Part shown: positions 1-64,000 of the stretch, one piece after another
How the letters are laid out: each line of letters starts with the position of its first letter
Position numbering within the stretch: position 1 is the first letter of the stretch
From: Escherichia coli
GTDB lineage: Bacteria; Pseudomonadota; Gammaproteobacteria; Enterobacterales; Enterobacteriaceae
Length of the DNA stretch: 64,000 nt
Strand: one strand, 5' to 3'
Assembly: GCF_044324785.1 (NCBI RefSeq)
Contig: NZ_CP172127.1
The notes under the pieces: generated by a model
Seen by the model: the letters and a program-made list of their open reading frames with translations, nothing else
Told to the model about the DNA's origin: nothing
Database searches by the model: none
Program-made: the position numbers and the translations under genes

Positions 1-1
1 T

Positions 2-538
2 CATCGCATACAGCTATCATGGTATGCGCGGAATACTGCTGGCAGTACGAACGCGTATAACTATTTCGCGCTATCGAGTGATCCAGACGTTTTGTCTGCT
101 CAGGCATACGGCCCCCCCGTGACCCAACCTGGATACGTCGATATGTATGTCCTGTCGCGAACCGGCGACGGCACTCCGCCTCAATCACTACTGAATACAG
201 TTAATGCAGCGCTGTCTCCTGATGACACCCGACCGCTAACCGATTTCGTTACAGTAAAACCTGCGTCGAACCTGAATTACCGGGTTGAGGCCGTTATCGT
301 AGCGGGGCTCGGTCCCGACCAGAACGTGTTGCTCGACGGTGCTCAGAGCGATTTAGCTATATACGTGGCTACACAACATAAAATCGGGGCGACGGCAGCT
401 CTGTCGGGAATTTACGATGCGATACACCGTGACGGCACTGAGCGTGTGATTCTGATATCGCCAACAGAGGATGTGATCGCTGGCGTCGGACAGGCCCCGC
501 ACTGCACAGAAATCAAACTCAGCGTGCAAATGGGGTAG
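2..538 (+). CDS. Baseplate assembly protein J-like, C-terminal part (truncated by window start)
   Basis: Reading frame is open from position 2 with no upstream stop; sits immediately upstream of the gpI-like gene as in P2. Assignment is by position and general resemblance only. Confidence 0.5.
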   Translation, partial: HRIQLSWYARNTAGSTNAYNYFALSSDPDVLSAQAYGPPVTQPGYVDMYVLSRTGDGTPPQSLLNTVNAALSPDDTRPLTDFVTVKPASNLNYRVEAVIVAGLGPDQNVLLDGAQSDLAIYVATQHKIGATAALSGIYDAIHRDGTERVILISPTEDVIAGVGQAPHCTEIKLSVQMG

Positions 539-540
539 CC

Positions 541-1167
541 ATGACAAGTCAAAGCGTACTGCCTCCGAACGCAATAACCCCCGAGAGAGCGCTGGAATCT
601 GTTTTATCTCACGTTGGCGATCTGCCTGGCGATATTCGAATTATTAAAAATCCCGATTTGTGTCCTGCAAATCTGTTGCCGTGGCTGGCGTGGGAATACG
701 CCGTCACCTACTGGAACCCCGACTGGAGCGAGCAGCAAAAACGCGAAATTATTAAAGCAGCTGCGTGGCAGAACAAGCACCGCGGAACGCGTGGAGCTGT
801 TGAACGAGCGTTATTAACAGTTGGATTTGAGAGCAAAATGAGAGAGTGGTTTGAAGCCACGCCGAGGGACGACCCGTATACATTCGCAATTAAAATATAT
901 CTGCTAAAAAGTATAGGGTTAGATTTAGAGCTATTGAATACATTTATAGCGCAAATATTTGATGCAAAAAATTGTCGTTCATTATTAAAGGAAATAAATT
1001 TCGAAACGGGTGTCGATGGTGAGTTTTTTATAGCCGGTACACCTTACGCGAAAATAGACGTAAACGTCCCAGCAGACGGCGACGGCGGTGTAAAAATTAA
1101 CGGCGGGCTATATATATCGGGCTCACCAATTGTTAGTTTAAATGTGGAGATAGGGCCAAATGGCTGA
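541..1167 (+). CDS. Phage tail/baseplate protein I-like
   Basis: 208-aa ORF between the J-like and H-like genes; start is 2 nt after the J stop and it overlaps the H start. Confidence 0.55.
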   Translation: MTSQSVLPPNAITPERALESVLSHVGDLPGDIRIIKNPDLCPANLLPWLAWEYAVTYWNPDWSEQQKREIIKAAAWQNKHRGTRGAVERALLTVGFESKMREWFEATPRDDPYTFAIKIYLLKSIGLDLELLNTFIAQIFDAKNCRSLLKEINFETGVDGEFFIAGTPYAKIDVNVPADGDGGVKINGGLYISGSPIVSLNVEIGPNG

Positions 1168-2284
1168 AAATAAAATTTACGCAGTACTGACAGACCGTGG
1201 CGCACAACTCGAGGCCGCTGCCCTGGCGTCAGGCGTTCCAGTGGTGCTGAACAAATTTGTTATCGGTGACGCGAACGGAAACGACGATGTAACACCAGAC
1301 CCTGCACGAACAGCATTAATTCACGAGACGTATCGCGGTGATATTAAATCGTCAGAAAATAGCGGTAATCAGGTTATTTTTACGCTATACGTACCACCGG
1401 AAACCGGCGGCTATACTATCCGCGAAGTGGGAATACTGACAGATAAAGGTGAACTGTACTCTGTAGCGCGTTCGCCGGATATTTTAAAACCCACGGACAG
1501 TAACGGCGCGCTGATTTCAATCACGTATAAATACACTCTCGCGGTGTCCAGCACCTCTACAGTTAATGTTGTAGTATATGACAACTACGTAACTCCCGAA
1601 GCAGCTGACAAAAAATATTTGCAGATAAGTAAAAACTTATCTGAAATTTCCGCAAATGGTGAAACTGCTCAGCAGGCTGCGCGGAAAAATATTGGTATAG
1701 ATGGGGATGTTGCATATAGAGATAAGAGTAATACATTTACAACTCAAAACACTTTCAAAGACGATGTTTTTTTTGAAGATATTTTGATTTCTAAAAAACA
1801 AATAAATATAAATAAACCAGATACCAACTTGACATTATTTTCGCTTGCGGGCTGGTCAGATGTGAGCGGTGATTATTTAGAAGTGTCGACGCGGGGGGGA
1901 AATAATCAAAACGTTTTTTATAGATTACGCGGAATTCACTATGACGGCCTGGTGTTACTGTGCGGCGGGCAGACGTATAAATATTGGAATGAGGGAAATC
2001 TTAAACCGGTTAAAACGATTAACGGGAAGTCCCCAGACGCTAACGGGAACGTCGCAATAACAGTAAGTAGCTCAGGGATACAGAACGTCCAGCTTGGCGC
2101 AGAGGTTGCTCACACACCGGCGAGTAATGAGGTTACGTGGGACTTTAAATGTCCGACCGGCTGTGTTCTTACTGGGATATATGTTCAGGAAACCGGCGAC
2201 AGCTCAGCTGATAATATCGGCGGTGTTTATTATAAACCGATCCAAAAATACATTAATAATGTATGGACTACGATTTCCGGATGA
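1160..2284 (+). CDS. Tail fiber protein, P2 gpH-like (short, 374 aa)
   Basis: N-terminal region (LIHETYRGD...YVPPETGGYTIREVGILTD) and C-terminal motif (YYKPIQKYINNVWTTISG) resemble the conserved ends of P2 gpH as I remember it; the central region is AT-rich. Confidence 0.7.
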   Translation: MAENKIYAVLTDRGAQLEAAALASGVPVVLNKFVIGDANGNDDVTPDPARTALIHETYRGDIKSSENSGNQVIFTLYVPPETGGYTIREVGILTDKGELYSVARSPDILKPTDSNGALISITYKYTLAVSSTSTVNVVVYDNYVTPEAADKKYLQISKNLSEISANGETAQQAARKNIGIDGDVAYRDKSNTFTTQNTFKDDVFFEDILISKKQININKPDTNLTLFSLAGWSDVSGDYLEVSTRGGNNQNVFYRLRGIHYDGLVLLCGGQTYKYWNEGNLKPVKTINGKSPDANGNVAITVSSSGIQNVQLGAEVAHTPASNEVTWDFKCPTGCVLTGIYVQETGDSSADNIGGVYYKPIQKYINNVWTTISG

Positions 2285-2287
2285 GTT

Positions 2288-2866
2288 ATGCAAAATTTAA
2301 AATCATTTAAGCTTGTAAAACCTAAAACGAAATTACTTAAACTTAGCGAGTCTGACGGACAAAATGTTTTGTATCTTCAGTCCGAAGACGGCCTGGATTG
2401 GTATGAATGCCAGTCACTGTATCGCGATGACACAGTAAAAATAATGTACGACAAAGAAAACATTATTCGATCAGTTGTTGATCGCCCGGTCCCGGAGCGA
2501 GGAAATACCTATTCTGTGAGCATGTTTTTCCCGATTGATATGAGTGTTACGGAGGTTGAGTTGAGCACATATCCTTCTGAGCTAACTCTCGACGGATCGT
2601 GGAAATTTGTTGACGGTGATGTATATCAAGATGAGCTCATTGTAAATGAGCGTATTTACAAAGAAAACTCCAAAAAAATTAATGAATTAGTCCGAGAGGC
2701 TCAGTCAGCAATTCTAAATTTACAAACGGCCATAGAGATTGATATTTCATCAGATGGTGATGAGGAAAAATTAATAGAATGGCGACGGTACCTGTGCGCG
2801 CTGAATAAAATAACAGCCACGGATCTGAGTCAGTCCCCACTTAACACGCCTTTACGACCAGCATAA
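2288..2866 (+). CDS. Tail fiber assembly chaperone (Tfa/gpG-like)
   Basis: 192-aa ORF immediately downstream of the fiber gene; AT-rich; position is typical of a Tfa. Confidence 0.55.
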   Translation: MQNLKSFKLVKPKTKLLKLSESDGQNVLYLQSEDGLDWYECQSLYRDDTVKIMYDKENIIRSVVDRPVPERGNTYSVSMFFPIDMSVTEVELSTYPSELTLDGSWKFVDGDVYQDELIVNERIYKENSKKINELVREAQSAILNLQTAIEIDISSDGDEEKLIEWRRYLCALNKITATDLSQSPLNTPLRPA

Positions 2867-2878
2867 ATAGGGTACCTA

Positions 2879-4384
2879 ATGAGCACTAATTTTTTACACG
2901 GTATTCGCACGCTCGAATACGACGACGGCACAAAAGAGATTAGCACGGTAGATATTTCAGTTATCGGGATTGTTGGTACTGCACCGGATTCCGCGCAATC
3001 AACCAGTTCCGAGTTAATAACAGGGAGTGCTATTTTAAAAAACCGCCTGAAATTCACGGCGACGGGACAGGGGGTGAACGGCAATTCATGGAGCGTAGAG
3101 ATTCTCGAAACCGATCCGGACGGCTGCACGGCACTGTGGAGTGATATGCCCGACGGGAGTCGACGTTTATCAATATCAGTCGCACCGGCATCCGGCTCGC
3201 ACGGATACACCCCAGCAGAAATCGTGCAGGCAGTCACAATAGCAAACCCGCCTCCGGACCAATTATTTTTAACAATTACGGCAGTAGATGTCGAGGAGGA
3301 CGCGGGAAATGTGACTGCCTCACCGTTGCAATATTTAAGCGGCGGCAGTGATGAGGCGTTCCCAATTAATACCCCCGTACTTGTTGCCGGGAGTCCAAAA
3401 AAATCCGCTTTACTGGGTGAGCGCGGCACGTTGCCGAAAGATATTGCCGATATTTTCAATCAGGACAACGCCTTGCTTGTTGTTGTACGAGTAAAAGATG
3501 ACAAAGACACAACAAAACAACAGCAAAATATTATCGACGGTGTCAAGCAGCTGGAAAAATCGAAACAGTTAACCGAAGTCACACCGCGTATTATTATTGC
3601 ACCAGATTTTAGCGCAATTGATGCGATAGCCGCTCAGCTTGAGGTGGCCGCAAATAAACTCCGGGGGGTGTGTTATATAGACTCTCCGCGCGCTGCTACC
3701 CCTGCAGACGTTGTGAATCGCCGGCAAAAACTCGGCGGACGTGCTGAGTTGTTGCGTCCCCGTGTTTATTCAACTAGCGACGTCGGGGGGCAATCAAGAC
3801 CGTATTCTGCCATCGCTGCTGGTTTACGAGCCAGAATTGATAATGAAAAAGGGTTTTGGTGGAGTAAGTCGAATCAAAATATTTATGGAATAACAGGGCT
3901 TGAGCAGGTTGATGATTTCATTATTGGCGAGACAAACTGCACAGCGAACCTGCTGAACGCTAGTCAGGTCAGCACCATCATTCGCTATGACGGATTCCGA
4001 CATTGGGGTAACTATCTGTGCAGCCTGGATCCGCAATGGTCGTTTGAATGCGTTCGTCGAACAGCTGACGTAATTGAGGATTCTATAGCCCGGGCAATGA
4101 TGACCGATTTTATTGATCGCCCGATAGACCTGCATCTCGGAACAGACGTTGTCGAGTCGATAAACGCGTATCTGCATAAATTAGAGGAGCAGGGTGCGAT
4201 TAACGGAGGGCGTGCGTGGTTAGACGGTGAGCTGAATACAAAAGAAAGTCTGGCCGCTGGCAATCTTTATATTAATGTTGATTTTGGTCCGAAATCTCCG
4301 GCACAAACAATTACGTTAATGTACCGCATTAATAATGACTATACAGTTGAAGCACTAGCCTCACTTTTTAAAGAAACAGCCTGA
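2879..4384 (+). CDS. Contractile tail sheath protein (gpFI-like)
   Basis: 501 aa; the N-terminal region (HGIRTLEYDDGTKEISTV...IGIVGTA) and later ...RYDGFRHWGN... resemble the P2 FI sheath family. Confidence 0.85.
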   Translation: MSTNFLHGIRTLEYDDGTKEISTVDISVIGIVGTAPDSAQSTSSELITGSAILKNRLKFTATGQGVNGNSWSVEILETDPDGCTALWSDMPDGSRRLSISVAPASGSHGYTPAEIVQAVTIANPPPDQLFLTITAVDVEEDAGNVTASPLQYLSGGSDEAFPINTPVLVAGSPKKSALLGERGTLPKDIADIFNQDNALLVVVRVKDDKDTTKQQQNIIDGVKQLEKSKQLTEVTPRIIIAPDFSAIDAIAAQLEVAANKLRGVCYIDSPRAATPADVVNRRQKLGGRAELLRPRVYSTSDVGGQSRPYSAIAAGLRARIDNEKGFWWSKSNQNIYGITGLEQVDDFIIGETNCTANLLNASQVSTIIRYDGFRHWGNYLCSLDPQWSFECVRRTADVIEDSIARAMMTDFIDRPIDLHLGTDVVESINAYLHKLEEQGAINGGRAWLDGELNTKESLAAGNLYINVDFGPKSPAQTITLMYRINNDYTVEALASLFKETA

Positions 4385-4401
4385 TAATTCGGAGAGTAAA
4401 T

Positions 4402-4914
4402 ATGTCAGACAGCAACGCTTACCGCGCGTTTGCGCTATTCGTGCAGGGCGAACGGGTTTTAAATTGTACTGAATATACTCCTGTCGATATGAAAATAATC
4501 GAGGACGAGTTTAAAACAGGCGCGATGGATACAGCTATCACATTAGATGGCGGTATGGAGAAAATGTCAGCCAGTTTTAAAGTTTCGGGTTCTGATTCTG
4601 GTGTTATGAGCTATTTCGGGTTAATACCGGGAGTCAAGACGCGGTTTGAAATTCGTAGTGCGTACACAGACTCCTATGGAATAAATTTTGAGCGTATTGA
4701 TACCTACGAGGGACTTATTACGGCAATCACTGATGACGCTCAGGGGACTGATTCAAAATCGTCAGTGGGGCAATCAGTAACGATTGCGCCGAGCTATTAT
4801 AAACGAGTTCAAAATGGACGAATTATTTACGAAATTCATCCTGCAAAAATGAAACGCGTTATCAACGGTGTTGATGTTCTTGCGGGCGTCGCTCGAATCC
4901 TTCATGTATATTAA
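4402..4914 (+). CDS. Tail tube protein (gpFII-like)
   Basis: 170 aa immediately after the sheath gene; size and position match FII. Confidence 0.8.
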   Translation: MSDSNAYRAFALFVQGERVLNCTEYTPVDMKIIEDEFKTGAMDTAITLDGGMEKMSASFKVSGSDSGVMSYFGLIPGVKTRFEIRSAYTDSYGINFERIDTYEGLITAITDDAQGTDSKSSVGQSVTIAPSYYKRVQNGRIIYEIHPAKMKRVINGVDVLAGVARILHVY

Positions 4915-4926
4915 AAGGTAAGTAAA

Positions 4927-5208
4927 ATGGAATCCTTATTAGACAGTATGACTATTACGCTCTCTCGACCGTTTATTATTAAGGGCGAGAGCTGCGATAC
5001 AATTACTATTCGCGAACCCAAATTACGCGACCGCATTATGTTCAGTAACGATAAAAGCAGTCTTGAAGAGCGGACAGCGACAATGCTGGCGCGCCTGGCA
5101 AATCTGGAAAGAGAGGATTTATATGCGCTCCCCGCGTGCGATTACGATCAACTGGAGGCCGCGTTTAACGAACTGGTAAAGCACCCGAAAGACCGACATC
5201 AGATATAG
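4927..5208 (+). CDS. Tail assembly chaperone (gpE-like); possible -1 frameshift extension E' to 5288
   Basis: 93-aa ORF between tube and tape measure. The -1 frame is open from 5169 to a TAA at 5286-5288. Confidence 0.55.
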   Translation: MESLLDSMTITLSRPFIIKGESCDTITIREPKLRDRIMFSNDKSSLEERTATMLARLANLEREDLYALPACDYDQLEAAFNELVKHPKDRHQI

Positions 5209-5316
5209 TTATTCTGATTCCGTTTATTGCGAAAAAACTTGCCATCCCGCCTGATACGCAAATGGACCTGCCGTATCGGGTTTTTAATTTCTATGTAGAC
5301 GAGGTCATGAAAACCG

Positions 5317-6957
5317 ATGGCTATTTCTCAAAACTTTAAAACGCAGGTTGTATTCGGGGGGCGAATAGACCCGTCGTTTCGGCGCGGTACAACAGAACTC
5401 AACGACGCCATTCGGCAGACGTCGTCTACTGTCGGAAAATTAACGAAAAGCCAGGATAAATTAAAAGACAAAATCGCAGCAATGAAACTGGCAGGTAAAG
5501 ATGTCTCTGATTTATCTGCTCAATATCAAAAGCTGGACCGTCGGATAAAGGCGACAACGCAGGACCAGGAGGCGCTGAATACCCAGCTTGCTAAAAAACA
5601 GCGGCTGGAGAAGTGGACGGGGCGCGCAAAAGGTGCTGCAAAATGGGGCGGACGAGCCGCCGCAGGTGCGGTGAGGGCCACGGGACGGGGTATCAAATGG
5701 GGGACGCTGGGGGCCGTGGGTCTGCTCGGCGGCGCGGCTGCTGGCGCGCTGGCAATGAATGCAGAGACGTCAGAAAAACTCGGTCTGGCGAAGTCCTACG
5801 GTGTTGGCATCGAAAAATACGCTGCGTGGGAAAATATTGGTAAAGCTGCGGGCCTGAACGGCGAAAATGTTGGTGACCTGTCAGAAGAACTTACAAATAA
5901 AATCGGCGAAATCGGAAACGAAAAAAACCTGAACCCCATGTTGTTTCAAATTGGCTTGACAAAAAAACGGATGGCTAAATGGGATCGAGAAAAACAGTTC
6001 AATGAAGTTATGCGGCGTATCTCTGAAATGAAGGATGATCAACAGGCGGCGAGTCTGGCTGATCAGCTAATGGGGGGAGAGGCTAATAAAATAATGACCT
6101 ATATGCGGGCGACTGGTAAAAGCTGGGAGCAGACTATGTCGGACGCTCAAAAATCAAACCTGCTAACGAAAGAAGGGGCTGAGGGTGCAGCGCGCGCGCA
6201 CGTATCCGTCACGAATCTGTGGGGGGCAATCACATCGGGGCTGGCAGATACTCTCGGCAAAATCGGAGGGGAACTCGCGCCGACGTTTGACGCTATGCGA
6301 GACGGGCTGGCATCCTGGTTTAAAGAGAATCAAGGGGGGGTTGTTGATAGTATTAAAGAATGGGTTAAGCCAGAAAATATGAAAAAACTTTGGGAGGGGA
6401 TAGTCAGTTTTGGCGAGGCGTGCGTTAAATTCGGAAAAATAATTTGGGCAGTCGTAAAAAAACTGGAGTGGTTAATCCCGGACGAGAAAACAGACGAGGA
6501 ACAGCGCGTATATAACGAAGAATATAATAAAGCGTATCAGGAATTCATGGATAGTGGTGGTAAATATTCACCGAACCCAGGACTGGCAGCAGATAATGTA
6601 GCAAAAGCAAAAGCCGACGAAGCCGTGGATAATATGCGACACCCTGAACGTCTTGCTCGTGCAAAATCACAGGCTGAATCAATGCTCTCGTTTGCTAACC
6701 CGTTTACTGGATTAATAAATAAAGACTCAACGCCTGAATCACAAAACTCAGCAACGTTGAATATTGACGCGCTGAGACAGGCAGTCGCAACTCCAGCGCC
6801 AGAGCAAAACAATAAAATTGAAATCAATATTATCGGAGCAGCAGATCCACAATCAACACAGCAGGCTGCCGCATCGGGTGTGCTCGACGGGCTGAGACAG
6901 GTTGCGAGTTCGTACAATCGTGGTGCAATGTTTGATAAACCAGCGGCGGCGGGGTGA
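5317..6957 (+). CDS. Tail tape measure protein (gpT-like)
   Basis: 546 aa, with an N-terminal coiled-coil-like region and a Gly/Ala-rich stretch (GRAAAGAVRATGRG...GLLGGAAAGALA); position after E. Confidence 0.8.
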   Translation: MAISQNFKTQVVFGGRIDPSFRRGTTELNDAIRQTSSTVGKLTKSQDKLKDKIAAMKLAGKDVSDLSAQYQKLDRRIKATTQDQEALNTQLAKKQRLEKWTGRAKGAAKWGGRAAAGAVRATGRGIKWGTLGAVGLLGGAAAGALAMNAETSEKLGLAKSYGVGIEKYAAWENIGKAAGLNGENVGDLSEELTNKIGEIGNEKNLNPMLFQIGLTKKRMAKWDREKQFNEVMRRISEMKDDQQAASLADQLMGGEANKIMTYMRATGKSWEQTMSDAQKSNLLTKEGAEGAARAHVSVTNLWGAITSGLADTLGKIGGELAPTFDAMRDGLASWFKENQGGVVDSIKEWVKPENMKKLWEGIVSFGEACVKFGKIIWAVVKKLEWLIPDEKTDEEQRVYNEEYNKAYQEFMDSGGKYSPNPGLAADNVAKAKADEAVDNMRHPERLARAKSQAESMLSFANPFTGLINKDSTPESQNSATLNIDALRQAVATPAPEQNNKIEINIIGAADPQSTQQAAASGVLDGLRQVASSYNRGAMFDKPAAAG

Positions 6958-7382
6958 CAATGAGTGATGCAATAAACGGTGCTGAGGATATCATGCTCGG
7001 TTTGGGTGATTTCATTTTTGCTATATCAACAGTAGCGTACAACAAACTGCAACGTAGTGACGCCTGGCGCTGGGCTCAGCAAACACGATTCGGGAAAAAC
7101 GACGCATTGCAGATAACCGGACGACCGAACCCCACAATCACGATCGATGGGAAAATAAACGCGTTATTCCTTGATGGGTGCGGCATTGGCTTGTTAACAG
7201 ATTTGCGGGCACTGGGGAACTCGGGAGAACCCCAGCAACTGGTGCTGGGGACCGGGGAGGTGAAGGGGTACTGGGTTATCAGGGAGTTAACAGAAACGCA
7301 AAACAGTTTTCTGAAAGGAGGGACCCCAAAATCGCAGGACTTTTCACTCACGCTCGAATATTATGGAGCTTCGCTAGATTAA
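6954..7382 (+). CDS. Tail protein gpU-like
   Basis: 142 aa, overlaps the tape-measure stop (ATGA); position. Confidence 0.6.
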   Translation: MTMSDAINGAEDIMLGLGDFIFAISTVAYNKLQRSDAWRWAQQTRFGKNDALQITGRPNPTITIDGKINALFLDGCGIGLLTDLRALGNSGEPQQLVLGTGEVKGYWVIRELTETQNSFLKGGTPKSQDFSLTLEYYGASLD

Positions 7383-7544
7383 TACAAAATCAAGCGCTAC
7401 CAGAGCACTTAACAAGTATAAAAATAATAAAAAAAACTACGAGCATAAATGTAAAACAACCTGATGGTATTTTTTTTTGACGCCGAAATACTAATACCTC
7501 TCCGACTACTAAAATTAATTCTCATTATGAAATCCTTTTAATTA

Positions 7545-7769
7545 ATGGGGCCCCAAATGATTACATACACTACACGGGACGGTGACCGTCTCGATCAGAT
7601 CTGCCTTGCTGTCTACGGGAGAACAGCAAAAACGACAGAAACCGTGTTATATCAGGTTTTAAATTACGGCGTAACGGATATGTGTGCCGTGTTTCGTGCA
7701 GGAGAAAAAATTGTTTTACCAGAAATCGACCCCGAACCGGCTAAAAAAGAAACGCAATTATGGGATTGA
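7545..7769 (+). CDS. Tail protein X-like (LysM-like); a start at 7557 (MITYT...) is also possible
   Basis: Sequence ...DRLDQICLAVYGRT...ETVLYQVLNYGV...AGEKIVLPEI... resembles P2 gpX as I remember it. Confidence 0.65.
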   Translation: MGPQMITYTTRDGDRLDQICLAVYGRTAKTTETVLYQVLNYGVTDMCAVFRAGEKIVLPEIDPEPAKKETQLWD

Positions 7770-7772
7770 TGA

Positions 7773-8816
7773 ATGAGTGATTACGTAAATACTGGCGTGG
7801 AAGCATGGAAGCCCAATTTTTATATATCTGCTGATAATGAAAACATCACGGATAAAATAAGAAAAGGTTTGATCAATATCACGCTCACAGATTATGGTGG
7901 TTCGAGTAAACAGACAGACGAATTACGCGTAGCAATCGTTTCTGAAACTCTGAAAATTCCGGCCCGCGGAGTAAAAATCAGTATTGGGCTCGGTTTCGGT
8001 AATCAGATAATTGATAAGGGTGTATACATCGTTGATGGTGCGAGCAGTGGCGGTGAACCCCGGGTAGTTGATTTCACAGCAAAAGCAGCTCCGATGAACG
8101 CATCAAAAGGCTCTCCGACAGTTCAGAGCAAAAAAACTCGCTCCTGGAGCGACGTCACTGTCAGCAATATCGTTGCAACAATAGCGAGCGATAACGGGCT
8201 AAAACCTCGCGTATCAAAGCGGTTTGCAGACAACATTATCACGCAGCTCGATCAAGTCGGCGAGTCAGATATGCACCTGATGTCGCGGCTCGCAACGAGA
8301 TTCGATGCGGTGAGTAAACCCGCGGGCGGGTACTGGATATTCCTGCCGCGCGGCGCGGGCGAATCTGTTAGCGGAGCACCGCTTCAGCACTACACGCTCA
8401 CGCGTCGTGATAACTCAAGCTGGGGTTATTCGAGAAATGGACAAAACGGTGATAGTGGCGGAGGTGGCGAAAATGCGGAGCCAACGTATTTGATCAAATA
8501 TCACGATACAGCAACGGGGCAGATCAAAGAATTGCGTACGGGCAGTGGCGGCGATCCTGTAATCGAGTGGCCGGCAGTGGAGCCGTCGCTTGATGCAGCG
8601 AAAGAAGCTGCGCCAGGACTCAAGGGCGGTGCAGCTAAAAAAGAGTTCTCCATGACTTACACGACGCCCGCGACGCTCGATTTAGTATCGCTGACTGCAG
8701 AATGCAAAGTCACAACACAAGGATTCGGGACAGAGGAGGACCGAGACTGGACAATCAATACGTTGACGCTGACGCTGGCTGAAAACGGATTCTCTGCGCG
8801 ACTGTCGCTGGAGTAA
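7773..8816 (+). CDS. Tail protein D-like
   Basis: 347 aa immediately after the X-like gene, as in R-type pyocin/phiCTX-like clusters. Confidence 0.65.
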   Translation: MSDYVNTGVEAWKPNFYISADNENITDKIRKGLINITLTDYGGSSKQTDELRVAIVSETLKIPARGVKISIGLGFGNQIIDKGVYIVDGASSGGEPRVVDFTAKAAPMNASKGSPTVQSKKTRSWSDVTVSNIVATIASDNGLKPRVSKRFADNIITQLDQVGESDMHLMSRLATRFDAVSKPAGGYWIFLPRGAGESVSGAPLQHYTLTRRDNSSWGYSRNGQNGDSGGGGENAEPTYLIKYHDTATGQIKELRTGSGGDPVIEWPAVEPSLDAAKEAAPGLKGGAAKKEFSMTYTTPATLDLVSLTAECKVTTQGFGTEEDRDWTINTLTLTLAENGFSARLSLE

Positions 8817-8821
8817 ATGAA

Positions 8822-10648
8822 ATGGCAATAATATCGGGTGTATACGCAAATGGGGTCGGCGAGCCCGTTGTCGGCGTTCAGTTAGTATTAACAGCACGGG
8901 TCACGAGTTCACGCGTAGTAATGACCACTGTTGTAGAGCAAGAAACAGGCGCGGCGGGTGAGTACAAATTTGATATGAAGCCCGGAGTTTACGTTGTCAC
9001 TGCTAGTGCGGCATATCTCGGCGTGATTAACGTTAACCCGGACAGTGTTGACGGCACGTTAAACGACTATTTGACTAATTTTAGCGCAGACGAACTGACG
9101 CCAGCTGCGTTGGCGGAGATCCAGGAACTCGTTGCCACAGCACAAGCCGCTGCCAGTGTTGCCAGCGCCGCCGCAACGGAGGCCAGGCAGAATGCCGCCG
9201 CCGCCGCTGCTGCTGCGCAGATTTCGACGGCAGCGGCAGGGAGCGCCAGATTTGAGAATTTTGACGAAATTATCAATGTCAATACAACAGCAATGCTGGA
9301 GCTGGAAAAACCGGAGGTGTTAGATCCGGATATTGCAATAACTATCACAGAGACGATTAATTATAACTATATTGGCCCGGTAAACGGATTTTGCGACGTT
9401 ACTAGCCCGCTTGAATATAAAATTCAAATGTACGCCTACACAACAGGCGAATATTTTAACGGCGAAACAAATTTAACAGCGGACGGGAAGTTTTCTTTTA
9501 AACGTTCCTGGGCTGGTGCAAAACAATTCAGATTGGTGCGCGTAGCAGATAGTAAATGGATCACTACGCTGGAATACCCGCTGTGTATTCGCAGTTACTG
9601 GATGCCCGCTGACGCCGATCCCGAGGTAGTCAGCGTCATGAAAGACCGTTGCTACACATATGATCAGGCGTGCGCGGCGCTGGCTCTCATGGCGCAGAAT
9701 CACGAGGCGGTAGAGCGTTATGTTACGGGTCTGTGCGCCCTGGTGGGTGAAAACGGCGGCATTAAATTTTTTGTTAACCGGCTGTCCGCACAGTCCTCCC
9801 GCGAATATTACCGCACGGGTAACGCGGCGTGGGTGTTGTACGCCCTGGCATTCTATCTGAGCAAATACCCTACCGGCAGTAACGCTGAGTTAGCGCGCGC
9901 GAAATTAAACGCCGGGCTAACCTGGCTGGACGGTCTGAAGGTTGACGCCAGCGGCGACCCGCGCCACGGCTTATACATGGGCGGCAACGGTAAATATCTG
10001 GAGGACGGATCATTTGATCCGAATTATGTTGCGACCTGGTGCGCGCTCGAGCACAACGTTGATATTTATTTTTTATTCGAACTCGTTGGACGGTTAACCG
10101 ATTTTACCGGATACGAACTGCGAGCCACCACGCTGGCTGCAAATATCGTGGAAAAATTCTGGATTGAGAGCGAGGGGCGATTCCGGCAGGGCGTGCACAT
10201 TGACGGCCCGGACAACGCCGCAGCGCTGGATCAATCGAGTTGGGGCGGGATATTCGCAGTAAAAGCCGCGCCGGAGTTGGCGGAAAAATGCCGCCGTTAT
10301 ATGGAAAGATTCCGGTTCGGCACACTGGAGAGCACCGGTTATACACCGTATCACCCGGACTACGGATACAGCGGCCATAGCCGTGGCGTGTGGACCGAGG
10401 GTACAGCGGGTGTAGCACTATTCGAACGTGCGCTAGGGAACGAGCAGAGAGCTACCGATCTGATCGCGGGATTAAAACCACTGCGTAATGAATACGGCTA
10501 TCGCGACTCATGCGACGATAAAAAATACGACACACTGCCGGACTGGCCGTCGACTACAAACACCGCTTGGGTTATTTTAACATGCAAGCCGGCGGGGTTT
10601 TGGTGCGTAGATTTCCCGGTATTGGACGTTGGTATCGTCAGGTACTGA
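8822..10648 (+). CDS. Side-tail-fiber-like protein: lambda Stf-like N-terminal domain, Ala-rich linker, and an unassigned ~400-aa C-terminal domain
   Basis: N-terminus MAIISGVYANGVGEPVVGVQLVLTARV...GEYKFDMKPGVYVV...GTLNDYL parallels the lambda Stf N-terminus. An AAAAAAAAQISTAAAG stretch follows, then a Trp/Tyr-rich globular region with no transmembrane or signal sequence. Confidence 0.6.
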   Translation: MAIISGVYANGVGEPVVGVQLVLTARVTSSRVVMTTVVEQETGAAGEYKFDMKPGVYVVTASAAYLGVINVNPDSVDGTLNDYLTNFSADELTPAALAEIQELVATAQAAASVASAAATEARQNAAAAAAAAQISTAAAGSARFENFDEIINVNTTAMLELEKPEVLDPDIAITITETINYNYIGPVNGFCDVTSPLEYKIQMYAYTTGEYFNGETNLTADGKFSFKRSWAGAKQFRLVRVADSKWITTLEYPLCIRSYWMPADADPEVVSVMKDRCYTYDQACAALALMAQNHEAVERYVTGLCALVGENGGIKFFVNRLSAQSSREYYRTGNAAWVLYALAFYLSKYPTGSNAELARAKLNAGLTWLDGLKVDASGDPRHGLYMGGNGKYLEDGSFDPNYVATWCALEHNVDIYFLFELVGRLTDFTGYELRATTLAANIVEKFWIESEGRFRQGVHIDGPDNAAALDQSSWGGIFAVKAAPELAEKCRRYMERFRFGTLESTGYTPYHPDYGYSGHSRGVWTEGTAGVALFERALGNEQRATDLIAGLKPLRNEYGYRDSCDDKKYDTLPDWPSTTNTAWVILTCKPAGFWCVDFPVLDVGIVRY

Positions 10649-10676
10649 CAATTATAATTTTTGGAGTTTTTTATAC

Positions 10677-11096
10677 ATGGTCGTTAAAAATATTCTTGCC
10701 TTTGGGATTATGTGTGCGCTTGCTGGTTGTGCAACCAAGCCAGTCTCAAACGAGCAGGCTACTCCCGTTCCAGAAAAACAGGTAATCAATAGCGCAATAC
10801 TCGAAAAAAGAGATGGGACAGGAGAGGTGATCATCAAGCGTGATTCGGGTTTCTTTGGGAGCGCGTGCTTTTCCCGTGTTTATGTTGATGGTAAAGAGGT
10901 GGCAGATTTAGGTACAGCTCAGAAAGTCGTTGTATACCCAACGATTGGTGATCATGTCTTCAGCGCGTGGCCAAAAGGAGTATGTGGTGGTGGCATGAGT
11001 GAGCAGGCGGGCAAGGTGACAACAGATCGTACTTTGATGTATCGCATAGGTTACGGTTCAAACGGTGAATATGGCATTCACCCAACTGCGTTTTAA
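10677..11096 (+). CDS. Small predicted outer-membrane lipoprotein (prophage cargo)
   Basis: GGAG about 10 nt upstream of the ATG at 10677. Signal peptide MVVKNILAFGIMCALAGC with lipobox LAGC; the residue after Cys is Ala (not an Asp inner-membrane retention signal); several Cys in the mature part. Confidence 0.55.
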   Translation: MVVKNILAFGIMCALAGCATKPVSNEQATPVPEKQVINSAILEKRDGTGEVIIKRDSGFFGSACFSRVYVDGKEVADLGTAQKVVVYPTIGDHVFSAWPKGVCGGGMSEQAGKVTTDRTLMYRIGYGSNGEYGIHPTAF

Positions 11097-11253
11097 CTGT
11101 GTTGGGTATGCGATTTTATTCGCATACCCCTTAGGGCAATTGACGATACTTCCAAATGACCATTATTTTACGTGTGGCCTCGATGTTGCGCACATGAGAG
11201 TTCTATATTCTTTCAAACAGGATTATCCCATTGATTTAATTATACTTTCGTAT

Positions 11254-11314
11254 GGTCTCGAAAACCGGAGTAGGGGCAACTCTACCGGGGGTTCAAATCC
11301 CCCTCTCTCCGCCA
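11254..11314 (+). repeat. Partial 3' copy (61 nt) of tRNA-Ser(CGA), serU-like; putative prophage attR
   Basis: GGTCTCGAAAACCGGAGTAGGGGCAACTCTACCGGGGGTTCAAATCCCCCTCTCTCCGCCA matches the anticodon-stem-to-CCA part of E. coli serU as I remember it. The upstream sequence does not match the tRNA 5' half. Confidence 0.8.
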
Positions 11315-11860
11315 CTTTATCAATGACTTATCTCCCGACTTCCCGCCTTGCTTTTCCTAAACAGAACAATCGTAGAATATTCTTGAAGGGTTAGATCGTC
11401 ACTGTTTTCTGTTCGATACTGTGACATTCAGCACTTGATTCGCTATGGATCTGACAGGAAGGTTTCGAGCGAAAATCTGCAGTTATTCAGTCGTTTTCTT
11501 ATCGCTCACCATTATTCTTTTAGACATTCATCCTATGAAACTGCCGCAAAGTTGGTGGTGGGAACTGAAGTTGCGTAGAGAAGGGGGCAATAATTGAGCC
11601 AAAAAAGGAACGCGGCCGTCAGATTAAAGCCGCGGGACAAAGTCCATAATTTCCAAGAGTTGTTGAATTTCCCAGCTTTTTTGAAAGCCTTTGTATCATA
11701 CTAACAAGTAAAAAAGGTTTAAATACCAAAATTAACCTATATTTCTGGTTAGCTTTACCATGACAGATGACTTGCTTCTGGAGACATTGGCGCTGCCAGT
11801 CTGTATTGGTGAGTTGTGTATTTATTGTTCGCCGCTTTCTCGGTTTTTTTCTACAGACAT

Positions 11861-11894
11861 AATAAAAAAGACACGTCTCAAGCATGAGCGTGTC
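11861..11894 (-). terminator. Rho-independent terminator downstream of zinT
   Basis: Hairpin GACACGTCTCA-AGCA-TGAGCGTGTC, followed on the minus strand by a T-run. Confidence 0.6.
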
Positions 11895-11983
11895 TGAGTT
11901 TGTTTTATTTATTTGTCTTGGTAAATTATTGTCGTTACTACCAGGCACTGTTCTGTTAAATAATTGAAGTCAGCGCAAAAAAA

Positions 11984-12634
11984 TCAATGAGACATCATCT
12001 CCTCGACCACTTCTTCGCTACTCAACTGATAGGGATAATACGTTGGCCAGTTTTCCATTTCATTTAATAAAGATTGCTGTGAATCATTACCCATAAAAAT
12101 GTGAAAATGAGATGATTTTCGTGGTGCAATTATATGATCGCTAAATTGAATATATTTAGGGGCTTTGCTTTCAGGATCTTTACATTCGAATAAGTAACGA
12201 ACGCCTTTCTTGCCTGATTTATAGGTGAGTATTTTGTATCCATCATAATCATATTTACAGGATGTTGTTTCATTATTTCTATGGAATTCAACAATGCCGT
12301 CCTCAATGCCAATCATCTCGATATCTGTCACATAACCTTTGCGATAATAATCTTTAATTTCAGCAAATGTTTTAGTTTTATCTGCATCCGCTTTCTTCTG
12401 AAAGACGGGGTCAAGTTTGCCACTTTGCAGTAAAGGATAAACGGATTGCCAGACTCCATCCCAGTCACTGAGCGTTCGGTTTTGTACATTGGCATCATCA
12501 AAAACACCATTAGCAGCTTTTTGTTCGACCTCTGTTAAGGGTTTGCCGTGTGAGTGATGACCATGCGAAAAGGCAGGAGCGCTAACAATAAAGACACCTA
12601 AAGCAACAGCCAGTTTATGAAGACGAATCGCCAA
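11984..12634 (-). CDS. zinT: Zinc/cadmium-binding periplasmic protein ZinT (YodA)
   Basis: 216 aa with signal peptide and His-rich HGHHSHG motif; recognised as E. coli ZinT. Confidence 0.9.
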
Positions 12635-12668
12635 AACAGTTTCCTCCAGAGTTAATGTATATGATGTG

Positions 12669-12689
12669 TAATGTTATATTGTAACATAT
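12669..12689. promoter_or_regulatory. Candidate Zur box upstream of zinT
   Basis: Near-palindrome TAATGTTATATTGTAACATAT about 35 bp upstream of the zinT start codon. Confidence 0.55.
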
Positions 12690-12812
12690 AACAAAATGCA
12701 ACAACTCTTAGGAGACAAGAGAATAGTTATCTCAGGTGTGCTTATCTATCTTATTGAAATAAAATAAATTATGTCGATGATTTGAGGTTGATGACAAACG
12801 AAACATAACTTG

Positions 12813-12860
12813 ATGTGATCTGCGTAGGCCGGATAGGGCGCTCGCGCCGCATCCGGCAGG
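12813..12860. repeat. REP (repetitive extragenic palindromic) element
   Basis: GCGTAGGCCGGATAGGGCGCTCGCGCCGCATCCGGCAGG is the typical E. coli REP consensus type. Confidence 0.7.
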
Positions 12861-12890
12861 GATAACGCGTACTTTGTCGGCAATATGAAG

Positions 12891-13526
12891 TTATACAGAT
12901 AATTTGTTGTGAACCTGCTTGCGTAACCGGTTAAAAAGGGAACGCAACTTCTTATACCGTAAGGCTAAAAGCAGTACAGCCAGCCCAGCGTAGATGAGTG
13001 GCTGCGGTGAAATAATCTTCACTGACCACAGATAATGTACTGGGGCAAGGATCGCGACAAGATAGACGAAGTTATGCAACTGTTGCCAGTTTTTGCCGAG
13101 TTTTCGCTGCATCGCCTGGGTTGAAGTGAACGCTAAAGCAAGCAAAATTATCCAGCTGATAATACCTAACGTTAAATAAGGCCGGGTAATTAACTCCTTG
13201 CCTAATAACGCCAGATTATTCACGCCCAGCTCCAGTAATGCGTAACTGGTTAAATGCAGTGTCGCCCAGGCAAAGCACCATAAGCCTAACAGGCGGCGAG
13301 TGCGTATCAATAACGGCTGTTTTGCGTAGCGTGCCAGAGGTGTGATTAACAAGGTCGCCAGCAAAAATTTCAGTGCAGTGCGACCAGTAAAATGCTGAAT
13401 ATCTTTCACCGGATCGGCACCCAATCCACCGTGATTAATCGCCCAGACCAGCCAGAGAAACGGCAACAATCCGGCAAGATGCAGGCAAACTTTCAGCCAT
13501 GTCACCTGTTTTGCTGTCAGACGCAT
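12891..13526 (-). CDS. msrQ: Methionine sulfoxide reductase heme-binding subunit MsrQ (YedZ)
   Basis: 211-aa polytopic membrane protein directly downstream of msrP; recognised. Confidence 0.9.
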
Positions 13527-14537
<1,011 letters not shown>

Positions 14538-14639
14538 TCACACTTTTTTGTCTTTAGCCAGCAAGAGCCGTTTACTGTTAATCTGTCAGGGAGTCACCTC
14601 CCTAACAGTAGCAGAGATCTGCTTTTACATATTTATGCA

Positions 14640-15053
14640 TTAACTGCCACGATAGGTTGAATACCCATATTGGCTAAGTAATAAAGGCACATGATAATGC
14701 TCGTTCACTTTATTAATATGAAATTCAACGGGGATCTCAGGGAAGAAACTTTCAAGATTTTGTTTCTTGAAATAGTCCCCGGTTTTAAATACGACACGGT
14801 AATCGCCCGTAGTTGCAGTTTGCTCGGGCCACAGTGCCTTAATTCGTCCATCCTTATCTGTTTTGGCGGTATTAAGTTGTAACCAGCCGTTATCCGCTTT
14901 CTTTTCAAGAGTGACTGTCACGTCGGCAGCGGGTTTTCCTGTTTGCTGGTTCAAAATGTGCACGCTAAGAATGTTTTGTTGTGCAGCATAGACCAAAGAA
15001 GGTAATGAAAATGCAGCCGTTACTACGGAGAGTACTAAATAACGCTTTAACAT
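14640..15053 (-). CDS. hiuH: 5-hydroxyisourate hydrolase (transthyretin-like) HiuH (YedX)
   Basis: 137 aa with signal peptide and C-terminal YRGS, the transthyretin-family signature. Confidence 0.9.
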
Positions 15054-15122
15054 GTTTATATCCTTGTCATGTGAATGAGTTTTGAGGATAGCGAAAAAGC
15101 GTCCAGGGTAACCTTACAGAAG

Positions 15123-15140
15123 CATTACAATTTTGTAATG
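15123..15140. promoter_or_regulatory. Perfect 18-bp palindrome in the hiuH-hprR divergent region; candidate HprR/CusR-type box
   Basis: CATTACAATTTTGTAATG lies between the divergent hiuH and hprR starts. Confidence 0.6.
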
Positions 15141-15185
15141 AACCAGGCTGTTTCTATAACATATGATTTATGGCATATTATTTTC

Positions 15186-15857
15186 ATGAAGATTCTACTT
15201 ATTGAAGATAATCAAAGGACCCAGGAATGGGTAACGCAGGGGCTTTCCGAAGCGGGTTATGTCATTGATGCCGTTACTGATGGCAGAGATGGGCTTTATC
15301 TTGCGCTGAAGGATGATTATGCATTGATCATTCTGGATATTATGCTTCCGGGTATGGATGGCTGGCAGATCTTACAAACGTTAAGAACGGCAAAGCAAAC
15401 TCCTGTTATTTGCCTTACTGCAAGAGATTCTGTCGATGACAGAGTCAGAGGGCTGGACAGTGGGGCAAATGATTATCTGGTAAAACCTTTTTCATTTTCT
15501 GAGTTGCTGGCAAGGGTTCGGGCACAATTAAGGCAACATCACGCTTTGAATTCAACATTAGAAATCAGCGGCTTAAGAATGGACTCTGTTAGTCAAAGTG
15601 TGAGCAGGGACAATATCAGTATTACACTGACGCGCAAGGAGTTTCAGTTACTTTGGCTACTGGCCTCCAGAGCTGGCGAAATTATACCCAGAACGGTTAT
15701 TGCGAGTGAAATTTGGGGAATCAACTTTGATAGTGATACCAATACGGTGGATGTCGCCATTCGCAGGCTCCGCGCAAAAGTTGATGATCCTTTTCCTGAA
15801 AAGCTAATCGCCACAATCCGGGGGATGGGCTATTCATTCGTAGCGGTAAAAAAATAA
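15186..15857 (+). CDS. hprR: Two-component response regulator HprR (YedW)
   Basis: OmpR-family receiver plus winged-helix domains (MKILLIEDNQRT...); start chosen at MKILLIEDN. Confidence 0.9.
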   Translation: MKILLIEDNQRTQEWVTQGLSEAGYVIDAVTDGRDGLYLALKDDYALIILDIMLPGMDGWQILQTLRTAKQTPVICLTARDSVDDRVRGLDSGANDYLVKPFSFSELLARVRAQLRQHHALNSTLEISGLRMDSVSQSVSRDNISITLTRKEFQLLWLLASRAGEIIPRTVIASEIWGINFDSDTNTVDVAIRRLRAKVDDPFPEKLIATIRGMGYSFVAVKK

Positions 15858-17215
15858 TGAAAAGATTATCTATAACCGTCCGTTTAACCTTGCTTTTTAT
15901 ATTGCTGCTGTCTGTTGCTGGCGCTGGAATTGTCTGGACTCTCTATAATGGCCTGGCAAGTGAGTTGAAATGGCGCGATGATACAACACTCATTAACCGG
16001 ACAGCGCAGATCAAGCAGTTGTTAATTGATGGGGTAAATCCAGATACGTTACCTGTGTACTTTAACCGGATGATGGATGTTAGTCAGGATATCTTGATCA
16101 TTCATGGTGATGGCATCAATAAAATTGTTAACCGGACGAATGTCAGTGATGACATGTTAAATAACATACCTGCTACTGAGACAATCAGCGCAGCTGGCAT
16201 TTACAGAAGCATTATTAATGACACTGAGATAGATGCTTTACGAATTAATATTGATGAAGTTTCGCCATCATTAACGGTTACTGTGGCTAAATTGGCTTCA
16301 GCCAGACATAACATGCTTGAACAGTATAAAATTAATAGCATTATAATTTGCATTGTCGCCATTATACTGTGCTCAGTATTAAGTCCGTTGTTAATCAGAA
16401 CGGGGTTACGAGAGATCAAAAAGTTGAGTGGTGTAACGGAAGCGCTGAATTATAACGATAGCCGAGAGCCTGTTGAGGTTAGCGCATTACCGAGAGAACT
16501 AAAACCTCTTGGGCAGGCGTTGAATAAAATGCACCAAGCCTTAGTCAAAGATTTTGAACGCCTAAGTCAATTTGCTGACGATCTCGCTCATGAACTTAGA
16601 ACGCCAATTAATGCATTACTGGGTCAGAATCAGGTTACGCTCAGTCAAACCAGAAGTATCGCTGAATATCAAAAAACAATTGCCGGAAACATTGAAGAGC
16701 TGGAAAATATTTCGCGGTTAACAGAGAACATACTGTTTCTTGCCAGGGCAGATAAAAACAATGTTTTGGTGAAACTGGATTCGCTTTCTCTCAATAAGGA
16801 AGTCGAAAATTTGTTGGACTATCTTGAATACCTTTCAGACGAGAAAGAGATTTGCTTTAAGGTCGAGTGCAATCAGCAAATCTTTGCGGATAAAATTTTA
16901 CTGCAACGAATGTTATCGAATCTTATTGTTAACGCTATTCGATATTCACCAGAAAAATCGCGCATTCAGATAACCAGTTTTCTTGATGCCAACGGCTCTC
17001 TTAATATTGATATCGCCAGCCCTGGAACGATAATTAATGAGCCTGAAAAACTCTTCCGTAGATTTTGGCGGGGAGATAATTCGCGTCATTCCGTAGGTCA
17101 GGGACTTGGTCTTTCTTTAGTCAAAGCGATTGCCGAATTGCATGGGGGAAGTGCTACGTATCACTATCTCAATAAGCATAACGTGTTCCGAATTACGTTA
17201 CCGCAAAGAAATTAA
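15857..17215 (+). CDS. hprS: Sensor histidine kinase HprS (YedV)
   Basis: 452 aa with two TM segments, HAMP-like region and H-box (AHELRTPIN); start overlaps the hprR stop. Confidence 0.9.
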   Translation: MKRLSITVRLTLLFILLLSVAGAGIVWTLYNGLASELKWRDDTTLINRTAQIKQLLIDGVNPDTLPVYFNRMMDVSQDILIIHGDGINKIVNRTNVSDDMLNNIPATETISAAGIYRSIINDTEIDALRINIDEVSPSLTVTVAKLASARHNMLEQYKINSIIICIVAIILCSVLSPLLIRTGLREIKKLSGVTEALNYNDSREPVEVSALPRELKPLGQALNKMHQALVKDFERLSQFADDLAHELRTPINALLGQNQVTLSQTRSIAEYQKTIAGNIEELENISRLTENILFLARADKNNVLVKLDSLSLNKEVENLLDYLEYLSDEKEICFKVECNQQIFADKILLQRMLSNLIVNAIRYSPEKSRIQITSFLDANGSLNIDIASPGTIINEPEKLFRRFWRGDNSRHSVGQGLGLSLVKAIAELHGGSATYHYLNKHNVFRITLPQRN

Positions 17216-17322
17216 TATATGTCTTCAGTACGCCTTAAATTAACCATGAAAAAACGCAGCTACGTCGTGAGTATTAACGTGGCTGCGATTGATTATGCGC
17301 TTACATTACAATGTAACAGGGA

Positions 17323-18174
17323 TTAACTCGAGTAAGCGGCCAGCATTTCCTGCGCCGCCAGTTTACCCAACGCATTCGCTGCGAAAGGACTGTCGCCGGT
17401 GAGAACTTTACGGTCCTTATGTACTCGTCCGGTGATGTCGTCATTAATGATGTTCATGCCCATTTTCTTCAGCTCTTCGCCGAAGTACCAGGTGAGATGA
17501 CCCGGCATATAGCCTATCTCTGGCGTTTGTTTGTCTGCGGCGTCTGGGAATGCGCAAATGGAATAACCATTCAGTGGGTTATCGCCGTGGCGAAGCGCCA
17601 GAAAAGCCGCCGGGCCGTGGCAAAGGGAGATAACAAAACGGTCATTTTTGATTGCCCACTGTAAAGCGGCAGCTACGTCCTGGCTTTCAGGTAAACCAAT
17701 AAGTGCGCCATGACCACCAGGAACAAAGATTGCTGCATATTCGCTGTCAGCGTTGAGGCTGGCGACAACATCCGCGAGTTTCTTCGGATTGCGGAACAAC
17801 GATTTATGCTGCTCAAAGAATGGCATTACTTTTTCATCTTTGTGCGGCATAGCCCAGTATTCAAACTTGGTCATCAGACCGGAAATGGTCGCCACTTCGA
17901 ATTCGAAACCTGCAGCATGGAGATGATACAACGGCAGCAACGTTTCAATCGGATGGTTACCGGTCGAGAACAGTTTTCCGTTATCGGTCGGCAAATAACG
18001 TTCGTCCGCGGCGATCACCAGAATTTTATGTTTACCGCGATACGGTTTTGGATAGTCCACGCCATCAAGATCAGAGACAGGACTGGTATATTGGCTAAGC
18101 GAATATTCTGAAGGGAAGAATGCATTATCTTCAGCAATATCGACCTGCGGATTTTTACTTGTTTGAACAGTCAT
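17323..18174 (-). CDS. hchA: Hsp31 glyoxalase/chaperone HchA
   Basis: 283 aa; recognised as E. coli HchA (DJ-1/PfpI family). Confidence 0.9.
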   Translation of the reverse strand: MTVQTSKNPQVDIAEDNAFFPSEYSLSQYTSPVSDLDGVDYPKPYRGKHKILVIAADERYLPTDNGKLFSTGNHPIETLLPLYHLHAAGFEFEVATISGLMTKFEYWAMPHKDEKVMPFFEQHKSLFRNPKKLADVVASLNADSEYAAIFVPGGHGALIGLPESQDVAAALQWAIKNDRFVISLCHGPAAFLALRHGDNPLNGYSICAFPDAADKQTPEIGYMPGHLTWYFGEELKKMGMNIINDDITGRVHKDRKVLTGDSPFAANALGKLAAQEMLAAYSS

Positions 18175-18683
18175 AGTGTATTCCTTATTGTTGCTTAGTT
18201 AGGGTAGTCACTATATTTGCGACTGAGCTGGTCGCTATTTTTAACCAGGCTGGAAAATTGAGTCAATATATCGAAAGCGGTAGTCGGCGGGTGTAAGTAT
18301 GTAATGATGATGCTGCACTGGTGTTGAATATTATTCACGCCAAATTTTCCTTATTGAGCTACGTCGTCGCAAGTGGCCTCAATGATTTTAGACCATTATC
18401 AAAGGTACGGGGCGGCGGGGAGAGATTTAGTTATGTGGAATATTATGGTACTGATGAATATTTATATCCCGGATTGGCAGAGAAAAAGCTTTTTTCATGC
18501 ACTATTTTTGCAAATATTTCTATATGGGAGGCGGTTTTGTTGCGGATTAATTCATAAAGAAATGCATTTGGGTGTTGGCTGGAAGAGACGCTAGTAGATT
18601 TTATTGAGCCAGGAGGGGCGGGGTAATGTGCTGTATCGATATGCTTTGGCAATTGCGTGTGCCGCAGATGGAGATGAAATGCC

Positions 18684-18722
18684 AATAAAAAAGCCTGAGT
18701 TCGATGAGGGACGAACTCAGGC
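18684..18722 (-). terminator. Rho-independent terminator downstream of the porin gene
   Basis: Hairpin GCCTGAGTTCG...CGAACTCAGGC, followed on the minus strand by TTTTTTATT. Confidence 0.6.
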
Positions 18723-18765
18723 TATTGTTATGTTTTACAGTAACACGCCGCAGCGCGTTGGCTGA

Positions 18766-19881
18766 TTAGAACTGGTAGACGATACCAACTGCAAACTGGT
18801 CATCAGCTGCTGCGCCAGTAATGGCGGCGTCATCTTTATCCAGCATGTTGAATTTGTATGCAGTATAAACGTTCATGTTCTTATTGAAGTAGTACCAGGT
18901 ACCAACTTCAATGTAGTTCACACGGTCAGCGTCAACATATCTATGTCCAGGTACACCTTTGATATCTTTACCTTTAGAATACACATAACCTAAGGACGGA
19001 CGCAGACCAAAGTCGAATTGATACTGAACAACCGCTTCAAAGTTCTGGGTTTCATTGATAAGTTGATCACGCATTATTGTATTGCCTTCTCGATCGGCAA
19101 CACCTGTATCAATAGAACCCGGAGTCATATTACGAGTTTCACCGTACATTACAGCTGCGTAGACATTGTTCGCGTCATACTTTGCAGCCAATGACCACAG
19201 TTCAGCATTTGAACCGTTTCCATCGGCAACTTGATCGTTGGTGCGATCAGATTTGCTATATGCACCAACGATACCAAAACCATTGATGTTATAGTCTACA
19301 GACAACGCATAGCCGTCACCATTTTGTTTCTTAGTGCTACGGTTGCTGTTTTTGCCTTGGTACTGAATCGCAAAATCAAGACCATCAACCAGGCCAAAGA
19401 AATCATAGTTACGGTAGGTTGCAACACCGTTGGTACGACCATTCATGAAGTTGTCAGCGGAAGCCCAGGAATCGCCACCCCATTCAACTAACATATCGGT
19501 ATAAGCTGCGGCATCATAAGCAACACCGTAGTTACGGCCATAGTCAAATGATCCTAACTCGTTATATTTCAAACCGGCGAAGGTTAAACGGGTTTTTTCC
19601 TGGTTTTCACCTTCAGGTTTGCTGGCGTCGAGGTTGTATTCAAACTGACCGAAACCAGTCAGTTCGCTGGTGATTTGGGTTTCACCTTTAACACCGAAAC
19701 GAGCATAGGAGGTATCTTCGTTTTCGCTGTTATTATCATCAGTATTTGACCAGATGCGTTCGCCAACCATCTTGCCGTAGAAATCAACTTTATTGCCATC
19801 TTTATTATAAATTTCAGCCGCATTTGCTGCGCCAGCAACTAATAACGCCGGGACCAGCATTGCCAGAACTTTTCTTTTCAT
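18766..19881 (-). CDS. yedS: OmpC/OmpF-family outer-membrane porin, apparently intact (YedS-like)
   Basis: Signal peptide [21 protein letters not shown], then [10 protein letters not shown], and C-terminal ...VGIVYQF typical of general porins. One uninterrupted ORF at the K-12 yedS position. Confidence 0.85.
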
Positions 19882-20192
19882 TATGTATTCCCTTGTGATT
19901 ATAATCTTCATGAATATATCAATAAGTGCCGTTATCCAAAAAAAAGCACATTTGGATACTATTCTATGAAGTTCATTTTATTTTAAGGATTACATGTAAC
20001 AAATGTATTTAAAAGATTTCAAAATGTTTCTAATCTATTTAATATAATTCAGAATTATGAATTCTAGATATAAATATTCATGATAATTATGAATATATAT
20101 CAATATGTTATGAGTTGATTGGAAAGATAGGAAGTATCAATGATTGCGGCGCTAAACGGCTGATGTGATCACGCGCACATTAATGAAGGCAT

Positions 20193-20220
20193 AAAAAAAA
20201 GCCGGCATCATGCCGGCCCA
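20193..20220 (-). terminator. Strong rho-independent terminator (minus strand) in the yedS-yedR intergenic region
   Basis: GC-rich hairpin GCCGGCATCATGCCGGC, followed on the minus strand by eight T. Confidence 0.6.
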
Positions 20221-20429
20221 AAAAATATAAACAAGACGATAAAAGGCTAATAACGGGGTTATCATGACACAGAAATCAAAAAAGGTATAATTGAATTCGC
20301 TGCTAATATATTGTTTAGGTGAATTAATAAAACCATTACCATAGATAATAATAAATCTTCATTGCTGTTTTTCCGGTAATTATTGCCGTTGCGCAAAAAT
20401 TATCTATTTGTTCAAAAAATGATTGAGTC

Positions 20430-20813
20430 TTGACTGGCTCATCCAATGTGGAAAAATGTGACTTTTATCACATAATAGTACTAAGTCTGAATTTTCCGGG
20501 TTATCTCAAAATGGAATACGGTTCGACAAAGATGGAAGAGAGACTCTCTCGCAGCCCTGGCGGCAAATTGGCTTTGTGGGCTTTCTATACATGGTGTGGC
20601 TATTTTGTCTGGGCAATGGCGCGTTACATCTGGGTGATGAGCCGGATCCCCGAAGCCCCCGTGTCGGGATTTGAAAGCGATTTAGGCTCTACCGCGGGAA
20701 AGTGGTTAGGGGCACTGGTCGGCTTTTTATTTATGGCACTGGTCGGGGCATTGTTAGGCAGCATTGCCTGGTACACCCGACCTCGTCCCGCACGTAGCAG
20801 ACGCTATGAATAA
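20430..20813 (+). CDS. yedR: Inner-membrane protein YedR
   Basis: Small two-TM protein at the conserved position upstream of yedJ; exact start uncertain. Confidence 0.65.
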   Translation: MTGSSNVEKCDFYHIIVLSLNFPGYLKMEYGSTKMEERLSRSPGGKLALWAFYTWCGYFVWAMARYIWVMSRIPEAPVSGFESDLGSTAGKWLGALVGFLFMALVGALLGSIAWYTRPRPARSRRYE

Positions 20814-20852
20814 AAACTGCTAAGGTTGCGACTCTTTGGCAACGGAGCGCGT

Positions 20853-21548
20853 ATGGACGTACAACACTGGCAGGCACAGTTCGAAAACTGGTTGAAAAAC
20901 CATCATCAGCACCAGGACGCGGCCCATGACGTATGTCATTTTCGCCGTGTCTGGGCTACGGCACAGAAGCTGGCGGCAGATGACGATGTCGATATGCTGG
21001 TGATTTTAACCGCCTGTTATTTTCACGATATTGTGATCCTGGCGAAAAATCATCCACAACGGCAGCGTTCTTCAATCCTGGCGGCAGAAGAAACGCGTCG
21101 CCTGCTCCGTGAAGAGTTCGTGCAATTTCCGGCGGAGAAAATTGAGGCCGTTTGTCATGCCATTGCCGCGCACAGTTTCAGCGCGCAAATCGCCCCCTTA
21201 ACAACGGAAGCTAAAATCGTCCAGGATGCGGATCGGCTGGAAGCCCTGGGGGCGATTGGCCTGGCGCGCGTGTTTGCCGTTTCAGGGGCATTGGGCGTGG
21301 CGCTGTTTGATGGCGAAGATCCGTTCGCACAGCATCGCCCGCTGGATGATAAACGCTACGCGCTGGATCATTTCCAGACTAAGTTGCTGAAGCTACCGCA
21401 AACCATGCAAACCGCAAGAGGCAAGCAGCTGGCGCAGCACAACGCGCAATTTTTAGTCGAGTTTATGGCGAAGCTCAGTGCCGAACTGGCGGGGGAGAAT
21501 GAAGGTGTCGATCACAAGGTGATAGATACGTTTTCACCCGTGGGCTGA
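20853..21548 (+). CDS. yedJ: HD-domain phosphohydrolase YedJ
   Basis: HD motif (CYFHDIV); start chosen at MDVQHWQ. Confidence 0.8.
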
Positions 21549-21614
21549 GCGCGTGGCCCTAAATGGCTGTAATTATGTTAACCTGTCGGCCATCTCAGAT
21601 GGCCGGTTAAATCT

Positions 21615-23033
21615 ATGCAGGAAAATATATCAGTAACCGATTCATACAGCACCGGGAATGCCGCACAGGCAATGCTGGAGAAACTGCTGCAAATTTATGA
21701 TGTTAAAACGCTGGTGGCGCAGCTTAATGGTGTGGGTGAGAATCACTGGAGCGCGGCAATTTTAAAACGTGCGCTGGCGAATGACTCGGCATGGCACCGT
21801 TTAAGTGAGAAAGAGTTCGCCCATCTGCAAACGTTGTTACCCAAACCACCGGCACATCATCCGCATTATGCGTTTCGCTTTATCGATCTATTTGCCGGAA
21901 TTGGCGGCATCCGTCGCGGTTTTGAATCGATTGGCGGACAGTGCGTCTTTACCAGCGAATGGAACAAACATGCGGTTCGCACTTATAAAGCCAACCATTA
22001 TTGCGATCCGGCGACGCATCATTTTAATGAAGATATCCGCGACATCACCCTCAGCCATAAAGACGGCGTGAGTGATGAGTCGGCGGCAGAACATATTCGT
22101 CAACACATTCCTGAACACGATGTATTACTGGCCGGTTTTCCTTGTCAGCCATTTTCGCTGGCTGGCGTATCGAAAAAGAACTCGCTCGGGCGGGCGCACG
22201 GTTTTGCCTGCGATACCCAGGGCACGCTGTTCTTTGATGTGGTGCGCATTATCGACGCGCGTCGTCCGGCGATGTTTGTGCTCGAAAACGTCAAAAACCT
22301 GAAAAGTCACGATAAAGGAAAAACGTTCCGCATCATCATGCAGACGCTGGACGAACTGGGCTATGACGTGGCTGATGCAGAAGATAACGGGCCAGACGAT
22401 CCGAAAATCATCGACGGCAAACATTTTCTGCCGCAGCACCGTGAACGCATCGTGCTGGTGGGTTTTCGTCGCGATCTGAATCTGAAAGCCGATTTTACCC
22501 TGCGTGATATCAGCGAATGTTTTCCTGCGCAGCGAGTGACGCTGGCCCAGCTGCTGGACCCGATGGTCGAGGCGAAATATATCCTGACGCCGGTGCTGTG
22601 GAAGTACCTCTATCGATATGCGAAAAAACATCAGGCGCGCGGTAACGGCTTCGGTTATGGAATGGTTTATCCGAACAATCCGCAAAGCGTCACGCGTACG
22701 TTGTCTGCGCGTTATTACAAAGATGGCGCAGAAATTTTAATCGATCGCGGCTGGGATATGGCAACGGGTGAGAAAGACTTTGACGATCCGCTGAATCAGC
22801 AACATCGCCCACGTCGGTTAACGCCTCGGGAATGCGCGCGTTTAATGGGGTTTGAAGCGCCGGGAGAAGCGAAATTCCGCATTCCGGTTTCGGACACTCA
22901 GGCCTATCGCCAGTTCGGTAACTCGGTGGTCGTACCGGTCTTTGCCGCGGTGGCAAAACTGCTTGAGCCAAAAATCAAACAGGCGGTGGCGTTGCGTCAG
23001 CAAGAGGCACAACATGGCCGACGTTCACGATAA
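21615..23033 (+). CDS. dcm: DNA-cytosine C5-methyltransferase Dcm
   Basis: 472 aa with the F-G-G motif ([11 protein letters not shown]), PCQ catalytic motif ([11 protein letters not shown]) and ENV motif (FVLENVKNL). Confidence 0.95.
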
Positions 23034-23484
23034 GGCCACACGCAGCAAAAATATGCGCGCGATTGCCACGCGTGATACGGCGATTGAGAAGCGCCTCGCC
23101 AGTTTGTTAACCGGGCAGGGACTGGCGTTTCGCGTTCAGGACGCGGATCTCCCCGGACGCCCGGATTTTGTCGTTGATGAATATCGCTGCGTGATATTTA
23201 CCCACGGCTGCTTCTGGCACCATCATCACTGCTATCTGTTTAAAGTGCCTGCGACTCGAACCGGGTTCTGGCTGGAGAAGATAGGTAAAAATGTTGAGCG
23301 CGATCGCCGCGATATCAGTCGCTTGCAGGAACTCGGCTGGCGCGTATTGATTGTCTGGGAGTGTGCGTTACGTGGGCGCGAGAAGCTGACGGATGAAGCG
23401 CTTAGCGAGCGTCTGGAAGAGTGGATCTGCGGCGAAGGAGCCAGCGCGCAGATCGACACGCAGGGGATTCATTTACTCGCTTGA
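23014..23484 (+). CDS. vsr: Very-short-patch repair endonuclease Vsr
   Basis: 156 aa starting [17 protein letters not shown]...; its 5' end overlaps the dcm 3' end in another frame, the classic dcm-vsr arrangement. Confidence 0.9.
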
Positions 23485-24393
23485 TGCGTCCTGAATAACG
23501 GGCGCAACTACGGGTTTGGCCGGGAAGAGATATTTTCCCAACGTGACCAGTACCACCGCGAAGACAATCACGCCGAGCGCCAGCCATTCAATCTTCGACA
23601 GCGTCTCTCCGCCCAGTCCCGTACCCAGCAAGACCGCGACCACAGGGTTAACGTAGGCGTAGCTGGTGGCGAGAGCCGGACTGACGTTGCGGATTAAATA
23701 CATATAAGCGTTAATGGCGATAATCGAACCAAACAGCGCCAGATAGCCGACCGCAAGGAAGCCTGAAAGGGAAGGGAGCGCCGTCAGTTTTTCACCCGCA
23801 ATCATCGACGCGATCATTAACACCACGCCTGCCGCAAGCATCTCAATCGCACCCGCCATCATCCCTACAGGTAAGGTAATGCGCGAGCCATAAACTGAGC
23901 CAAACGCCCAGCTAATCGAGCCGATTAAAATCAGAATCGCGCCCCACGGATTGCCGCTTAAATTTCCACCGCTATTGAGCATGATGATTCCGGCAAGTCC
24001 AATGGCGATACCCACCCATTCCAGTTTGCGCGTTTTAATGCCAAACAGGCGGCTGAAGCACAGGGTAAAGAGGGGCACGGTTGCAACCACTACGGCGGCG
24101 ATGCCGGAAGGAACATTTTGATGTTCGGCAACCGTTACCATGCCATTACCGACAGCCAGCAATAACAGGCCAATCAGCGCGGCATTGAGCAGCGGACGTA
24201 GCGGGGGGAGCTTGTGTCCGCGCAGTAGCAAAAATGCCAGCAATAAAATACCGGCTGCCAGGAATCGCACGCCCGCCATCATTAACGGCGGCCAGCTTTC
24301 CACGCCAATCCGAATGACAAAATAGGTTGAGCCCCAAATGATATACAACGCAAACAGCGCGCCAAAAAGCGGTAACAACTGGCGGAAACGCAT
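23473..24393 (-). CDS. yedA: EamA-family (DMT) transporter YedA
   Basis: 306-aa polytopic membrane protein; position. Confidence 0.85.
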   Translation of the reverse strand: MRFRQLLPLFGALFALYIIWGSTYFVIRIGVESWPPLMMAGVRFLAAGILLLAFLLLRGHKLPPLRPLLNAALIGLLLLAVGNGMVTVAEHQNVPSGIAAVVVATVPLFTLCFSRLFGIKTRKLEWVGIAIGLAGIIMLNSGGNLSGNPWGAILILIGSISWAFGSVYGSRITLPVGMMAGAIEMLAAGVVLMIASMIAGEKLTALPSLSGFLAVGYLALFGSIIAINAYMYLIRNVSPALATSYAYVNPVVAVLLGTGLGGETLSKIEWLALGVIVFAVVLVTLGKYLFPAKPVVAPVIQDASSE

Positions 24394-24565
24394 AATCCCT
24401 CACGGTGGAAATAAAAAGGTGGTTCATAGTAAACGTGAAAATCATTCTGCTGGCGAGAGATATAATTGCACTTGATTGTTAAAAAAATGTTGACCTGTGA
24501 AGCAAGTATCAGAGCTGCCGTTTTTGCTTCATACTTACACCCTTCAACAATAAAAATGAGAGGGA

Positions 24566-25483
24566 ATGCTTTTGGCCGGGAGTAGTTTACTGACGTTGCT
24601 CGATGATATCGCCACACTGCTGGACGATATTTCCGTGATGGGCAAACTGGCGGCGAAGAAAACCGCCGGTGTATTAGGGGATGACTTATCGCTCAATGCG
24701 CAACAAGTTTCAGGCGTGCGGGCCAACCGGGAACTTCCCGTGGTCTGGGGCGTGGCGAAAGGATCGCTGATCAATAAAGTGATTCTGGTGCCGCTGGCGC
24801 TGATCATCAGTGCGTTTATCCCGTGGGCGATTACGCCACTGTTGATGATTGGCGGCGCGTTTCTCTGCTTTGAAGGGGTAGAGAAAGTGCTGCATATGCT
24901 GGAGGCGCGTAAACATAAAGAAGATCCGGCGCAGAGTCAGCAGCGTCTGGAGAAGCTGGCGGCGCAGGATCCGCTGAAGTTTGAAAAGGACAAAATAAAA
25001 GGGGCGATTCGTACCGATTTTATATTGTCTGCGGAAATCGTCGCCATCACGCTGGGGATTGTGGCAGAAGCGCCGTTGCTTAATCAGGTGCTGGTGCTTT
25101 CAGGCATCGCGCTGGTAGTGACCGTGGGCGTCTACGGTCTGGTAGGGGTTATCGTTAAGATTGATGACCTGGGGTATTGGTTGGCGGAAAAATCCAGCGC
25201 GCTGATGCAGGCATTAGGTAAAGGGTTATTGATTATCGCGCCCTGGTTGATGAAAGCGTTATCGATTGTCGGCACGCTGGCGATGTTCCTCGTCGGCGGC
25301 GGGATTGTGGTACATGGTATTGCGCCGCTGCATCACGCCATTGAACATTTCGCCGGGCAGCAAAGTGCAGTGGTGGCGATGATATTACCGACTGTTTTAA
25401 ATCTGATTCTTGGATTTATCATCGGCGGCATCGTGGTGCTGGGAGTGAAAGCAGTAGCGAAAATGCGCGGTCAGGCACATTAA
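24566..25483 (+). CDS. yedI: DUF808 inner-membrane protein YedI
   Basis: 305 aa; recognised. Confidence 0.85.
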
Positions 25484-25561
25484 TACTCGCACTGGCTATT
25501 ATGCAAAATTCGCCATCTTCAACTAAGGTGAACAAGTTTCACTCGAAAAAAGGAGGCGAGT

Positions 25562-25744
25562 ATGAGCTTTATGGTTAGTGAGGAAGTTACGGTTAAAGAG
25601 GGCGGCCCGCGGATGATTGTCACCGGATACTCCAGCGGTATGGTTGAGTGTCGTTGGTATGACGGTTACGGGGTCAAGCGGGAAGCTTTTCATGAAACCG
25701 AGCTTGTTCCAGGGGAGGGGAGTCGTCCTGCGGAAGAAGTTTGA
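25562..25744 (+). CDS. yodC: Small protein YodC
   Basis: 60 aa; recognised, with conserved position. Confidence 0.8.
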   Translation: MSFMVSEEVTVKEGGPRMIVTGYSSGMVECRWYDGYGVKREAFHETELVPGEGSRPAEEV

Positions 25745-25914
25745 AAGGGTATCATTAACACCAGGCCGGATCACATCCGGCCTGGTGTGCCAATGCCTGC
25801 AATGAATGATAGTCGCGTCTTATCATGCCACCATTATAAAATTATCGCTGTTTTGCGGTACGTTATCGCCGGGTTATGCCAGAATCATAAAAAAGCAGGT
25901 TGGGAGTCGTCAGG

Positions 25915-28439
<2,525 letters not shown>

Positions 28440-28618
28440 TTACCAGGATGATTCTCAAAACAGCACAAATTATCAAAGATGATTTTTTCGGGAGCGATCC
28501 CGTTGACGCCAGAGCCACCAAGGGGTGACGCGCGTCACATTTCTATTCATAAGTAGCGTTAATCATTCATATCACGAATATTTTCTTGTCAGCGAAAAAA
28601 ATTGCGGATAAGGTGATG

Positions 28619-28708
28619 AACACATCAGATTTCCTGGTGTAACGAATTTTTTAAGTGCTTCTTGCTTAAGCAAGTTTCATCCCGACCCCCTCAGGGTCGG
28701 GATTTTTT
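28619..28708 (+). ncRNA. dsrA: DsrA small regulatory RNA
   Basis: AACACATCAGATTTCCTGGTGTAACGAATTTTTTAAGTGCTTCTTGCTTAAGCAAGTTTCATCCCGACCCCCTCAGGGTCGGGATTTTTTT matches DsrA as I remember it, including the terminator hairpin and U-tail. Confidence 0.9.
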
Positions 28709-28718
28709 TATTGTGCAT

Positions 28719-28946
28719 TCAACGATTCACTTCAGAGACGCTGAAGTCATGAATATCCAGTTCGAAGGCATCCGCCAATTCACGCCATGTATGATATTCA
28801 CGTCCATCGACGCTAACGTGTTCAGAATCGTTCTGGCTGCGATGAACTTCGCTTTCGCTAATTTCATTGATCGCCGCCAGCAGGGCATCGACATCGACGC
28901 TGACCTCACGTTTTGCGGTATCGCTGTACTCTTTTGCGGTTTTCAT
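28719..28946 (-). CDS. yodD: Stress-induced small protein YodD
   Basis: About 75 aa (MKTAKEYSDTAKREV...); recognised; start approximate. Confidence 0.8.
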   Translation of the reverse strand: MKTAKEYSDTAKREVSVDVDALLAAINEISESEVHRSQNDSEHVSVDGREYHTWRELADAFELDIHDFSVSEVNR

Positions 28947-29018
28947 CATCTTTCCTCGCAACCGTTACTCTGTTGTTGCCGCCAGTCGTTAAGTCCGCCT
29001 GGCATCTCTTAAGTATAG

Positions 29019-29297
<279 letters not shown>

Positions 29298-29340
29298 TCT
29301 AATTCAGCCTGACTGGTGGGAAACCACCAGTCAGAATGTG

Positions 29341-29964
29341 TTAGCGCATGTTGACAAAAATACCATTAGTCACATTATCCGTCAGTCGGACGACATGGTA
29401 GATAACCTGTTTATTATGCGTTTTGATCTTACGTTTAATATTACCTTTATGCGATGAAACGGTCTTGGCTTTGATATTCATTTGGTCGGAGATTTGAATG
29501 GTACCCTGACCTGCCATCCACATTCGCAACATACTCGATTCGGTTCGGCTCAATGATAACGTCGGCATATTTAAAAACGAGGTTATCGTTGTCTCTTTTT
29601 TCAGAATATCGCCAAGGATATCGTCGAGAGATTCCGGTTTAATCGATTTAGAACTGATCAATAAATTTTTTCTGACCAATAGATATTCATCAAAATGAAC
29701 ATTGGCTATTGCCATAAAAACGATAAATAACGTATTGGGATGTTGATTAATGATGAGCTTGATACGCTGACTGTTAGAAGCATCGTGGATGAAACAGTCC
29801 TCATTAATAAACACCACTGAAGGGCGCTGTGAATCACAAGCTATGGCAAGGTCATCAACGGTTTCAATGTCGTTGATTTCTCTTTTTTTAACCCCTCTAC
29901 TCAACAGATACCCGGTTAAACCTAGTCGGGTGTAACTACATAAATCCATAATAATCGTTGACAT
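29341..29964 (-). CDS. rcsA: Capsule synthesis regulator RcsA (LuxR-family)
   Basis: 207 aa with C-terminal LuxR-type HTH; recognised. Confidence 0.9.
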
Positions 29965-30253
29965 GGCATACCCTCACTCAATGCGTAACGATAATTCCCC
30001 TTACCTGAATATTTCATCATGACTAAACGGAACAACATGGGTCACCTAATGCGCCACTCTCGCGATTTTTCAGGCGGACTTACTATCCCGTAAAGTGTTG
30101 TATAATTTGCCTGGAATTGTCTTAAAGTAAAGTAAATGTTGCGATATGTGAGTGAGCTTAAAACAAATATTTCGCCGCAGGAGTATCCTGGAAGATGTTC
30201 GTAGGTATTATTTTTCGGATAATCCTTAGGATAACATGATAAACGTTACGGAA

Positions 30254-31039
30254 TTATATTAATGGCAATTCACTAATAATATCAGCCAGCAAATTAAACA
30301 TCTCACTGAATAAATGTTCGCAAAAAGGCGCAATTAACGGCATTAATGCCGCCATTAAAGAGATACCGACAGTCAGAGTTAATGGAAATCCAATAACAAA
30401 AATGGATAATTGCGGAGCCATACGATTAAGTAAACCTAATGCCAGATTCAGGGTCAGCAGCAGAGTAATGAGCGGTAACGCCAGCATCAGCCCGTTAAGG
30501 AAAATCAAACTCCCTGCTTTGGTGAGTGCCAGAAACGCATTGCTGTTCAACGGTTCGCCACCAATTGGCAGGGTGTGAAAGGTATCGACCAGCAGTGAAA
30601 TCAACCATAAATGACCGTTAAATGTCAGGAACAGCAGTAACGCCAGCATATCCATGATACGCGCTAAAACGGGCATATTGAGATGGCTGGCCGGATCGAC
30701 AAACGTCGCAAATGACAGCCCCATTTGCAGACCGATAATTTCACCAGCGGTTCGCACAGCGGCAAAGGCAAATTGCATGGTAAAACCAAGCGCAATGCCG
30801 ATCAGGATCTGCTGCACGGCCAGCCACAGAGCAAAGAACGAAAAAACAGGAACATCGTTGGCAGGTAATGATGGGGCAATAGCGAACGTGATCATCATTG
30901 CCAGACCCAGTTTTACCCGTTTCGGCACGCTGCGTTCGCTCAGAATTGGCGCGGTAGAAATGAGCGCCAGCACGCGCAGTAACGGCCAGAAGTACAGACT
31001 TAGCCAGGAAAGCCATTGATCGCTTGTCACCTGCAACAT
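30254..31039 (-). CDS. fliR: Flagellar export apparatus protein FliR
   Basis: 261-aa membrane protein, last gene of the fliL operon. Confidence 0.9.
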
Positions 31040-31047
31040 TGTACGGG

Positions 31048-31317
31048 CTACCCGATGATATACGGCAGGTTAGTGAACAAGGTGCGGACGTAATCCAGCA
31101 ACAGATTGAGCATCCACGGTCCGGCAATAATAATGGCGATAAATACGGCGATGATTTTCGGAATAAACGACAGCGTCATTTCGTTGATCTGCGTGGCGGC
31201 CTGCAAAATACTGATGATAAGGCCCGTGACCAGCGCCACCAGCAACAGTGGGGCAGCCAGTGCCAGCGCGACTTTCATCGCTTCAGTCCCCATCATCATG
31301 ACCGATTCAGGTGTCAT
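31048..31317 (-). CDS. fliQ: Flagellar export apparatus protein FliQ
   Basis: 89 aa; recognised. Confidence 0.9.
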
Positions 31318-31326
31318 TTTGCCTCT

Positions 31327-32064
31327 CTAGCTGTAAAAGCTCTGCGCCAGCGAACCGACCAGCAATTGCCAGCCATCCACCAGTACAAACAGCATCAGTT
31401 TAAAGGGCAGAGCAATGGTGGCTGGGGGAACCATCATCATCCCCAATGCCATCAACACGCTGGCAATCACCAGGTCGATAATCAAAAACGGAATGAAGAT
31501 CGTGAAGCCTATCTGAAATGCGGTTTTCAACTCGCTGGTCACGTAGGCTGGGAGCAAAATGCGCATCGGCACGGCTTCAGGTCCCTGCAACGGGCCGGTA
31601 TTCGCTAGTCTGGCAAACAACCCTAAATCCGCCTCACGGGTCTGACGCAGCATAAACTCACGTAGCGGCTGCGCCCCTTTTTCCAGCGCCTCCTGCATTG
31701 AGATTTTCTCTTCGCTGAATGGCTGGTACGCATCGACATAAATTTTGTCGATCACCGGTGACATAATAAAAAAGGTCAAAAACAGTGCCAGCCCCAGCAA
31801 TACCTGGTTAGGTGGCGCGGAGGGCGTTCCCAGCGCGTTACGCAATAAACCAAAAACAATGATGATGCGGGTGAAACTGGTCATCATCAGTAAAATTGCC
31901 GGAATAAACGTCAACGAGGTGATGAACACCAGCGTCTGCACCGGGAGCGACCAGCTTTGTCCACCGCCAGGCAGCGGCTGGCTGGTGATACCCGGCAGTT
32001 GCGCGAAGGCGAGGGGCGTAACCAGCCAGAGAAGGACAGGTGCGACAGACAACAAACGACGCAT
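31327..32064 (-). CDS. fliP: Flagellar export apparatus protein FliP
   Basis: 245 aa with signal peptide; recognised. Confidence 0.9.
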
Positions 32065-32432
32065 CAGGATCTCCCGCTACGCTTAAGCAAGTTTTTCATG
32101 ACCGACTGAAAATCGGTCTGCGGTATCTCTTCCGTTGGTGCTGAAGGGGGAAGTTTATGCAGCAGATTGATTTGCCCTGCGGTAACGCCGAGCACCAGCC
32201 GTGCATCTTCCACATCGACCACCACAACCCGTTCACGCGCGCCCAGCGAAGCACTGGCGCTAATTTTCAGACCGTTAACGCCAGTTCGTTTAGGGGCAAA
32301 TCCCAGCCGTTTTACCAGCCAGGCAGCAGCGAGGATCAGGGCAATAATGGCGATGAGTGCGCCGCTCACCTGCAGCAGTGGCGCAGCAGAAATCGGCGCG
32401 GAAGATTGCACAGTAGCGTGGTTATTCATCAC
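32064..32432 (-). CDS. fliO: Flagellar protein FliO
   Basis: 122 aa, single TM; position. Confidence 0.85.
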
Positions 32433-32845
32433 TAACGGCTCAGGCGACGCATTCGCTCAGACGGAGTAATGATATCGGTGATCCGCACGCCATATTTATC
32501 GGCAACGACCACCACTTCGCCCTGGGCGATTAAATAACCGTTGATCAGAATATCCAGCGGTTCGCCCGCCAGACCGTCCAGCGCCACGACGGACCCTTGC
32601 GTCAGACGCAACAGCTCTTTGATGGTCATCCGCGTACGGCCCAGCTCGACGGTCAGCTTGACCGGAATATCCATAATCAGGTCGATATCCTGCAACGTTC
32701 CGCTGACATCTCCGCCGCCAAATTGCTGGAACACTGCGTCGGCAGCGCTTTTGCCGCTGGTTGATTTTTGTTCGCTCAACGCTTCAGCCCACAGATCGTC
32801 CATTGCGCCGTTGTTGTCATCGGCCGGATTATTCATGTCACTCAT
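32432..32845 (-). CDS. fliN: Flagellar motor switch protein FliN
   Basis: 137 aa; recognised. Confidence 0.9.
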   Translation of the reverse strand: MSDMNNPADDNNGAMDDLWAEALSEQKSTSGKSAADAVFQQFGGGDVSGTLQDIDLIMDIPVKLTVELGRTRMTIKELLRLTQGSVVALDGLAGEPLDILINGYLIAQGEVVVVADKYGVRITDIITPSERMRRLSR

Positions 32846-48202: not shown

Positions 48203-48612
48203 CAGACTGGGTCCTGAATCAAAGAAGGGGAGAGTAAAGACTCTTTCCAGGCATCGGCAATATTACGCATTAATGCTTCCACTTCTTCGACTGCGGAGAC
48301 ATCGTTGCGTAAATTGGCTTGCAGCAAGCGCCTGACCATATAGCTATAAAGAGCAATCAAGTTTTGGGTTAGTTCGTCTTTGCTCTCTTCATCAAGACTC
48401 ACCCGCAGCCCGTTCTCAATGATGTTGATCGCTTTTGACAAAGAGACGCCTTTGCCTTGCTGATTGTTGTCCTGCATAAACAGGCGCGCTCTAACCAGTG
48501 CGCTCAGCACTCCATCAAATAGCATGGTGACCAGCTGTTGCTGGCTGGCGCTCATTACGGCGCTTTCGACGCCAATTTGTGCATAGGCTTTTGAGCCGCT
48601 CGCGGTATACAT
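48202..48612 (-). CDS. fliS: Flagellin-specific chaperone FliS
   Basis: 136 aa; recognised. Confidence 0.9.
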
Positions 48613-48626
48613 GCTGACCTCCGTGA

Positions 48627-50039
48627 TCAGGAATTACTCATTGCAGTAAATTGTTGGCTGAGATAGGTACTGGTGTTATTCAGTTTGCTCATCATGGTAT
48701 CTAATTGCGTAAACTGTGCAGTGTAACGCGCCACGGTGTCATCAATGCTGGCACTGACGGATAGATACTGTTTGGTCAGTTTTTTCAGTGTGGCGTTAAT
48801 ACTGTCCTGTGCGCTATCAATAATGCCATCATCGGCAAGGTAACCTTTTACCTCGGTGGCAATTTTGGTGGTAATTCCTGTTTCTTTACCATCGCCTACC
48901 AGCAATTCACGTACGGATGCTGTATTTTCATTCAGGACTTTTTTGAGTTTATCATCATCAATTTTCAGCTTACCCGTCGTGCCGTCCTGCTTAATCCCGA
49001 TCTCGTTTAATGTTTTGAAGGCACCGTCGCTGGCACCGTTTGCAAATTGTGCGCGGATGCCGCTTTGAATTGTACGTACAACGCTGTCTCCGAGAAGTGC
49101 ACCATTATTTTTATCTTGTGCTTCAGCACCTGGGTCTACTTCTTTATATTTTGTCAGGGTGTTAAAGGTGTCAATGAGGGAGTTATATGAATCCACCCAG
49201 CCTTTAATTGCTTCGGTTGCTTTATCGTTGCTTTTTGTCACCGTGACCCGGACGTCAGTGACTTTTTTGGTCAAATCGAGAGTCACTCCCTGAGGAGCAT
49301 CGGTAATTTTGTTACTTGAACGTTCAATATCGATACCGTTAACGTTTAGCTGTGCATTTTGCGCGTTAACCAGTTCCTTCATATTCCCGGTGTTGGTCTT
49401 GCTGTCATAAGCCAGCAGATCATTTAATTTACTGTCACCCTCAACAGATATGGTCATTTTATTGGCCAGACCTTCACTGGCGGTCAATACCAATTGATAG
49501 TTACCATCTTTGACTTTAACGATACTAGCGGAAATTCCACTATCGGCATCGTTAATGGCTTTGCTGATCTCATCCAATGACGTCTGATCTTTATTGAGCT
49601 TGATTTCCAGCGGCTCTTTACGACCGTCTTGGGTAATTTTTATTGTGCGTGTATCTGATGACTCATCACCCAGTGCATCTTTTGTTGATGCAATGATTGT
49701 CGGGGAATCAGTTCGTAAAGATTGCGCCTGCGCCAGTTGGGTTACGCTGATGGTATAGATACCGGGGGCAGCACCTGCTTCGGTGGAAACTTTAAGGTCT
49801 TCATTGCTACTGGTAACGGTAGTGCTTTTGAACAGATCGGCTTTATTTAACGCAGTATTTGCAGTCTGGAATTTTTCTAATGCACTTTTTAATGTGCCAT
49901 AGGCTGTCAGACGTGCGGTATTGTCACTCTGTTGCTGAGTAATTGGGTTTAAGCGTTTTTTTTCAGCGATGGTCAGGTTGTTTAGCAATGTATCCAGCGG
50001 CAGATTCGAACCAACGCCAAGAGATGTAAATGAAGCCAT
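48627..50039 (-). CDS. fliD: Flagellar filament cap protein FliD
   Basis: Start chosen at MASFTSLGVGSNLPLDTLL; the longer upstream ORF would overrun the sigma-28 promoter. Confidence 0.9.
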   Translation of the reverse strand: MASFTSLGVGSNLPLDTLLNNLTIAEKKRLNPITQQQSDNTARLTAYGTLKSALEKFQTANTALNKADLFKSTTVTSSNEDLKVSTEAGAAPGIYTISVTQLAQAQSLRTDSPTIIASTKDALGDESSDTRTIKITQDGRKEPLEIKLNKDQTSLDEISKAINDADSGISASIVKVKDGNYQLVLTASEGLANKMTISVEGDSKLNDLLAYDSKTNTGNMKELVNAQNAQLNVNGIDIERSSNKITDAPQGVTLDLTKKVTDVRVTVTKSNDKATEAIKGWVDSYNSLIDTFNTLTKYKEVDPGAEAQDKNNGALLGDSVVRTIQSGIRAQFANGASDGAFKTLNEIGIKQDGTTGKLKIDDDKLKKVLNENTASVRELLVGDGKETGITTKIATEVKGYLADDGIIDSAQDSINATLKKLTKQYLSVSASIDDTVARYTAQFTQLDTMMSKLNNTSTYLSQQFTAMSNS

Positions 50040-50076
50040 ACCTAATTCCTTTTGATTGCAAACAGTAGATAAGCGG

Positions 50077-50103
50077 GTTATCGGCAATTTGTGCGCAAAG
50101 TTT
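50077..50103 (-). promoter_or_regulatory. Sigma-28 (FliA) class 3 promoter for fliDST
   Basis: On the minus strand reads TAAACTTT-N11-GCCGATAA, a near-perfect sigma-28 consensus, about 40 bp upstream of the fliD start. Confidence 0.8.
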
Positions 50104-50197
50104 AATAGTTGATTCACGAAGATGATGCGCAGAGTAGAGTTGTATATTACGGATATTTCAGCCGTTAAGAAAAAACAGGAGAGAAACTAAAATTTTC

Positions 50198-50224
50198 TAA
50201 AGTTCGAAATTCAGGTGCCGATAC
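50198..50224 (+). promoter_or_regulatory. Sigma-28 (FliA) class 3 promoter for fliC
   Basis: TAAAGTTC-N11-GCCGATAC about 70 bp upstream of the fliC ATG. Confidence 0.8.
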
Positions 50225-50293
50225 AAGGGGTACGGTGAGAAACCGTGGGCAACAGCCCAATAACATCAAGTTGTAATTGATAAGGAAAAGATC

Positions 50294-51787
50294 ATGGCAC
50301 AAGTCATTAATACAAACAGCCTGTCGCTGTTGACCCAGAATAACCTGAACAAATCTCAGTCTTCTCTGAGCTCCGCCATTGAACGTCTCTCTTCTGGCCT
50401 GCGTATTAACAGTGCTAAAGATGACGCAGCAGGTCAGGCGATTGCTAACCGTTTTACGGCAAATATTAAAGGTCTGACTCAGGCTTCCCGTAACGCGAAT
50501 GATGGTATTTCTGTTGCGCAGACCACTGAAGGTGCGCTGAATGAAATTAACAACAACCTGCAGCGTATTCGTGAACTTTCTGTTCAGGCAACTAACGGTA
50601 CTAACTCTGACAGTGACCTGACCTCCATCCAGTCCGAAATCCAGCAACGTCTGAGTGAAATTGACCGTGTTTCTGGTCAGACTCAGTTTAACGGCGTTAA
50701 AGTGCTGGCTTCTGATCAGGATATGACTATTCAGGTTGGTGCAAACGACGGCGAAACAATTACTATTAAACTGCAGGAAATTAATTCCGACACACTGGGA
50801 TTATCTGGTTTTGGTATTAAAGATCCTACTAAATTAAAAGCCGCAACAGCTGAAACAACCTATTTTGGATCGACAGTTAAGCTTGCTGACGCTAATACAC
50901 TTGATGCAGATATTACAGCTACAGTTAAAGGCACTACGACTCCGGGCAAACGTGACGGTAATATTATGTCTGATGCTAACGGTAAGTTGTACGTTAAAGT
51001 TGCCGGTTCAGATAAACCCGCTGAAAATGGTTATTATGAAGTTACTGTGGAGGATGATCCGACATCTCCTGATGCAGGTAAGCTGAAGCTGGGGGCTCTA
51101 GCGGGTACCCAGCCTCAAGCAGGTAATTTAAAGGAAGTCACAACGGTGAAAGGGAAGGGGGCTATTGATGTTCAGTTGGGTACTGATACCGCAACCGCTT
51201 CTATCACAGGTGCAAAACTCTTTAAGTTAGAAGACGCTAATGGCAAAGATACTGGTTCATTTGCGTTGATTGGTGATGACGGTAAACAGTATGCAGCGAA
51301 TGTTGATCAGAAAACAGGTGCAGTTTCCGTTAAAACAATGTCTTACACTGATGCTGACGGTGTCAAACACGACAATGTTAAAGTTGAACTGGGTGGAAGC
51401 GATGGCAAAACCGAAGTTGTAACTGCAACCGATGGCAAAACTTACAGTGTTAGTGATTTACAAGGTAAGAGCCTGAAAACTGATTCTATTGCAGCAATTT
51501 CTACGCAGAAAACAGAAGATCCTTTGGCTGCTATCGATAAAGCACTGTCTCAGGTTGACTCGTTGCGTTCTAACCTAGGTGCAATTCAAAACCGTTTCGA
51601 CTCTGCCATCACCAACCTTGGCAACACCGTAAACAACCTGTCTTCTGCCCGTAGCCGTATCGAAGATGCTGACTACGCGACCGAAGTGTCTAACATGTCT
51701 CGTGCGCAGATCCTGCAACAAGCAGGTACTTCTGTTCTGGCACAGGCTAACCAGACCACGCAGAACGTACTGTCTCTGCTGCGTTAA
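50294..51787 (+). CDS. fliC: Flagellin FliC (H antigen); central variable domain differs from K-12
   Basis: Conserved N-terminus (MAQVINTNSLSLLTQNNLNKSQS...) and C-terminus (...QNVLSLLR) with a divergent middle; 497 aa. Confidence 0.95.
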   Translation: MAQVINTNSLSLLTQNNLNKSQSSLSSAIERLSSGLRINSAKDDAAGQAIANRFTANIKGLTQASRNANDGISVAQTTEGALNEINNNLQRIRELSVQATNGTNSDSDLTSIQSEIQQRLSEIDRVSGQTQFNGVKVLASDQDMTIQVGANDGETITIKLQEINSDTLGLSGFGIKDPTKLKAATAETTYFGSTVKLADANTLDADITATVKGTTTPGKRDGNIMSDANGKLYVKVAGSDKPAENGYYEVTVEDDPTSPDAGKLKLGALAGTQPQAGNLKEVTTVKGKGAIDVQLGTDTATASITGAKLFKLEDANGKDTGSFALIGDDGKQYAANVDQKTGAVSVKTMSYTDADGVKHDNVKVELGGSDGKTEVVTATDGKTYSVSDLQGKSLKTDSIAAISTQKTEDPLAAIDKALSQVDSLRSNLGAIQNRFDSAITNLGNTVNNLSSARSRIEDADYATEVSNMSRAQILQQAGTSVLAQANQTTQNVLSLLR

Positions 51788-51805
51788 TCGCCGCTATATT
51801 CTGCC

Positions 51806-51830
51806 AAACCCCGCTCCGGCGGGGTTTTTT
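51806..51830 (+). terminator. Rho-independent terminator of fliC
   Basis: AAACCCCGCTCCGGCGGGGTTTTTT hairpin plus T-run just after the fliC stop. Confidence 0.8.
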
Positions 51831-51952
51831 CTACCCGGCAAATAGCCGTAACCCCCAAATAACCCCTCATTTCACCCACTAATCGTCCGATTAAAAACCC
51901 TGCAGAAACGGATAATCGTGCCGATAACTCATATAACGCAGGGCTGTTTATC

Positions 51953-52672
51953 GTGAATTCACTCTATACCGCTGAAGGTGTAATGGATAAACACTCGCTG
52001 TGGCAGCGTTATGTCCCGCTGGTGCGTCACGAAGCATTGCGCCTGCAGGTTCGACTGCCCGCGAGCGTGGAACTTGACGATCTGCTACAGGCGGGCGGCA
52101 TTGGGTTACTTAATGCCGTCGAACGCTATGACGCCCTACAAGGAACGGCATTTACAACTTACGCAGTGCAGCGTATCCGTGGCGCTATGCTGGATGAACT
52201 TCGCAGCCGTGACTGGGTGCCGCGCAGCGTGCGACGCAACGCGCGTGAAGTGGCACAGGCAATAGGGCAACTGGAGCAGGAACTTGGCCGCAACGCCACG
52301 GAAACTGAGGTAGCGGAACGTTTAGGGATCGATATTGCCGATTATCGCCAAATGTTGCTCGACACCAATAACAGCCAGCTCTTCTCCTACGATGAGTGGC
52401 GCGAAGAGCACGGCGATAGCATCGAACTGGTTACTGATGATCATCAGCGAGAAAACCCGCTACAACAACTGCTGGACAGTAATCTGCGCCAGCGGGTGAT
52501 GGAAGCTATCGAAACGTTGCCGGAGCGGGAAAAACTGGTATTAACCCTCTATTATCAGGAAGAGCTGAATCTCAAAGAGATTGGCGCGGTGCTGGAGGTC
52601 GGGGAATCGCGGGTCAGTCAGTTACACAGCCAGGCCATTAAACGGTTACGCACTAAACTGGGTAAGTTATAA
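51953..52672 (+). CDS. fliA: Flagellar sigma factor FliA (sigma-28)
   Basis: 239 aa; recognised. A GCCGATAA -10-like element lies upstream at 51920-51927. Confidence 0.95.
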   Translation: MNSLYTAEGVMDKHSLWQRYVPLVRHEALRLQVRLPASVELDDLLQAGGIGLLNAVERYDALQGTAFTTYAVQRIRGAMLDELRSRDWVPRSVRRNAREVAQAIGQLEQELGRNATETEVAERLGIDIADYRQMLLDTNNSQLFSYDEWREEHGDSIELVTDDHQRENPLQQLLDSNLRQRVMEAIETLPEREKLVLTLYYQEELNLKEIGAVLEVGESRVSQLHSQAIKRLRTKLGKL

Positions 52673-52717
52673 CGTCAGTAAATGCCGCACTTTAATTTTG
52701 ACTACCAGGAGTTCTTA

Positions 52718-53269
52718 ATGATGGTGCAGCACCTGAAAAGACGGCCATTAAGCCGCTATCTTAAAGACTTTAAACACAGCCAGACCCATTGCGCGCATTG
52801 CCGTAAATTACTCGATCGCATTACCTTAGTTCGCGACGGCAAAATAGTGAATAAAATCGAGATTTCCCGCCTGGACATGCTGCTTGATGAAAATGGCTGG
52901 CAAACGGAACAAAAATCATGGGCGGCATTGTGCCGATTTTGCGGTGATTTACATTGCAAAACGCAGAGTGATTTTTTCGATATTATCGGTTTTAAGCAAT
53001 TTCTTTTTGAGCAAACTGAAATGAGCCCAGGTACGGTGCGTGAATATGTCGTTCGTCTGCGCCGTTTGGGTAATCATCTACACGAGCAAAATATTTCCCT
53101 CGATCAGCTGCAGGACGGTTTCCTTGATGAAATCCTCGCCCCATGGCTGCCCACCACCAGCACCAACAATTACCGCATCGCGTTACGGAAGTATCAACAC
53201 TATCAGCGTCAAACGTGTACCGGACTTGTGCAGAAATCCTCCAGCCTGCCTGCTTCTGATATATATTAA
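52718..53269 (+). CDS. fliZ: Regulator FliZ
   Basis: Start chosen at MMVQHLKRRPL (183 aa). Confidence 0.85.
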   Translation: MMVQHLKRRPLSRYLKDFKHSQTHCAHCRKLLDRITLVRDGKIVNKIEISRLDMLLDENGWQTEQKSWAALCRFCGDLHCKTQSDFFDIIGFKQFLFEQTEMSPGTVREYVVRLRRLGNHLHEQNISLDQLQDGFLDEILAPWLPTTSTNNYRIALRKYQHYQRQTCTGLVQKSSSLPASDIY

Positions 53270-53356
53270 ATAAGAATAAGATGTAGCGGAGTTGTTTTTG
53301 TGTTTACAAACAATGGCTCTACACTGCAAACAGACATAACAACATTCGGGGTGAAT

Positions 53357-55248
<1,892 letters not shown>

Positions 55249-55262
55249 CTCCGGAAACGCTC

Positions 55263-55931
55263 ATGCAAGAAAGTATACAACTGGTTATTGATTCCTTGCC
55301 GTTCCTGCTGAAAGGGGCTGGGTATACGCTGCAACTCAGTATCGGCGGCATGTTTTTTGGCTTACTACTCGGGTTTATTCTCGCGCTGATGCGCCTGTCG
55401 CCAATCTGGCCCGTGCGCTGGCTGGCGCGTTTTTATATCTCTATTTTTCGTGGTACGCCGCTCATCGCACAACTGTTTATGATCTATTACGGCCTGCCGC
55501 AGTTTGGCATCGAACTAGATCCCATTCCGTCAGCAATGATTGGTCTGTCGCTAAACACTGCCGCCTATGCTGCCGAAACGCTGCGCGCCGCCATTTCTTC
55601 TATTGATAAAGGTCAGTGGGAAGCTGCTGCCAGTATTGGTATGACGCCGTGGCAGACCATGCGTCGCGCGATTTTGCCACAGGCGGCGCGGGTGGCGTTG
55701 CCGCCGCTGTCGAACAGCTTTATCAGCCTGGTAAAAGATACGTCGCTGGCCGCGACAATCCAGGTGCCGGAGCTGTTCCGTCAGGCGCAGTTGATTACCT
55801 CGCGCACGCTGGAAGTGTTCACCATGTACCTGGCGGCTTCGCTCATCTACTGGATCATGGCGACAGTGTTATCGACGTTGCAGAACCATTTTGAGAATCA
55901 ACTTAATCGCCAGGAGAGAGAACCAAAATGA
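55263..55931 (+). CDS. tcyL: Cystine ABC transporter permease TcyL (YecS)
   Basis: 222 aa with the ABC permease EAA-like motif; recognised. Confidence 0.9.
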   Translation: MQESIQLVIDSLPFLLKGAGYTLQLSIGGMFFGLLLGFILALMRLSPIWPVRWLARFYISIFRGTPLIAQLFMIYYGLPQFGIELDPIPSAMIGLSLNTAAYAAETLRAAISSIDKGQWEAAASIGMTPWQTMRRAILPQAARVALPPLSNSFISLVKDTSLAATIQVPELFRQAQLITSRTLEVFTMYLAASLIYWIMATVLSTLQNHFENQLNRQEREPK

Positions 55932-56680
55932 GTGCCATTGAAGTTAAGAACCTGGTGAAAAAATTCCACGGTCAGACGGTGCTGCACGGTATCGACCTTG
56001 AGGTGAAGCCTGGCGAAGTAGTGGCAATTATCGGTCCGAGTGGTTCCGGCAAAACCACGTTGCTACGCAGCATAAATCTGCTGGAACAACCGGAAGCGGG
56101 AACCATCACCGTTGGCGATATCACCATTGATACTGCACGTTCATTAAGTCAGCAAAAATCGCTGATTCGCCAGTTGCGTCAGCACGTCGGGTTTGTCTTC
56201 CAGAACTTTAATTTGTTTCCGCATCGTACGGTGCTGGAAAACATTATTGAAGGGCCGGTGATCGTCAAAGGCGAACCAAAAGAAGAGGCCACGGCGCGCG
56301 CTCGCGAGCTGCTGGCGAAAGTTGGGCTGGCAGGTAAAGAAACCAGCTATCCACGTCGTTTGTCTGGCGGTCAACAGCAGCGTGTTGCGATTGCGCGTGC
56401 GCTGGCAATGCGTCCTGAGGTGATTTTGTTTGACGAGCCAACGTCGGCGCTGGATCCAGAGCTGGTGGGCGAGGTCCTGAACACCATCCGTCAGCTGGCG
56501 CAGGAAAAGCGCACGATGGTGATTGTGACGCACGAAATGAGCTTTGCCCGGGATGTTGCGGACCGGGCGATTTTTATGGACCAGGGGCGGATAGTCGAGC
56601 AGGGGGCAGCAAAAGCGTTATTTGCCGATCCCCAGCAGCCTCGCACCCGCCAGTTCCTCGAGAAGTTTCTGCTGCAATAA
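55928..56680 (+). CDS. tcyN: Cystine ABC transporter ATPase TcyN (YecC)
   Basis: 250 aa with Walker A (GPSGSGKTT), signature LSGGQQQR and Walker B (ILFDEPTSALD). Confidence 0.95.
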   Translation: MSAIEVKNLVKKFHGQTVLHGIDLEVKPGEVVAIIGPSGSGKTTLLRSINLLEQPEAGTITVGDITIDTARSLSQQKSLIRQLRQHVGFVFQNFNLFPHRTVLENIIEGPVIVKGEPKEEATARARELLAKVGLAGKETSYPRRLSGGQQQRVAIARALAMRPEVILFDEPTSALDPELVGEVLNTIRQLAQEKRTMVIVTHEMSFARDVADRAIFMDQGRIVEQGAAKALFADPQQPRTRQFLEKFLLQ

Positions 56681-56909
56681 TAAGAAAAAATCAGCCCCGA
56701 CGATTCACCTGTCGGGGCGGGACGCCATTTCAAGCGTGATAAAACTGCTTAACAAATCAGCATAACTCATTAATAACATAAGAGAATGCGATGGCTTGCA
56801 AAAGTAATTCATTGCCTGAATAATATAAATTATATATAAATCTTATTTATGTGATAGTTTGAATTATCATTATAAATGATACTCACTCTCAGGGGCGTTG
56901 CGGTTTACT

Positions 56910-57632
56910 ATGCAGGATACGGATTTTTTCAGCTGGCGTCGCACGATGCTGTTGCGTTTTCAGAGGATGGAGGCCGCAGAAGAGGTCTACCATGAAATAG
57001 AGCTTCAGGCTCAGCAGCTGGAGTACGATTACTATTCGTTATGTGTTCGCCACCCGGTACCATTCACGCGACCTAAAGTGGCTTTCTACACCAATTACCC
57101 TGAGGCGTGGGTTAGTTATTATCAGGCAAAAAACTTTCTCGCAATTGATCCGGTGCTGAACCCTGAAAACTTTAGTCAGGGCCATTTAATGTGGAATGAT
57201 GACTTATTCAGCGAAGCTCAGCCGTTATGGGAAGCCGCGCGCGCACATGGTTTACGCCGCGGTGTCACTCAGTATTTAATGCTGCCAAACCGGGCGCTGG
57301 GCTTTTTGTCCTTTTCCCGTAGCAGCGCGCGCGAAATACCCATTCTTAGTGATGAACTGCAATTAAAAATGCAGTTACTGGTGCGCGAAAGTCTGATGGC
57401 TCTGATGCGTTTAAATGATGAAATAGTGATGACGCCAGAGATGAATTTCAGCAAGCGCGAAAAAGAAATTTTGAAATGGACGGCGGAAGGGAAGACATCA
57501 GCAGAGATAGCGATGATTTTGTCAATCTCTGAGAATACGGTCAATTTCCATCAGAAAAACATGCAGAAAAAAATCAATGCACCAAATAAGACCCAGGTGG
57601 CCTGTTACGCGGCCGCTACTGGCTTAATTTGA
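56910..57632 (+). CDS. sdiA: LuxR-family quorum-sensing regulator SdiA
   Basis: Start chosen at MQDTDFFSWRR (240 aa); recognised. Confidence 0.9.
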   Translation: MQDTDFFSWRRTMLLRFQRMEAAEEVYHEIELQAQQLEYDYYSLCVRHPVPFTRPKVAFYTNYPEAWVSYYQAKNFLAIDPVLNPENFSQGHLMWNDDLFSEAQPLWEAARAHGLRRGVTQYLMLPNRALGFLSFSRSSAREIPILSDELQLKMQLLVRESLMALMRLNDEIVMTPEMNFSKREKEILKWTAEGKTSAEIAMILSISENTVNFHQKNMQKKINAPNKTQVACYAAATGLI

Positions 57633-57660
57633 TCTCTTTTCTGTTCTGCGTGCCAGATGC

Positions 57661-57697
57661 AAAAACCGGCTGAAAGGCACGCTCTCAGCCGGTTTTA
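57661..57697. terminator. Bidirectional rho-independent terminator between sdiA and yecF
   Basis: AAAAACCGGCTGA...TCAGCCGGTTTTAT, with an A-run on one side and a T-run on the other. Confidence 0.7.
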
Positions 57698-57699
57698 TA

Positions 57700-57924
57700 T
57701 TACTGACGGTAGGCTTGTTTAATTTGCTTAACCGTTTTGGAAAATACTGCAGCCTGGGTTTCGTCTTCGATCAGCGCAAGCTGTTTTTCCATCTTTAACA
57801 TCACGCGGCCCGCGTCAGCTTGTCCCATCGCCTGCAGCATCAGCGTCAGCATCGCTTTCAGGCAGGAGACTTCATTTGCCAGTTCTTGATTATTCTCGGC
57901 AGTAGAAAAATCAGGCGTACTCAT
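57700..57924 (-). CDS. yecF: Small protein YecF
   Basis: 74 aa; recognised. Confidence 0.85.
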
Positions 57925-58382
57925 TTATTTTCCTCGTCATGTTGCAATGAAAATTTGCGGTGAAAAATGTTAAGGCGGCGGAGTATACCATAAGCTTTGC
58001 TAAAAATAGCAGTGGTTGTTTTTTGAGCGTGATATCGGCAGTACTATAAAATACGTTAATATAATGACCAATAAATATTTTTATCATGAATGTTTTTTGC
58101 CCGTATTGTTCGGGTTAATTAATGTTACATATTCAGCGGGCTGATTTTCATTTTTGCTGAATAAAGTCAATTTTTGTCACATTTCATCGCCGGGCTTACT
58201 GTGAAACGATCCCGGAAGCCGTTGGTGACGGGCGTGACCATAACTGTGGACAATCGAATTTACAAAAACGAGAGAAAAATCGAATACCCACCATTTTTAA
58301 CGTTTCAAAGTTGCAATAAAAACCGCTAATATACGAATGACTAACTATCAGTAGCGTTATCCCTATTTCTGGAGATATTCCT

Positions 58383-59039
58383 TTGATCAACGTTCTACTT
58401 GTTGATGACCACGAACTGGTGCGCGCAGGGATACGACGCATTCTGGAAGATATAAAGGGTATAAAAGTCGTCGGTGAGGCATCGTGCGGTGAAGACGCCG
58501 TTAAGTGGTGCCGGGCAAATGCCGTTGACGTGGTGCTAATGGACATGAGTATGCCGGGCATTGGCGGTCTTGAGGCGACGCGTAAAATCGCGCGTTCCAC
58601 AGCTGATGTCAAAATCATCATGCTTACCGTCCATACAGAAAACCCTTTACCAGCGAAAGTCATGCAGGCCGGTGCTGCGGGCTACCTCAGCAAAGGCGCG
58701 GCTCCGCAGGAAGTCGTGAGTGCGATTCGTTCTGTCTATTCAGGGCAGCGTTACATTGCTTCTGACATCGCTCAACAAATGGCGTTAAGCCAGATCGAAC
58801 CAGAAAAAACAGAAAGCCCATTTGCCAGTTTGTCTGAACGTGAATTGCAGATTATGCTGATGATCACCAAGGGCCAGAAGGTCAATGAGATCTCAGAACA
58901 GCTCAATCTCAGTCCGAAAACGGTGAACAGCTACCGCTATCGTATGTTCAGTAAACTAAACATTCATGGCGATGTTGAGCTGACTCACCTGGCAATTCGC
59001 CATGGTCTGTGTAATGCGGAGACATTATCAAGTCAGTGA
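58383..59039 (+). CDS. uvrY: Response regulator UvrY (BarA partner)
   Basis: 218 aa with receiver domain and LuxR-type HTH; apparent TTG start. Confidence 0.9.
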
Positions 59040-60868
59040 GTGATCAGTTTGACGCAAAAGCGTTTTTAAAAACCGTAACCAGCCAGCCAGGCGTTTATCG
59101 CATGTACGATGCTGGTGGTACGGTTATCTATGTCGGCAAAGCGAAAGACCTGAAAAAACGGCTTTCCAGCTATTTCCGTAGCAACCTCGCTTCGCGCAAA
59201 ACCGAAGCGCTGGTCGCCCAGATCCAGCAAATTGATGTAACGGTTACTCATACAGAAACCGAAGCGCTGTTGCTTGAACACAACTACATCAAACTCTATC
59301 AGCCGCGTTACAACGTTTTGCTACGCGATGATAAATCTTATCCTTTTATCTTCCTGAGTGGCGATACCCATCCGCGTCTGGCGATGCATCGTGGTGCGAA
59401 GCATGCCAAAGGTGAATATTTCGGCCCGTTCCCGAATGGCTATGCCGTACGTGAAACACTGGCGCTACTGCAAAAGATTTTCCCCATTCGCCAGTGCGAA
59501 AATAGTGTTTATCGCAATCGCTCGCGTCCGTGTCTGCAATATCAGATAGGGCGCTGTCTGGGACCGTGCGTTGAAGGACTGGTGAGTGAAGAAGAATACG
59601 CTCAGCAGGTCGAGTATGTGCGCCTGTTTTTGTCTGGCAAAGATGATCAGGTGCTTACGCAACTCATTAGCCGTATGGAAACTGCCAGCCAGAATCTGGA
59701 GTTTGAAGAAGCGGCACGTATTCGCGACCAAATTCAGGCGGTGCGACGCGTCACCGAAAAACAGTTTGTGTCCAATACCGGCGACGACCTCGACGTTATT
59801 GGTGTAGCGTTCGATGCGGGCATGGCTTGTGTCCACGTATTGTTCATTCGTCAGGGTAAAGTGCTCGGCAGCCGCAGCTATTTCCCGAAAGTGCCGGGCG
59901 GTACGGAACTGAGCGAGGTGGTGGAAACCTTCGTAGGTCAGTTCTATTTACAAGGCAGCCAGATGCGCACCTTACCGGGTGAGATCCTGCTCGATTTTAA
60001 TCTTAGCGATAAAACGCTGCTCGCCGATTCCCTTTCAGAACTGGCGGGACGCAAGATTAATGTTCAAACCAAACCTCGCGGCGATCGGGCGCGTTATCTG
60101 AAACTCGCGCGCACCAATGCGGCGACGGCCTTAACCAGCAAACTTTCGCAGCAATCTACCGTTCACCAGCGACTGACCGCGCTTGCCAGCGTGTTGAAAT
60201 TACCGGAAGTGAAGCGGATGGAGTGCTTTGACATCAGCCATACCATGGGTGAACAAACCGTCGCTTCCTGTGTGGTGTTTGATGCTAACGGCCCGCTGCG
60301 TGCGGAGTATCGGCGCTATAACATTACTGGCATTACGCCGGGCGATGATTATGCGGCGATGAATCAGGTGCTGCGTCGGCGTTATGGTAAAGCCATCGAC
60401 GACAGTAAGATCCCGGATGTGATCCTTATCGACGGCGGCAAAGGCCAGCTTGCGCAGGCGAAAAATGTCTTCGCCGAACTGGATGTCTCATGGGATAAAA
60501 ATCATCCGCTGCTACTTGGCGTTGCCAAAGGTGCAGATAGGAAGGCAGGGTTGGAAACGCTGTTCTTTGAGCCGGAAGGTGAGGGATTCAGTTTGCCGCC
60601 AGATTCTCCCGCGCTGCATGTTATCCAGCATATTCGCGACGAATCACACGATCACGCGATTGGTGGGCACCGTAAAAAACGGGCGAAGGTCAAAAATACC
60701 AGTTCCCTGGAAACCATTGAAGGCGTCGGGCCAAAACGTCGGCAAATGTTGTTGAAATATATGGGCGGTTTGCAAGGTTTACGTAACGCCAGCGTCGAGG
60801 AAATTGCAAAAGTGCCGGGTATTTCGCAAGGTCTGGCAGAAAAGATCTTCTGGTCGTTGAAACATTGA
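59036..60868 (+). CDS. uvrC: Excinuclease ABC subunit C UvrC
   Basis: 610 aa with GIY-YIG N-terminus ([18 protein letters not shown]); apparent GTG start overlapping the uvrY stop. Confidence 0.95.
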
Positions 60869-60924
60869 TGTCTCTGTAGCAACATAGGGGTAATCTTACT
60901 GACAACAGATAGTTACCCGTCATT

Positions 60925-64000: not shown

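Follow-up and report, generated by a model that had tools for sequence, protein, structure and literature searches.

The 20 bp at positions 12667..12686 of the 64-kb stretch of Escherichia coli DNA analyzed here (the window) almost certainly constitute the Zur operator of the zinT promoter. This operator is already known, and our analysis adds nothing new to it. Zur binding, its stoichiometry, the fold repression, and the position of the site relative to the transcription start are taken from the literature; the match to the Zur box, its rarity, the identity to the published probe, and the conservation were determined in this analysis.

Results

The window includes the zinT region of the E. 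coli chromosome

The window comes from an E. coli chromosome: positions 11900..13000, a segment annotated with zinT and msrQ, match 5417 of 5426 complete E. coli genomes. The product of the zinT gene matches the Pfam ZinT family (PF09223, E = 3e-85), and the gene order hiuH-msrP-msrQ-zinT is found both in the closest genome and in K-12. These checks place the window securely in the zinT-msrQP-hiuH region of E. coli. The window does not include zur, which E. coli carries at another place on its chromosome.

On the far side of zinT, the synteny shared with K-12 and the closest genome ends at 11254, a position within the tRNA-Ser gene serU, of which no more than the 3' ~61 nt are left beside zinT. 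ARAGORN found no intact tRNA in 1..20000. Left of the junction (1..11253) lies prophage DNA, including a 608-aa tail-fiber open reading frame (8822..10648) with a prophage tail-fiber N-terminal domain (PF08400); phage records (Escherichia vB_EcoM) whose annotations include tail genes match the segment 5000..11253 with 89% identity over 69% of its length. This arrangement looks like a prophage integrated in serU. The next gene after zinT in K-12, yodB, is missing both here and in strain 18KM2445.

A near-palindrome upstream of zinT forms part of a longer, two-dimer operator

The initial annotation, made from the sequence alone, had reported a near-palindrome just upstream of the zinT start and had read it as a Zur operator overlapping the zinT promoter. 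The near-palindrome is indeed there: the window has a single copy of TGTTATATTGTAACA, 38-52 nt ahead of the zinT start codon. Its two 7-nt arms flank one central base (a 7-1-7 inverted repeat, TGTTATA / T / TGTAACA) and pair with a single mismatch. It is still unique in the window when up to two mismatches are allowed, at which level 0.08 occurrences are expected by chance and 8 of 100 shuffled sequences contained one. An inverted-repeat finder did not report the palindrome because its arms are only 7 nt long; the finder returned only an imperfect GC-rich inverted repeat, GCCGGATAGGGCGC / GCGCCGCATCCGGC, at 12828..12857. This second repeat, situated between the msrQ stop codon and the zinT promoter, looks like a REP-type extragenic palindrome, and K-12 has a similar GC-rich repeat at the equivalent position.

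The complete operator occupies the interval from 33 to 52 nt ahead of the zinT start, and a -10-like hexamer lies within it (Table 1). Its plus strand reads as four pentamers, TGTAA TGTTA TATTG TAACA. In the rule derived by Gilston et al., each Zur dimer reads RNNNY-N3-RNNNY and two dimers are offset by 5 bp (PMC4219657). By the RNNNYxxxRNNNY rule of that study we infer that the 15-mer TGTTATATTGTAACA accommodates one Zur dimer and is the better of two overlapping sites, and the dimer-of-dimers geometry described there would place the second dimer on 12667..12681; the assignment of pentamers to dimers is likewise a prediction from these rules. The palindrome that had been taken for the operator thus accounts for one dimer site, and the full operator is 5 bp longer towards zinT, with its dyad between 12676 and 12677 rather than at 12679. 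The extent originally proposed, 12669..12689, holds the whole palindrome but stops 2 bp short of the operator's end on the zinT side, and at its other end it takes in 3 bp that are not conserved.

Table 1. Coordinates of zinT, its Zur operator, and associated promoter features in the window
Feature	Position	Strand	Remarks
zinT (yodA) coding sequence	11984..12634	minus	216 aa, TTG start; the regulated gene; RefSeq annotation in the closest genomes and K-12
Shine-Dalgarno sequence GGAGG	12643..12647	minus	8 nt ahead of the TTG start; read from the sequence
Equivalent of the K-12 zinT gel-shift probe	12652..12698	minus	47 nt; 46/47 nt identical
Approximate transcription start	12663	minus	implied by the published -23 to -4 box (PMC5916954), mapped onto window coordinates
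Complete two-dimer Zur operator	12667..12686	minus	sense strand TGTTACAATATAACATTACA; dyad between 12676 and 12677
Putative second Zur dimer site	12667..12681	.	plus strand TGTAA-TGTTA-TATTG; offset 5 bp towards zinT
15-mer TGTTATATTGTAACA	12672..12686	.	form TGTTA-N5-TAACA; pentamers 2 and 4; putative one-dimer site
Alternative -10 hexamer TAACAT	12671..12676	minus	19-bp spacer; 2 bp further on than TATAAC
Putative -10-like hexamer TATAAC	12673..12678	minus	inside the operator, 17 bp from TTGCAT; read from the sequence
Putative -35-like hexamer TTGCAT	12696..12701	minus	read from the sequence

The operator matches independent descriptions of the Zur box

The structure-based two-dimer Zur box TGWNAYRWTATAWYRTNWCA (Gilston 2014, PMC4219657) fits 12667..12686 with 0 mismatches. 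When as many as two mismatches were tolerated, 0.16 matches were expected in the window, and no shuffled sequence gave two. The same 20 bp also fit exactly the purine/pyrimidine skeleton RNNNYRNNRYNNYRNNNY, which consists of two overlapping RNNNY-N3-RNNNY dimer sites and is seen here as GTTACAATATAACATTAC, although this skeleton is low in information and its fit is therefore weak evidence by itself.

We also scored the window with a symmetrized weight matrix of 26 columns that was trained on the K-12 znuA/znuC, ykgM, and pliG operators only, with zinT left out. This matrix rests on only three sites, which themselves score 27-31 bits. The two best matches in the window were 12669..12694 (18.7 bits) and 12664..12689 (15.5 bits), which are two registers of one site, 5 bp apart. 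Across 200 simulated 64-kb windows, the maximum score averaged 11.6 (sd 2.15) and the largest was 18.5. The comparison with a Zur weight matrix that had been suggested along with the initial reading therefore came out in its favor, with the best score of the 64 kb lying above those of all the simulated windows.

An older, 23-bp consensus, GAAATGTTATANTATAACATTTC (GAAATGTTATA-N-TATAACATTTC), returned no match when the window was searched at up to three mismatches; at 12668..12690 it has 4 mismatches of 22. Validated operators differ from this consensus by 2 (znuC), 3 (pliG), and 6 (ykgM) mismatches, a range that includes the 4 of zinT.

The third-best matrix match in the window, TATTGTTATGTTTTACAGTAACACGC at 18723..18748 (14.3 bits), lies ~550 nt upstream of hchA and follows an OmpC-like porin gene (minus strand, 18766..19911) at a distance of ~20 nt; it is probably a chance match because its score falls in the range of the simulated maxima. 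A search of 12635..12760 with the 19-bp Fur-box consensus GATAATGATAATCATTATC gave a best match with 8 mismatches, which is background level, as 438 positions in the window match as well or better.

The Zur box is conserved while the rest of the zinT promoter diverges

A scan for the ZinT protein, with one genome per species, recovered 80 loci across Enterobacterales, 77 of them long enough to score. In 69 of these 77, the best matrix match of the whole 3.6-kb locus falls in the 350 nt preceding zinT, and its distance to the start codon is 35-65 nt in most. Eight further loci, from Proteus, Morganella, and some Providencia (L070, L058, L064, L065, L075, L076, L080, and L082), have no such box at zinT itself, and their best match is an excellent box ~450 nt upstream. 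Only in Serratia sp. DD3 was a good box lacking. We read one of the eight, that of Proteus alimentorum (L070, 1044..2121), in which the box heads an L31B-L36B-zinT cluster. L31B and L36B are zinc-independent, Zur-regulated ribosomal-protein paralogues; at this locus a single operator thus stands ahead of three genes of the Zur regulon.

In an alignment of 12 genera, an invariant TGTTA.A.T.TAAC block stands out, together with the Shine-Dalgarno sequence and the TTG start, from a promoter that has otherwise diverged. The GAGG of the Shine-Dalgarno sequence is almost invariant between genera. Around the TTG start (12632..12634), the context TTTTGG is invariant in 12 aligned sequences from Escherichia and seven other genera, which suggests that the weak TTG start codon of zinT may itself be maintained.

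Within Escherichia, we compared eight sequences that took in the most divergent E. coli alleles among 4876 genomes. The 20-mer TGTTACAATATAACATTACA is fixed in them save at one position, which differs only in E. albertii, and the flanks vary. The six bases just upstream of the operator occur among E. coli lineages as GTTATA, GCTATA, TTCATA, and GTCATA. The 81-nt promoter stretch of the window itself is at least 99% identical in 736 of the 4876 matching genomes.

Zur binding and repression are published for essentially this sequence

The closest known counterpart of this site is the K-12 zinT (yodA) operator (PzinT; Gilston et al. 2014, PLoS Biol, PMC4219657). It occupies the same locus, with the same msrP-msrQ-zinT order, an identical 20-bp operator, an identical distance to the TTG start, and an identical Shine-Dalgarno sequence. 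The gel-shift probe used for it, CATTTTGCTATATGTTACAATATAACATTACACATCATATACATTAA (Table S2, PMC4219657), differs from the window at a single position, 12691, where the sense strand has T here and C in K-12; this polymorphism falls just outside the operator. In gel shifts, the K-12 probe is bound cooperatively by a dimer of Zur dimers with a Kd-app of 0.053e-18 M2, and zinT mRNA is 984-fold lower in the wild type than in a zur deletion strain, the strongest repression in the regulon (PMC4219657). In O157:H7, deletion of zur leads to constitutive accumulation of ZinT (PMC3053223). The Zur-dependent regulation of zinT that the initial annotation expected has therefore been published for what is essentially the sequence of the window.

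Other members of the regulon place this operator in context. The znuA/znuCB operator, for which a (Zur2)2-DNA complex has been crystallized (PDB 4MTD), shares with zinT the 20-bp pattern of four pentamers (TGTGA TATTA TAACA TTTCA at znuC, TGTTA CAATA TAACA TTACA at zinT here), the skeleton RNNNYRNNRYNNYRNNNY, and the overlap with a promoter. Unlike zinT, however, it serves a divergent promoter pair, is repressed only ~7-fold, and binds Zur ~150 times more weakly (PMC4219657). The ykgM (L31B) and pliG operators belong to the same motif family and served here as independent training sites; each departs from the 20-mer pattern at 1 position, in contrast to the perfect fit of zinT, and pliG differs from zinT in passing through a single-dimer intermediate (PMC4219657).

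The operator overlaps the zinT promoter

The zinT Zur box has been placed at -23 to -4 relative to the transcription start (Velasco 2018, PMC5916954), which bears out the proposed overlap with the promoter. We found this position only as a secondary statement in that paper and found no primary mapping of the zinT transcription start in the literature. A start near 12663 would give a leader of ~29 nt. Upstream of such a start, the -10 element may, on sequence grounds, be either TATAAC, with a 17-bp spacer to the -35-like TTGCAT, or TAACAT, with a 19-bp spacer. Most other genera have a TTGA/TTGC element as well, 7-12 bp upstream of the box core.

A generic sigma-70 consensus scan passed over this proximal zinT promoter; the hexamer pairs that it reported lie 115-135 nt upstream of the start codon. 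The scan missed TATAAC because it demands a T at position 6 of the hexamer. The distal hexamers are less likely to be the zinT promoter because they have neither the conservation nor the published position relative to the transcription start.

Discussion

The reading of this element as a Zur operator is supported by an exact match to TGWNAYRWTATAWYRTNWCA, first rank with a matrix built from other Zur sites, and Zur binding to a probe 46/47 identical to the window (PMC4219657). We considered whether the palindrome could instead have arisen by chance in an AT-rich promoter, as essentially a -10 region to which no regulator binds. In favor of this view, the region is rich in A and T, the element includes a -10-like TATAAC, and the shuffles described above show that a comparable 15-mer turns up now and then. 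However, both half-sites are invariant between genera whose promoters have diverged, including positions that sigma-70 does not need. The independent matrix gives the site the top score of the window, higher than in any of 200 simulated windows; it also places a box upstream of zinT in 69/77 loci, and Zur binding to the near-identical probe has been published (PMC4219657). A chance palindrome is thus extremely improbable. We consider it just as hard to credit that the site belongs to a different metal-responsive or Fur-family regulator, such as Fur itself. The boxes of Fur and Zur do resemble each other in being AT-rich inverted repeats, and in early work on yodA, mutations in fur and soxS reportedly affected its induction. 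Nevertheless, the Fur consensus matches 12635..12760 at background level only, and the site has the TGTTA/TAACA pentamers specific to Zur as well as an exact fit to the Zur pattern.

A different possibility accepts Zur as the regulator and changes how it acts. RNA polymerase would initiate at a distal promoter, TTGTCA-18-CATAAT (12797..12768), and would be stopped during elongation by Zur bound ~80-100 nt downstream, which would act as a roadblock. This pair is the best promoter-like match of the consensus scan (10/12), it lies on the zinT strand, and the proximal promoter went uncalled. The published position of the box at -23 to -4 (PMC5916954) argues against this arrangement. Moreover, the region of the distal hexamers lacks conservation even among genera that retain the box, most genera have a -35-like TTGA/TTGC 7-12 bp upstream of the box core, and it is the position-6 rule only that keeps the scan from recognizing TATAAC. 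We therefore regard a roadblock as highly unlikely and favor a Zur operator that overlaps the promoter from which zinT is transcribed.

The single strain-specific feature of the site is the base at 12691, which is polymorphic among E. coli strains. The change from C to T on the sense strand creates a third TGTTA pentamer immediately upstream of the operator (TGTTA-TA-TGTTA-CAATA-TAACA-TTACA) and takes a secondary, non-conserved register (12672..12691) from 3 mismatches to 2; the independent matrix scores that register highest. Conceivably, the T allele could bring in an additional Zur dimer or change the register of binding and thereby alter the zinc set-point of zinT among E. coli lineages, but we consider such an effect very unlikely.

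The operator and its position are consistent with the following model of zinT control. When cytoplasmic zinc is sufficient, two zinc-loaded Zur dimers would bind cooperatively to opposite faces of the 20-bp element. Because this element takes in the promoter spacer, the -10 region, and the last bases ahead of the transcription start, RNA polymerase should be kept out while Zur is in place, and zinT would stay silent. When zinc becomes scarce, Zur would lose its regulatory zinc and leave the DNA, and zinT would be derepressed ~1000-fold; periplasmic ZinT would then help ZnuABC to scavenge zinc.

The initial annotation had only the sequence to go on and came within a few bases of the true limits of a known operator; the site thereby serves as a positive control for such readings. 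For E. coli, zinT is one of four characterized Zur sites and the most strongly repressed of them.

Follow-up and report, generated by a model that had tools for sequence, protein, structure and literature searches.

The inverted repeat between hiuH and hprR of Escherichia coli coincides with the published HprR/CusR box and is accompanied by a candidate third half-site

Organization of the hiuH-hprR control region

The analyzed window (the whole 64-kb stretch of DNA) contains two divergently oriented groups of genes, namely, hiuH, msrP, and msrQ on one strand and hprR and hprS on the other (Table 1). The first three genes have been reported as a tricistronic operon. Further neighbours in the RefSeq annotation are zinT and hchA (- strand). 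The divergent hiuH and hprR genes are separated by a spacer of 132 bp (15054-15185) that contains the inverted repeat under study, as the first-pass annotation had proposed. The centre of the repeat (15131.5) is shifted by approximately 12 bp from the spacer midpoint to the hprR side, so that the repeat precedes the ATG codon of hiuH by 70-87 bp and that of hprR by 46-63 bp.

The gene assignments of the first-pass annotation were correct. RefSeq gives the names hiuH, hprR, and hprS, and the NCBIfam equivalog models identified HprR (NF008567, 482 bits, cut-off 353) and hydroxyisourate hydrolase as the hiuH product (297 bits, cut-off 217). In addition, HprR matched the TIGR01387 heavy-metal response regulator subfamily (380 bits, cut-off 279) and is 52% identical to the K-12 CusR protein. 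As for HprS, it matched only the subfamily model of heavy-metal sensor kinases (318 bits, cut-off 293). A coding function of the repeat was considered and rejected. An ORF of 260 aa starting at 15075 covers it, but this ORF is a mechanical extension of hprR; the repeat is regarded as non-coding because both the RefSeq hprR gene and the 223-position HprR model start at 15186. The additional part of this ORF (15075-15185) is an artefact of ORF listing that resembles an old long annotation.

Table 1. Coordinates of genes and regulatory features in the hiuH-hprR region of the window
Feature	Position	Strand	Basis and remarks
msrQ	12891-13526	-	ORF, RefSeq; co-transcribed with hiuH
msrP	13527-14531	-	ORF, RefSeq; co-transcribed with hiuH
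hiuH (yedX)	14640-15053	-	ORF, NCBIfam equivalog, RefSeq; first gene of hiuH-msrP-msrQ, regulated target
Predicted hiuH -10, TATCCT	15085-15090	-	Comparative spacing only
Third half-site, CTGTAAG	15113-15119	-	TGTAA directly repeats the hiuH-proximal arm (starts 11 bp apart); putative function at hiuH
HprR/CusR box	15123-15140	.	Arms CATTACAA / TTGTAATG flanking the central TT
Predicted hprR -10, TATAAC	15155-15160	+	Read from the sequence; conserved in E. albertii
hprR (yedW)	15186-15857	+	223 aa; OmpR/PhoB-family response regulator, heavy-metal (CusR/SilR/CopR) subfamily
hprS (yedV)	15857-17215	+	Cognate sensor kinase; ORF, RefSeq, NCBIfam

The repeat CATTACAATTTTGTAATG was located at 15123-15140 by sequence search; its reverse complement, which is read on the - strand toward hiuH, is CATTACAAAATTGTAATG. 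According to the analysis with a repeat finder, the arms occupy positions 15123-15130 and 15133-15140, have a length of 8 nt each, are 100% complementary, and are separated by 2 nt. The first-pass annotation had described the element as a perfect 18-bp palindrome. This description holds for the two arms; the central TT is not self-complementary, and only 16 of the 18 positions are. Since the reverse complement differs at the two central positions, the 18-mer is not a perfect palindrome, and the element should be described as an 8-2-8 inverted repeat. The word "perfect" is the only error of the earlier interpretation.

The geometry of the repeat is not rare in itself. Two perfect inverted repeats with 8-nt arms and a 2-nt spacer were found in the window, compared with 1.0 ± 1.0 in sequences shuffled in 500-bp blocks, and the statistical rarity of the box as a palindrome is therefore unsupported, this geometry occurring at approximately the chance rate. 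When spacers of 0-4 nt were allowed, the window contained 14 such repeats versus 5.5 ± 2.4 in the shuffles. Apart from the box, perfect repeats of this kind with short spacers are located at 2248-2264, 28345-28362, 61868-61884, and other positions (for example, ATACATTAATAATGTAT and CAGTCATAACTATGACTG), and several GC-rich members resemble terminator stems. A second site with up to 3 mismatches to the 18-mer was not found anywhere in the 64-kb window. The box is marked as non-random instead by where it is located, by being identical to a published operator, and by its conservation.

Identity with the published box and its conservation

A box recognized by YedW/HprR and CusR in the hiuH-hprR spacer is printed as CATTACAAAATTGTAATG, at positions -87 to -70 relative to hiuH, in the available text of two later papers (PMC9302797; bioRxiv 10.1101/2021.09.09.459708), which quote it and credit it to Urano et al. 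2015, 2017. Comparison with the published box sequences showed that the - strand of 15123-15140 is identical to this box; its ends lie 70 and 87 nt from the hiuH ATG (15053, - strand), in agreement with the published position. The interpretation of the repeat as an HprR operator is thus supported, since the published box coincides with it in both sequence and coordinates and the product of the neighbouring regulatory gene is an HprR equivalog. The suggested cross-talk with CusR agrees with published data as well: HprR and CusR use one recognition sequence with differing affinity (PMC8249747), and the copper induction of hiuH-msrPQ is driven by CusR.

The binding itself has been studied in other strains. 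In gSELEX experiments, HprR bound the hprRS/hiuH spacer, for autoregulation and the control of hiuH, although more weakly than the cusRS/cusCFBA region (PMC8249747). In E. coli O157:H7, HprR was detected on the hiuH promoter by ChIP-seq, ChIP-qPCR, and EMSA (PMC13064566). Induction of hiuH-msrPQ by copper via CusSR, and by HOCl and urate hydroperoxide via HprSR, has also been published. Carrying over the binding data from K-12 and O157:H7, we consider it very likely that 15123-15140 is the HprSR (YedVW) operator of the divergent hiuH-msrPQ/hprRS control region. The element is not new and is already characterised as an HprR/CusR box.

The region is highly conserved in E. coli. A fragment of 261 bp around the box is 100% identical to that of strain NY1601 and 98.5% identical to that of K-12, and it matched 5415 of 5426 complete E. 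coli genomes; the locus was present in 5411 of 5426 genomes. The spacer differs from that of K-12 by a single base (A instead of C at 15120), with the box being identical. Over 34 bp centred on the box, 5256 of the 5417 matching E. coli records carry the K-12 sequence unchanged, and 55 records carry the allele present in the window. The C at 15120 is found in approximately 97% of complete E. coli genomes; this position falls in the 5-nt spacer that separates the third half-site and the box. In the E. coli variants examined, the box was intact. In one isolate, SY033, an IS3-family element (L085:1526-2908) is inserted just beyond the hprR-side end of the box, no more than approximately 2 bp from the position equivalent to 15140; the box is still joined to hiuH and lies approximately 1.4 kb away from hprR. 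In addition, seven matches of the box region were detected on plasmid-labelled E. coli records (for example, CP056643.1, H83), and one plasmid-labelled record carries an annotated hprR gene.

To assess conservation in other species, HprR orthologues were searched for using one genome per species, and 15 Enterobacterales loci (L004-L018) encoding proteins with 62-96% identity were compared. A box of the form AT[G/T]AC-N6-GT[C/A]AT is located upstream of the target operon in all 15 genomes, whereas the flanking sequences have diverged; the profile of column information across the orthologous loci peaks over the box. Divergent hiuH and hprR genes were found in nine loci, namely, those of E. albertii, Escherichia sp. 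ESNIH1, Pseudescherichia, Enterobacter, Erwinia, Pantoea, Kosakonia, Phytobacter, and Shimwellia, and the position of the box is kept in all nine despite the divergence of the flanks. The remaining six loci belong to the Morganellaceae (Proteus, two Providencia, Moellerella, and two Morganella); they contain no adjacent hiuH, and msrP is located after hprRS. In these loci, the box ATGACAA-NN-TTGTCAT lies approximately 80 bp upstream of msrP (L013-L018, about 5036-5060). Since the box has moved upstream of msrP where an adjacent hiuH is lacking, it tracks the target operon.

The arms contain ATGAC in most of the loci, as in the K-12 cusC box AAAATGACAATTTTGTCATTTT. The prevalence of the ATGAC form among HprR orthologue loci elsewhere indicates that the ATTAC arms of the hiuH box in E. 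coli and E. albertii are a derived variant. Two Vibrio loci (L019, positions 910 and 2185; L020, positions 1264 and 2111) carry two boxes of the ATGACAAAAATGTCAT type each upstream of an HprR/CusR-like regulator; an obvious third half-site was not seen beside these boxes.

A candidate third half-site and the promoter geometry

An additional element resembling a box arm was noted between the box and hiuH. For its analysis, the box served as the common reference point of 21 target promoters, each read in the direction of its target gene: 10 promoters of hiuH, 6 of msrP, that of K-12 cusC, and those of the plasmid genes silC, silE, pcoE, and pcoA. In 17 of these promoters (hiuH, msrP, cusC, silC, and silE), the motif TG[TA][CA]A occurs at an offset of +11 from the proximal arm, with no more than one occurrence at any other offset outside the box. 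The exceptions are pcoA, which has no such element, and pcoE, the Erwinia hiuH, and the msrP of a Providencia sp., which retain GTCA only. The columns of the third half-site are conserved as strongly as those of the box, and comparison of E. coli and E. albertii sequences revealed no variation in the element. Equivalent elements are found at L003:34323-34329 and in L086 near 19905, 22185, and 2146.

In 18 of the 21 promoters, the third half-site is followed at a distance of 22-23 nt by a -10-like hexamer (mostly TATAAC, TATAAA, or TATAAT). With this fixed spacing, the predicted position of the box centre is near -53.5 in all these promoters (the window, L004-L018, L003, and L086). If the TATCCT of the hiuH promoter is the -10 element, transcription of hiuH would start at approximately 15078, and the box centre and the third half-site would be placed at about -53.5 and from about -41 to -35, respectively. 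On the opposite side, the box arm TTGTAA (15133-15138) ends 16 bp upstream of the predicted hprR -10 hexamer, and the box would therefore occupy the -35 position of a putative hprR promoter, with a predicted start at approximately 15167 and the box centre at about -35.5; autoregulation of hprRS by HprR has been reported (PMC8249747). A promoter scan of the hiuH-hprR spacer found no consensus sigma-70 promoter, as expected for activator-dependent promoters. The third element was also considered as a -35 hexamer, since CTGACA resembles TTGACA; this was rejected because the distance of 22-23 nt to the -10 hexamer is too long for a canonical promoter. Likewise, a fourth half-site placed symmetrically toward hprR was rejected, as no element in a conserved register was found there.

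The recurrence of this layout in most of the 21 promoters suggests that the working operator is longer than 18 bp. It is possible, and we propose it tentatively, that the operator of the CusR family (HprR, CusR, SilR, and probably PcoR) is a conserved module of three half-sites rather than a palindrome of 16-18 bp. Such a module may combine the inverted repeat near -53.5 with a directly repeated half-site located from about -41 to -35, and it may travel with the target operon. The target carrying it is hiuH in Enterobacteriaceae and Erwiniaceae and msrP in Morganellaceae. The proximal half-sites form a direct repeat similar to a Pho box, which would explain the presence of PhoB on cusC and possibly on hiuH. 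The three half-sites and their fixed distance to the -10 hexamer are the only new angle of the present analysis, and a modest one; for cusC, it is partly published as a PhoB site.

Proposed mechanism, rival explanations, and comparison with known systems

The mechanism of the locus can be described from steps published for K-12 and O157:H7, which carry over owing to sequence identity. Oxidants in the periplasm (reactive chlorine species, H2O2, or urate hydroperoxide) would activate HprS, and phosphorylated HprR would bind the two ATTACAA arms as a dimer, activating hiuH-msrPQ and regulating its own operon. Under copper stress, activated CusS would act through the paralogue CusR on the same box, leading to copper induction of hiuH-msrPQ. 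Judging from comparative anatomy, the box would be centred approximately 53.5 bp upstream of the hiuH start. The third half-site would be one helical turn from the proximal arm and just upstream of the expected -35 position, where it may hold a further regulator subunit beside RNA polymerase, and on the hprR side the TTGTAA arm would serve at the -35 position of the putative promoter. In solved DNA complexes of OmpR/PhoB-family regulators, direct repeats are usual, in contrast to the inverted repeat of this box. Since a solved DNA complex of HprR or CusR was not found, only related OmpR-family structures and the PcoR DNA-binding domain being available, we infer the mode in which a dimer would be placed on the inverted repeat.

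Three other explanations of the element were weighed. The 18-bp repeat may be part of an operator with three half-sites that either binds three regulator subunits or is activated by a head-to-tail dimer on the direct repeat; we give this roughly even chances, and it is compatible with the preferred explanation, being an extension of it. It is favoured by the motif at +11 in 17 of the 21 target promoters, with columns conserved like those of the box, and by the spacing of 11 bp, which is usual for direct repeats of OmpR/PhoB-family regulators (the Pho box has a 7-4-7 organization); the direct repeat of cusC also equals a published PhoB ChIP-seq motif. On the other hand, the papers that quote the box give the 18-mer alone, pcoA lacks the element, pcoE, the Erwinia hiuH, and the Providencia sp. 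msrP have it reduced to GTCA, and it is not obvious in the two Vibrio relatives. Alternatively, the third element may belong to the promoter or be used by PhoB.

The role of PhoB at this site is a point that the published record adds to the first-pass annotation, which did not mention it. A ChIP-chip study reported a PhoB peak with the motif TCATTACAAAATTGTAAT, whose position is -79.5 relative to yedX and -53.5 relative to yedW and corresponds to 15124-15141 of the window, and supported it by EMSA and a phoB-dependent yedX reporter (PMC3465305); RegulonDB also lists hiuH under PhoB. The box could therefore be mainly a site of the phosphate starvation response, with HprR and CusR being secondary, but we regard this as very improbable. 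A later ChIP-seq/RNA-seq study lists cusR/cusC and makes no mention of hiuH or yedX (PMC10294691), and the direct repeat on the hiuH side, which agrees with the consensus of the Pho box in only 11 of 18 positions, is approximately 12 bp farther from the -10 hexamer than is canonical. In addition, HprSR or CusSR is needed for the response to HOCl, urate hydroperoxide, and copper, and the box co-occurs with hprR across genera. It is scarcely credible that an AT-rich palindrome has arisen here by chance, or that the element acts as an RNA hairpin or a terminator and has no operator role. The near-chance frequency of such repeats in the window would fit a fortuitous origin, but the exact match to a published operator and the position conserved in 15 other genomes with diverged flanks argue against it. 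The RNA variant was rejected: the fold of 15100-15165 (-10.1 kcal/mol, z = -0.35) is no better than that of shuffled sequences, 69 of 200 of which were at least as stable, and the scan found no terminator-like site over the box. In addition, the 2-nt centre is unable to form a hairpin loop, and the box lies upstream of both predicted start sites. The HprR/CusR operator therefore remains the preferred interpretation.

The box is the switch that couples the sensing of oxidants (HOCl, H2O2, and urate hydroperoxide) and copper to hiuH-msrPQ, an operon for repair and detoxification in the periplasm that contributes to the fitness of E. coli in the inflamed gut and to the survival of EHEC. As both the box and the regulators acting on it have been characterised before, the present finding bears out the annotation without adding new biology. 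The layout of three half-sites with a fixed -10 hexamer could aid the engineering of biosensors based on P_hiuH or P_cusC and the modelling of cross-talk between HprR, CusR, and PhoB.

Among known systems, the K-12 HprR/CusR locus is the closest, having the same 18 nt, distance from hiuH, flanking genes, and regulators; the box shows no difference, and the A present here instead of the common C at 15120 is 3 bp outside it. The CusR box of cusRS/cusCFBA, AAAATGACAAnnTTGTCATTTT (Yamamoto and Ishihama 2005, cited after PMC11195947), has the same 8-2-8 layout and an AT-rich centre, and the K-12 cusR/cusC spacer contains the 8-2-8 inverted repeat ATGACAATTTTGTCAT. The cus promoter also resembles that of hiuH in the divergent regulator and target genes, in a third half-site that lies 11 bp away on the target side, and in the equally spaced -10-like hexamer. 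The arms differ by one symmetric G/T substitution each (ATGACAA in cus, ATTACAA in hiuH), and HprR reportedly binds the cus site more strongly than the hiuH site (PMC8249747).

According to the comparison with the Pho box consensus CTGTCAT-A(AT)A(TA)-CTGT(CA)A(CT), the 7-4-7 direct repeat composed of the hiuH-proximal arm and the third half-site, TTGTAATGCTTCTGTAAG, matches at 11 of 18 positions versus 14 of 18 for cusC. The hiuH repeat ends 22-23 nt before the predicted -10 hexamer, in contrast to approximately 10 nt for a canonical Pho box. In cusC, the proximal arm and the third half-site, TGTCATTTTTCTGTCACC, are exactly the PhoB ChIP-seq peak motif (PMC10294691), and this part of the layout is thus already known.

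More distant counterparts are the Pseudomonas CusR/CopR/CzcR palindrome ATTCATnnATGTAAT and the "copper boxes" of the plasmid sil/pco systems (PMC11195947). These palindromes are likewise located in divergent spacers and are common to several paralogous heavy-metal response regulators, with cross-regulation (PMC11195947), and the pcoA box ATTACACGATTGTAAT has TTACA/TGTAA arms as in the hiuH box. The sil/pco and Pseudomonas systems differ from hiuH in their regulators, signals, and targets, and pcoA carries its box without a third half-site at the fixed offset.

Follow-up and report, generated by a model that had tools for sequence, protein, structure and literature searches.

The stretch of Escherichia coli DNA analysed here (64,000 nucleotides, hereafter the window) carries an intact porin gene in the slot that is occupied in K-12 by the yedS pseudogene. 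Judged by alignment, this gene is the positional counterpart of yedS, yet represents a different and old sequence lineage, and at least four deeply diverged porin versions sit between rseX/drpB and hchA in E. coli. We hold with good confidence that the gene encodes a functional general diffusion porin that would normally be silenced by H-NS, a 'quiescent' porin, whose export, trimerisation, pore activity, silencing and conditions of expression are presumed. At the same time, the gene is ordinary and widespread, its product being an already catalogued RefSeq protein found in hundreds of genomes.

The porin gene and its product

The coding sequence lies on the minus strand at 18766..19881 and comprises 371 codons plus TAA, as read from the list of open reading frames and the translation, together with Pfam, identity to a RefSeq protein, and AlphaFold2 and Foldseek results. 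It starts with the ATG at 19881 and ends with the TAA stop at 18768-18766, and its translation contains no internal stops or frameshifts, which disposes of the missed lesion that the first-pass annotation had allowed for. A second in-frame ATG at 19911, 30 nt upstream, would give a 381-aa reading, ten residues longer; the MKRKVL start is the one used in the RefSeq annotation of the identical gene and in all homologues. The precursor has 371 residues and the predicted mature porin 350 (about 39 kDa, pI 4.5). The protein is identical to WP_000824355.1, and RefSeq/PGAP names proteins of this type just 'porin'.

Residues 27-371 match positions 1-337 of the 337-position Porin_1 profile (PF00267; E = 2e-118, 396 bits with a cut-off of 23.7), and this complete coverage, together with the uninterrupted reading frame, bears out the earlier description of a full-length general porin. 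Scores against the NCBIfam models of OmpF (NF007446; 450, cut-off 583), OmpC (NF007841; 417, cut-off 484) and PhoE (NF007544; 414, cut-off 599) are all below the cut-offs, so no named equivalog tells what the pore properties of the protein are.

The signal peptide and the terminal Phe that had been noticed from the letters of the sequence are both present and align with those of OmpF and OmpC. The 21-residue Sec signal peptide, encoded at 19819..19881 on the minus strand, is identical in every allele class at the locus and nearly identical to that of OmpC; it has a cleavage context of the OmpC/OmpF type, and the alignment with these two porins places the predicted cleavage at ANA/AE. The C-terminus reads ...GIVYQF. 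The gene also has its own terminator, as had been claimed: the terminator scan gave a terminator-like hairpin at 18723..18692 on the minus strand, beginning 43 nt past the stop codon, with a 12-bp stem including 7 G-C pairs, followed by TTTTTTATT, the T-run tail being given in the scan as TTTTTTATTGG.

In regard to the pore, all OmpF constriction residues are conserved in the alignment (K16, R42, R82, R132, D113, E117, G119, G120 and D121 in OmpF numbering). The basic cluster K16/R42/R82/R132 lies opposite the acidic L3 residues D113/E117, the GG(D) turn of L3 is present, and the L3 motif LVEWGGD is the same in OmpK35. The nearest solved structures by sequence are OmpK35 (9hn1, E = 9e-145; 5o77), then OmpF, and then OmpC. 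The AlphaFold2 model, built on a 26-sequence alignment (pLDDT 74, pTM 0.72), is predicted to have the 16-stranded beta-barrel porin fold; it superimposes on OmpK35 5o77 with a TM of 0.93 and on OmpF with a TM of 0.88-0.89, and its top Foldseek matches were OmpK35, OmpF and OmpC (TM 0.86-0.93, probability 1.00). Relative to the 357-aa sister allele found in other strains, protein alignments place a 14-residue insertion at residues 259-272 (19066..19107, minus strand), and OmpK35 and the Citrobacter porin are gapped over nearly the same stretch. In the model, these residues are predicted to lengthen a beta-hairpin between strands, which by analogy with other porins is probably an external, surface-exposed loop.

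By sequence, the window porin seems to resemble most the OmpK35-type (OmpF-class) pores. It shares the L3 motif and the charged constriction residues with Klebsiella OmpK35 (PDB 5o77, 9hn1) and Enterobacter aerogenes Omp35 (5o78), from which it differs in being 62-66% identical (66% to the OmpK35 type), in having 13-14 extra residues in one loop or hairpin, and in being encoded at the yedS locus, not at the ompF locus, while E. coli keeps its own ompF elsewhere. With the K-12 proteins OmpC (57% identity), PhoE (58%), OmpN (58%) and OmpF (60%), it has in common the family, the fold, the type of signal peptide, the pore-lining residues and the C-terminal YQF, whereas the identity of 57-60% and the scores under the OmpF, OmpC and PhoE cut-offs set it apart from them.

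The yedS locus in K-12 and in other enterobacteria

The gene lies between hchA (17323-18174, minus strand) and rseX/drpB, which is the slot of the K-12 yedS pseudogene, with hprS (15857-17215) on the hchA side and with drpB, yedJ and dcm as further neighbours; the gene order matches the hprRS-hchA-yedS-rseX-drpB-yedJ-dcm-vsr order of K-12. The pseudogene status of the K-12 locus was stated correctly by the first-pass annotation, as yedS of MG1655 (b4496, 2034051-2035243) is so annotated and its translation runs into an in-frame TAG after FFG, followed by a frame change.

The DNA alignment with K-12, spanning positions 17200-21600 of the window, shows how far the correspondence reaches. Identity is 97-100% in hchA, drpB and yedJ, and 100% from about 20070 down to about 19810, a stretch that includes the 5'UTR and the signal-peptide codons, themselves 100% identical. 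From 19810 to about 18790, that is, in the mature part, it falls abruptly to 50-75% with indels, and past the stop codon it is back at 85-100%. The possibility that the window gene is K-12 yedS without its lesions was rejected, as its mature part is at 50-75% nucleotide and 59% protein identity.

Strain PD4 has an intact yedS of the K-12 type (397 aa), which at the nucleotide level is 97.5% identical to the pseudogene of K-12, and the comparison with it bears on the label 'yedS-like'. The label stands for the position, the 5' region and the signal peptide, which are as in K-12, but not for the mature part, which at 59% identity to the PD4 protein is no closer to it than to OmpF, OmpC, PhoE and OmpN at 57-60%. 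The alignment to yedS of K-12 and to intact YedS, which had been suggested as a check, thus disclosed no lesion in the window gene, yet revealed a diverged version. Since the identity is the same as that to the paralogues, knowledge of K-12-type YedS/OmpS1 is not simply transferable to the window porin. The two have in common the rseX/drpB-hchA slot, the 5'UTR, the promoter-proximal region, the signal peptide and the superfamily, and they differ in length (371 aa against 397 aa), as the window porin is without the long loop insertions of the K-12 type.

K-12-type YedS is closest to OmpN (72%) and OmpC (66%). Depending on the source, such proteins go under 'porin OmpC', 'outer membrane protein yedS' or 'outer membrane protein S1'; in PGAP, the name is 'OmpC' for the K-12 type and 'porin' for the window type. 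One gene table equates yedS with Salmonella ompS1 (PMC2731931), and it is to K-12-type proteins of E. coli, not to those of the window type, that the label 'outer membrane protein S1' is attached. As 'yedS' covers several proteins that share only the promoter and the signal peptide, caution is needed in annotation and in resistance and phage-receptor work, and what is found with one class of allele ought not to be carried over to another.

Outside E. coli, the window protein is 73% identical to a porin of Klebsiella oxytoca, 77% to porins of Citrobacter and of Enterobacter hormaechei, and 85% to a porin of E. fergusonii; the protein search found no non-Escherichia homologue above 77-78%. The Citrobacter, Enterobacter and E. 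fergusonii genes are in the same place, downstream of yedI-yedA-vsr(-dcm)-yedJ(-drpB), and the sequences suggest that the window version belongs to the lineage found at this locus in those three groups. Non-Escherichia relatives of the K-12 type were also sought by protein search, and the matches listed were taken up by E. coli, E. albertii and Shigella.

In E. fergusonii GCA_002965935.1, a second porin gene (369 aa) and a TrkH-family gene lie between the yedS-locus porin and hchA (6663-9688 of the inspected locus, L025). This second porin, with a signal peptide of another kind that looks NmpC/Lc-like, shares 55-65% identity with each of the sequences compared; together with the adjoining TrkH-family gene it may be an insertion of prophage-derived DNA. 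Derivation of the E. coli allele classes from a tandem pair of the E. fergusonii kind was rejected, since the additional porin gene there represents another paralogue.

Allele classes and their history

The loci of 13 other strains were inspected for the form and intactness of the porin gene, and 10 of the 13 were intact, which makes K-12 the exception. The claim that the gene is intact here, unlike in K-12, is therefore correct, but this state is not peculiar to the strain. The 371-aa form is intact in isolate K12a (WP_000824355.1, 100%) and in SF-173 (one substitution, 99.7%), while in PK8566 the 371-aa allele, 100% identical at the nucleotide level, is split by IS1. Intact genes of other classes encode 357 aa in A11 (90% identical to the window protein), 352 aa in C11, ATCC 25922 and VE-T10 (68%), 387 aa in SW070917 (62%), and 392-404 aa, the K-12 type, in PD4, DEF10 and 19KM1863 (59-60%); K-12-type pseudogenes are those of K-12 (stop and frameshift) and O157:H7 NE1127 (frameshift). 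Given the IS1 in PK8566 and the pseudogenes in K-12 and an O157:H7 strain, the gene is dispensable in some lineages.

Class frequencies were estimated in 5426 complete E. coli genomes, with one gene per family as query and a query coverage of at least 80%. The 371/357-aa family was found in 1626 genomes, the 352-aa family in 1850, the K-12 family in 1662 and the 387-aa family in 681, where the four counts overlap slightly and their sum exceeds 5426. The 371/357-aa family is accordingly present in up to ~30% of complete genomes; 799 of the 5426 match the window gene at ≥99% nucleotide identity, and the 90%-identity protein cluster of the window porin holds 1321 sequences.

The dN/dS of the window gene is 0.07 with E. 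fergusonii, 0.10 with Citrobacter and Enterobacter, 0.13 with the 357-aa allele, 0.19 with the 352-aa class and 0.27 with the K-12 type, and such values against every relative compared indicate purifying selection for a working protein. The dS to the nearest sister allele in E. coli, that of 357 aa, is already 0.49; with the other classes it comes close to saturation at about 1.2, and with the K-12 type it is saturated at 1.16. Values of 0.49 and about 1.2 look far above the usual within-species divergence of E. coli.

These results bear on the reading of the gene as a functionless relic that has so far escaped a disabling mutation, its intactness being without biological meaning. Such a relic would fit the independent inactivations seen elsewhere (the stop and frameshift in K-12, the frameshift in O157:H7 NE1127, the IS1 in PK8566) and a gene that is probably silent in culture. 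It would have to be reconciled, however, with a dN/dS of 0.07-0.27 maintained across very large synonymous distances (dS 0.5 to >1), with the conservation of every pore-lining residue, with a promoter and signal peptide invariant across classes, with the 10 intact loci among the 13 of other strains, and with an allele at least 99% identical in 799 genomes. Conservation, intactness and frequency of this order are not expected under neutral decay, and we consider the relic very improbable; a working porin gene remains the preferred reading.

Several observations point to exchange of the coding region between strains. The mosaic E. coli protein P0011 combines an N-terminal half of the window class with a C-terminal half of the 352-aa class, which by its sequence indicates recombination inside the porin gene. 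Compared with isolate K12a, the window has 0-2 differences per 250 nt in the coding region and 9-15 in the adjoining intergenic DNA. In PK8566, the coding sequence is 100% identical apart from the IS1 and the flanks are at 95.5-96.6% overall, and in SF-173 the gene is 99-100% identical to that of the window and the flanks 75-97%. A conserved coding region in diverged flanks would fit a gene-sized recombinational exchange of a coding 'cassette', and stronger constraint on coding than on intergenic DNA would also contribute to the contrast.

The coding lineages at the locus are as unlike each other as the named porin paralogues, with a synonymous divergence of 0.5 to >1. It is possible, and we propose it tentatively as somewhat short of an even chance, that the rseX-hchA locus is a 'cassette' polymorphism, in which at least four ancient coding lineages (371/357, 352, 387 and 392-404 aa) are swapped from strain to strain downstream of one invariant promoter and signal peptide, each under purifying selection. 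If true, this would point to a surface protein that, though normally silent, has long been under balancing or frequency-dependent selection, with phages, colicins or antibody as conceivable agents, and the allele structure of the locus is perhaps worth a small population-genetic study. In the library searched, no description of paralogue-level lineages behind one promoter at the yedS locus was found.

Alternatively, the window-type coding region could be a recent import from another enterobacterial genus, having replaced a K-12-type yedS through homologous recombination in the conserved flanks, as opposed to an old polymorphism kept within Escherichia. In its favour are the sharp boundaries of divergence, just past the signal-peptide codons and near the stop codon, the closest relatives at the same locus in other genera, the identical allele in flanks that differ by 2-5% between strains, and the mosaic P0011. 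On the other hand, the non-Escherichia homologues do not exceed 77-78%, and the E. fergusonii porin reaches 85%, so no recent donor is identified, while a frequency of up to ~30% in E. coli and an internal diversity reflected in the dS of 0.49 between the 371-aa and 357-aa forms fit a long residence in the species. We therefore regard recent import as unlikely.

As to the strain itself, no complete RefSeq E. coli genome exceeds 98.7% identity over the 20-kb region 12000-32000 of the window, although many genomes have the porin gene of that region at 99.7-100%; the lineage of the source strain seems to have few or no members among the complete E. coli assemblies.

Upstream region, expression and other features of the window

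The 5' regulatory region and 5'UTR, delimited by alignment and composition profile at 19882..20193 on the minus strand, have a G+C content of 27-29%. In an alignment of eight strains that takes in three coding families (371/357-aa, 352-aa and K-12-type), the signal-peptide codons and some 190 nt immediately before the ATG show no variation beyond a few single-base differences. The promoter scan gave a weak sigma-70-like match at 20002..19975, to be taken as a lead only, and overall 9 such matches compared with 7.6 ± 3.2 in shuffled sequences, which is not above chance, and no promoter is claimed. A CRP-like palindrome, TGTGA-N6-GCACA, can be read from the sequence at 20164..20179, not assigned to either strand, between the rseX terminator and the porin gene, and it is conserved with small changes in the strain alignment; CRP gave an in vitro footprint at the homologous K-12 site, 2033766, which is entered under yedS (PMC12871828).

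The small RNA gene rseX (20194..20283, minus strand; Rfam RF01401, 97.8 bits with a gathering score of 50) is directly upstream of the porin gene in the same orientation and has its own terminator at 20219..20199 in the terminator scan. Positions 20284-20400 of the window and the first ~40 nt of rseX occur in two haplotypes, one shared by the window and isolate K12a, and the other found in K-12, A11, C11, ATCC 25922, SF-173 and PD4; the window sequence is identical to K-12 there in 40-48 of 60 positions. This haplotype is independent of the porin class, as SF-173 combines the porin allele of the window with the other rseX haplotype. The small gene drpB, next to rseX, carries a pseudogene annotation in three inspected strains, with an internal stop in VE-T10 and PK8566 and a frameshift in O157:H7 NE1127; the pseudogenes are at 1072-1353, 1070-1350 and 570-851 of the inspected loci L006, L007 and L013, respectively.

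Expression of the window porin under standard conditions is doubtful, considering the AT-rich upstream region, which is identical to that of K-12, where rseX is H-NS-silenced, and the quiescence of Salmonella ompS1. In K-12, H-NS represses rseX, which becomes detectable only once hns (and stpA) are gone (PMC8313858). The ompS1 gene of Salmonella encodes a quiescent porin, with H-NS/StpA as repressors and LeuO as inducer, and ompS1 mutants are attenuated in mice (PMC4264507). The likeness to OmpS1 of Salmonella enterica concerns the equation of the two names in the gene table and an AT-rich upstream region of the kind silenced by H-NS/StpA and de-repressed by LeuO in Salmonella. By analogy with these systems, the window porin is most likely a working gene that would normally be silent or weakly expressed, and we infer its silencing by H-NS from the K-12 rseX data and from Salmonella.

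In the mechanism that we propose, the gene would encode a 16-stranded, trimeric-type general diffusion porin of the OmpF/OmpC/PhoE superfamily, whose precursor would be exported by Sec and cleaved after ANA, with insertion by the BAM machinery through the C-terminal Phe. As all versions share the AT-rich promoter region and signal peptide, H-NS/StpA would most likely keep the gene largely silent under laboratory conditions, and it would be switched on only in particular conditions, such as LeuO-type anti-silencing or loss of the major porins. Once expressed, the porin would give small hydrophilic solutes, beta-lactams and carbapenems among them, a further non-specific way into the cell, and it would present a variable surface toward phages and antibodies.

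A constitutively expressed third major porin beside OmpF and OmpC, changing permeability and phage or antibody recognition of this strain in ordinary conditions, could also be envisaged, as the stronger form of the additional porin suggested in the first-pass annotation. The gene is intact and under purifying selection, and some porin of unstated locus that distantly resembles K-12 YedS can be produced in culture, as a protein 'with 50% homology' to K-12 YedS was detected in the surface proteome of an O26:H11 strain (PMC9731836). Still, the promoter region is the same, very AT-rich one as in K-12, the adjacent rseX is undetectable there unless hns is deleted, and Salmonella ompS1 is quiescent in the laboratory, all of which makes constitutive expression improbable and argues for the normally silenced porin.

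MicF-dependent control of yedS is said to have been reported by Warner et al. 2013. Direct pairing of MicF with the 5' region of the window porin was rejected after a duplex calculation, which gave -11.5 kcal/mol compared with -13.4 ± 2.9 kcal/mol for shuffled sequences and -27.4 kcal/mol for the ompF control. Two later papers, both citing Warner et al. 2013, name yedS as mediating carbapenem resistance (PMC11267920) and call it 'active' in a mode of carbapenem resistance (PMC4048246). With an intact, active yedS already linked to carbapenem susceptibility in a clinical isolate, the practical weight of the present gene is small. Nevertheless, a porin-loss genotype (ompF/ompC) is to be read alongside the allele at the yedS locus and its intactness.

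Elsewhere in the window, positions 1-11253 are missing from the corresponding K-12 region and hold a contractile-tail phage module, with genes for the baseplate, two tail-fibre genes, a tail-fibre assembly protein, the tail sheath, other tail proteins and a lipoprotein. The module abuts a truncated copy of the tRNA-Ser gene serU, of which the part matching K-12 2043468-2043528 remains, from position 11254, and at which ARAGORN found no tRNA; the arrangement resembles that at the end of a prophage inserted into serU. The fliD-fliC interval at 48588-51809 gave no megablast alignment to K-12, while both sides are 97-98% identical; it contains open reading frames of 496 aa (minus strand) and 497 aa (plus strand) and presumably represents a different flagellin (H-antigen) allele. 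Finally, the DsrA small RNA gene is present at 28619-28705 (Rfam, 102.5 bits), as expected from synteny with K-12.

Follow-up and report, generated by a model that had tools for sequence, protein, structure and literature searches.

A full-length rseX small-RNA gene, orthologous by sequence to that of K-12, in the AT-rich yedS–drpB spacer of an Escherichia coli genome

The stretch of Escherichia coli DNA considered here (64,000 nucleotides of contig NZ_CP172127.1, hereafter the window) contains an intergenic spacer that is flanked by a porin gene of the yedS type on one side and by drpB (yedR), yedJ, dcm, and vsr on the other. The porin gene (18766–19881, minus strand) is an intact open reading frame (ORF) of 371 codons of the OmpF/OmpC/PhoE family, whereas yedS of strain K-12 is a pseudogene; the encoded protein falls below all three equivalog cut-offs, as expected for YedS. 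The four genes on the other side all lie on the plus strand, and two of their products were identified with curated protein models, namely DrpB (151 bits against a cut-off of 50) and the YedJ phosphohydrolase (456.7 bits against 286). The spacer itself is AT-rich, as a first-pass annotation of the sequence had described it, with GC fractions of 0.20–0.38 in 200-nt windows across 19900–20499 vs approximately 0.5 in the flanking genes. The nearest complete genome, that of E. coli CFSAN061771, is 98.25% identical over 8.6 kb and has the same annotated gene order. Neither CFSAN061771 nor any other genome among the matches listed carries a PGAP feature at the position discussed below, and because PGAP annotates nothing there, the region looks empty in ordinary annotation.

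The spacer contains a Rho-independent terminator that is read on the minus strand. At 20190–20219, the plus strand runs cat-AAAAAAAA-GCCGGCA-TCA-TGCCGGC-CC, so that the minus-strand transcript has a stem of GCCGGCA and UGCCGGC (20217–20211 and 20207–20201), a UGA loop, and eight U on the 3' side (eight A at 20193–20200 on the plus strand). Including two G-U pairs, the stem grows to nine pairs (20219..20199), with six G-C pairs and a loop of three nucleotides. This is the GC-rich hairpin with a run of eight U from which the first-pass annotation had started, and it is the sole terminator-like site returned by a terminator scan of 19850–20550 (mean of 0.3 in shuffled sequences). Since the genes upstream in the minus-strand sense are all on the plus strand, there is no protein gene on the minus strand that the hairpin could terminate; the minus strand offers only mechanical ORFs of 36–44 amino acids (aa) there, and the statement that no protein gene immediately precedes the hairpin on its strand is thus upheld.

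When the entire window was scanned against Rfam 15, the family RF01401 (rseX, Hfq-binding RNA) matched the minus strand at 20194..20283, with a score of 97.8 bits vs a gathering score of 50 and an E-value of 3.2e-12 for the 64-kb window. The match covers model positions 1–94 of 94 and is therefore full-length. All other Rfam families stay below their gathering scores in this interval, the best of them at 24.6 bits; AniS, Esr41, RyhB, and Bp1_781, which scored 21–24 bits over the terminator vs gathering scores of 50–102, were rejected as generic terminator matches. In the curated MG1655 record, drpB (previously named yedR) and the yedS pseudogene flank the ncRNA gene rseX (b4603; 2033649..2033739, 91 nt), and the published drawing of the locus has the order and orientation yedS' <-rseX- -drpB-> (PMC7648144). 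The window has its match at the orthologous position, in the yedS–drpB spacer and divergent from drpB. The alignment of MG1655 rseX to window positions 20283..20193, which was the check that the first-pass annotation had called for, is gap-free and identical at 83 of 91 bases; together with the terminator scan, it points to a unit of approximately 91 nt that ends at the Rho-independent terminator. All eight differences are confined to RNA nt 6–9 (ATTA in K-12, TGAT in the window) and nt 24–27 (GCTT in K-12, AACC in the window), and the 3' 64 nt (nt 28–91) are unchanged.

By sequence, we therefore regard positions 20283..20193 on the minus strand as the orthologue of E. coli K-12 rseX (b4603), turning the earlier guess that RseX might be encoded between yedR and yedS into a specific assignment. 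The interval originally proposed for the transcript, 20193–20300, was right at its 3' end but overshot by 17 nt into the promoter region at the other, since homology to K-12 and Rfam places the 5' end of the RNA at 20283. The window copy shares with RseX of K-12 its locus, strand relation, length of 91 nt, terminator, and nt 28–91, including the predicted seed and the terminator loop. K-12 differs from the window in the eight substitutions, a shorter predicted 5' stem, a stronger predicted pairing with ihfB, and TACAAT in the position of the -10 hexamer. The gene at this locus is thus an already known one, described in 2006 and curated both in Rfam and in the MG1655 record; the original description of RseX is reportedly that of Douchin et al. 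in the Journal of Biological Chemistry (JBC). The coordinates of the gene and of the elements within and beside it are collected in Table 1.

Table 1. Positions of rseX in the window, of the parts of its predicted RNA, and of neighbouring promoter-like elements.
Feature	Window position	Strand	RNA nt	Basis and remarks
rseX gene, 91-nt sRNA	20193..20283	-	1-91	5' end 20283, 3' end 20193; RF01401 match and alignment to b4603
Rho-independent terminator, GGGCCGGCA-UGA-UGCCGGCUU	stem-loop 20219..20199, U8 20200..20193	-		terminator scan, minimum-free-energy (MFE) fold
A/U-rich single-stranded stretch, UUUAUAUUUUUU	20220..20231	-	53-64	sequence; unpaired in MFE and centroid folds
Conserved core, GUUAUUAGCCUUUUAUCGUCU, predicted seed	20234..20254	-	30-50	duplex predictions, genus alignment
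5' hairpin	20246..20270	-	14-38	Rfam consensus structure, MFE fold of window RNA
5' hairpin loop	20260..20255	-	24-29	main polymorphic site; 4 of 8 differences from K-12
Putative weak sigma-70 promoter of rseX	20290..20317	-		TAAACA (20317..20312), 16-nt spacer, TTCAAT (20295..20290); 8/12
Sigma-70-like element, ATGACA-16-TATAAT	20264..20291	+		promoter scan, 11/12; predicted start ~20298

The window RNA folds with an MFE of -19 kcal/mol (z = -2.06), and the terminator dominates both the MFE and the centroid fold. The predicted 5' stem, of 7 bp, is longer than that of K-12, and the K-12 allele folds at -16.5 vs -19.0 kcal/mol for the window allele. When the Rfam structure, which comprises the 5' hairpin at nt 14–38 and the terminator at nt 65–85, is laid over 14 alleles and species, 97.3% of the alignment cells are paired (94–100% for the 5' hairpin in these 14 sequences). 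Compensatory changes are absent from this set and the pairing is the same as in shuffles; because the stems are invariant, covariation lends the RseX structure no support, and the structure rests on thermodynamics and on the canonical terminator pattern. An A/U-rich single strand combined with a 3' U-tail is the usual layout of Hfq-dependent small RNAs (sRNAs). The corresponding sequence features, an unpaired UUUAUAUUUUUU ahead of the terminator and a tail of eight U, are present in the window copy, and together they form a putative module of the Hfq-binding type. The mature RNA would accordingly comprise a 5' hairpin whose loop varies, a single-stranded and invariant core at nt ~30–50, the A/U-rich stretch, and the terminator including the U-tail.

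Of the 5426 complete E. coli genomes searched with the 91-nt sequence as query, 4879 contain rseX, nearly always once per genome, and approximately 10% have no match. Only 197 genomes carry a copy with at least 99% identity to that of the window, which hence represents a minority allele within E. coli. For a survey beyond this species, one genome per species was searched with an 18-base pattern from the conserved core, and 37 loci were returned. Six of them are true rseX by the Rfam model (87–95 bits), all in Escherichia: E. coli E69, E. coli SCPM-O-B-8794, E. albertii, E. whittamii, Escherichia sp. E1V33, and Escherichia sp. MOD1-EC7003. The 31 matches outside Escherichia are scattered over unrelated taxa and were discarded; the four of them that were tested against Rfam (a Pluralibacter metagenome-assembled genome [MAG] and three controls) were all negative. 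Within the reach of the 18-base pattern, rseX is confined to Escherichia. A Salmonella origin of rseX has been mentioned as a suggestion (PMC8313858); none of the Salmonella representatives matched the 18-base core, a pattern that would miss diverged homologues.

An alignment of 15 sampled Escherichia sequences, compared by mean pairwise identity, indicates which parts of the gene are held constant. The terminator stem-loop is 100% identical in all 15 sequences, and RNA nt 29–58 are 96.7% identical when a decayed copy from strain P276M is excluded. Identity amounts to 84% at RNA nt 1–12, 56% at nt 23–28 in the 5' hairpin loop, and 68% in the upstream DNA from -60 to -13. Judged from this alignment, constraint appears to act on nt 29–58 and on the whole terminator, loop included, whereas nt 6–9 and nt 23–28 appear free to vary; throughout the genus, the transcribed part is clearly subject to purifying selection, and its flanks drift. 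The window, with AACCCC in the loop (GCTTCC in the K-12 type) and TGAT at nt 6–9, is closer to the other Escherichia species than K-12 is, and the comparison points to K-12 as the carrier of a less typical rseX allele and to the window allele as genus-typical.

Losses of the gene also occur. In E. coli S1-CAM-01-C, an IS3 transposase element replaces the yedS–rseX segment (extracted locus 3791–4938), and the copy of E. coli P276M (NZ_CP044293.1, extracted locus 1501–1574) is decayed, with a 7-nt deletion in the core, i.e. the predicted seed, and two other indels. The gene is dispensable in nature.

Part of the conservation at the 5' end might have another cause. The plus-strand element ATGACA-16-TATAAT (Table 1) is the sole site matching at least 11 of 12 consensus positions in the 64-kb window; its -35 hexamer lies inside rseX at nt 15–20, and its -10 hexamer covers rseX positions -8..-3. 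Every E. coli allele sampled keeps both hexamers, as do four further Escherichia species, with GATAAT in E. albertii. Identity is 95% across the 6 nt that directly precede the rseX +1 position, among them four of the six bases of the plus-strand -10 hexamer, vs 85–87% for the putative -10 hexamer of rseX. The 5' block of rseX could accordingly be conserved mainly as a plus-strand promoter directed toward drpB, with rseX being secondary and the two divergent promoters competing for RNA polymerase. We consider this reading unlikely, albeit the best of those that compete with rseX itself. At least one such 11/12 site arises in 6.3% of dinucleotide shuffles of the AT-rich spacer; the -35 hexamer sits in a conserved RNA, so that its own conservation needs no extra explanation; and the experimentally mapped drpB promoter is a different site, ~170–220 nt farther downstream of ATGACA-16-TATAAT (PMC7648144). 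A plus-strand promoter also leaves the invariant seed and terminator unexplained, and for this reason it at most adds to the explanation by rseX. As such an addition, the element could, on a speculative view to which we assign a low probability, drive a so far unannotated transcript, a leader or a non-coding RNA, toward drpB and, via the shared -10 region, help to silence rseX besides H-NS, and the allele differences (nt 6–9; loop AACCCC vs GCTTCC) may alter secondary targets such as ihfB.

The promoter of rseX proper is less conspicuous. A standard scan (threshold 9/12) returned no minus-strand promoter of at least 9/12 directly upstream of the gene, and the putative hexamers listed in Table 1 come from a lenient scan of the aligned upstream regions; their assignment is to that extent an interpretation of the alignment. 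The candidate -10 hexamer at -12..-7 reads TTCAAT in the window, TACAAT in K-12, and TACAAT or TAAAAT in most other sequences. The T at -11 is shared by the window, CFSAN061771, and E. coli SCPM-O-B-8794, in all of which the RNA is otherwise intact. The A at -11 of a -10 hexamer is normally critical; because TTCAAT has a T there, the putative promoter may be even weaker in the window than in K-12. The window TTCAAT (20290–20295, minus strand) is also part of a GAATTC EcoRI site. For K-12, 5' RACE supports a sigma-70 promoter of rseX, and native RseX was undetectable in K-12/BW25113 unless H-NS, which StpA backs up, was removed (PMC8313858). The low GC content of the spacer in the window fits an H-NS target. 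By homology, rseX would be transcribed from a weak sigma-70 promoter that is silenced by H-NS/StpA in the AT-rich yedS–drpB spacer, and the transcript would end at the GC-rich hairpin and its eight U.

The same observations invite the question of whether the gene is still in use. With the -11 A lost, a best promoter score of 8/12, nothing of at least 9/12 directly upstream, native RseX undetectable in K-12 as long as hns is present (PMC8313858), and the gene missing, replaced, or decayed in some genomes as described above, rseX of the window might be a decaying remnant with an intact RNA sequence that is transcriptionally dead through the lost -11 A and H-NS coating. In that case, the hairpin would amount to no more than a terminator out of use or an insulator preceding the yedS promoter. 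We hold this to be improbable: purifying selection on the transcribed part next to drifting flanks is hard to explain for a gene that is never expressed, TTCAAT is also found in the CFSAN061771 and SCPM-O-B-8794 lineages, where the RNA has otherwise remained intact, and the argument leans on a -10 hexamer that is itself an inferred assignment.

The notion that the terminator ends a small coding gene, i.e. that a 37-aa ORF (20152..20265, minus strand; AUG at RNA nt 19) makes the transcript a small mRNA or a dual-function RNA, can be put aside as very improbable: the ORF does begin with ATG on the correct strand within the rseX transcript, and its first ~15 codons resemble one another across the sequences sampled, but in the window it passes the terminator and continues 41 nt beyond, leaving the terminated RNA without a stop codon, length polymorphisms of the U-run shift the frame after codon ~15 so that the C-terminus takes three different forms or a stop falls within the hairpin, the sequence upstream of the AUG (UUUCUGUGUC) contains no purine-rich Shine-Dalgarno sequence, and no codon position varies in the conserved part, not even the third, where wobble would be expected of a coding sequence; such invariance is the signature of constraint at the RNA level.

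The reading as rseX, i.e. as a gene for the 91-nt, Hfq-dependent, trans-acting sRNA RseX with a silenced promoter and a role in porin repression, is thus in our view almost certainly the best explanation as a whole. Nothing speaks against the identity of the gene, and the caveats concern only its function in the source strain. The present analysis itself establishes which gene this is, where it lies and ends, its terminator, how it is conserved, and that the predicted seed has not changed in this allele; Hfq dependence, targets, and H-NS silencing are taken from the K-12 literature, and it is from there that we infer that the source strain's copy is expressed and acts as in K-12.

RseX is a 91-nt RNA that downregulates OmpA and OmpC (PMC7648144). 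It represses ompA and ompC in an Hfq-dependent manner and also represses fimB and ihfB, and its pairing site on ompA was never mapped by mutation (PMC8313858). The Hfq dependence of K-12 RseX has been reported twice (PMC8313858; PMC11979758). More recently, the 3' 40 nt of RseX (RseX+52) were found to be enough to repress fepA via the terminator loop; this repression needs Hfq and RNase E, and base pairing to fepA was not detected (PMC11979758). The implicated 3' part is identical in the window and in K-12 and invariant in the 15 sampled sequences.

Pairing of the window and K-12 alleles with K-12 target sequences was predicted by a windowed duplex search that takes opening energies into account, i.e. 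is corrected for accessibility. Plain RNAduplex runs of full-length RseX against the ompA and ompC leaders had given end-to-end duplexes of -43 to -48 kcal/mol, which are meaningless, and were replaced. On ompA, RseX nt 37–50 are predicted to pair with positions -20..-6, over the Shine-Dalgarno sequence, with -13.0 kcal/mol for K-12 and -13.8 kcal/mol for the window. On ompC, the predicted duplex also lies over the Shine-Dalgarno sequence and involves nt 30–44 in K-12 (-8.1 kcal/mol) and nt 23–43 in the window (-8.2 kcal/mol). The predictions for fimB pair nt 30–49 with target positions -3..+22 (K-12 -17.5, window -16.8 kcal/mol), and those for ihfB pair nt 12–31 with -10..+8 (K-12 -14.0, window -7.9 kcal/mol). 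In controls with shuffled sRNA bodies, the ompA value was reached by two of 40, and the ompC value, a duplex of -9.5 kcal/mol in the shuffle-controlled run, by six of 40; the predictions are consistent with the published targets, though not strong evidence alone, and the support they give for ompC is weak. The leader of the neighbouring porin gene yedS was tried as a further partner and rejected, its best duplex reaching -5.6 kcal/mol and 32 of 40 shuffled controls being as good.

The predicted seed (nt 30–50) is identical in the window and K-12. Among the predicted sites, that on ihfB is the sole one overlapping the polymorphic loop and the only one weakened in the window allele. In the window, no part of RseX with a published or predicted function (core, A/U-rich stretch, terminator loop, and U-tail) is altered, except possibly the ihfB site.

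Transferred to the window, the K-12 results suggest the following course of events. The A/U-rich stretch and the terminator with its tail of U are elements of a type bound by Hfq; aided by this protein, the core would pair with ompA and ompC (and fimB) in their ribosome-binding regions, and this pairing would block translation and lower porin synthesis. Lowered porin synthesis would also be how multicopy rseX bypasses the requirement for the RseP protease. The terminator loop would additionally mediate the repression of fepA by a route that apparently does not involve base pairing.

According to the literature, RseX resembles MicA, RybB, MicC, MicF, and OmrA/B in being a short, Hfq-bound RNA with a Rho-independent terminator that base-pairs with omp mRNAs on or close to their ribosome-binding sites. 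RseX and MicA have ompA as a common target, and ompC is common to RseX and MicC/RybB. In the Rfam scan, RseX shows no sequence relation to any of these sRNAs. It is not under sigma-E or OmpR control and is silenced by H-NS/StpA instead (PMC8313858). SdsR and ArrS likewise repress fepA via the terminator loop and require Hfq and RNase E to do so (PMC11979758), but they are unrelated to RseX in sequence and locus.

For discovery, the result carries little weight, being the correct re-identification of a known gene. Its uses lie elsewhere. PGAP-annotated RefSeq genomes show no feature at this position, with the consequence that annotation-based scans keep flagging rseX as an ‘orphan terminator’. 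The pattern of constraint among alleles fits the role recently reported for the terminator loop, and the allele survey points to nt 30–50 as the seed for ompA and ompC. K-12, the strain of all experiments, has the less typical version of the loop, and its yedS is a pseudogene; strains like that of the window may for these reasons be better suited to the study of how RseX is used naturally.

Several other features of the window were recorded. On the yedS side of rseX, the 18 nt that follow the U-tail (20175–20192, minus strand; AUGCCUUCAUUAAUGUGC) are 94% identical across Escherichia species, far above the value for the DNA upstream of rseX, and might be part of the regulatory region upstream of yedS. 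The yedS upstream region at 19900–20110 has a GC fraction of approximately 0.20 and contains several imperfect direct and inverted repeats of the motif ATGAATAT/ATATTCAT, e.g. 19901–19917 vs 20074–20090 and a near-palindrome at 20070–20100; these repeats are candidate sites for a regulator or for H-NS.

On the drpB side, the mechanical ORF of DrpB starts with TTG at 20430 and encodes 127 aa. The experimentally supported start is ATG-22 of the old annotation (PMC7648144), which corresponds to ATG 20511 in the window and gives a protein of 100 aa. The drpB promoter was located between the old GTG-1 and ATG-22 (PMC7648144), and two promoter-like sequences, TTGACT-16-AAAAAT (with TG) at 20430–20457 and TGGAAA-16-CATAAT at 20449–20476, lie in or beside this interval.

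Positions 8000–32000 of the window have ~97% identity at 89–93% coverage to their best matches among the 5426 complete E. coli genomes, and around rseX the window is 93.8% identical to K-12; the source lineage may be poorly represented among complete genomes and/or the region may be polymorphic to an unusual degree. The annotation beneath the best matches of 8000–32000 includes a prophage tail-fibre gene. Elsewhere in the window, the Rfam scan found a full-length gene for the DsrA sRNA at 28619–28705 on the plus strand (RF00014; 102.5 bits vs a gathering score of 60) and a cluster of three tRNA genes at 61625–61924, also on the plus strand (RF00005; 69.1, 54.0, and 57.7 bits).

Follow-up and report, generated by a model that had tools for sequence, protein, structure and literature searches.

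The 3′ end of dcm in a 64,000-nt stretch of Escherichia coli DNA (contig NZ_CP172127.1; hereafter, the window) overlaps the start of vsr by 20 nt, and we read it as the chromosomal E. coli dcm–vsr junction, at which vsr is probably coupled to its neighbour through the translation of dcm (rough probability of the reading as a whole, 0.85). The parts of this reading differ in firmness: the identity of the genes and the geometry of the junction are virtually certain, and a dependence of vsr translation on dcm translation is plausible and, in our judgement, probable. The overlap is no chance overlap of ORFs, because both products pass their family cut-offs, the junction is identical to that of K-12, relatives carry the same annotation and the geometry recurs in 71 of 80 species. 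The 20-nt overlap was already known, the arrangement having been described about 1990, and its recovery here matters little beyond confirming the dcm and vsr gene calls in the window. Biologically, the overlap pairs a mutagenic activity with its remedy: deamination turns 5-methylcytosine in CCWGG sites into T, and the T:G mismatches that result are repaired by Vsr.

Structure of the dcm–vsr junction

The + strand at the junction reads ...CAGCAAGAGGCACAAC ATG GCC GAC GTT CAC GAT AAG... (ATG at 23014–23016) or, over a longer span, ...GCGTCAGCAAGAGGCACAAC ATG GCC GAC GTT CAC GAT AAG GCC.... The final dcm codons are CAT GGC CGA CGT TCA CGA TAA (H G R R S R stop), and vsr codons 1–7 are read from the same bases as ATG GCC GAC GTT CAC GAT AAg (Table 1). 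With the vsr ATG at 23014 and the dcm stop ending at 23033, the overlap is 20 nt long, so that Vsr residues 1–7 are encoded by the same bases as the 3′ end of dcm. The vsr frame is +1 relative to that of dcm, as 23014 − 21615 is 1399, which leaves 1 modulo 3. Six bases separate the Shine-Dalgarno-like AAGAGG from the vsr ATG, and the vsr-frame ORF in the ORF list is open from 22852 to 23484, with ATG 23014 inside it. The coordinates of the overlap, its 20-nt length and the difference in frame, all of which had been put forward in an earlier note on this DNA, proved exact when compared with the sequence and the ORF list.

Table 1 Features at the dcm–vsr junction, in window coordinates
Feature	Position	Strand	Basis or remark
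dcm CDS (DNA-cytosine methyltransferase, 472 aa)	21615..23033	+	ORF list; NF007772 profile; similarity to K-12 Dcm
vsr CDS (very-short-patch repair T:G mismatch endonuclease, 156 aa)	23014..23484	+	TIGR00632; 1CW0 chain A
dcm/vsr overlap, 20 nt	23014..23033	+	Sequence; K-12 identity; annotation of K-12, Salmonella and Klebsiella
Shine-Dalgarno-like AAGAGG for vsr	23002..23007	+	Within dcm codons, including the Glu464 codon GAG
dcm stop TAA	23031..23033	+	Made up of the third base of vsr codon 6 (GAT) and bases 1–2 of codon 7 (AAG)
Predicted mRNA hairpin around vsr SD, AUG and dcm stop	22983..23043	+	Folding energy compared with shuffles
Upstream extension of the vsr frame, from TTG 22852 (210-aa ORF)	22852..23013	+	Open frame inside dcm, not belonging to vsr

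Profile searches identified both products. The Dcm product matched NF007772 (DNA cytosine methylase, CCWGG) with 951.7 bits against a cut-off of 710 over residues 1–469 of 472, also matched TIGR00675, and is 99% identical to K-12 Dcm, with three substitutions, none in the overlap. The Vsr product scored 181.4 bits against TIGR00632 (cut-off, 97.85; profile positions 1–119 on residues 1–118), and PDB 1CW0 chain A aligned to its residues 2–156 (E = 2e-104). It is 98% identical to K-12 Vsr, from which it differs by S45D, E84G and T131S, again outside the overlap. The residues that we take to be catalytic, zinc-binding or intercalating in 1CW0/1VSR (D51, H64, C66, F67, W68, H69, H71, C73, W86, D97 and C117) are all unchanged in the K-12 alignment; the substitutions at 45, 84 and 131 lie elsewhere. 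On the basis of 98% identity to the characterised enzyme, this Vsr would be expected to nick 5′ of the T in T:G mismatches (CTWGG/CCWGG). Among NCBI E. coli records, the exact 156-aa Vsr was present on 297 contigs and the exact 472-aa Dcm on 248.

In a 151-nt alignment of the junction, the first 100 columns (22940–23039, which include the SD, ATG, overlap and stop) were identical to K-12 MG1655, whose RefSeq annotation places dcm (b1961) at 2030899–2032317 and vsr (b1960) at 2030448–2030918, both on the minus strand and overlapping by 20 nt. This bears out the earlier description of the junction as the known K-12 arrangement. Reference annotations of K-12, a second E. coli strain, Salmonella and Klebsiella all carry the same vsr start; in the second strain, annotated by PGAP, the dcm/vsr overlap is likewise the same. 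A 2.1-kb region with features annotated as dcm, vsr, yedA and yedJ was matched in 5367 of 5426 complete E. coli genomes, as was a 251-nt query centred on the junction (again 5367/5426), and the closest complete RefSeq E. coli genomes reached at most 98.3–98.7% identity to this part of the window. In the ORF list, the neighbours are yedJ (20826–21548) and yedA (23473–24393, − strand). The order drpB–yedJ–dcm–vsr followed by a convergent yedA agrees with the annotation of K-12, Salmonella and Klebsiella and with tblastn across loci. The window thus shares with K-12 the overlap, the +1 frame, the gene lengths (472 and 156 aa), the upstream drpB–yedJ and a convergent downstream yedA that overlaps the 3′ end of vsr by 12 nt; it differs from K-12 by point differences alone, all outside the junction overlap.

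Conservation of the overlap

A tblastn search of a plasmid collection with Vsr recovered Salmonella and Klebsiella sequences (chromosomal fragments filed as plasmids) with an annotated 20-nt overlap and the gene order drpB–yedJ–dcm–vsr–yedA(−). For a wider view, a degenerate DNA pattern encoding an 11-residue Vsr motif was run against GTDB r220, each species being represented by a single genome; the motif sits just downstream of the overlap, so the junction itself is unbiased by the scan. This yielded 106 Enterobacteriaceae loci, 99 of them with enough upstream sequence and 80 with dcm directly upstream. The 106 loci contain no representative of E. coli sensu stricto and none that is at least 95% identical to the window, E. 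coli being covered by the separate genome searches described above.

The dcm stop ends 20 nt past the vsr start in 71 of the 80 dcm-linked species genomes, including Escherichia sp. MOD1-EC7003, in which dcm has an internal deletion and the junction is intact. Six genomes have a 17-nt overlap, in which CAT AAY places TAA one codon earlier, and two, both Siccibacter, have a 35-nt overlap, in which GAC at codon 6 removes the TAA and dcm reads on. In the one remaining genome, that of Leclercia adecarboxylata NCTC13032, dcm is truncated by an early stop and ends 24 nt before the vsr start. The codon at the homologous vsr start was ATG in 68 and GTG in 6 of 80 aligned sequences, with ATG or GTG one codon off in another 6; this alignment set consists of 79 species genomes and the window, Escherichia sp. 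MOD1-EC7003 having been left out. The window has its synteny, its frame and the TAA within vsr codons 6–7 in common with other Enterobacteriaceae (Salmonella, Klebsiella pneumoniae, Citrobacter, Enterobacter, Kluyvera and others). These relatives differ in SD context and Dcm tail, some of them start vsr with GTG or one codon away, and the hairpin predicted for Escherichia is mostly absent from them. The 20-nt geometry is the family norm wherever dcm is present.

Methylase–vsr overlaps extend beyond the family. The m5C-methylase-to-vsr junctions of six unrelated plasmids all overlap: by 1 nt in P. syringae (TGATG, seen directly in the sequence), Aeromonas and Burkholderia (both from annotated coordinates), by 4 nt in Thauera, and by 8 nt in Neorhizobium and Sagittula. 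Overlapping methylase–vsr junctions are therefore the rule, and a length of 20 nt is the enterobacterial chromosomal signature. As in these plasmid modules of m5C methyltransferase, vsr and, in some, restriction endonuclease, vsr of the window lies directly downstream on the same strand and methylation is paired with T:G repair. The plasmid modules differ in their short overlaps (1, 4 and 8 nt), in a Vsr that is only 44–48% identical and in usually being part of a restriction–modification system, whereas Dcm is a solitary methylase. The junction also resembles known coupled gene pairs (NTGA/TGATG junctions; coat–lysis of phages fr and MS2) in that both genes point the same way, the second starts within the first ORF or directly against it, and the RNA-unfolding and ribosome-scanning models are equally applicable (PMC12548453); at 20 nt, its overlap exceeds the dominant 1- and 4-nt classes and falls short of the 38–50 nt of phages fr and MS2.

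Probable coupling of vsr to dcm translation

Two reports that cite Sohail 1990 describe dcm and vsr as co-transcribed (PMC12907096, PMC4924334), full-length transcript sequencing assigned yedR, yedJ, dcm and vsr to a single operon (bioRxiv 10.1101/262964), and the dcm/vsr transcript can also take in drpB/yedR and yedJ. A simple scan, which is weak evidence, found no sigma-70-like promoter inside dcm, consistent with co-transcription from a promoter upstream of that gene. In the dcm-6 allele, codon 45 of dcm is changed to a nonsense codon, and Vsr activity is lost as well (PMC4444293, citing Dar & Bhagwat 1993). Measured by reversion, C-to-T mutation at Dcm sites rose ~55-fold with Dcm in the absence of Vsr versus ~4-fold with Vsr (PMC3467078). 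The accepted description of this gene pair is 'coupled'. Models of translational coupling comprise RNA unfolding and ribosome scanning/reinitiation, and short overlaps are generally preferred (PMC12548453). Our literature search returned no paper joining vsr, dcm and translational coupling. Dar & Bhagwat reportedly concluded that one mRNA yields Dcm and Vsr as separate proteins and that dcm must be translated for Vsr to be synthesised efficiently.

In the mechanism that we propose, ribosomes finishing dcm would pass over the ribosome-binding site of vsr and terminate at 23031–23033, where they would cover the vsr AUG 17 nt upstream. Such terminating ribosomes could promote vsr initiation by melting local structure (in Escherichia, the predicted −26 kcal/mol hairpin); alternatively, vsr could be initiated by reinitiation after a short backward scan. 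Vsr synthesis would then depend on dcm translation, so that a cell methylating CCWGG would also make the T:G repair enzyme. According to the MutL–Vsr paper, which cites Macintyre et al. 1999, VSP repair takes place chiefly in stationary phase. This implies control in addition to simple co-translation; coupling therefore does not mean that Dcm and Vsr are made in fixed proportion.

The overlap could instead be incidental, with dcm reading to its first stop, the TAA of Vsr codons 6–7, and vsr being translated independently from its own SD. We consider this somewhat unlikely. It is favoured by the good spacing of the vsr SD, by poor conservation of the Dcm tail, by the reported stationary-phase bias of VSP repair and by the use of the same ATG alone in the 19 dcm-less species of our scan, in which vsr is presumably expressed. 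Because this ATG works without an upstream dcm in those species and has an SD of its own, coupling is not intrinsically needed. The dcm stop, moreover, is formed by vsr codons 6 and 7 (xxT AAR), and the same type of hexamer occurs in 14 of the 19 dcm-less loci, so where the stop falls is mostly a side effect of the Vsr codons. Against an incidental overlap stand the loss of Vsr activity in dcm-6 (PMC4444293) and the overlap of all six sampled plasmid methylase–vsr pairs; the dcm-6 effect, for its part, could be due to Rho-dependent polarity instead of translational coupling.

The overlapping codons bear on the same question from both sides. In the alignments, selection acts on the Vsr frame, in which MADVHDK is kept with synonymous third-base changes while the Dcm tail drifts, ending in QHGRRSR in E. 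coli, QRETVDGGRSR in Salmonella and READDNDGGCSR in Klebsiella (NDGGCSR was also seen). Against an incidental overlap, the tail has kept its length despite this drift, 70 of 80 sequences having 39 residues between the start of FGNSV and the stop. Third positions of vsr codons 5 and 6 also vary less beneath dcm: codon 5 ends in C in 73 of 80 dcm-overlapped sequences versus 8 of 19 dcm-less ones, and codon 6 ends in T in 76 of 80 versus 14 of 19 (Fisher p = 0.012, ignoring phylogeny). Within the 20 nt preceding the vsr ATG, the best-conserved part across the 80 sequences is the GAG core at −10 to −8, which serves both as the SD for vsr and as a Dcm Glu codon.

Predicted RNA structure over the vsr ribosome-binding site in Escherichia also speaks against independent translation. 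The hairpin at 22983–23043 has a folding energy of −26.4 kcal/mol (z = −3.2; matched by 2 of 200 dinucleotide shuffles) and is predicted to hold the AUG in its apical loop, the SD partly paired and the dcm stop in its 3′ arm. The z value for the same region is +0.75 in Salmonella and +0.87 in Klebsiella, and over 80 species the median is −0.3, with values below −2 confined to Escherichia lineages and two others. Pair counts in the hairpin showed no covariation beyond that of shuffles, and no Rfam family matched at the junction. We therefore rejected a conserved RNA element at the junction on the grounds of missing covariation, instability in Salmonella and Klebsiella, the median z of −0.3 and the lack of an Rfam match; nor did we find a conserved inhibitory structure over the vsr ribosome-binding site of the RNA-unfolding type. 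The lack of a conserved hairpin bears solely on which coupling model applies, as coupling by reinitiation needs no hairpin; the predicted E. coli hairpin would fit the unfolding model.

The same structure permits a further reading, which we regard as unlikely, combining a hairpin gate in Escherichia, a dcm stop that the choice of third bases in vsr codons 5 and 6 seems to keep in place, and a role of Vsr that is independent of the methylase. Here the predicted hairpin may lock the vsr SD and AUG, such that Vsr is made only behind ribosomes translating dcm. If true, a gate of this kind could underlie the reported growth-phase control of Vsr.

Position of the vsr start codon

Coupling through dcm translation, our preferred reading, takes vsr to start at ATG 23014, and several independent features place it there. 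The match to the Vsr profile starts with the first residue of the 156-aa form, which is residue 55 of the 210-aa ORF. The predicted duplex with the anti-SD is −5.8 kcal/mol for ATG 23014, compared with −0.9 for TTG 22852 and −2.0 for the ATG of Met14 at 23053. In the 19 dcm-less enterobacterial species, the vsr ATG is at the homologous place after a short intergenic spacer with its own SD. An example is Phytobacter massiliensis, in which yedJ ends in TAA and vsr begins 11 nt further on (TAA TAAGGGGCGCT ATG GCG GAT GTA CAT GAT AAG).

An in-frame ATG at +39 would allow vsr to start downstream at Met14 (23053), outside dcm and so without true overlap, a very improbable arrangement in view of the comparative data. 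That ATG lacks an SD (−2.0 kcal/mol), whereas Vsr residues 2–13 are conserved as protein with synonymous third-base variation in about 100 species; the start therefore cannot lie downstream of them. The crystallised 1CW0 chain A contains residues 2–156, and the MutL–Vsr paper mentions a mutant Vsr without the N-terminal 14 residues, which implies that native Vsr includes them. Profile coverage, SD strength and the comparative evidence together led us to reject the Met14 start.

A start upstream of ATG 23014, at TTG 22852, 22942 or 22963, would give a protein of up to 210 aa and an overlap with dcm of up to 182 nt, and we give it almost no credence. In E. coli and Klebsiella the vsr frame indeed stays open for 168 nt ahead of the ATG, and the TTGs at −72 and −51 show a measure of SD-like complementarity. 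However, the residues that such a start would add precede the whole of the profile match, which begins only at residue 55 of the 210-aa ORF. In Salmonella a TAG in the vsr frame directly abuts the homologous ATG, so that an N-terminal extension of Vsr is impossible there; in several other genera the frame is closed 9–24 nt upstream, the corresponding DNA is intergenic in the dcm-less loci, and the 156-aa form is the one found in annotations and in the crystallised protein. The longer ORF from TTG 22852 is thus effectively refuted by profile coverage, SD strength and the comparison of species. The earlier note had held that the overlap confirms the vsr start over the longer ORF; its choice of ATG 23014 over the 210-aa ORF stands, on the strength of the profile, the Salmonella TAG, the 19 dcm-less species and the 156-aa NCBI records, but the overlap by itself is not proof of it.

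Just as improbably, Vsr activity might come from a Dcm–Vsr fusion made by +1 ribosomal frameshifting in the overlap without separate initiation, as the adjacent (+1), overlapping frames would allow, but ATGGCCGACGTTCACGATAA holds no obvious slippery or hungry-codon motif, the vsr start has a conserved ATG/GTG and SD, Vsr of 156 aa is active on its own and yielded crystals, vsr does without dcm in 19 species, and a Dcm–Vsr fusion protein was reportedly excluded by Dar & Bhagwat in 1993.

vsr loci without dcm

An unexpected observation of the species scan was that 19 of the 99 species genomes have vsr, but no dcm, at the syntenic site; no Dcm-like sequence was present anywhere in these loci, to which the search for dcm was confined. 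Retention at the same site without dcm could point to a role of Vsr that is independent of an adjacent methylase, and the persistence of vsr alone in several genera is relevant to studies of Dcm-independent roles of Vsr. The gene order is yedJ–vsr–yedA in Kosakonia species, Phytobacter and several 'Enterobacter sp.', and no yedJ match was found upstream of vsr in Klebsiella oxytoca, K. spallanzanii and Pseudescherichia vulneris. In K. grimontii, which is closely related to K. oxytoca, dcm is in place with the 20-nt overlap, so the presence of an adjacent dcm varies even among close relatives.

vsr at loci without dcm or with a decayed dcm

In a GTDB r220 scan for vsr (one genome per enterobacterial species; L-numbers denote the loci), vsr was retained without its usual upstream partner in 19 of the 99 species genomes that could be evaluated: it occupied the syntenic site adjoining yedA, and dcm was absent from the whole locus. 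The Vsr proteins of these loci were full length (74–85% identity) and started at the same ATG as dcm-linked vsr. In 13 of the 19, yedJ immediately preceded vsr (Kosakonia, Phytobacter and several Enterobacter sp.); the other six, among them K. oxytoca, K. spallanzanii and P. vulneris, had no yedJ match upstream of vsr. Close relatives can differ, as dcm is missing from the K. oxytoca locus whereas K. grimontii carries it with the 20-nt overlap.

Two further loci combine an intact vsr with a decayed dcm. In Escherichia sp. MOD1-EC7003, dcm is deleted internally, leaving only Dcm residues 1–37 and 307–472 alignable, and the dcm–vsr junction is identical to that of the window. In Leclercia adecarboxylata NCTC13032, a premature TAG lies in dcm, 24 nt 5' of the vsr ATG.

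Displaced dcm stop in Siccibacter

The usual dcm stop, TAA, is formed by the last base of vsr codon 6 (GAT) and the first two of codon 7. Siccibacter colletis and S. turicensis (L024 and L079) have GAC at codon 6, so that this stop is lost and Dcm is extended by five residues (tail ...GRRTRQSDAQ), giving a dcm/vsr overlap of 35 nt. The junction represents a natural experiment in which the choice of a vsr codon sets the end of dcm.

Relation to other E. coli genomes

Across 24 kb of the window (10000–34000), the best identity to any of 5,426 complete RefSeq E. coli genomes was ≤98.7%, a low ceiling for E. coli given that number of genomes; for the dcm–vsr stretch, the best value was 98.3%. The Dcm and Vsr proteins of the window were nonetheless found exactly in E. 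coli records, Vsr on 297 E. coli contigs. The dcm–vsr region had no match in 59 of the 5,426 genomes. In strain CM13 (H50), the match starts only at query base 64, and a 'hypothetical protein' is annotated where dcm is expected. E. coli B strains are not known to carry dcm.

Other features of the window

Vsr differs from that of K-12 at three positions, none of which is known to be a catalytic or zinc-binding residue. The vsr stop (23482–23484) falls within 12 nt (23473–23484) shared with the 3' end of yedA, an overlap annotated likewise in K-12 and Salmonella. RNA genes were called by Rfam matches at gathering level.

Coordinates of features in the window and of selected vsr loci
Feature	Position	Strand	Remark
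RseX sRNA	20194-20283	-	Rfam; just upstream of drpB-yedJ-dcm-vsr unit, opposite strand
Vsr S45D	23146-23148		versus K-12
Vsr E84G	23263-23265		versus K-12
Vsr T131S	23404-23406		versus K-12
yedA	23473-24393	-	convergent to vsr
DsrA sRNA	28619-28705	+	Rfam
Three-tRNA cluster	61625-61924	+	Rfam; after uvrC and pgsA-like ORFs
Decayed dcm, MOD1-EC7003	L071:2588-3175		vsr intact
Decayed dcm, NCTC13032	L112:4696-5915		vsr intact
dcm-less vsr loci	L033:1170-1186 (example)		L013, L019, L021, L029, L030, L033, L037, L045, L049, L051, L053, L062, L065, L072, L073, L076, L102, L109, L111

Follow-up and report, generated by a model that had tools for sequence, protein, structure and literature searches.

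The results of the present analysis indicate that positions 28619–28709 on the plus strand of the 64,000-nucleotide stretch of Escherichia coli DNA studied here (contig NZ_CP172127.1 of assembly GCF_044324785.1, referred to as the window) are almost certainly the dsrA gene of this strain, predicted to encode DsrA, a trans-acting, Hfq-dependent small RNA of about 87 nucleotides. DsrA, which has been studied since 1995, is a stress sRNA of E. coli that turns on the sigma factor RpoS and lowers H-NS. The copy in the window is confirmed to be an already known gene, the exact K-12 allele at its canonical location, and as a discovery it matters little, being long studied and identical to the reference; what it does illustrate is how such a regulator goes unmarked in annotated genomes, as described below.

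The assignment is based primarily on a covariance-model match. When the whole window was scanned against Rfam 15 at gathering thresholds, the DsrA family (RF00014) matched 28619–28705 on the plus strand with 102.5 bits (E 1.5e-18), 42 bits over the gathering score of 60, and the match spans model positions 1–85 of 85 without truncation. The first-pass annotation, which had assigned 28619–28708 to DsrA from the letters of the sequence, had named the absence of a significant Rfam match as the finding that would speak against it; a full-length match was found instead, starting exactly at the proposed position, whereas the proposed end falls one base short, within the terminal T-run. In a permissive rescan of both strands of 27500–30300, RF00014 was the sole family above its threshold, and no other came close to reaching its own. 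Matches overlapping dsrA to the families anti-hemB, Betaproteobacteria toxic sRNA and EF3314_EF3315 scored far under the respective gathering scores and were set aside as noise arising from the terminator hairpin.

Identity with the reference gene provides the second line of evidence. The dsrA gene of K-12 MG1655 (b1954; NC_000913.3 2025223..2025313, complement), which has yodD (b1953) and yedP (b1955) on either side, maps to window 28619–28709, and in a base-by-base alignment of 28400–28980 the window is 100% identical to MG1655 from 28575 to at least 28973, a stretch taking in the dsrA promoter from −44, the entire DsrA RNA and all of yodD. The earlier remark that the sequence is identical or nearly identical to K-12 DsrA therefore holds in its stronger form over the whole RNA. 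The window copy shares with K-12 dsrA the same RNA, core promoter, three stem-loops, terminator, neighbours, orientation and complementarity to rpoS and hns, and the sole differences lie upstream of the core promoter, at −46/−45 (28573–28574, CA vs GG in K-12), −81 (28538) and −109 (28510) relative to the dsrA +1, with none in the gene itself. Because of the E-value of the DsrA match together with the synteny of the locus, a chance match is excluded as an explanation. The coordinates of the gene, its predicted elements and its neighbours are collected in Table 1.

Table 1 Features of the dsrA locus in the window, with the basis on which each was placed.
Feature	Position	Strand	Basis or remark
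dgcQ	ends 27609	+	
yedP (271 aa, HAD-family phosphatase)	27606–28421	−	ORF, K-12 annotation, Pfam Hydrolase_3
Putative dsrA −35 hexamer, TTGTCA	28586–28591	+	Sequence reading; same in K-12
Putative dsrA −10 hexamer, TAAGGT	28609–28614	+	Sequence reading; same in K-12
DsrA small RNA	28619–28709	+	Rfam RF00014, identity to K-12 b1954, fold
DsrA 87-nt core	28619–28705	+	U-tail to 28709, as in K-12 annotation
Stem-loop 1 (SL1; nt 4–22)	28622–28640	+	7-bp stem, AUUUC loop; fold and Rfam consensus structure
Predicted rpoS-pairing region (DsrA nt 10–40)	28628–28658	+	Duplex with K-12 rpoS leader −127..−96
Stem-loop 2 (SL2) region (nt 26–59)	28644–28677	+	Fold
Predicted hns-pairing core (DsrA nt 31–43)	28649–28661	+	Perfect 13-nt Watson–Crick duplex with K-12 hns +7..+19
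Short palindromic hairpin CUUGC-UUAA-GCAAG within the SL2 region	28661–28674	+	
Stem-loop 3 (SL3; nt 61–85) and T-run, Rho-independent terminator	28679–28709	+	Terminator scan, fold
yodD (75 aa, DUF2525)	28719–28946	−	ORF, K-12 mapping, Pfam PF10733 (E 1.6e-33)
dsrB (62 aa)	29109–29297	+	ORF, K-12 annotation, Pfam PF10781 (E 3e-34)
rcsA (207 aa)	29341–29964	−	ORF, K-12 annotation
fliR	30254–31039	−	

The surroundings of the gene are those expected from K-12. The gene order dgcQ, yedP, dsrA, yodD, dsrB, rcsA, established from the open reading frames and their mapping to K-12, is the K-12 order, and the window is colinear with K-12 1,989,730–2,043,528 in reverse orientation at 97–98% identity, a few strain-specific segments excepted; the stretch 27000–31000 is 99.6% identical to the best E. 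coli genomes. The placement of dsrA between yedP and yodD, adjoining the 3′ end of the latter on the opposite strand, as initially described, agrees with the mapped coordinates: yedP is divergent from dsrA, with 197 nt between its start codon and the dsrA +1, and yodD is convergent, its stop codon (28719–28721) lying 9 nt past the DsrA U-tail. The name of the RNA stands for 'downstream of rcsA' (PMC5766208). Further along, a long hairpin at 29286–29352, between the convergent stop codons of dsrB and rcsA, yields spurious sub-threshold 'mir-374' matches on both strands, and is probably the shared bidirectional terminator of these two genes.

In the promoter read from the sequence, the two hexamers are separated by a 17-nt spacer, and four bases follow TAAGGT before the +1 A at 28619. 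We take TAAGGT to be the probable functional −10 element of dsrA, reportedly so assigned by Repoila and Gottesman (2003), and the function proposed for both hexamers draws on that work and on conservation. In 81 unique upstream sequences from other enterobacterial genera, the columns of cTTGTca rank with the most conserved, and within the −10 hexamer conservation across genera is 95% or higher for the T, the A and the final T. A generic sigma-70 scan of 28300–29200 did not call the dsrA promoter, because TAAGGT is a weak −10 matching just three of the six consensus positions; we reject the missed call as evidence against the promoter, which is identical from −44 to +1 to the functional K-12 allele and conserved across genera. 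Directly upstream of the −35 hexamer, a GAATAT motif (28573–28581, −46 to −38) is strongly conserved across genera, and the sole promoter-proximal differences from K-12, CA for GG at −46/−45, adjoin it. This motif may function as an UP-element or bind a regulator.

The RNA is predicted to fold into three hairpins with a free energy of −31.9 kcal/mol (z −5.83), none of 200 shuffled sequences being as stable. The terminator stem-loop proper, at 28679–28703, consists of a 10-bp stem, in which seven pairs are G–C, with a loop of 5 nt, and precedes the T-run; the sequence prerequisites for Hfq binding are visible, namely the terminator hairpin, a U-tail of at least six residues and single-stranded linkers rich in U and A. 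For the K-12 RNA, SL1 and SL3 are described as fixed and SL2 as dynamic, with several proposed structures (PMC5766208).

Homologues from other enterobacterial genera were compared with this fold. Scanning of the GTDB species-representative genomes with GATTTCCNGGTGTAACGAA gave 86 stretches, nearly all from Enterobacteriaceae (Citrobacter, Enterobacter, Salmonella, Klebsiella, Buttiauxella, Atlantibacter, Trabulsiella and Siccibacter included), from which an alignment of 78 distinct sequences (A2) was made. Two stretches were left out of it: one from a deltaproteobacterial metagenome-assembled genome (L045), which has no synteny and was dropped as a chance 19-mer match, and one from Pantoea (L063), which is without SL2. 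Across the alignment, covariation in these homologues lends support to SL1 and SL3: SL3 carries compensatory double changes at five of its ten pairs, with 94.5% of cells paired, and SL1 is paired in 99.8% of cells, the latter being a biased and weak test, as its 3′ arm is fixed by the search pattern. When SL2 is drawn as the short hairpin, pairing over the structure as a whole is 97.2%, vs 21–42% when the 3′ partners are slid by one to three columns. The long helix that the minimum-free-energy fold gives for SL2 is just 77% paired, with no convincing covariation in the 78 sequences, and we do not claim it as conserved on these grounds; the short CUUGC/GCAAG hairpin is 99% paired, and its sequence hardly varies, covariation neither supporting nor refuting it. 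These comparative results for SL1, SL3 and SL2 fit the published picture of a dynamic SL2 (PMC5766208).

The excluded Pantoea stretch is worth describing separately. At positions 1830–1924 of this locus (Pantoea wallisii), a DsrA-like sequence retains the conserved GAUUUCCUGGUGUAACGAAUUU core and the terminator, lacks SL2, has diverged in the 5′ arm of SL1, and adjoins homologues of yedP and yodD, with dsrB and rcsA further off. These features may indicate a shortened variant of DsrA from outside the Enterobacteriaceae sensu stricto.

Pairing with the principal targets was computed against K-12 rpoS and hns, the strain's own copies of both genes lying outside the window. Duplex folding with full-length DsrA was discarded, since it ignores intramolecular structure and over-extends the helices, and for rpoS 27 of 500 shuffled sequences scored as well; the duplexes were recomputed with the interacting parts of DsrA alone. 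The recomputed duplex between DsrA nt 10–40 and the rpoS leader contains 27 pairs at −31.8 kcal/mol (z −4.6), with none of 1000 shuffles as good, and its longest perfect run is 12 nt (DsrA 20–31 with rpoS −118..−107). The regions so predicted to pair with rpoS and with hns are the expected, published target sites.

By analogy to the identical K-12 RNA, from which low-temperature promoter activity, Hfq dependence and regulation of rpoS and hns are here carried over, the following sequence of events would apply in this strain. The gene would be transcribed from its own sigma-70 promoter, most strongly at low temperature, at which dsrA transcription is reported to increase (PMC8544407). With Hfq, on which the K-12 RNA has been published to depend (PMC5766208), SL1 and the linker would unfold and base-pair with the rpoS leader, at the upstream arm of its inhibitory hairpin, freeing the ribosome-binding site and activating RpoS translation by an anti-antisense mechanism; the same pairing would protect the mRNA from RNase E and counteract premature Rho termination. 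The linker/SL2 region would pair just downstream of the hns start codon to repress hns, and would likewise pair with and repress mreB and rbsD; with hns repressed, the neighbouring rcsA and other genes of its kind would be released from silencing by H-NS. Mechanistic accounts of DsrA acting on rpoS, hns, mreB and rbsD are available (PMC5766208, PMC6582626), and in an rGRIL-seq study DsrA, listed together with the flanking yodD and yedP, was among the top partners of rpoS mRNA (PMC8545128).

The role of DsrA is worth comparing with those of RprA and ArcZ, which are also Hfq-dependent activators of rpoS, acting on the same leader hairpin by the same anti-antisense mechanism (PMC8544407, PMC6582626), but which differ from DsrA in having unrelated sequences, other loci and other inducing signals. 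Neither was found in the 64-kb window by the Rfam scan, whose sole other sRNA match is RseX at 20194–20283 on the minus strand (RF01401, full length, 97.8 bits; gathering score 50), which lies about 8.4 kb from dsrA, in a position equivalent to that in K-12.

The close convergence of dsrA with yodD calls for a careful weighing of what the region encodes. The gene order around dsrA is matched in other genera according to the synteny of the scanned loci, and a convergent yodD is found at 72 of the 75 loci of other genera that have enough downstream sequence (loci L006–L090), unlike yedP, which is present at just 53 of 72 loci. The distance from the last T of dsrA to the yodD stop codon is also maintained, with a median of 8 nt and about 2–13 nt in most loci, close to the 9 nt seen in the window. 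Because this spacing is so tight and conserved, the SL3 hairpin probably marks the end of yodD transcripts as well, and one could go on to regard the entire region as the 3′ UTR of yodD with a shared, bidirectional terminator, and not as an independent RNA gene. That reading is, however, exceedingly improbable. The covariance-model match is full length and lies on the strand opposite yodD; dsrA has conserved promoter hexamers of its own; and SL1 and the target-pairing regions are conserved well past the needs of a terminator. On the yodD strand, moreover, the hairpin is followed by GAAACUUGC and not by a U-run, and the terminator scan called no minus-strand terminator at the SL3 hairpin.

An independent dsrA gene might still have decayed into a silent, non-functional remnant in this strain, for which nothing specific speaks beyond the upstream differences from K-12 at −46/−45, −81 and −109 already described. 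Against such decay, no base of the RNA or of the promoter between −44 and +1 differs from the functional K-12 allele, and E. coli genomes of several origins carry a 100% identical copy of the 181-bp promoter-plus-gene stretch, the −46/−45 variant included, so that we give this possibility hardly any credence. An intact dsrA gene is the reading retained here. We also considered whether its convergence with yodD has a regulatory meaning. The yodD promoter has been described as the 'most purely RpoS dependent' of four tested (bioRxiv 10.1101/2023.11.09.566509), and termination of DsrA is reported to be more efficient at low temperature and leakier at higher temperature (PMC6582626). Given these properties, the tight convergence, the activation of RpoS by DsrA and the lack of a U-tract on the yodD strand, a local feedback is conceivable, in which RpoS-driven yodD transcription running antisense into dsrA, or DsrA read-through into yodD, would tune DsrA output; we regard it as a rather improbable speculation. 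A compact genome with a shared terminator may be sufficient to explain the tight spacing, which is unlikely to mean more than compact packing.

Of 5426 complete E. coli genomes, 5338 contain a match to the 90-nt dsrA query, and in 4971 the identity is 99% or higher. The remaining 88 genomes are without a match, and two of the matches fall on records labelled plasmid. A second common allele of E. coli dsrA, seen for instance in the GTDB representative genome L025, has G for C at nt 59, whereas the window carries the K-12 allele. In one genome (H55), the match to the promoter-plus-gene query is limited to its first 79 bp, suggesting that dsrA is interrupted.

In keeping with the first-pass statement that gene callers miss dsrA, the PGAP-annotated RefSeq records among the matches listed carry no feature under dsrA, or only yodD where the query overlapped that gene, while the hand-curated K-12 record does annotate it. 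Protein-gene callers and the PGAP-annotated RefSeq records examined thus leave the DsrA regulator unmarked, and to scans relying on annotation the region separating yedP from yodD would look 'empty'.

Several other segments of the window depart from K-12. Positions 1–11100 have no K-12 counterpart. By PHROGs assignment they constitute a prophage tail module of the contractile-tailed (myovirus-type) kind, encoding a baseplate or tail protein, two tail fibres, an assembly protein for the first of these, a tail sheath, a lipoprotein and additional tail proteins; coverage of this segment in the best-matching E. coli genomes is just about 72%, at about 95% identity. Homology to K-12 resumes within the tRNA-Ser gene serU, of which only the 3′ part of about 61 nt (...GGTTCAAATCCCCCTCTCTCCGCCA) is present beside the prophage, at about 11254–11314 on the plus strand, and ARAGORN found no intact serU in the window. 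The fragment resembles an att-site remnant left by prophage integration into serU; the intact tRNA would presumably be found beyond the start of the window. At 11762–11983, about 220 bp of unrelated sequence replaces about 1 kb of K-12 (2,042,026–2,043,020, with yodB), and this strain appears to lack yodB. For 18781–19369, a stretch that takes in part of the yedS pseudogene region and continues past it, megablast gave no match to K-12.

The fliC (flagellin)/fliD region at 48589–51808 likewise has no K-12 match at the megablast level and is 99.6–99.8% identical to other E. coli, suggesting that the flagellar H-antigen type differs from that of K-12. Finally, the tRNA cluster glyW-cysT-leuZ is found at 61625–61927 on the plus strand (Gly-GCC, Cys-GCA and Leu-UAA), directly after the last gene of which K-12 annotates the sRNA sponge 3′ETS-leuZ.

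Follow-up and report, generated by a model that had tools for sequence, protein, structure and literature searches.

Predicted divergent sigma-28 promoters of fliC and fliDST, with a candidate FlhD4C2 box between them, in an Escherichia coli flagellar locus

In the established model of flagellar gene expression, as given in the literature, FlhD4C2 activates the class 2 genes, including fliA, and FlgM holds FliA (sigma-28) until the hook-basal body exports FlgM. Sigma-28 promoters have the consensus TAAAGTTT-n11-GCCGATAA, and at aer the transcriptional start site is located 6 bp past the −10 element (PMC2859248). In Escherichia coli K-12, the motifs TAAAGGTTGTTTTACGACAGACGATAAC, upstream of fliC, and TAAACTTTGCGCAATTCAGACCGATAAC, upstream of fliDST, are the motifs of FliA ChIP-seq peaks with FAT (fold above threshold) values of 110 and 43, respectively, and deletion of fliA lowered fliC expression from 2319 to 11 (PMC4183435). 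Deletion of fliA was also found to reduce expression of fliC 78.8-fold and of fliD 9.9-fold (Zhao et al. 2007). The K-12 fliDST promoter has been classed as a dual class 2/class 3 promoter: FlhDC occupied it in ChIP-qPCR, expression in LB was 633 in the wild type, 3 when flhD or flhC was deleted and 356 (not significant) when fliA was deleted, and overexpression of FliA restored fliD expression in an flhD deletion (PMC4183435). The sigma-28 promoters of fliC and fliDST are thus already known, textbook elements of the flagellar hierarchy, and they are no new biology. Here we compare the described systems with the corresponding locus in a stretch of 64,000 nucleotides of E. coli DNA (the window; contig NZ_CP172127.1 of RefSeq assembly GCF_044324785.1).

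Sigma-28 motifs, start codons and leaders in the fliD-fliC intergenic region

The part of the window from ~47.8 to 53.3 kb corresponds to flagellar region IIIa of E. coli, and the features of the locus are collected in Table 1. Two sigma-28 motifs lie within the fliD-fliC intergenic region, each on the strand of its own gene, pointing at a late flagellar gene from leader distance. The motif upstream of fliD, PfliD (TAAACTTT-N11-GCCGATAA, 50104..50078), agrees with the consensus at 15 of 16 positions, with 1 mismatch, and the −10 element ends 38 nt before the fliD ATG. The motif upstream of fliC, PfliC (TAAAGTTC-N11-GCCGATAC, 50198-50224), agrees at 14 of 16 positions, the two mismatches being the last base of each octamer, and the −10 element ends 69 nt before the fliC ATG. 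From one −35 element to the other, measured between their outer edges, the distance is 93 bp (50105-50197). Apart from trivial palindromes, a search for inverted repeats returned a single 8-nt pair, which is formed by the two −10 elements (50079-50086 and 50216-50223). A preliminary description of this DNA had placed two divergent, near-consensus sigma-28 promoters of fliC and fliDST here, about 95 bp apart. Both points hold, and its coordinates were right to within one base, 50224 being exact and 50077 falling on the C just past the fliD −10 octamer.

Table 1. Positions of genes, promoter elements and other features in the window
Feature	Position	Strand	Description
amyA, fliT, fliS, fliD	~47.8-53.3 kb	−	Genes of the locus, minus strand
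fliC, fliA, fliZ, tcyJ	~47.8-53.3 kb	+	Genes of the locus, plus strand
fliD CDS	48627..50039	−	470 aa; start ATG 50039, not the ORF-maximal GTG 50117
fliD 5′ UTR	50040..50074	−	~31-35 nt, predicted from promoter geometry
fliD-fliC intergenic region	50040-50293		254 bp; both sigma-28 motifs inside
PfliD −10 octamer GCCGATAA	50085..50078	−	Perfect sigma-28 consensus
PfliD −35 octamer TAAACTTT	50104..50097	−	7/8 consensus; 11-nt spacer to −10
FlhD4C2-type inverted box	50122-50168		Left half 50122-50139, spacer 50140-50150, right half 50151-50168
A/T tract AAAATTTTC	50189..50197	+	Directly 5′ of PfliC −35; columns 70-100% conserved in 42 sequences
PfliC −35 octamer TAAAGTTC	50198-50205	+	7/8 consensus; 11-nt spacer to −10
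PfliC −10 octamer GCCGATAC	50217-50224	+	7/8 consensus
fliC 5′ UTR	50230..50293	+	~62-64 nt, predicted; AAGGAA Shine-Dalgarno
Leader hairpin 1	50232-50246		ACGGT/ACCGT, loop GAGAA; at 5′ end of predicted fliC leader
Leader hairpin 2	50247-50258		GGGC/GCCC, loop AACA; in predicted fliC leader
fliC CDS	50294..51787	+	497 aa, H2-type flagellin; start ATG 50294
fliA promoter sigma-28 motif	51901-51928	+	Recovered by weight matrix; one spacer base off K-12
fliL promoter sigma-28 motif	34344-34371	−	Recovered by weight matrix; identical to K-12
Sigma-28-like match TAACGTAT-N11-GCCGATAT	58031-58058	−	3 mismatches, 15.4 bits
Weight-matrix match GGAAGAAG-N11-GCCGATAA	44471-44498	+	17.2 bits; poor −35
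DsrA	28619-28705	+	Rfam gathering-score match
RseX	20194-20283	−	Rfam gathering-score match
Three tRNAs	61625-61924	+	Rfam gathering-score matches

The two motifs occupy the same alignment columns as TAAACTTTGCGCAATTCAGACCGATAAC (fliDST) and TAAAGGTTGTTTTACGACAGACGATAAC (fliC) of K-12 MG1655, and the K-12 promoters fliCp and fliDp share with them the genes served, the divergent layout, the alignment register and the 11-nt spacers. From −35 to −35, K-12 has 92 bp and the window 93 bp. Whereas the −35 element of fliD is identical in the two, its −10 element is ACCGATAA in K-12 and the better, consensus GCCGATAA in the window, and PfliC reads TAAAGGTT/GACGATAA in K-12 and TAAAGTTC/GCCGATAC in the window. 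The −10 elements are closer to the start codons in the window, at 69 nt instead of 76 nt for fliC and at 38 nt instead of 43 nt for fliD. Since the intergenic region is only ~57% identical between the window and K-12, the motifs are conserved against a diverged background. FliA dependence, which is demonstrated in K-12, would be expected of both promoters in this strain.

A weight matrix that excluded fliC and fliD was built from 23 K-12 FliA ChIP-seq motifs (Fitzgerald et al. 2014, PMC4183435, Table 2). PfliD ranked first of ~128,000 positions, with 20.3 bits, and PfliC ranked sixth, with only 14.2 bits (background mean, −21.7; standard deviation, 8.3). The A/T tract next to the PfliC −35 element may play an UP-element-like role at PfliC.

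The start codons of both genes were also considered. FliD translated from ATG 50039 begins MASFTSLGVGS..., and BLASTP aligned it with K-12 FliD from M1. The longest fliD open reading frame begins instead at GTG 50117, upstream of PfliD, and as the PfliD transcript cannot contain that codon, a fliD start there is excluded. Strain E2865 has an identical intergenic region, and in its RefSeq annotation the 254-bp segment is bounded exactly by the fliD and flagellin starts. The promoters had been said to confirm the start codons of fliD and fliC. The starts are right, as N-terminal homology and the RefSeq annotation of E2865 indicate, but the promoters constrain rather than confirm them, and PfliD excludes only the longer GTG reading frame. 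For annotation, the value of the analysis is that the promoter positions are fixed and that the over-long GTG start of fliD is excluded.

When the 6-bp gap between the −10 element and the start site at aer (PMC2859248) was applied to the two motifs, transcription was predicted to start at ~50230-50232 (+) for fliC and at ~50070-50074 (−) for fliD. Two hairpins were observed in the predicted fliC leader. Both hairpins are conserved across a set of 21 diverse Enterobacterales sequences, with compensatory changes from C-G to U-A at the loop-closing pairs in 4 of 21 and 7 of 21 sequences, and they may serve in stabilization of the mRNA 5′ end or in control of translation. The fliC leader of Salmonella, which we take to be 62 nt long, would put the fliC start of the window at A50232. 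No Rfam family was matched within or close to the fliD-fliC intergenic region. The gathering-score matches in the window, DsrA, RseX and three tRNAs, lie elsewhere (Table 1).

The fliC −10 element may also bear on a described repressor family. At host fliC promoters of GACGATAAC type, TldR repressors associated with prophage fliC_P use a GTTAT TAM, a short motif that TldR requires beside its target (bioRxiv 10.1101/2023.11.30.569447). In the window, the fliC −10 region (50217-50225) reads GCCGATACA, such that the opposite strand is without the GTTAT TAM, a difference that may be relevant to TldR action.

Probable class 2 input to fliDST

Between the two promoters lies an inverted box that comprises two islands conserved across genera, TAATGnnnnGAATAA ... 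TATTTCnnnGnCTA, with a poorly conserved spacer of ~11 bp between them. On the minus strand, the right half matches AAYGSN3AAATA exactly (50154-50166). The left half is a partial match and differs from the cross-genus consensus at three positions that are conserved elsewhere. The box is kept in both K-12 and the window, but the left half-site is weaker in the window. In Stafford's work of 2005, an FlhD4C2 site reportedly consists of two inverted boxes of ~17-18 bp, AAYGSN2-3AAATARCG, with a spacer of ~10-11 bp and a location upstream of the promoter. The published half-site consensus is tNAAcGCc(N)2AAATAgcg (Zhao et al. 2007).

The FlhDC half-site pattern was not enriched in the window, with 2 matches versus 1.05 expected. 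A sigma-70 consensus scan from 49800 to 50500 found no minus-strand site for a class 2 fliD promoter and, on the plus strand of the same range, one weak match (50165-50193; 1 versus 1.6 expected). A weak TATTAA that overlaps the sigma-28 −35 element of PfliD was seen by eye at 50107..50102. On the basis of its conservation and of the FlhDC occupancy of K-12, rather than of motif statistics, the box is most likely the class 2 activator site of fliDST, and FlhDC would be expected to bind it in the allele of the window as well. As a candidate site, the conserved box between the promoters would explain the dual control of fliDST. The class 3 architecture given in the preliminary description is therefore complete for fliC and incomplete for fliDST, for which K-12 has a dual class 2/class 3 promoter and the window a conserved FlhDC-like box.

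One alternative is that fliDST is run essentially by an FlhDC-activated sigma-70 class 2 promoter and that FliA-bound PfliD adds little, serving as a back-up for filament repair or swarming. Consistent with this alternative, fliDST expression in K-12 went from 633 to 356 (not significant) without fliA and to 3 without flhD, and the window has the conserved FlhDC-like box. We nevertheless consider it unlikely, as the evidence from PfliD itself points the other way: the window has a perfect −10 element, GCCGATAA, where K-12 has ACCGATAA, PfliD has the top weight-matrix score of the window, and the PfliD −35 element is 100% conserved across genera, which argues for selection. Moreover, the left FlhDC half-site is degenerate in the window, fliD expression was 9.9-fold lower in a fliA deletion (Zhao et al. 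2007), and overexpression of FliA restored fliD in an flhD deletion. The share of the sigma-28 promoter in fliDST expression may perhaps be small under some conditions, as suggested by the figures for the K-12 fliA deletion in LB.

We conclude that the 254-bp region very probably contains two divergent FliA (sigma-28) promoters, one for fliC and one for fliDST, together with an FlhD4C2-type box that probably adds class 2 input to fliDST. This reading is founded on the motifs and their statistical significance, on their orthology to FliA-bound sites of K-12, and on conservation of motif and spacing across genera. RNA polymerase holoenzyme with FliA would read both promoters, such that PfliC would give a monocistronic fliC mRNA with a structured leader of ~62-64 nt and PfliD would give an fliDST mRNA with a leader of ~31-35 nt. 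By the class 3 checkpoint known from the literature, export of FlgM after completion of the hook-basal body would free FliA, and only then would PfliC and PfliD fire. The box would most likely give fliDST an extra, sigma-70-dependent class 2 input. The cap protein and its chaperones could thus be made before FliA is released, and fliC would be strictly FliA dependent.

Conservation across genera and chance resemblance

Conservation was surveyed at 74 loci, which were collected by a search of one genome per species with the first 20 nt of fliC. In most of those from Enterobacteriaceae, the upstream site that best matched sigma-28 was 69 to 80 nt from the fliC ATG. On the other strand, the best-matching site was of the TAAACTTT-N11-GCCGATAA type and was located 91 to 95 bp away in most loci and 73 to 83 bp away in a few lineages. 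The divergent pair was present in Escherichia, Salmonella, Citrobacter, Enterobacter, Kluyvera, Leclercia, Lelliottia, Buttiauxella, Cedecea and Pluralibacter. When 42 unique enterobacterial sequences were aligned, the four octamers formed blocks that were 90 to 100% conserved within regions that were otherwise only 55 to 80% identical. The −35 columns of PfliD were 100% conserved in the 42 sequences, the GGTTATCGGC block at the PfliD −10 element was 90 to 100% conserved, and the TAAAG of the PfliC −35 element was invariant across genera. Apart from the FlhDC-type box, strong conservation is confined to the octamers and their ~93-bp spacing, the remainder of the region being more than 40% different from one E. 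coli strain to another, and this strain keeps its late-flagellar control elements intact.

The frequency of such motifs was determined over the whole window. At no more than 2 mismatches, PfliD and PfliC were the sole matches on both strands of the 64 kb; in 100 shuffles of the window, the mean was 0.04 matches, and none of the 100 gave two. At no more than 3 mismatches, one further match appeared, at 58032-58058, where 0.70 were expected. Short motifs do match at random, as the 3-mismatch match and the intragenic weight-matrix matches in the window attest, but the reading of PfliD, PfliC or both as chance resemblances to the sigma-28 consensus without promoter function has next to no probability and is rejected on shuffle statistics, conservation and orthology: two matches stand against 0.04 expected, both sites sit in a single intergenic region flanked by late flagellar genes with each facing its gene, both are orthologous to K-12 sites bound in ChIP-seq, and the flanking bases, unlike the motifs, have diverged between genera.

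Four other sigma-28-type motifs in the window are listed in Table 1. Two of them are the motifs of the fliA and fliL promoters. The minus-strand match at 58031-58058 lies ~107 nt upstream of a yecF-like open reading frame of 74 aa (57700-57924, minus strand); it is absent from the FliA ChIP-seq sites of K-12, and one such match is expected by chance. The match at 44471-44498 is antisense within a 401-aa open reading frame (44433-45638, minus strand), and it resembles the intragenic FliA sites of K-12 and is not in that list.

Intergenic alleles within E. coli and comparison with related systems

The intergenic allele of the window was found in 860 of 5426 complete E. coli genomes, with H types H2, H8, H11 and H21 among them. 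A K-12-like allele, defined by at least 95% identity, was found in 3187 genomes, and an HS-like allele, ~70% identical to K-12 with a 73-bp gap, was found in 1315. The divergent promoter pair is kept in all three of these deeply diverged alleles. BLAST of the intergenic region against E. coli genomes, even in distant mode, returned only the 860 genomes with the same allele, a restriction that reflects real divergence, as the identity to K-12 is ~57%.

The segment from 48627 to 51830, with fliD, the intergenic region and fliC, is a deeply divergent allele that resembles those of Salmonella and Citrobacter. FliD of the window is 50% identical to FliD of K-12, 86% identical to that of S. enterica arizonae and ~81% identical to that of Citrobacter. 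Between K-12 and Kluyvera genomosp. 3, FliD identity is 91%, and between E. coli HS and Pseudocitrobacter, it is 89%. In the flanking genes of the same strains, nucleotide identity is 96 to 97% for fliS and fliT and 99% for fliA. The 300 bp upstream of fliC has the same pattern of cross-genus affinity as FliD. To judge from these identities, fliD, the promoter region and fliC have been swapped together as one cassette. For the flagellin genes of E. coli, lateral replacement has been amply described (PMC7018530), and a non-exhaustive literature search found no description of the cap gene and promoter region as part of the swapped cassette.

A broader proposal would be that E. coli has at least three ancient, exchangeable fliD-promoter-fliC cassettes, each nearer to another genus than to the remaining E. 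coli alleles and maybe differing in the class 2/class 3 split of fliDST. The nearest genera would be Salmonella and Citrobacter for the window, Kluyvera for K-12 and Pseudocitrobacter for HS. The window allele combines a consensus sigma-28 −10 element with a degenerate FlhDC half-site, whereas K-12 combines the weaker −10 element ACCGATAA with a better FlhDC box. We advance the proposal as speculation and think it improbable. If it were true, replacement of the H antigen would also alter when the cap and flagellin genes are expressed.

Two observations concern fliC itself. The central region of fliC (50294-51787) is 99.2% identical to that of O103:H2 strains, by which the flagellin is of the H2 type, and this H2-type central region is found in 112 genomes, far below the 860 with the promoter allele of the window. 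Downstream, the K-12 fliC 3′ UTR contains a 156-nt REP-like insertion that is absent from the window (51788-51900) and from E. coli HS, and thus the 195-nt K-12 sRNA FliX is without a full-length counterpart in the window. What K-12 and the window have in common in the 3′ UTR is limited to the terminator CCCCGC-CCGGCGGGGTTTTTT and a stretch of ~20 nt that follows the stop codon.

Outside E. coli, the loci of S. enterica arizonae and diarizonae, C. sedlakii and C. amalonaticus were compared with the window. In each, the 28-mer of PfliC, TAAAGTTCGAAATTCAGGTGCCGATACA, is identical to that of the window, spacer included. As in the window, 69 nt separate the fliC −10 element from the ATG, and the −35 elements are 93 to 94 bp apart. 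The 300 bp upstream of fliC is 81 to 82% identical to the window, and FliD is 76 to 86% identical. The spacer sequences of PfliD, in contrast, are unlike that of the window, and the left FlhDC half-site is better in these Salmonella and Citrobacter loci (AATGCGCGGAATAA) than in the window (GATGCGCAGAGTAG).

Within the flagellar regulon of E. coli and Salmonella, fliDST is not alone in its dual input, as fliAZ, fliLMNOPQR, flgMN and flgKL likewise have FlhDC and FliA input on one operon. In flgMN and flgKL, however, the class 2 input is read-through from the upstream operon, whereas in fliDST, the FlhDC box is immediately 5′ of the sigma-28 promoter, within sequence that is shared with the divergent promoter of fliC.

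Follow-up and report, generated by a model that had tools for sequence, protein, structure and literature searches.

Which flagellar (H) antigen is encoded by the fliC gene carried on this stretch of Escherichia coli DNA, and how far does its departure from the K-12 sequence extend? Fifty-three classical H antigens, H2 among them, are distinguished in E. coli, and the replacement of one by another through recombination is textbook knowledge. Genes for H2 flagellin are known from the pathogens O103:H2, O45:H2 and O80:H2. The sequence analysed here, referred to as the window, is a stretch of 64,000 nt from contig NZ_CP172127.1 (assembly GCF_044324785.1). A first-pass annotation made from the letters of the window had described a flagellin with conserved D0/D1 termini and a central domain unlike that of K-12, and had proposed on these grounds both a different H serotype and a strain not derived from K-12.

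The fliC gene, its neighbours and its expression signals

The gene order was obtained from an ORF map and is the normal one for a fliC locus: amyA, fliT, fliS and fliD are followed, in divergent orientation, by fliC, fliA and fliZ, then by tcyJ and dcyD. The same order is found in two RefSeq-annotated E. coli genomes. The coordinates of the individual features are collected in Table 1. The fliA gene starts 166 nt downstream of fliC, and the ORFs of the fliE-fliR region further downstream have the same lengths as in K-12. Two gene starts called by the ORF lister were over-extended. The ATG of fliD at 50039 agrees with the RefSeq annotation and was preferred to the GTG at 50117, and fliZ (52682) was listed with 195 aa in place of the 183 annotated. 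Two ORFs listed within fliC, one antisense (50165-50647, minus strand) and one out of frame (50865-51086, plus strand), were discarded as artefacts of the same lister. No IS element was found in the 64-kb window.

Table 1. Coordinates of the features of the fliC locus (nucleotide positions are those of the window; aa positions are those of FliC)
Feature	Position	Strand	Evidence or remark
amyA	46272-47759	-	
fliT, FliD chaperone and regulator, K-12-type	47837..48202	-	Pfam FliT; 97.5% aa identity to K-12
fliS, chaperone for flagellin export, K-12-type after codon 8	48202..48612	-	Pfam FliS; 96% aa identity to K-12
fliD, filament cap, 470 aa, non-K-12 lineage	48627..50039	-	Pfam FliD_N, FliD_C; NCBIfam NF005955, 665 bits
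Sigma-28 promoter of fliD(ST)	50078..50104	-	TAAACTTT-N11-GCCGATAA; faces away from the fliC promoter
Sigma-28 (class 3) promoter of fliC	50198..50224	+	TAAAGTTC-N11-GCCGATAC
fliC CDS, 497 aa, allele typed as H2	50294..51787, including stop codon	+	Exact ORF match
Flagellin_N	aa 5-140		Pfam, E 2.4e-45
Flagellin_D3	aa 196-286		Pfam
FLIC_barrel	aa 348-392		Pfam
Flagellin_C	aa 411-496		Pfam, E 3.8e-31
N-terminal part compared with K-12 FliC	aa 1-175		141/175 identical, 81%; global alignment
Central part compared with K-12 FliC	aa 176-425		97/261 aligned positions identical, 37%; global alignment
C-terminal part compared with K-12 FliC	aa 426-497		54/73 identical, 74%; global alignment
Central stretch used for in-silico typing	50850..51450	+	601 nt
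Segment separating H2 from nearest relatives (D3, aa ~190-305)	50863..51207	+	Sliding identity
Rho-independent terminator of fliC	51808..51832	+	CCCCGC-TCCG-GCGGGG followed by a T run; terminator scan
fliA (sigma-28), K-12-type	51953..52672	+	99.3% nt, 99.6% aa identity to K-12
Block of K-12-divergent sequence: fliS codons 1-8, fliD, promoter spacer, fliC, start of fliC-fliA spacer	~48589..51865		

Four domains were identified in the 497-aa product of fliC by a Pfam scan. Assignment to the FliC/FljB family was provided by NCBIfam, with 623.6 bits for NF005953 (cut-off 619) and 535 bits for NF005294 (cut-off 387). This collection holds no H-type-specific models and the allele is therefore not typable there. 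The protein carries at aa 89-96 the sequence LQRIRELS, which we take to be the conserved D1 site recognised by TLR5.

The whole 64-kb window was scanned for the sigma-28 motif TAAAGTTT-N11-GCCGATAA with at most two mismatches. Only two sites were returned, to be compared with 0.04 expected by chance, and both of them are located in the fliD-fliC spacer, where they face outward. The site serving fliC is placed 70 nt 5' of the ATG. At the other end of the gene, the terminator is kept in K-12 and in Citrobacter, and the 3'UTR (51788-51832) measures only ~45 nt, as in Citrobacter. The sole match produced by an Rfam scan of 47500-53500 was RsmY on the fliC terminator; its score of 21.6 bits is below the threshold of 57 and it was dismissed as a chance hit. 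On account of the sigma-28 promoters, the terminator and the K-12-length flagellar ORFs downstream, fliC looks functional, and its expression is predicted. Filament formation and motility would likewise be expected from an intact fliC accompanied by intact neighbouring flagellar genes.

Assignment of the H type

The K-12 reference, MG1655 1996000-2008000, was aligned with the window. FliC is 57.6% identical overall to the MG1655 protein, the identity being distributed along the chain as given in Table 1. The first-pass annotation had placed the difference in the central ~250 residues (about 170-420), and this is borne out by the 37% identity measured over aa 176-425. The divergence varies in degree, and an island of ~54% identity to K-12 FliC occurs at aa 326-375 in the D2 barrel. 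The conserved D0/D1 termini that had been announced are indeed present; they are not, however, K-12 sequence, with only 73-77% identity at the nucleotide level (77.5% at the 5' end and 72.7% at the 3' end). K-12 FliC is itself identical at 497 of 498 positions to the NCBI cluster 'H48 family flagellin FliC', and K-12 is given as H48 in PMC548302.

The central 601 nt of the gene were then used for in-silico typing against 5,426 complete E. coli genomes. A match was obtained in exactly 112 of these, at an identity of at least 99.2% in every case, and the matching records include O45:H2 FWSEC0003, O103:H2 20151001 and O103:H2 PV16-126. The whole gene shares 99.7% nucleotide identity with that of strain 2013C-4991, an O80:H2 EHEC (PMC8537712). 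The allele of this strain is the commonest H2 allele among complete genomes and is separated from that of the window by 4 nt and 3 aa, namely S35G, S242P and P243A (the window having G35, P242 and A243). The exact FliC protein of the window was found in 575 blocks of public assemblies. The fliC genes of the named O103:H2, O45:H2 and O80:H2 strains lie at this locus too and likewise encode 497 aa. In view of the near-identity to them, the gene is very probably an intact fliC whose product is the flagellar antigen H2, and the different H serotype foreseen in the first pass thereby receives a number. The strain names in RefSeq records and one paper form the basis of the H2 call, and reading the serotype from fliC alone presupposes that the genome outside the window has no further flagellin locus (flk, fll, flm or fln). 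The H2 antigen and its recombination type are already known, and the gene is an ordinary serotype marker: it supplies the H part of the serotype and helps strain identification, and does not represent new biology.

The complete-genome H2 allele closest to that of the window (99.9%) belongs to E. coli CUWW10 (NZ_CP182145.1). It is broken near its 5' end by an IS1X2 insertion, and CUWW10 is therefore probably non-motile.

Relatives outside the H2 cluster were retrieved with a full-length FliC protein search. Identities of 90-91% were obtained with clusters P0011 and P0012, 87% with the E. fergusonii-named flagellins P0013 and P0014, 86% with an E. coli island flagellin (P0015), 86% and 71% with Citrobacter (P0016 and P0021, respectively) and 75% with Buttiauxella (P0019). 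The P0012 locus displays the gene order and backbone divergence of the named E. fergusonii loci. The segment that separates H2 from its nearest relatives corresponds to D3, where the identity falls to 42-78% both with E. fergusonii fliC and with the flk-like island flagellin.

Other readings of the allele were weighed against these data. One is that the allele is that of K-12 (H48) or a close derivative; the lengths of the two proteins are close (497 and 498 aa), with the Pfam D3 and barrel domains present in both. The protein identities reported above, overall and central, speak against this, as do the lack of any megablast match to a K-12-like fliC in the central region and flanks that are only ~98% identical to K-12. 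The direct alignment with MG1655 FliC refutes an H48 identity, to which we give no credence whatsoever, and the allele is, as first claimed, not H48. A different, cross-reacting H type that is merely H2-like in sequence would be a more subtle alternative: close relatives that depart from it mainly in D3 do exist, namely E. fergusonii FliC (87-91%) and the island flagellin (86%), and two of the substitutions of the window allele fall within D3 (aa 242-243). With the named H2 strains the D3-coding core nevertheless shares at least 99.2% identity, a level to be set against the 42-78% of the related alleles in this segment, and we consider a distinct type extremely improbable.

The chance is only marginally greater that fliC, although intact, is unexpressed and that the H type is set by a flk, fll, flm or fln locus with a fljA-like repressor situated outside the window. 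Such loci exist in E. coli (PMC7018530), and other E. coli assemblies contain, next to a Flag1_repress gene, a flagellin 86% identical to the present one. Neither a locus of the flk/fll/flm/fln type nor a phase variation locus of the fljBA type was found within the 64-kb window, however, and the downstream neighbour of fliC is fliA and not a Flag1_repress gene as in the former. Moreover, fliC is inactivated in H-type strains that carry these loci (PMC7018530), whereas the gene described here is intact and has its promoter. The serotyped O103:H2 and O45:H2 strains also have the same fliC. The assignment to H2 was retained.

Extent and relatives of the fliD-fliC block

The first-pass annotation had confined the departure from K-12 to fliC, an extent that proved too narrow. 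A sliding comparison with MG1655 gave 38-83% identity throughout a block of about 48589-51865, and 96-100% up to 48588 and from 51873. The left junction of the block falls between codons 8 and 9 of fliS: codons 1-8 (MYTASGSK, ~48586-48612, minus strand) are Citrobacter-like and the remainder of the gene is K-12-like. This position of the junction inside fliS means that K-12-type FliS and FliT are paired with FliC and FliD of a foreign type. The right junction lies within 51809-51872, between the fliC terminator and ~51872. In comparison with the O80:H2 strain, 10 mismatches were counted over the 3,364 nt of 48589-51952 (99.7% identity), a segment comprising the block and the rest of the fliC-fliA spacer, against 123 mismatches in 6,130 nt of flanks (98.0%). 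The block is therefore younger than the surrounding chromosome or mobile independently of it. The fliD-fliC spacer of H2 strains does not differ from that of the window, and their linked fliD matches the window gene at 99.6-99.9%. As judged from these alignments, a block of ~3.3 kb containing fliD and fliC is exchanged between lineages by recombination in conserved flanks, a process that has been described generally for H antigens (PMC7018530).

The flanks also settle the relationship of the strain to K-12. They are 97.6-98.1% identical to MG1655, which is sufficient in itself to show that the strain is not K-12. The first-pass conclusion of a strain not derived from K-12 was thus right, and the fliC termini and fliD belong to a non-K-12 lineage as well. 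The best identity to any of the 5,426 complete genomes is 98.2% over 30000-50000 and 99.1% over 52000-64000, and the first 20 kb (1-20000), which bear a prophage, are 95-96% identical to complete E. coli genomes. Over the 7,494 nt that were compared, no difference from the window was found in the draft assembly GCA_044081815.1. The source lineage is under-represented among complete genomes and present among draft assemblies. A Shigella or a cryptic Escherichia clade was considered as the source on account of the modest best matches to complete genomes; the window is free of IS elements, the fli genes compared are of K-12 length and the flanks share 97.6-99.1% identity with E. coli. At the left end of the window, the region 1-13400, located beside hprS/hprR, matches annotated phage tail sheath, tail fibre and VgrG-like sequences at ~95-96% identity, as would fit a P2-like prophage or a tailocin region.

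The FliD sequence of the window was scanned against one genome per species. Its best match outside E. coli is Citrobacter portucalensis (85.8% aa identity), with 81-84% for other members of the C. freundii complex and 76% for Salmonella diarizonae. In a Citrobacter contig (L054), fliD has a nucleotide identity of 85.5% and the backbone genes amyA, fliA and dcyD are 81-84% identical, so that the distance between the window fliD and that of Citrobacter is roughly the one separating ordinary orthologues. Among solved structures, those of Salmonella FliD outscore by far the E. coli K-12 FliD fragment. The fliD-plus-spacer type of the window is present in 862 of the 5,426 complete E. coli genomes (~16%), always with at least 99% identity, and its carriers include records of O103:H2, O111:H2, O111:H8 and O91:H21; this Citrobacter/Salmonella-like lineage has almost no internal diversity within E. 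coli. The K-12-type fliD was found in 3,189 of the same genomes at 95-100% identity, and about a quarter of them have neither type. A further copy was encountered in a 3.5-kb sequence labelled 'MAG: Collinsella sp.' (JAIJJM010000335.1), whose fliD is 99.6% identical to the window at the nucleotide level; the beginning of fliS and another fliC allele (56% aa) are present there as well. Contamination of an actinobacterial MAG by E. coli is almost certainly the explanation.

The K-12-type proteins have relatives of their own. FliD, FliS and FliT of this type are nearest to those of Superficieibacter, with 78-80%, 85-86% and 72% aa identity, respectively, against only ~50%, 65% and 35% in E. fergusonii, Salmonella and Citrobacter. 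K-12 FliA, for its part, is 91-94% identical in all four taxa alike. These protein identities suggest that the common fliDST operon of E. coli may itself be an imported lineage.

The relationships of fliC are different from those of fliD and vary along the gene. E. fergusonii fliC genes (L048-L051) share the domain plan of the window allele and are 98-100% identical to it at the nucleotide level on ~50203-50860 and from ~51208 to the terminator (97-100% in the sliding comparison on either side of D3), with 99.6% and 99.3% at the 5' and 3' ends. They differ from it in the D3 segment, as described above, and in the linked fliD, which is only 70% identical in nucleotides and 71% in amino acids. 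These E. fergusonii-type genes occupy the fliC locus on a different backbone, which has 83-85% nucleotide identity (85% for amyA and 82.7% for fliA). An identity of 98-100% outside D3 in spite of such a backbone looks as if E. coli and E. fergusonii had recently exchanged the fliC transcription unit, in either direction, with D3 swapped. It has been generalised that intermediate forms of the variable region are not seen (PMC7018530). A set of D3-swap mosaics that H2 may share with Citrobacter, Buttiauxella, E. fergusonii and a mobile flk-like island would be an uneasy fit to this generalisation.

The functioning of the locus can be proposed from established flagellar biology. Sigma-28 (FliA) would transcribe fliC late in flagellar assembly, FliS would chaperone the FliC monomer to the flagellar export apparatus, and the monomers would polymerise under the FliD cap by means of their helical D0/D1 termini. 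D2 and D3 (aa ~175-405) would be exposed at the surface and would bear the serological specificity. As to its origin, the ~3.3 kb block would derive from an evolutionary lineage other than that of the K-12 block. Its fliD is Citrobacter-like and nearly unchanged across E. coli of several H types, and its fliC is a mosaic, near-identical to E. fergusonii fliC except in D3. The entry of the block would have followed the ordinary route of H-antigen switching, homologous recombination within the conserved flanks.

A broader proposal can be formulated from these observations, on which we are evenly divided: E. coli would keep at least two deep, trans-specific lineages of filament and cap, one K-12-type and the other Citrobacter/Salmonella-like, the window would be a hybrid of the two, and H2 would be one of the D3-swap mosaics. 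The two fliD lineages, the junction in fliS, the swapping of D3, the near-identity with E. fergusonii and the Superficieibacter affinity of the K-12-type fliDST may be less widely appreciated. The locus offers an example of H-antigen mobility in which cap and flagellin travel as one block, joined to its surroundings within fliS on one side and within the fliC-fliA spacer on the other. The pattern also includes the swapping of D3 on a shared scaffold and the near-identical fliC termini of E. coli and E. fergusonii, and in its wider form it is possibly of interest for flagellar evolution and for the compatibility of chaperones with their substrates.

Comparison with known flagellin systems

The system described here resembles that of K-12 (H48) in its locus, its neighbours, its four-domain plan, its sigma-28 promoter and the near-equal length of the flagellin. 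It differs in the linked FliD, the K-12 protein being 49.8% identical to that of the window, and in the 3'UTR of fliC, which is ~150 nt longer in K-12 and there includes most of the annotated FliX sRNA together with a REP-like element. This insert of ~150 nt is missing in the window, where the shared terminator remains.

Salmonella was compared at the levels of sequence and structure. A sequence search of solved structures gave full-length alignments to Salmonella FljB and FliC as well as to E. coli K-12 FliC, and the identity to S. enterica FliC/FljB (1UCU, 3A5X, 6JY0 and 9GNZ) is 55-59% over the full length. An AlphaFold model built from a 13-sequence alignment is confident over aa ~175-390 (pLDDT 80-93) and poor in the terminal helices. 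Its best Foldseek match is the Salmonella FliC filament 1UCU (E 1.7e-31, 58% identity), with a global TM-score of 0.26, a low value owing to the poor confidence of the model in the terminal helices. The model lends support to a Salmonella-like plan of D2 and D3. The C-terminus, ending in LSLLR, is Salmonella-like, and the linked FliD is far closer to Salmonella FliD than to that of E. coli K-12. The differences from Salmonella are that the central region corresponds to another antigen and that the window is devoid of a fliB methylase gene between fliC and fliA.

The last comparison concerns the second flagellin loci. The P0015 flagellin was found in the E. coli drafts GCA_043773605.1 and GCA_043765675.1, on a mobile island. 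A resolvase and an IS91-family transposase are nearby, and a Flag1_repress (fljA-like) gene comes directly 3' of the flagellin; this island is a flk-like second flagellin locus. Its flagellin shares with the window fliC a D1/D2 scaffold of 95-100% nucleotide identity, a likeness that extends neither to D3 nor to the extreme ends. The two systems are also distinguished by their genomic context: the flagellin of the flk-type island is part of a mobile element together with Flag1_repress, whereas the gene of the window, free of such a repressor, is seated at the native fliC locus.
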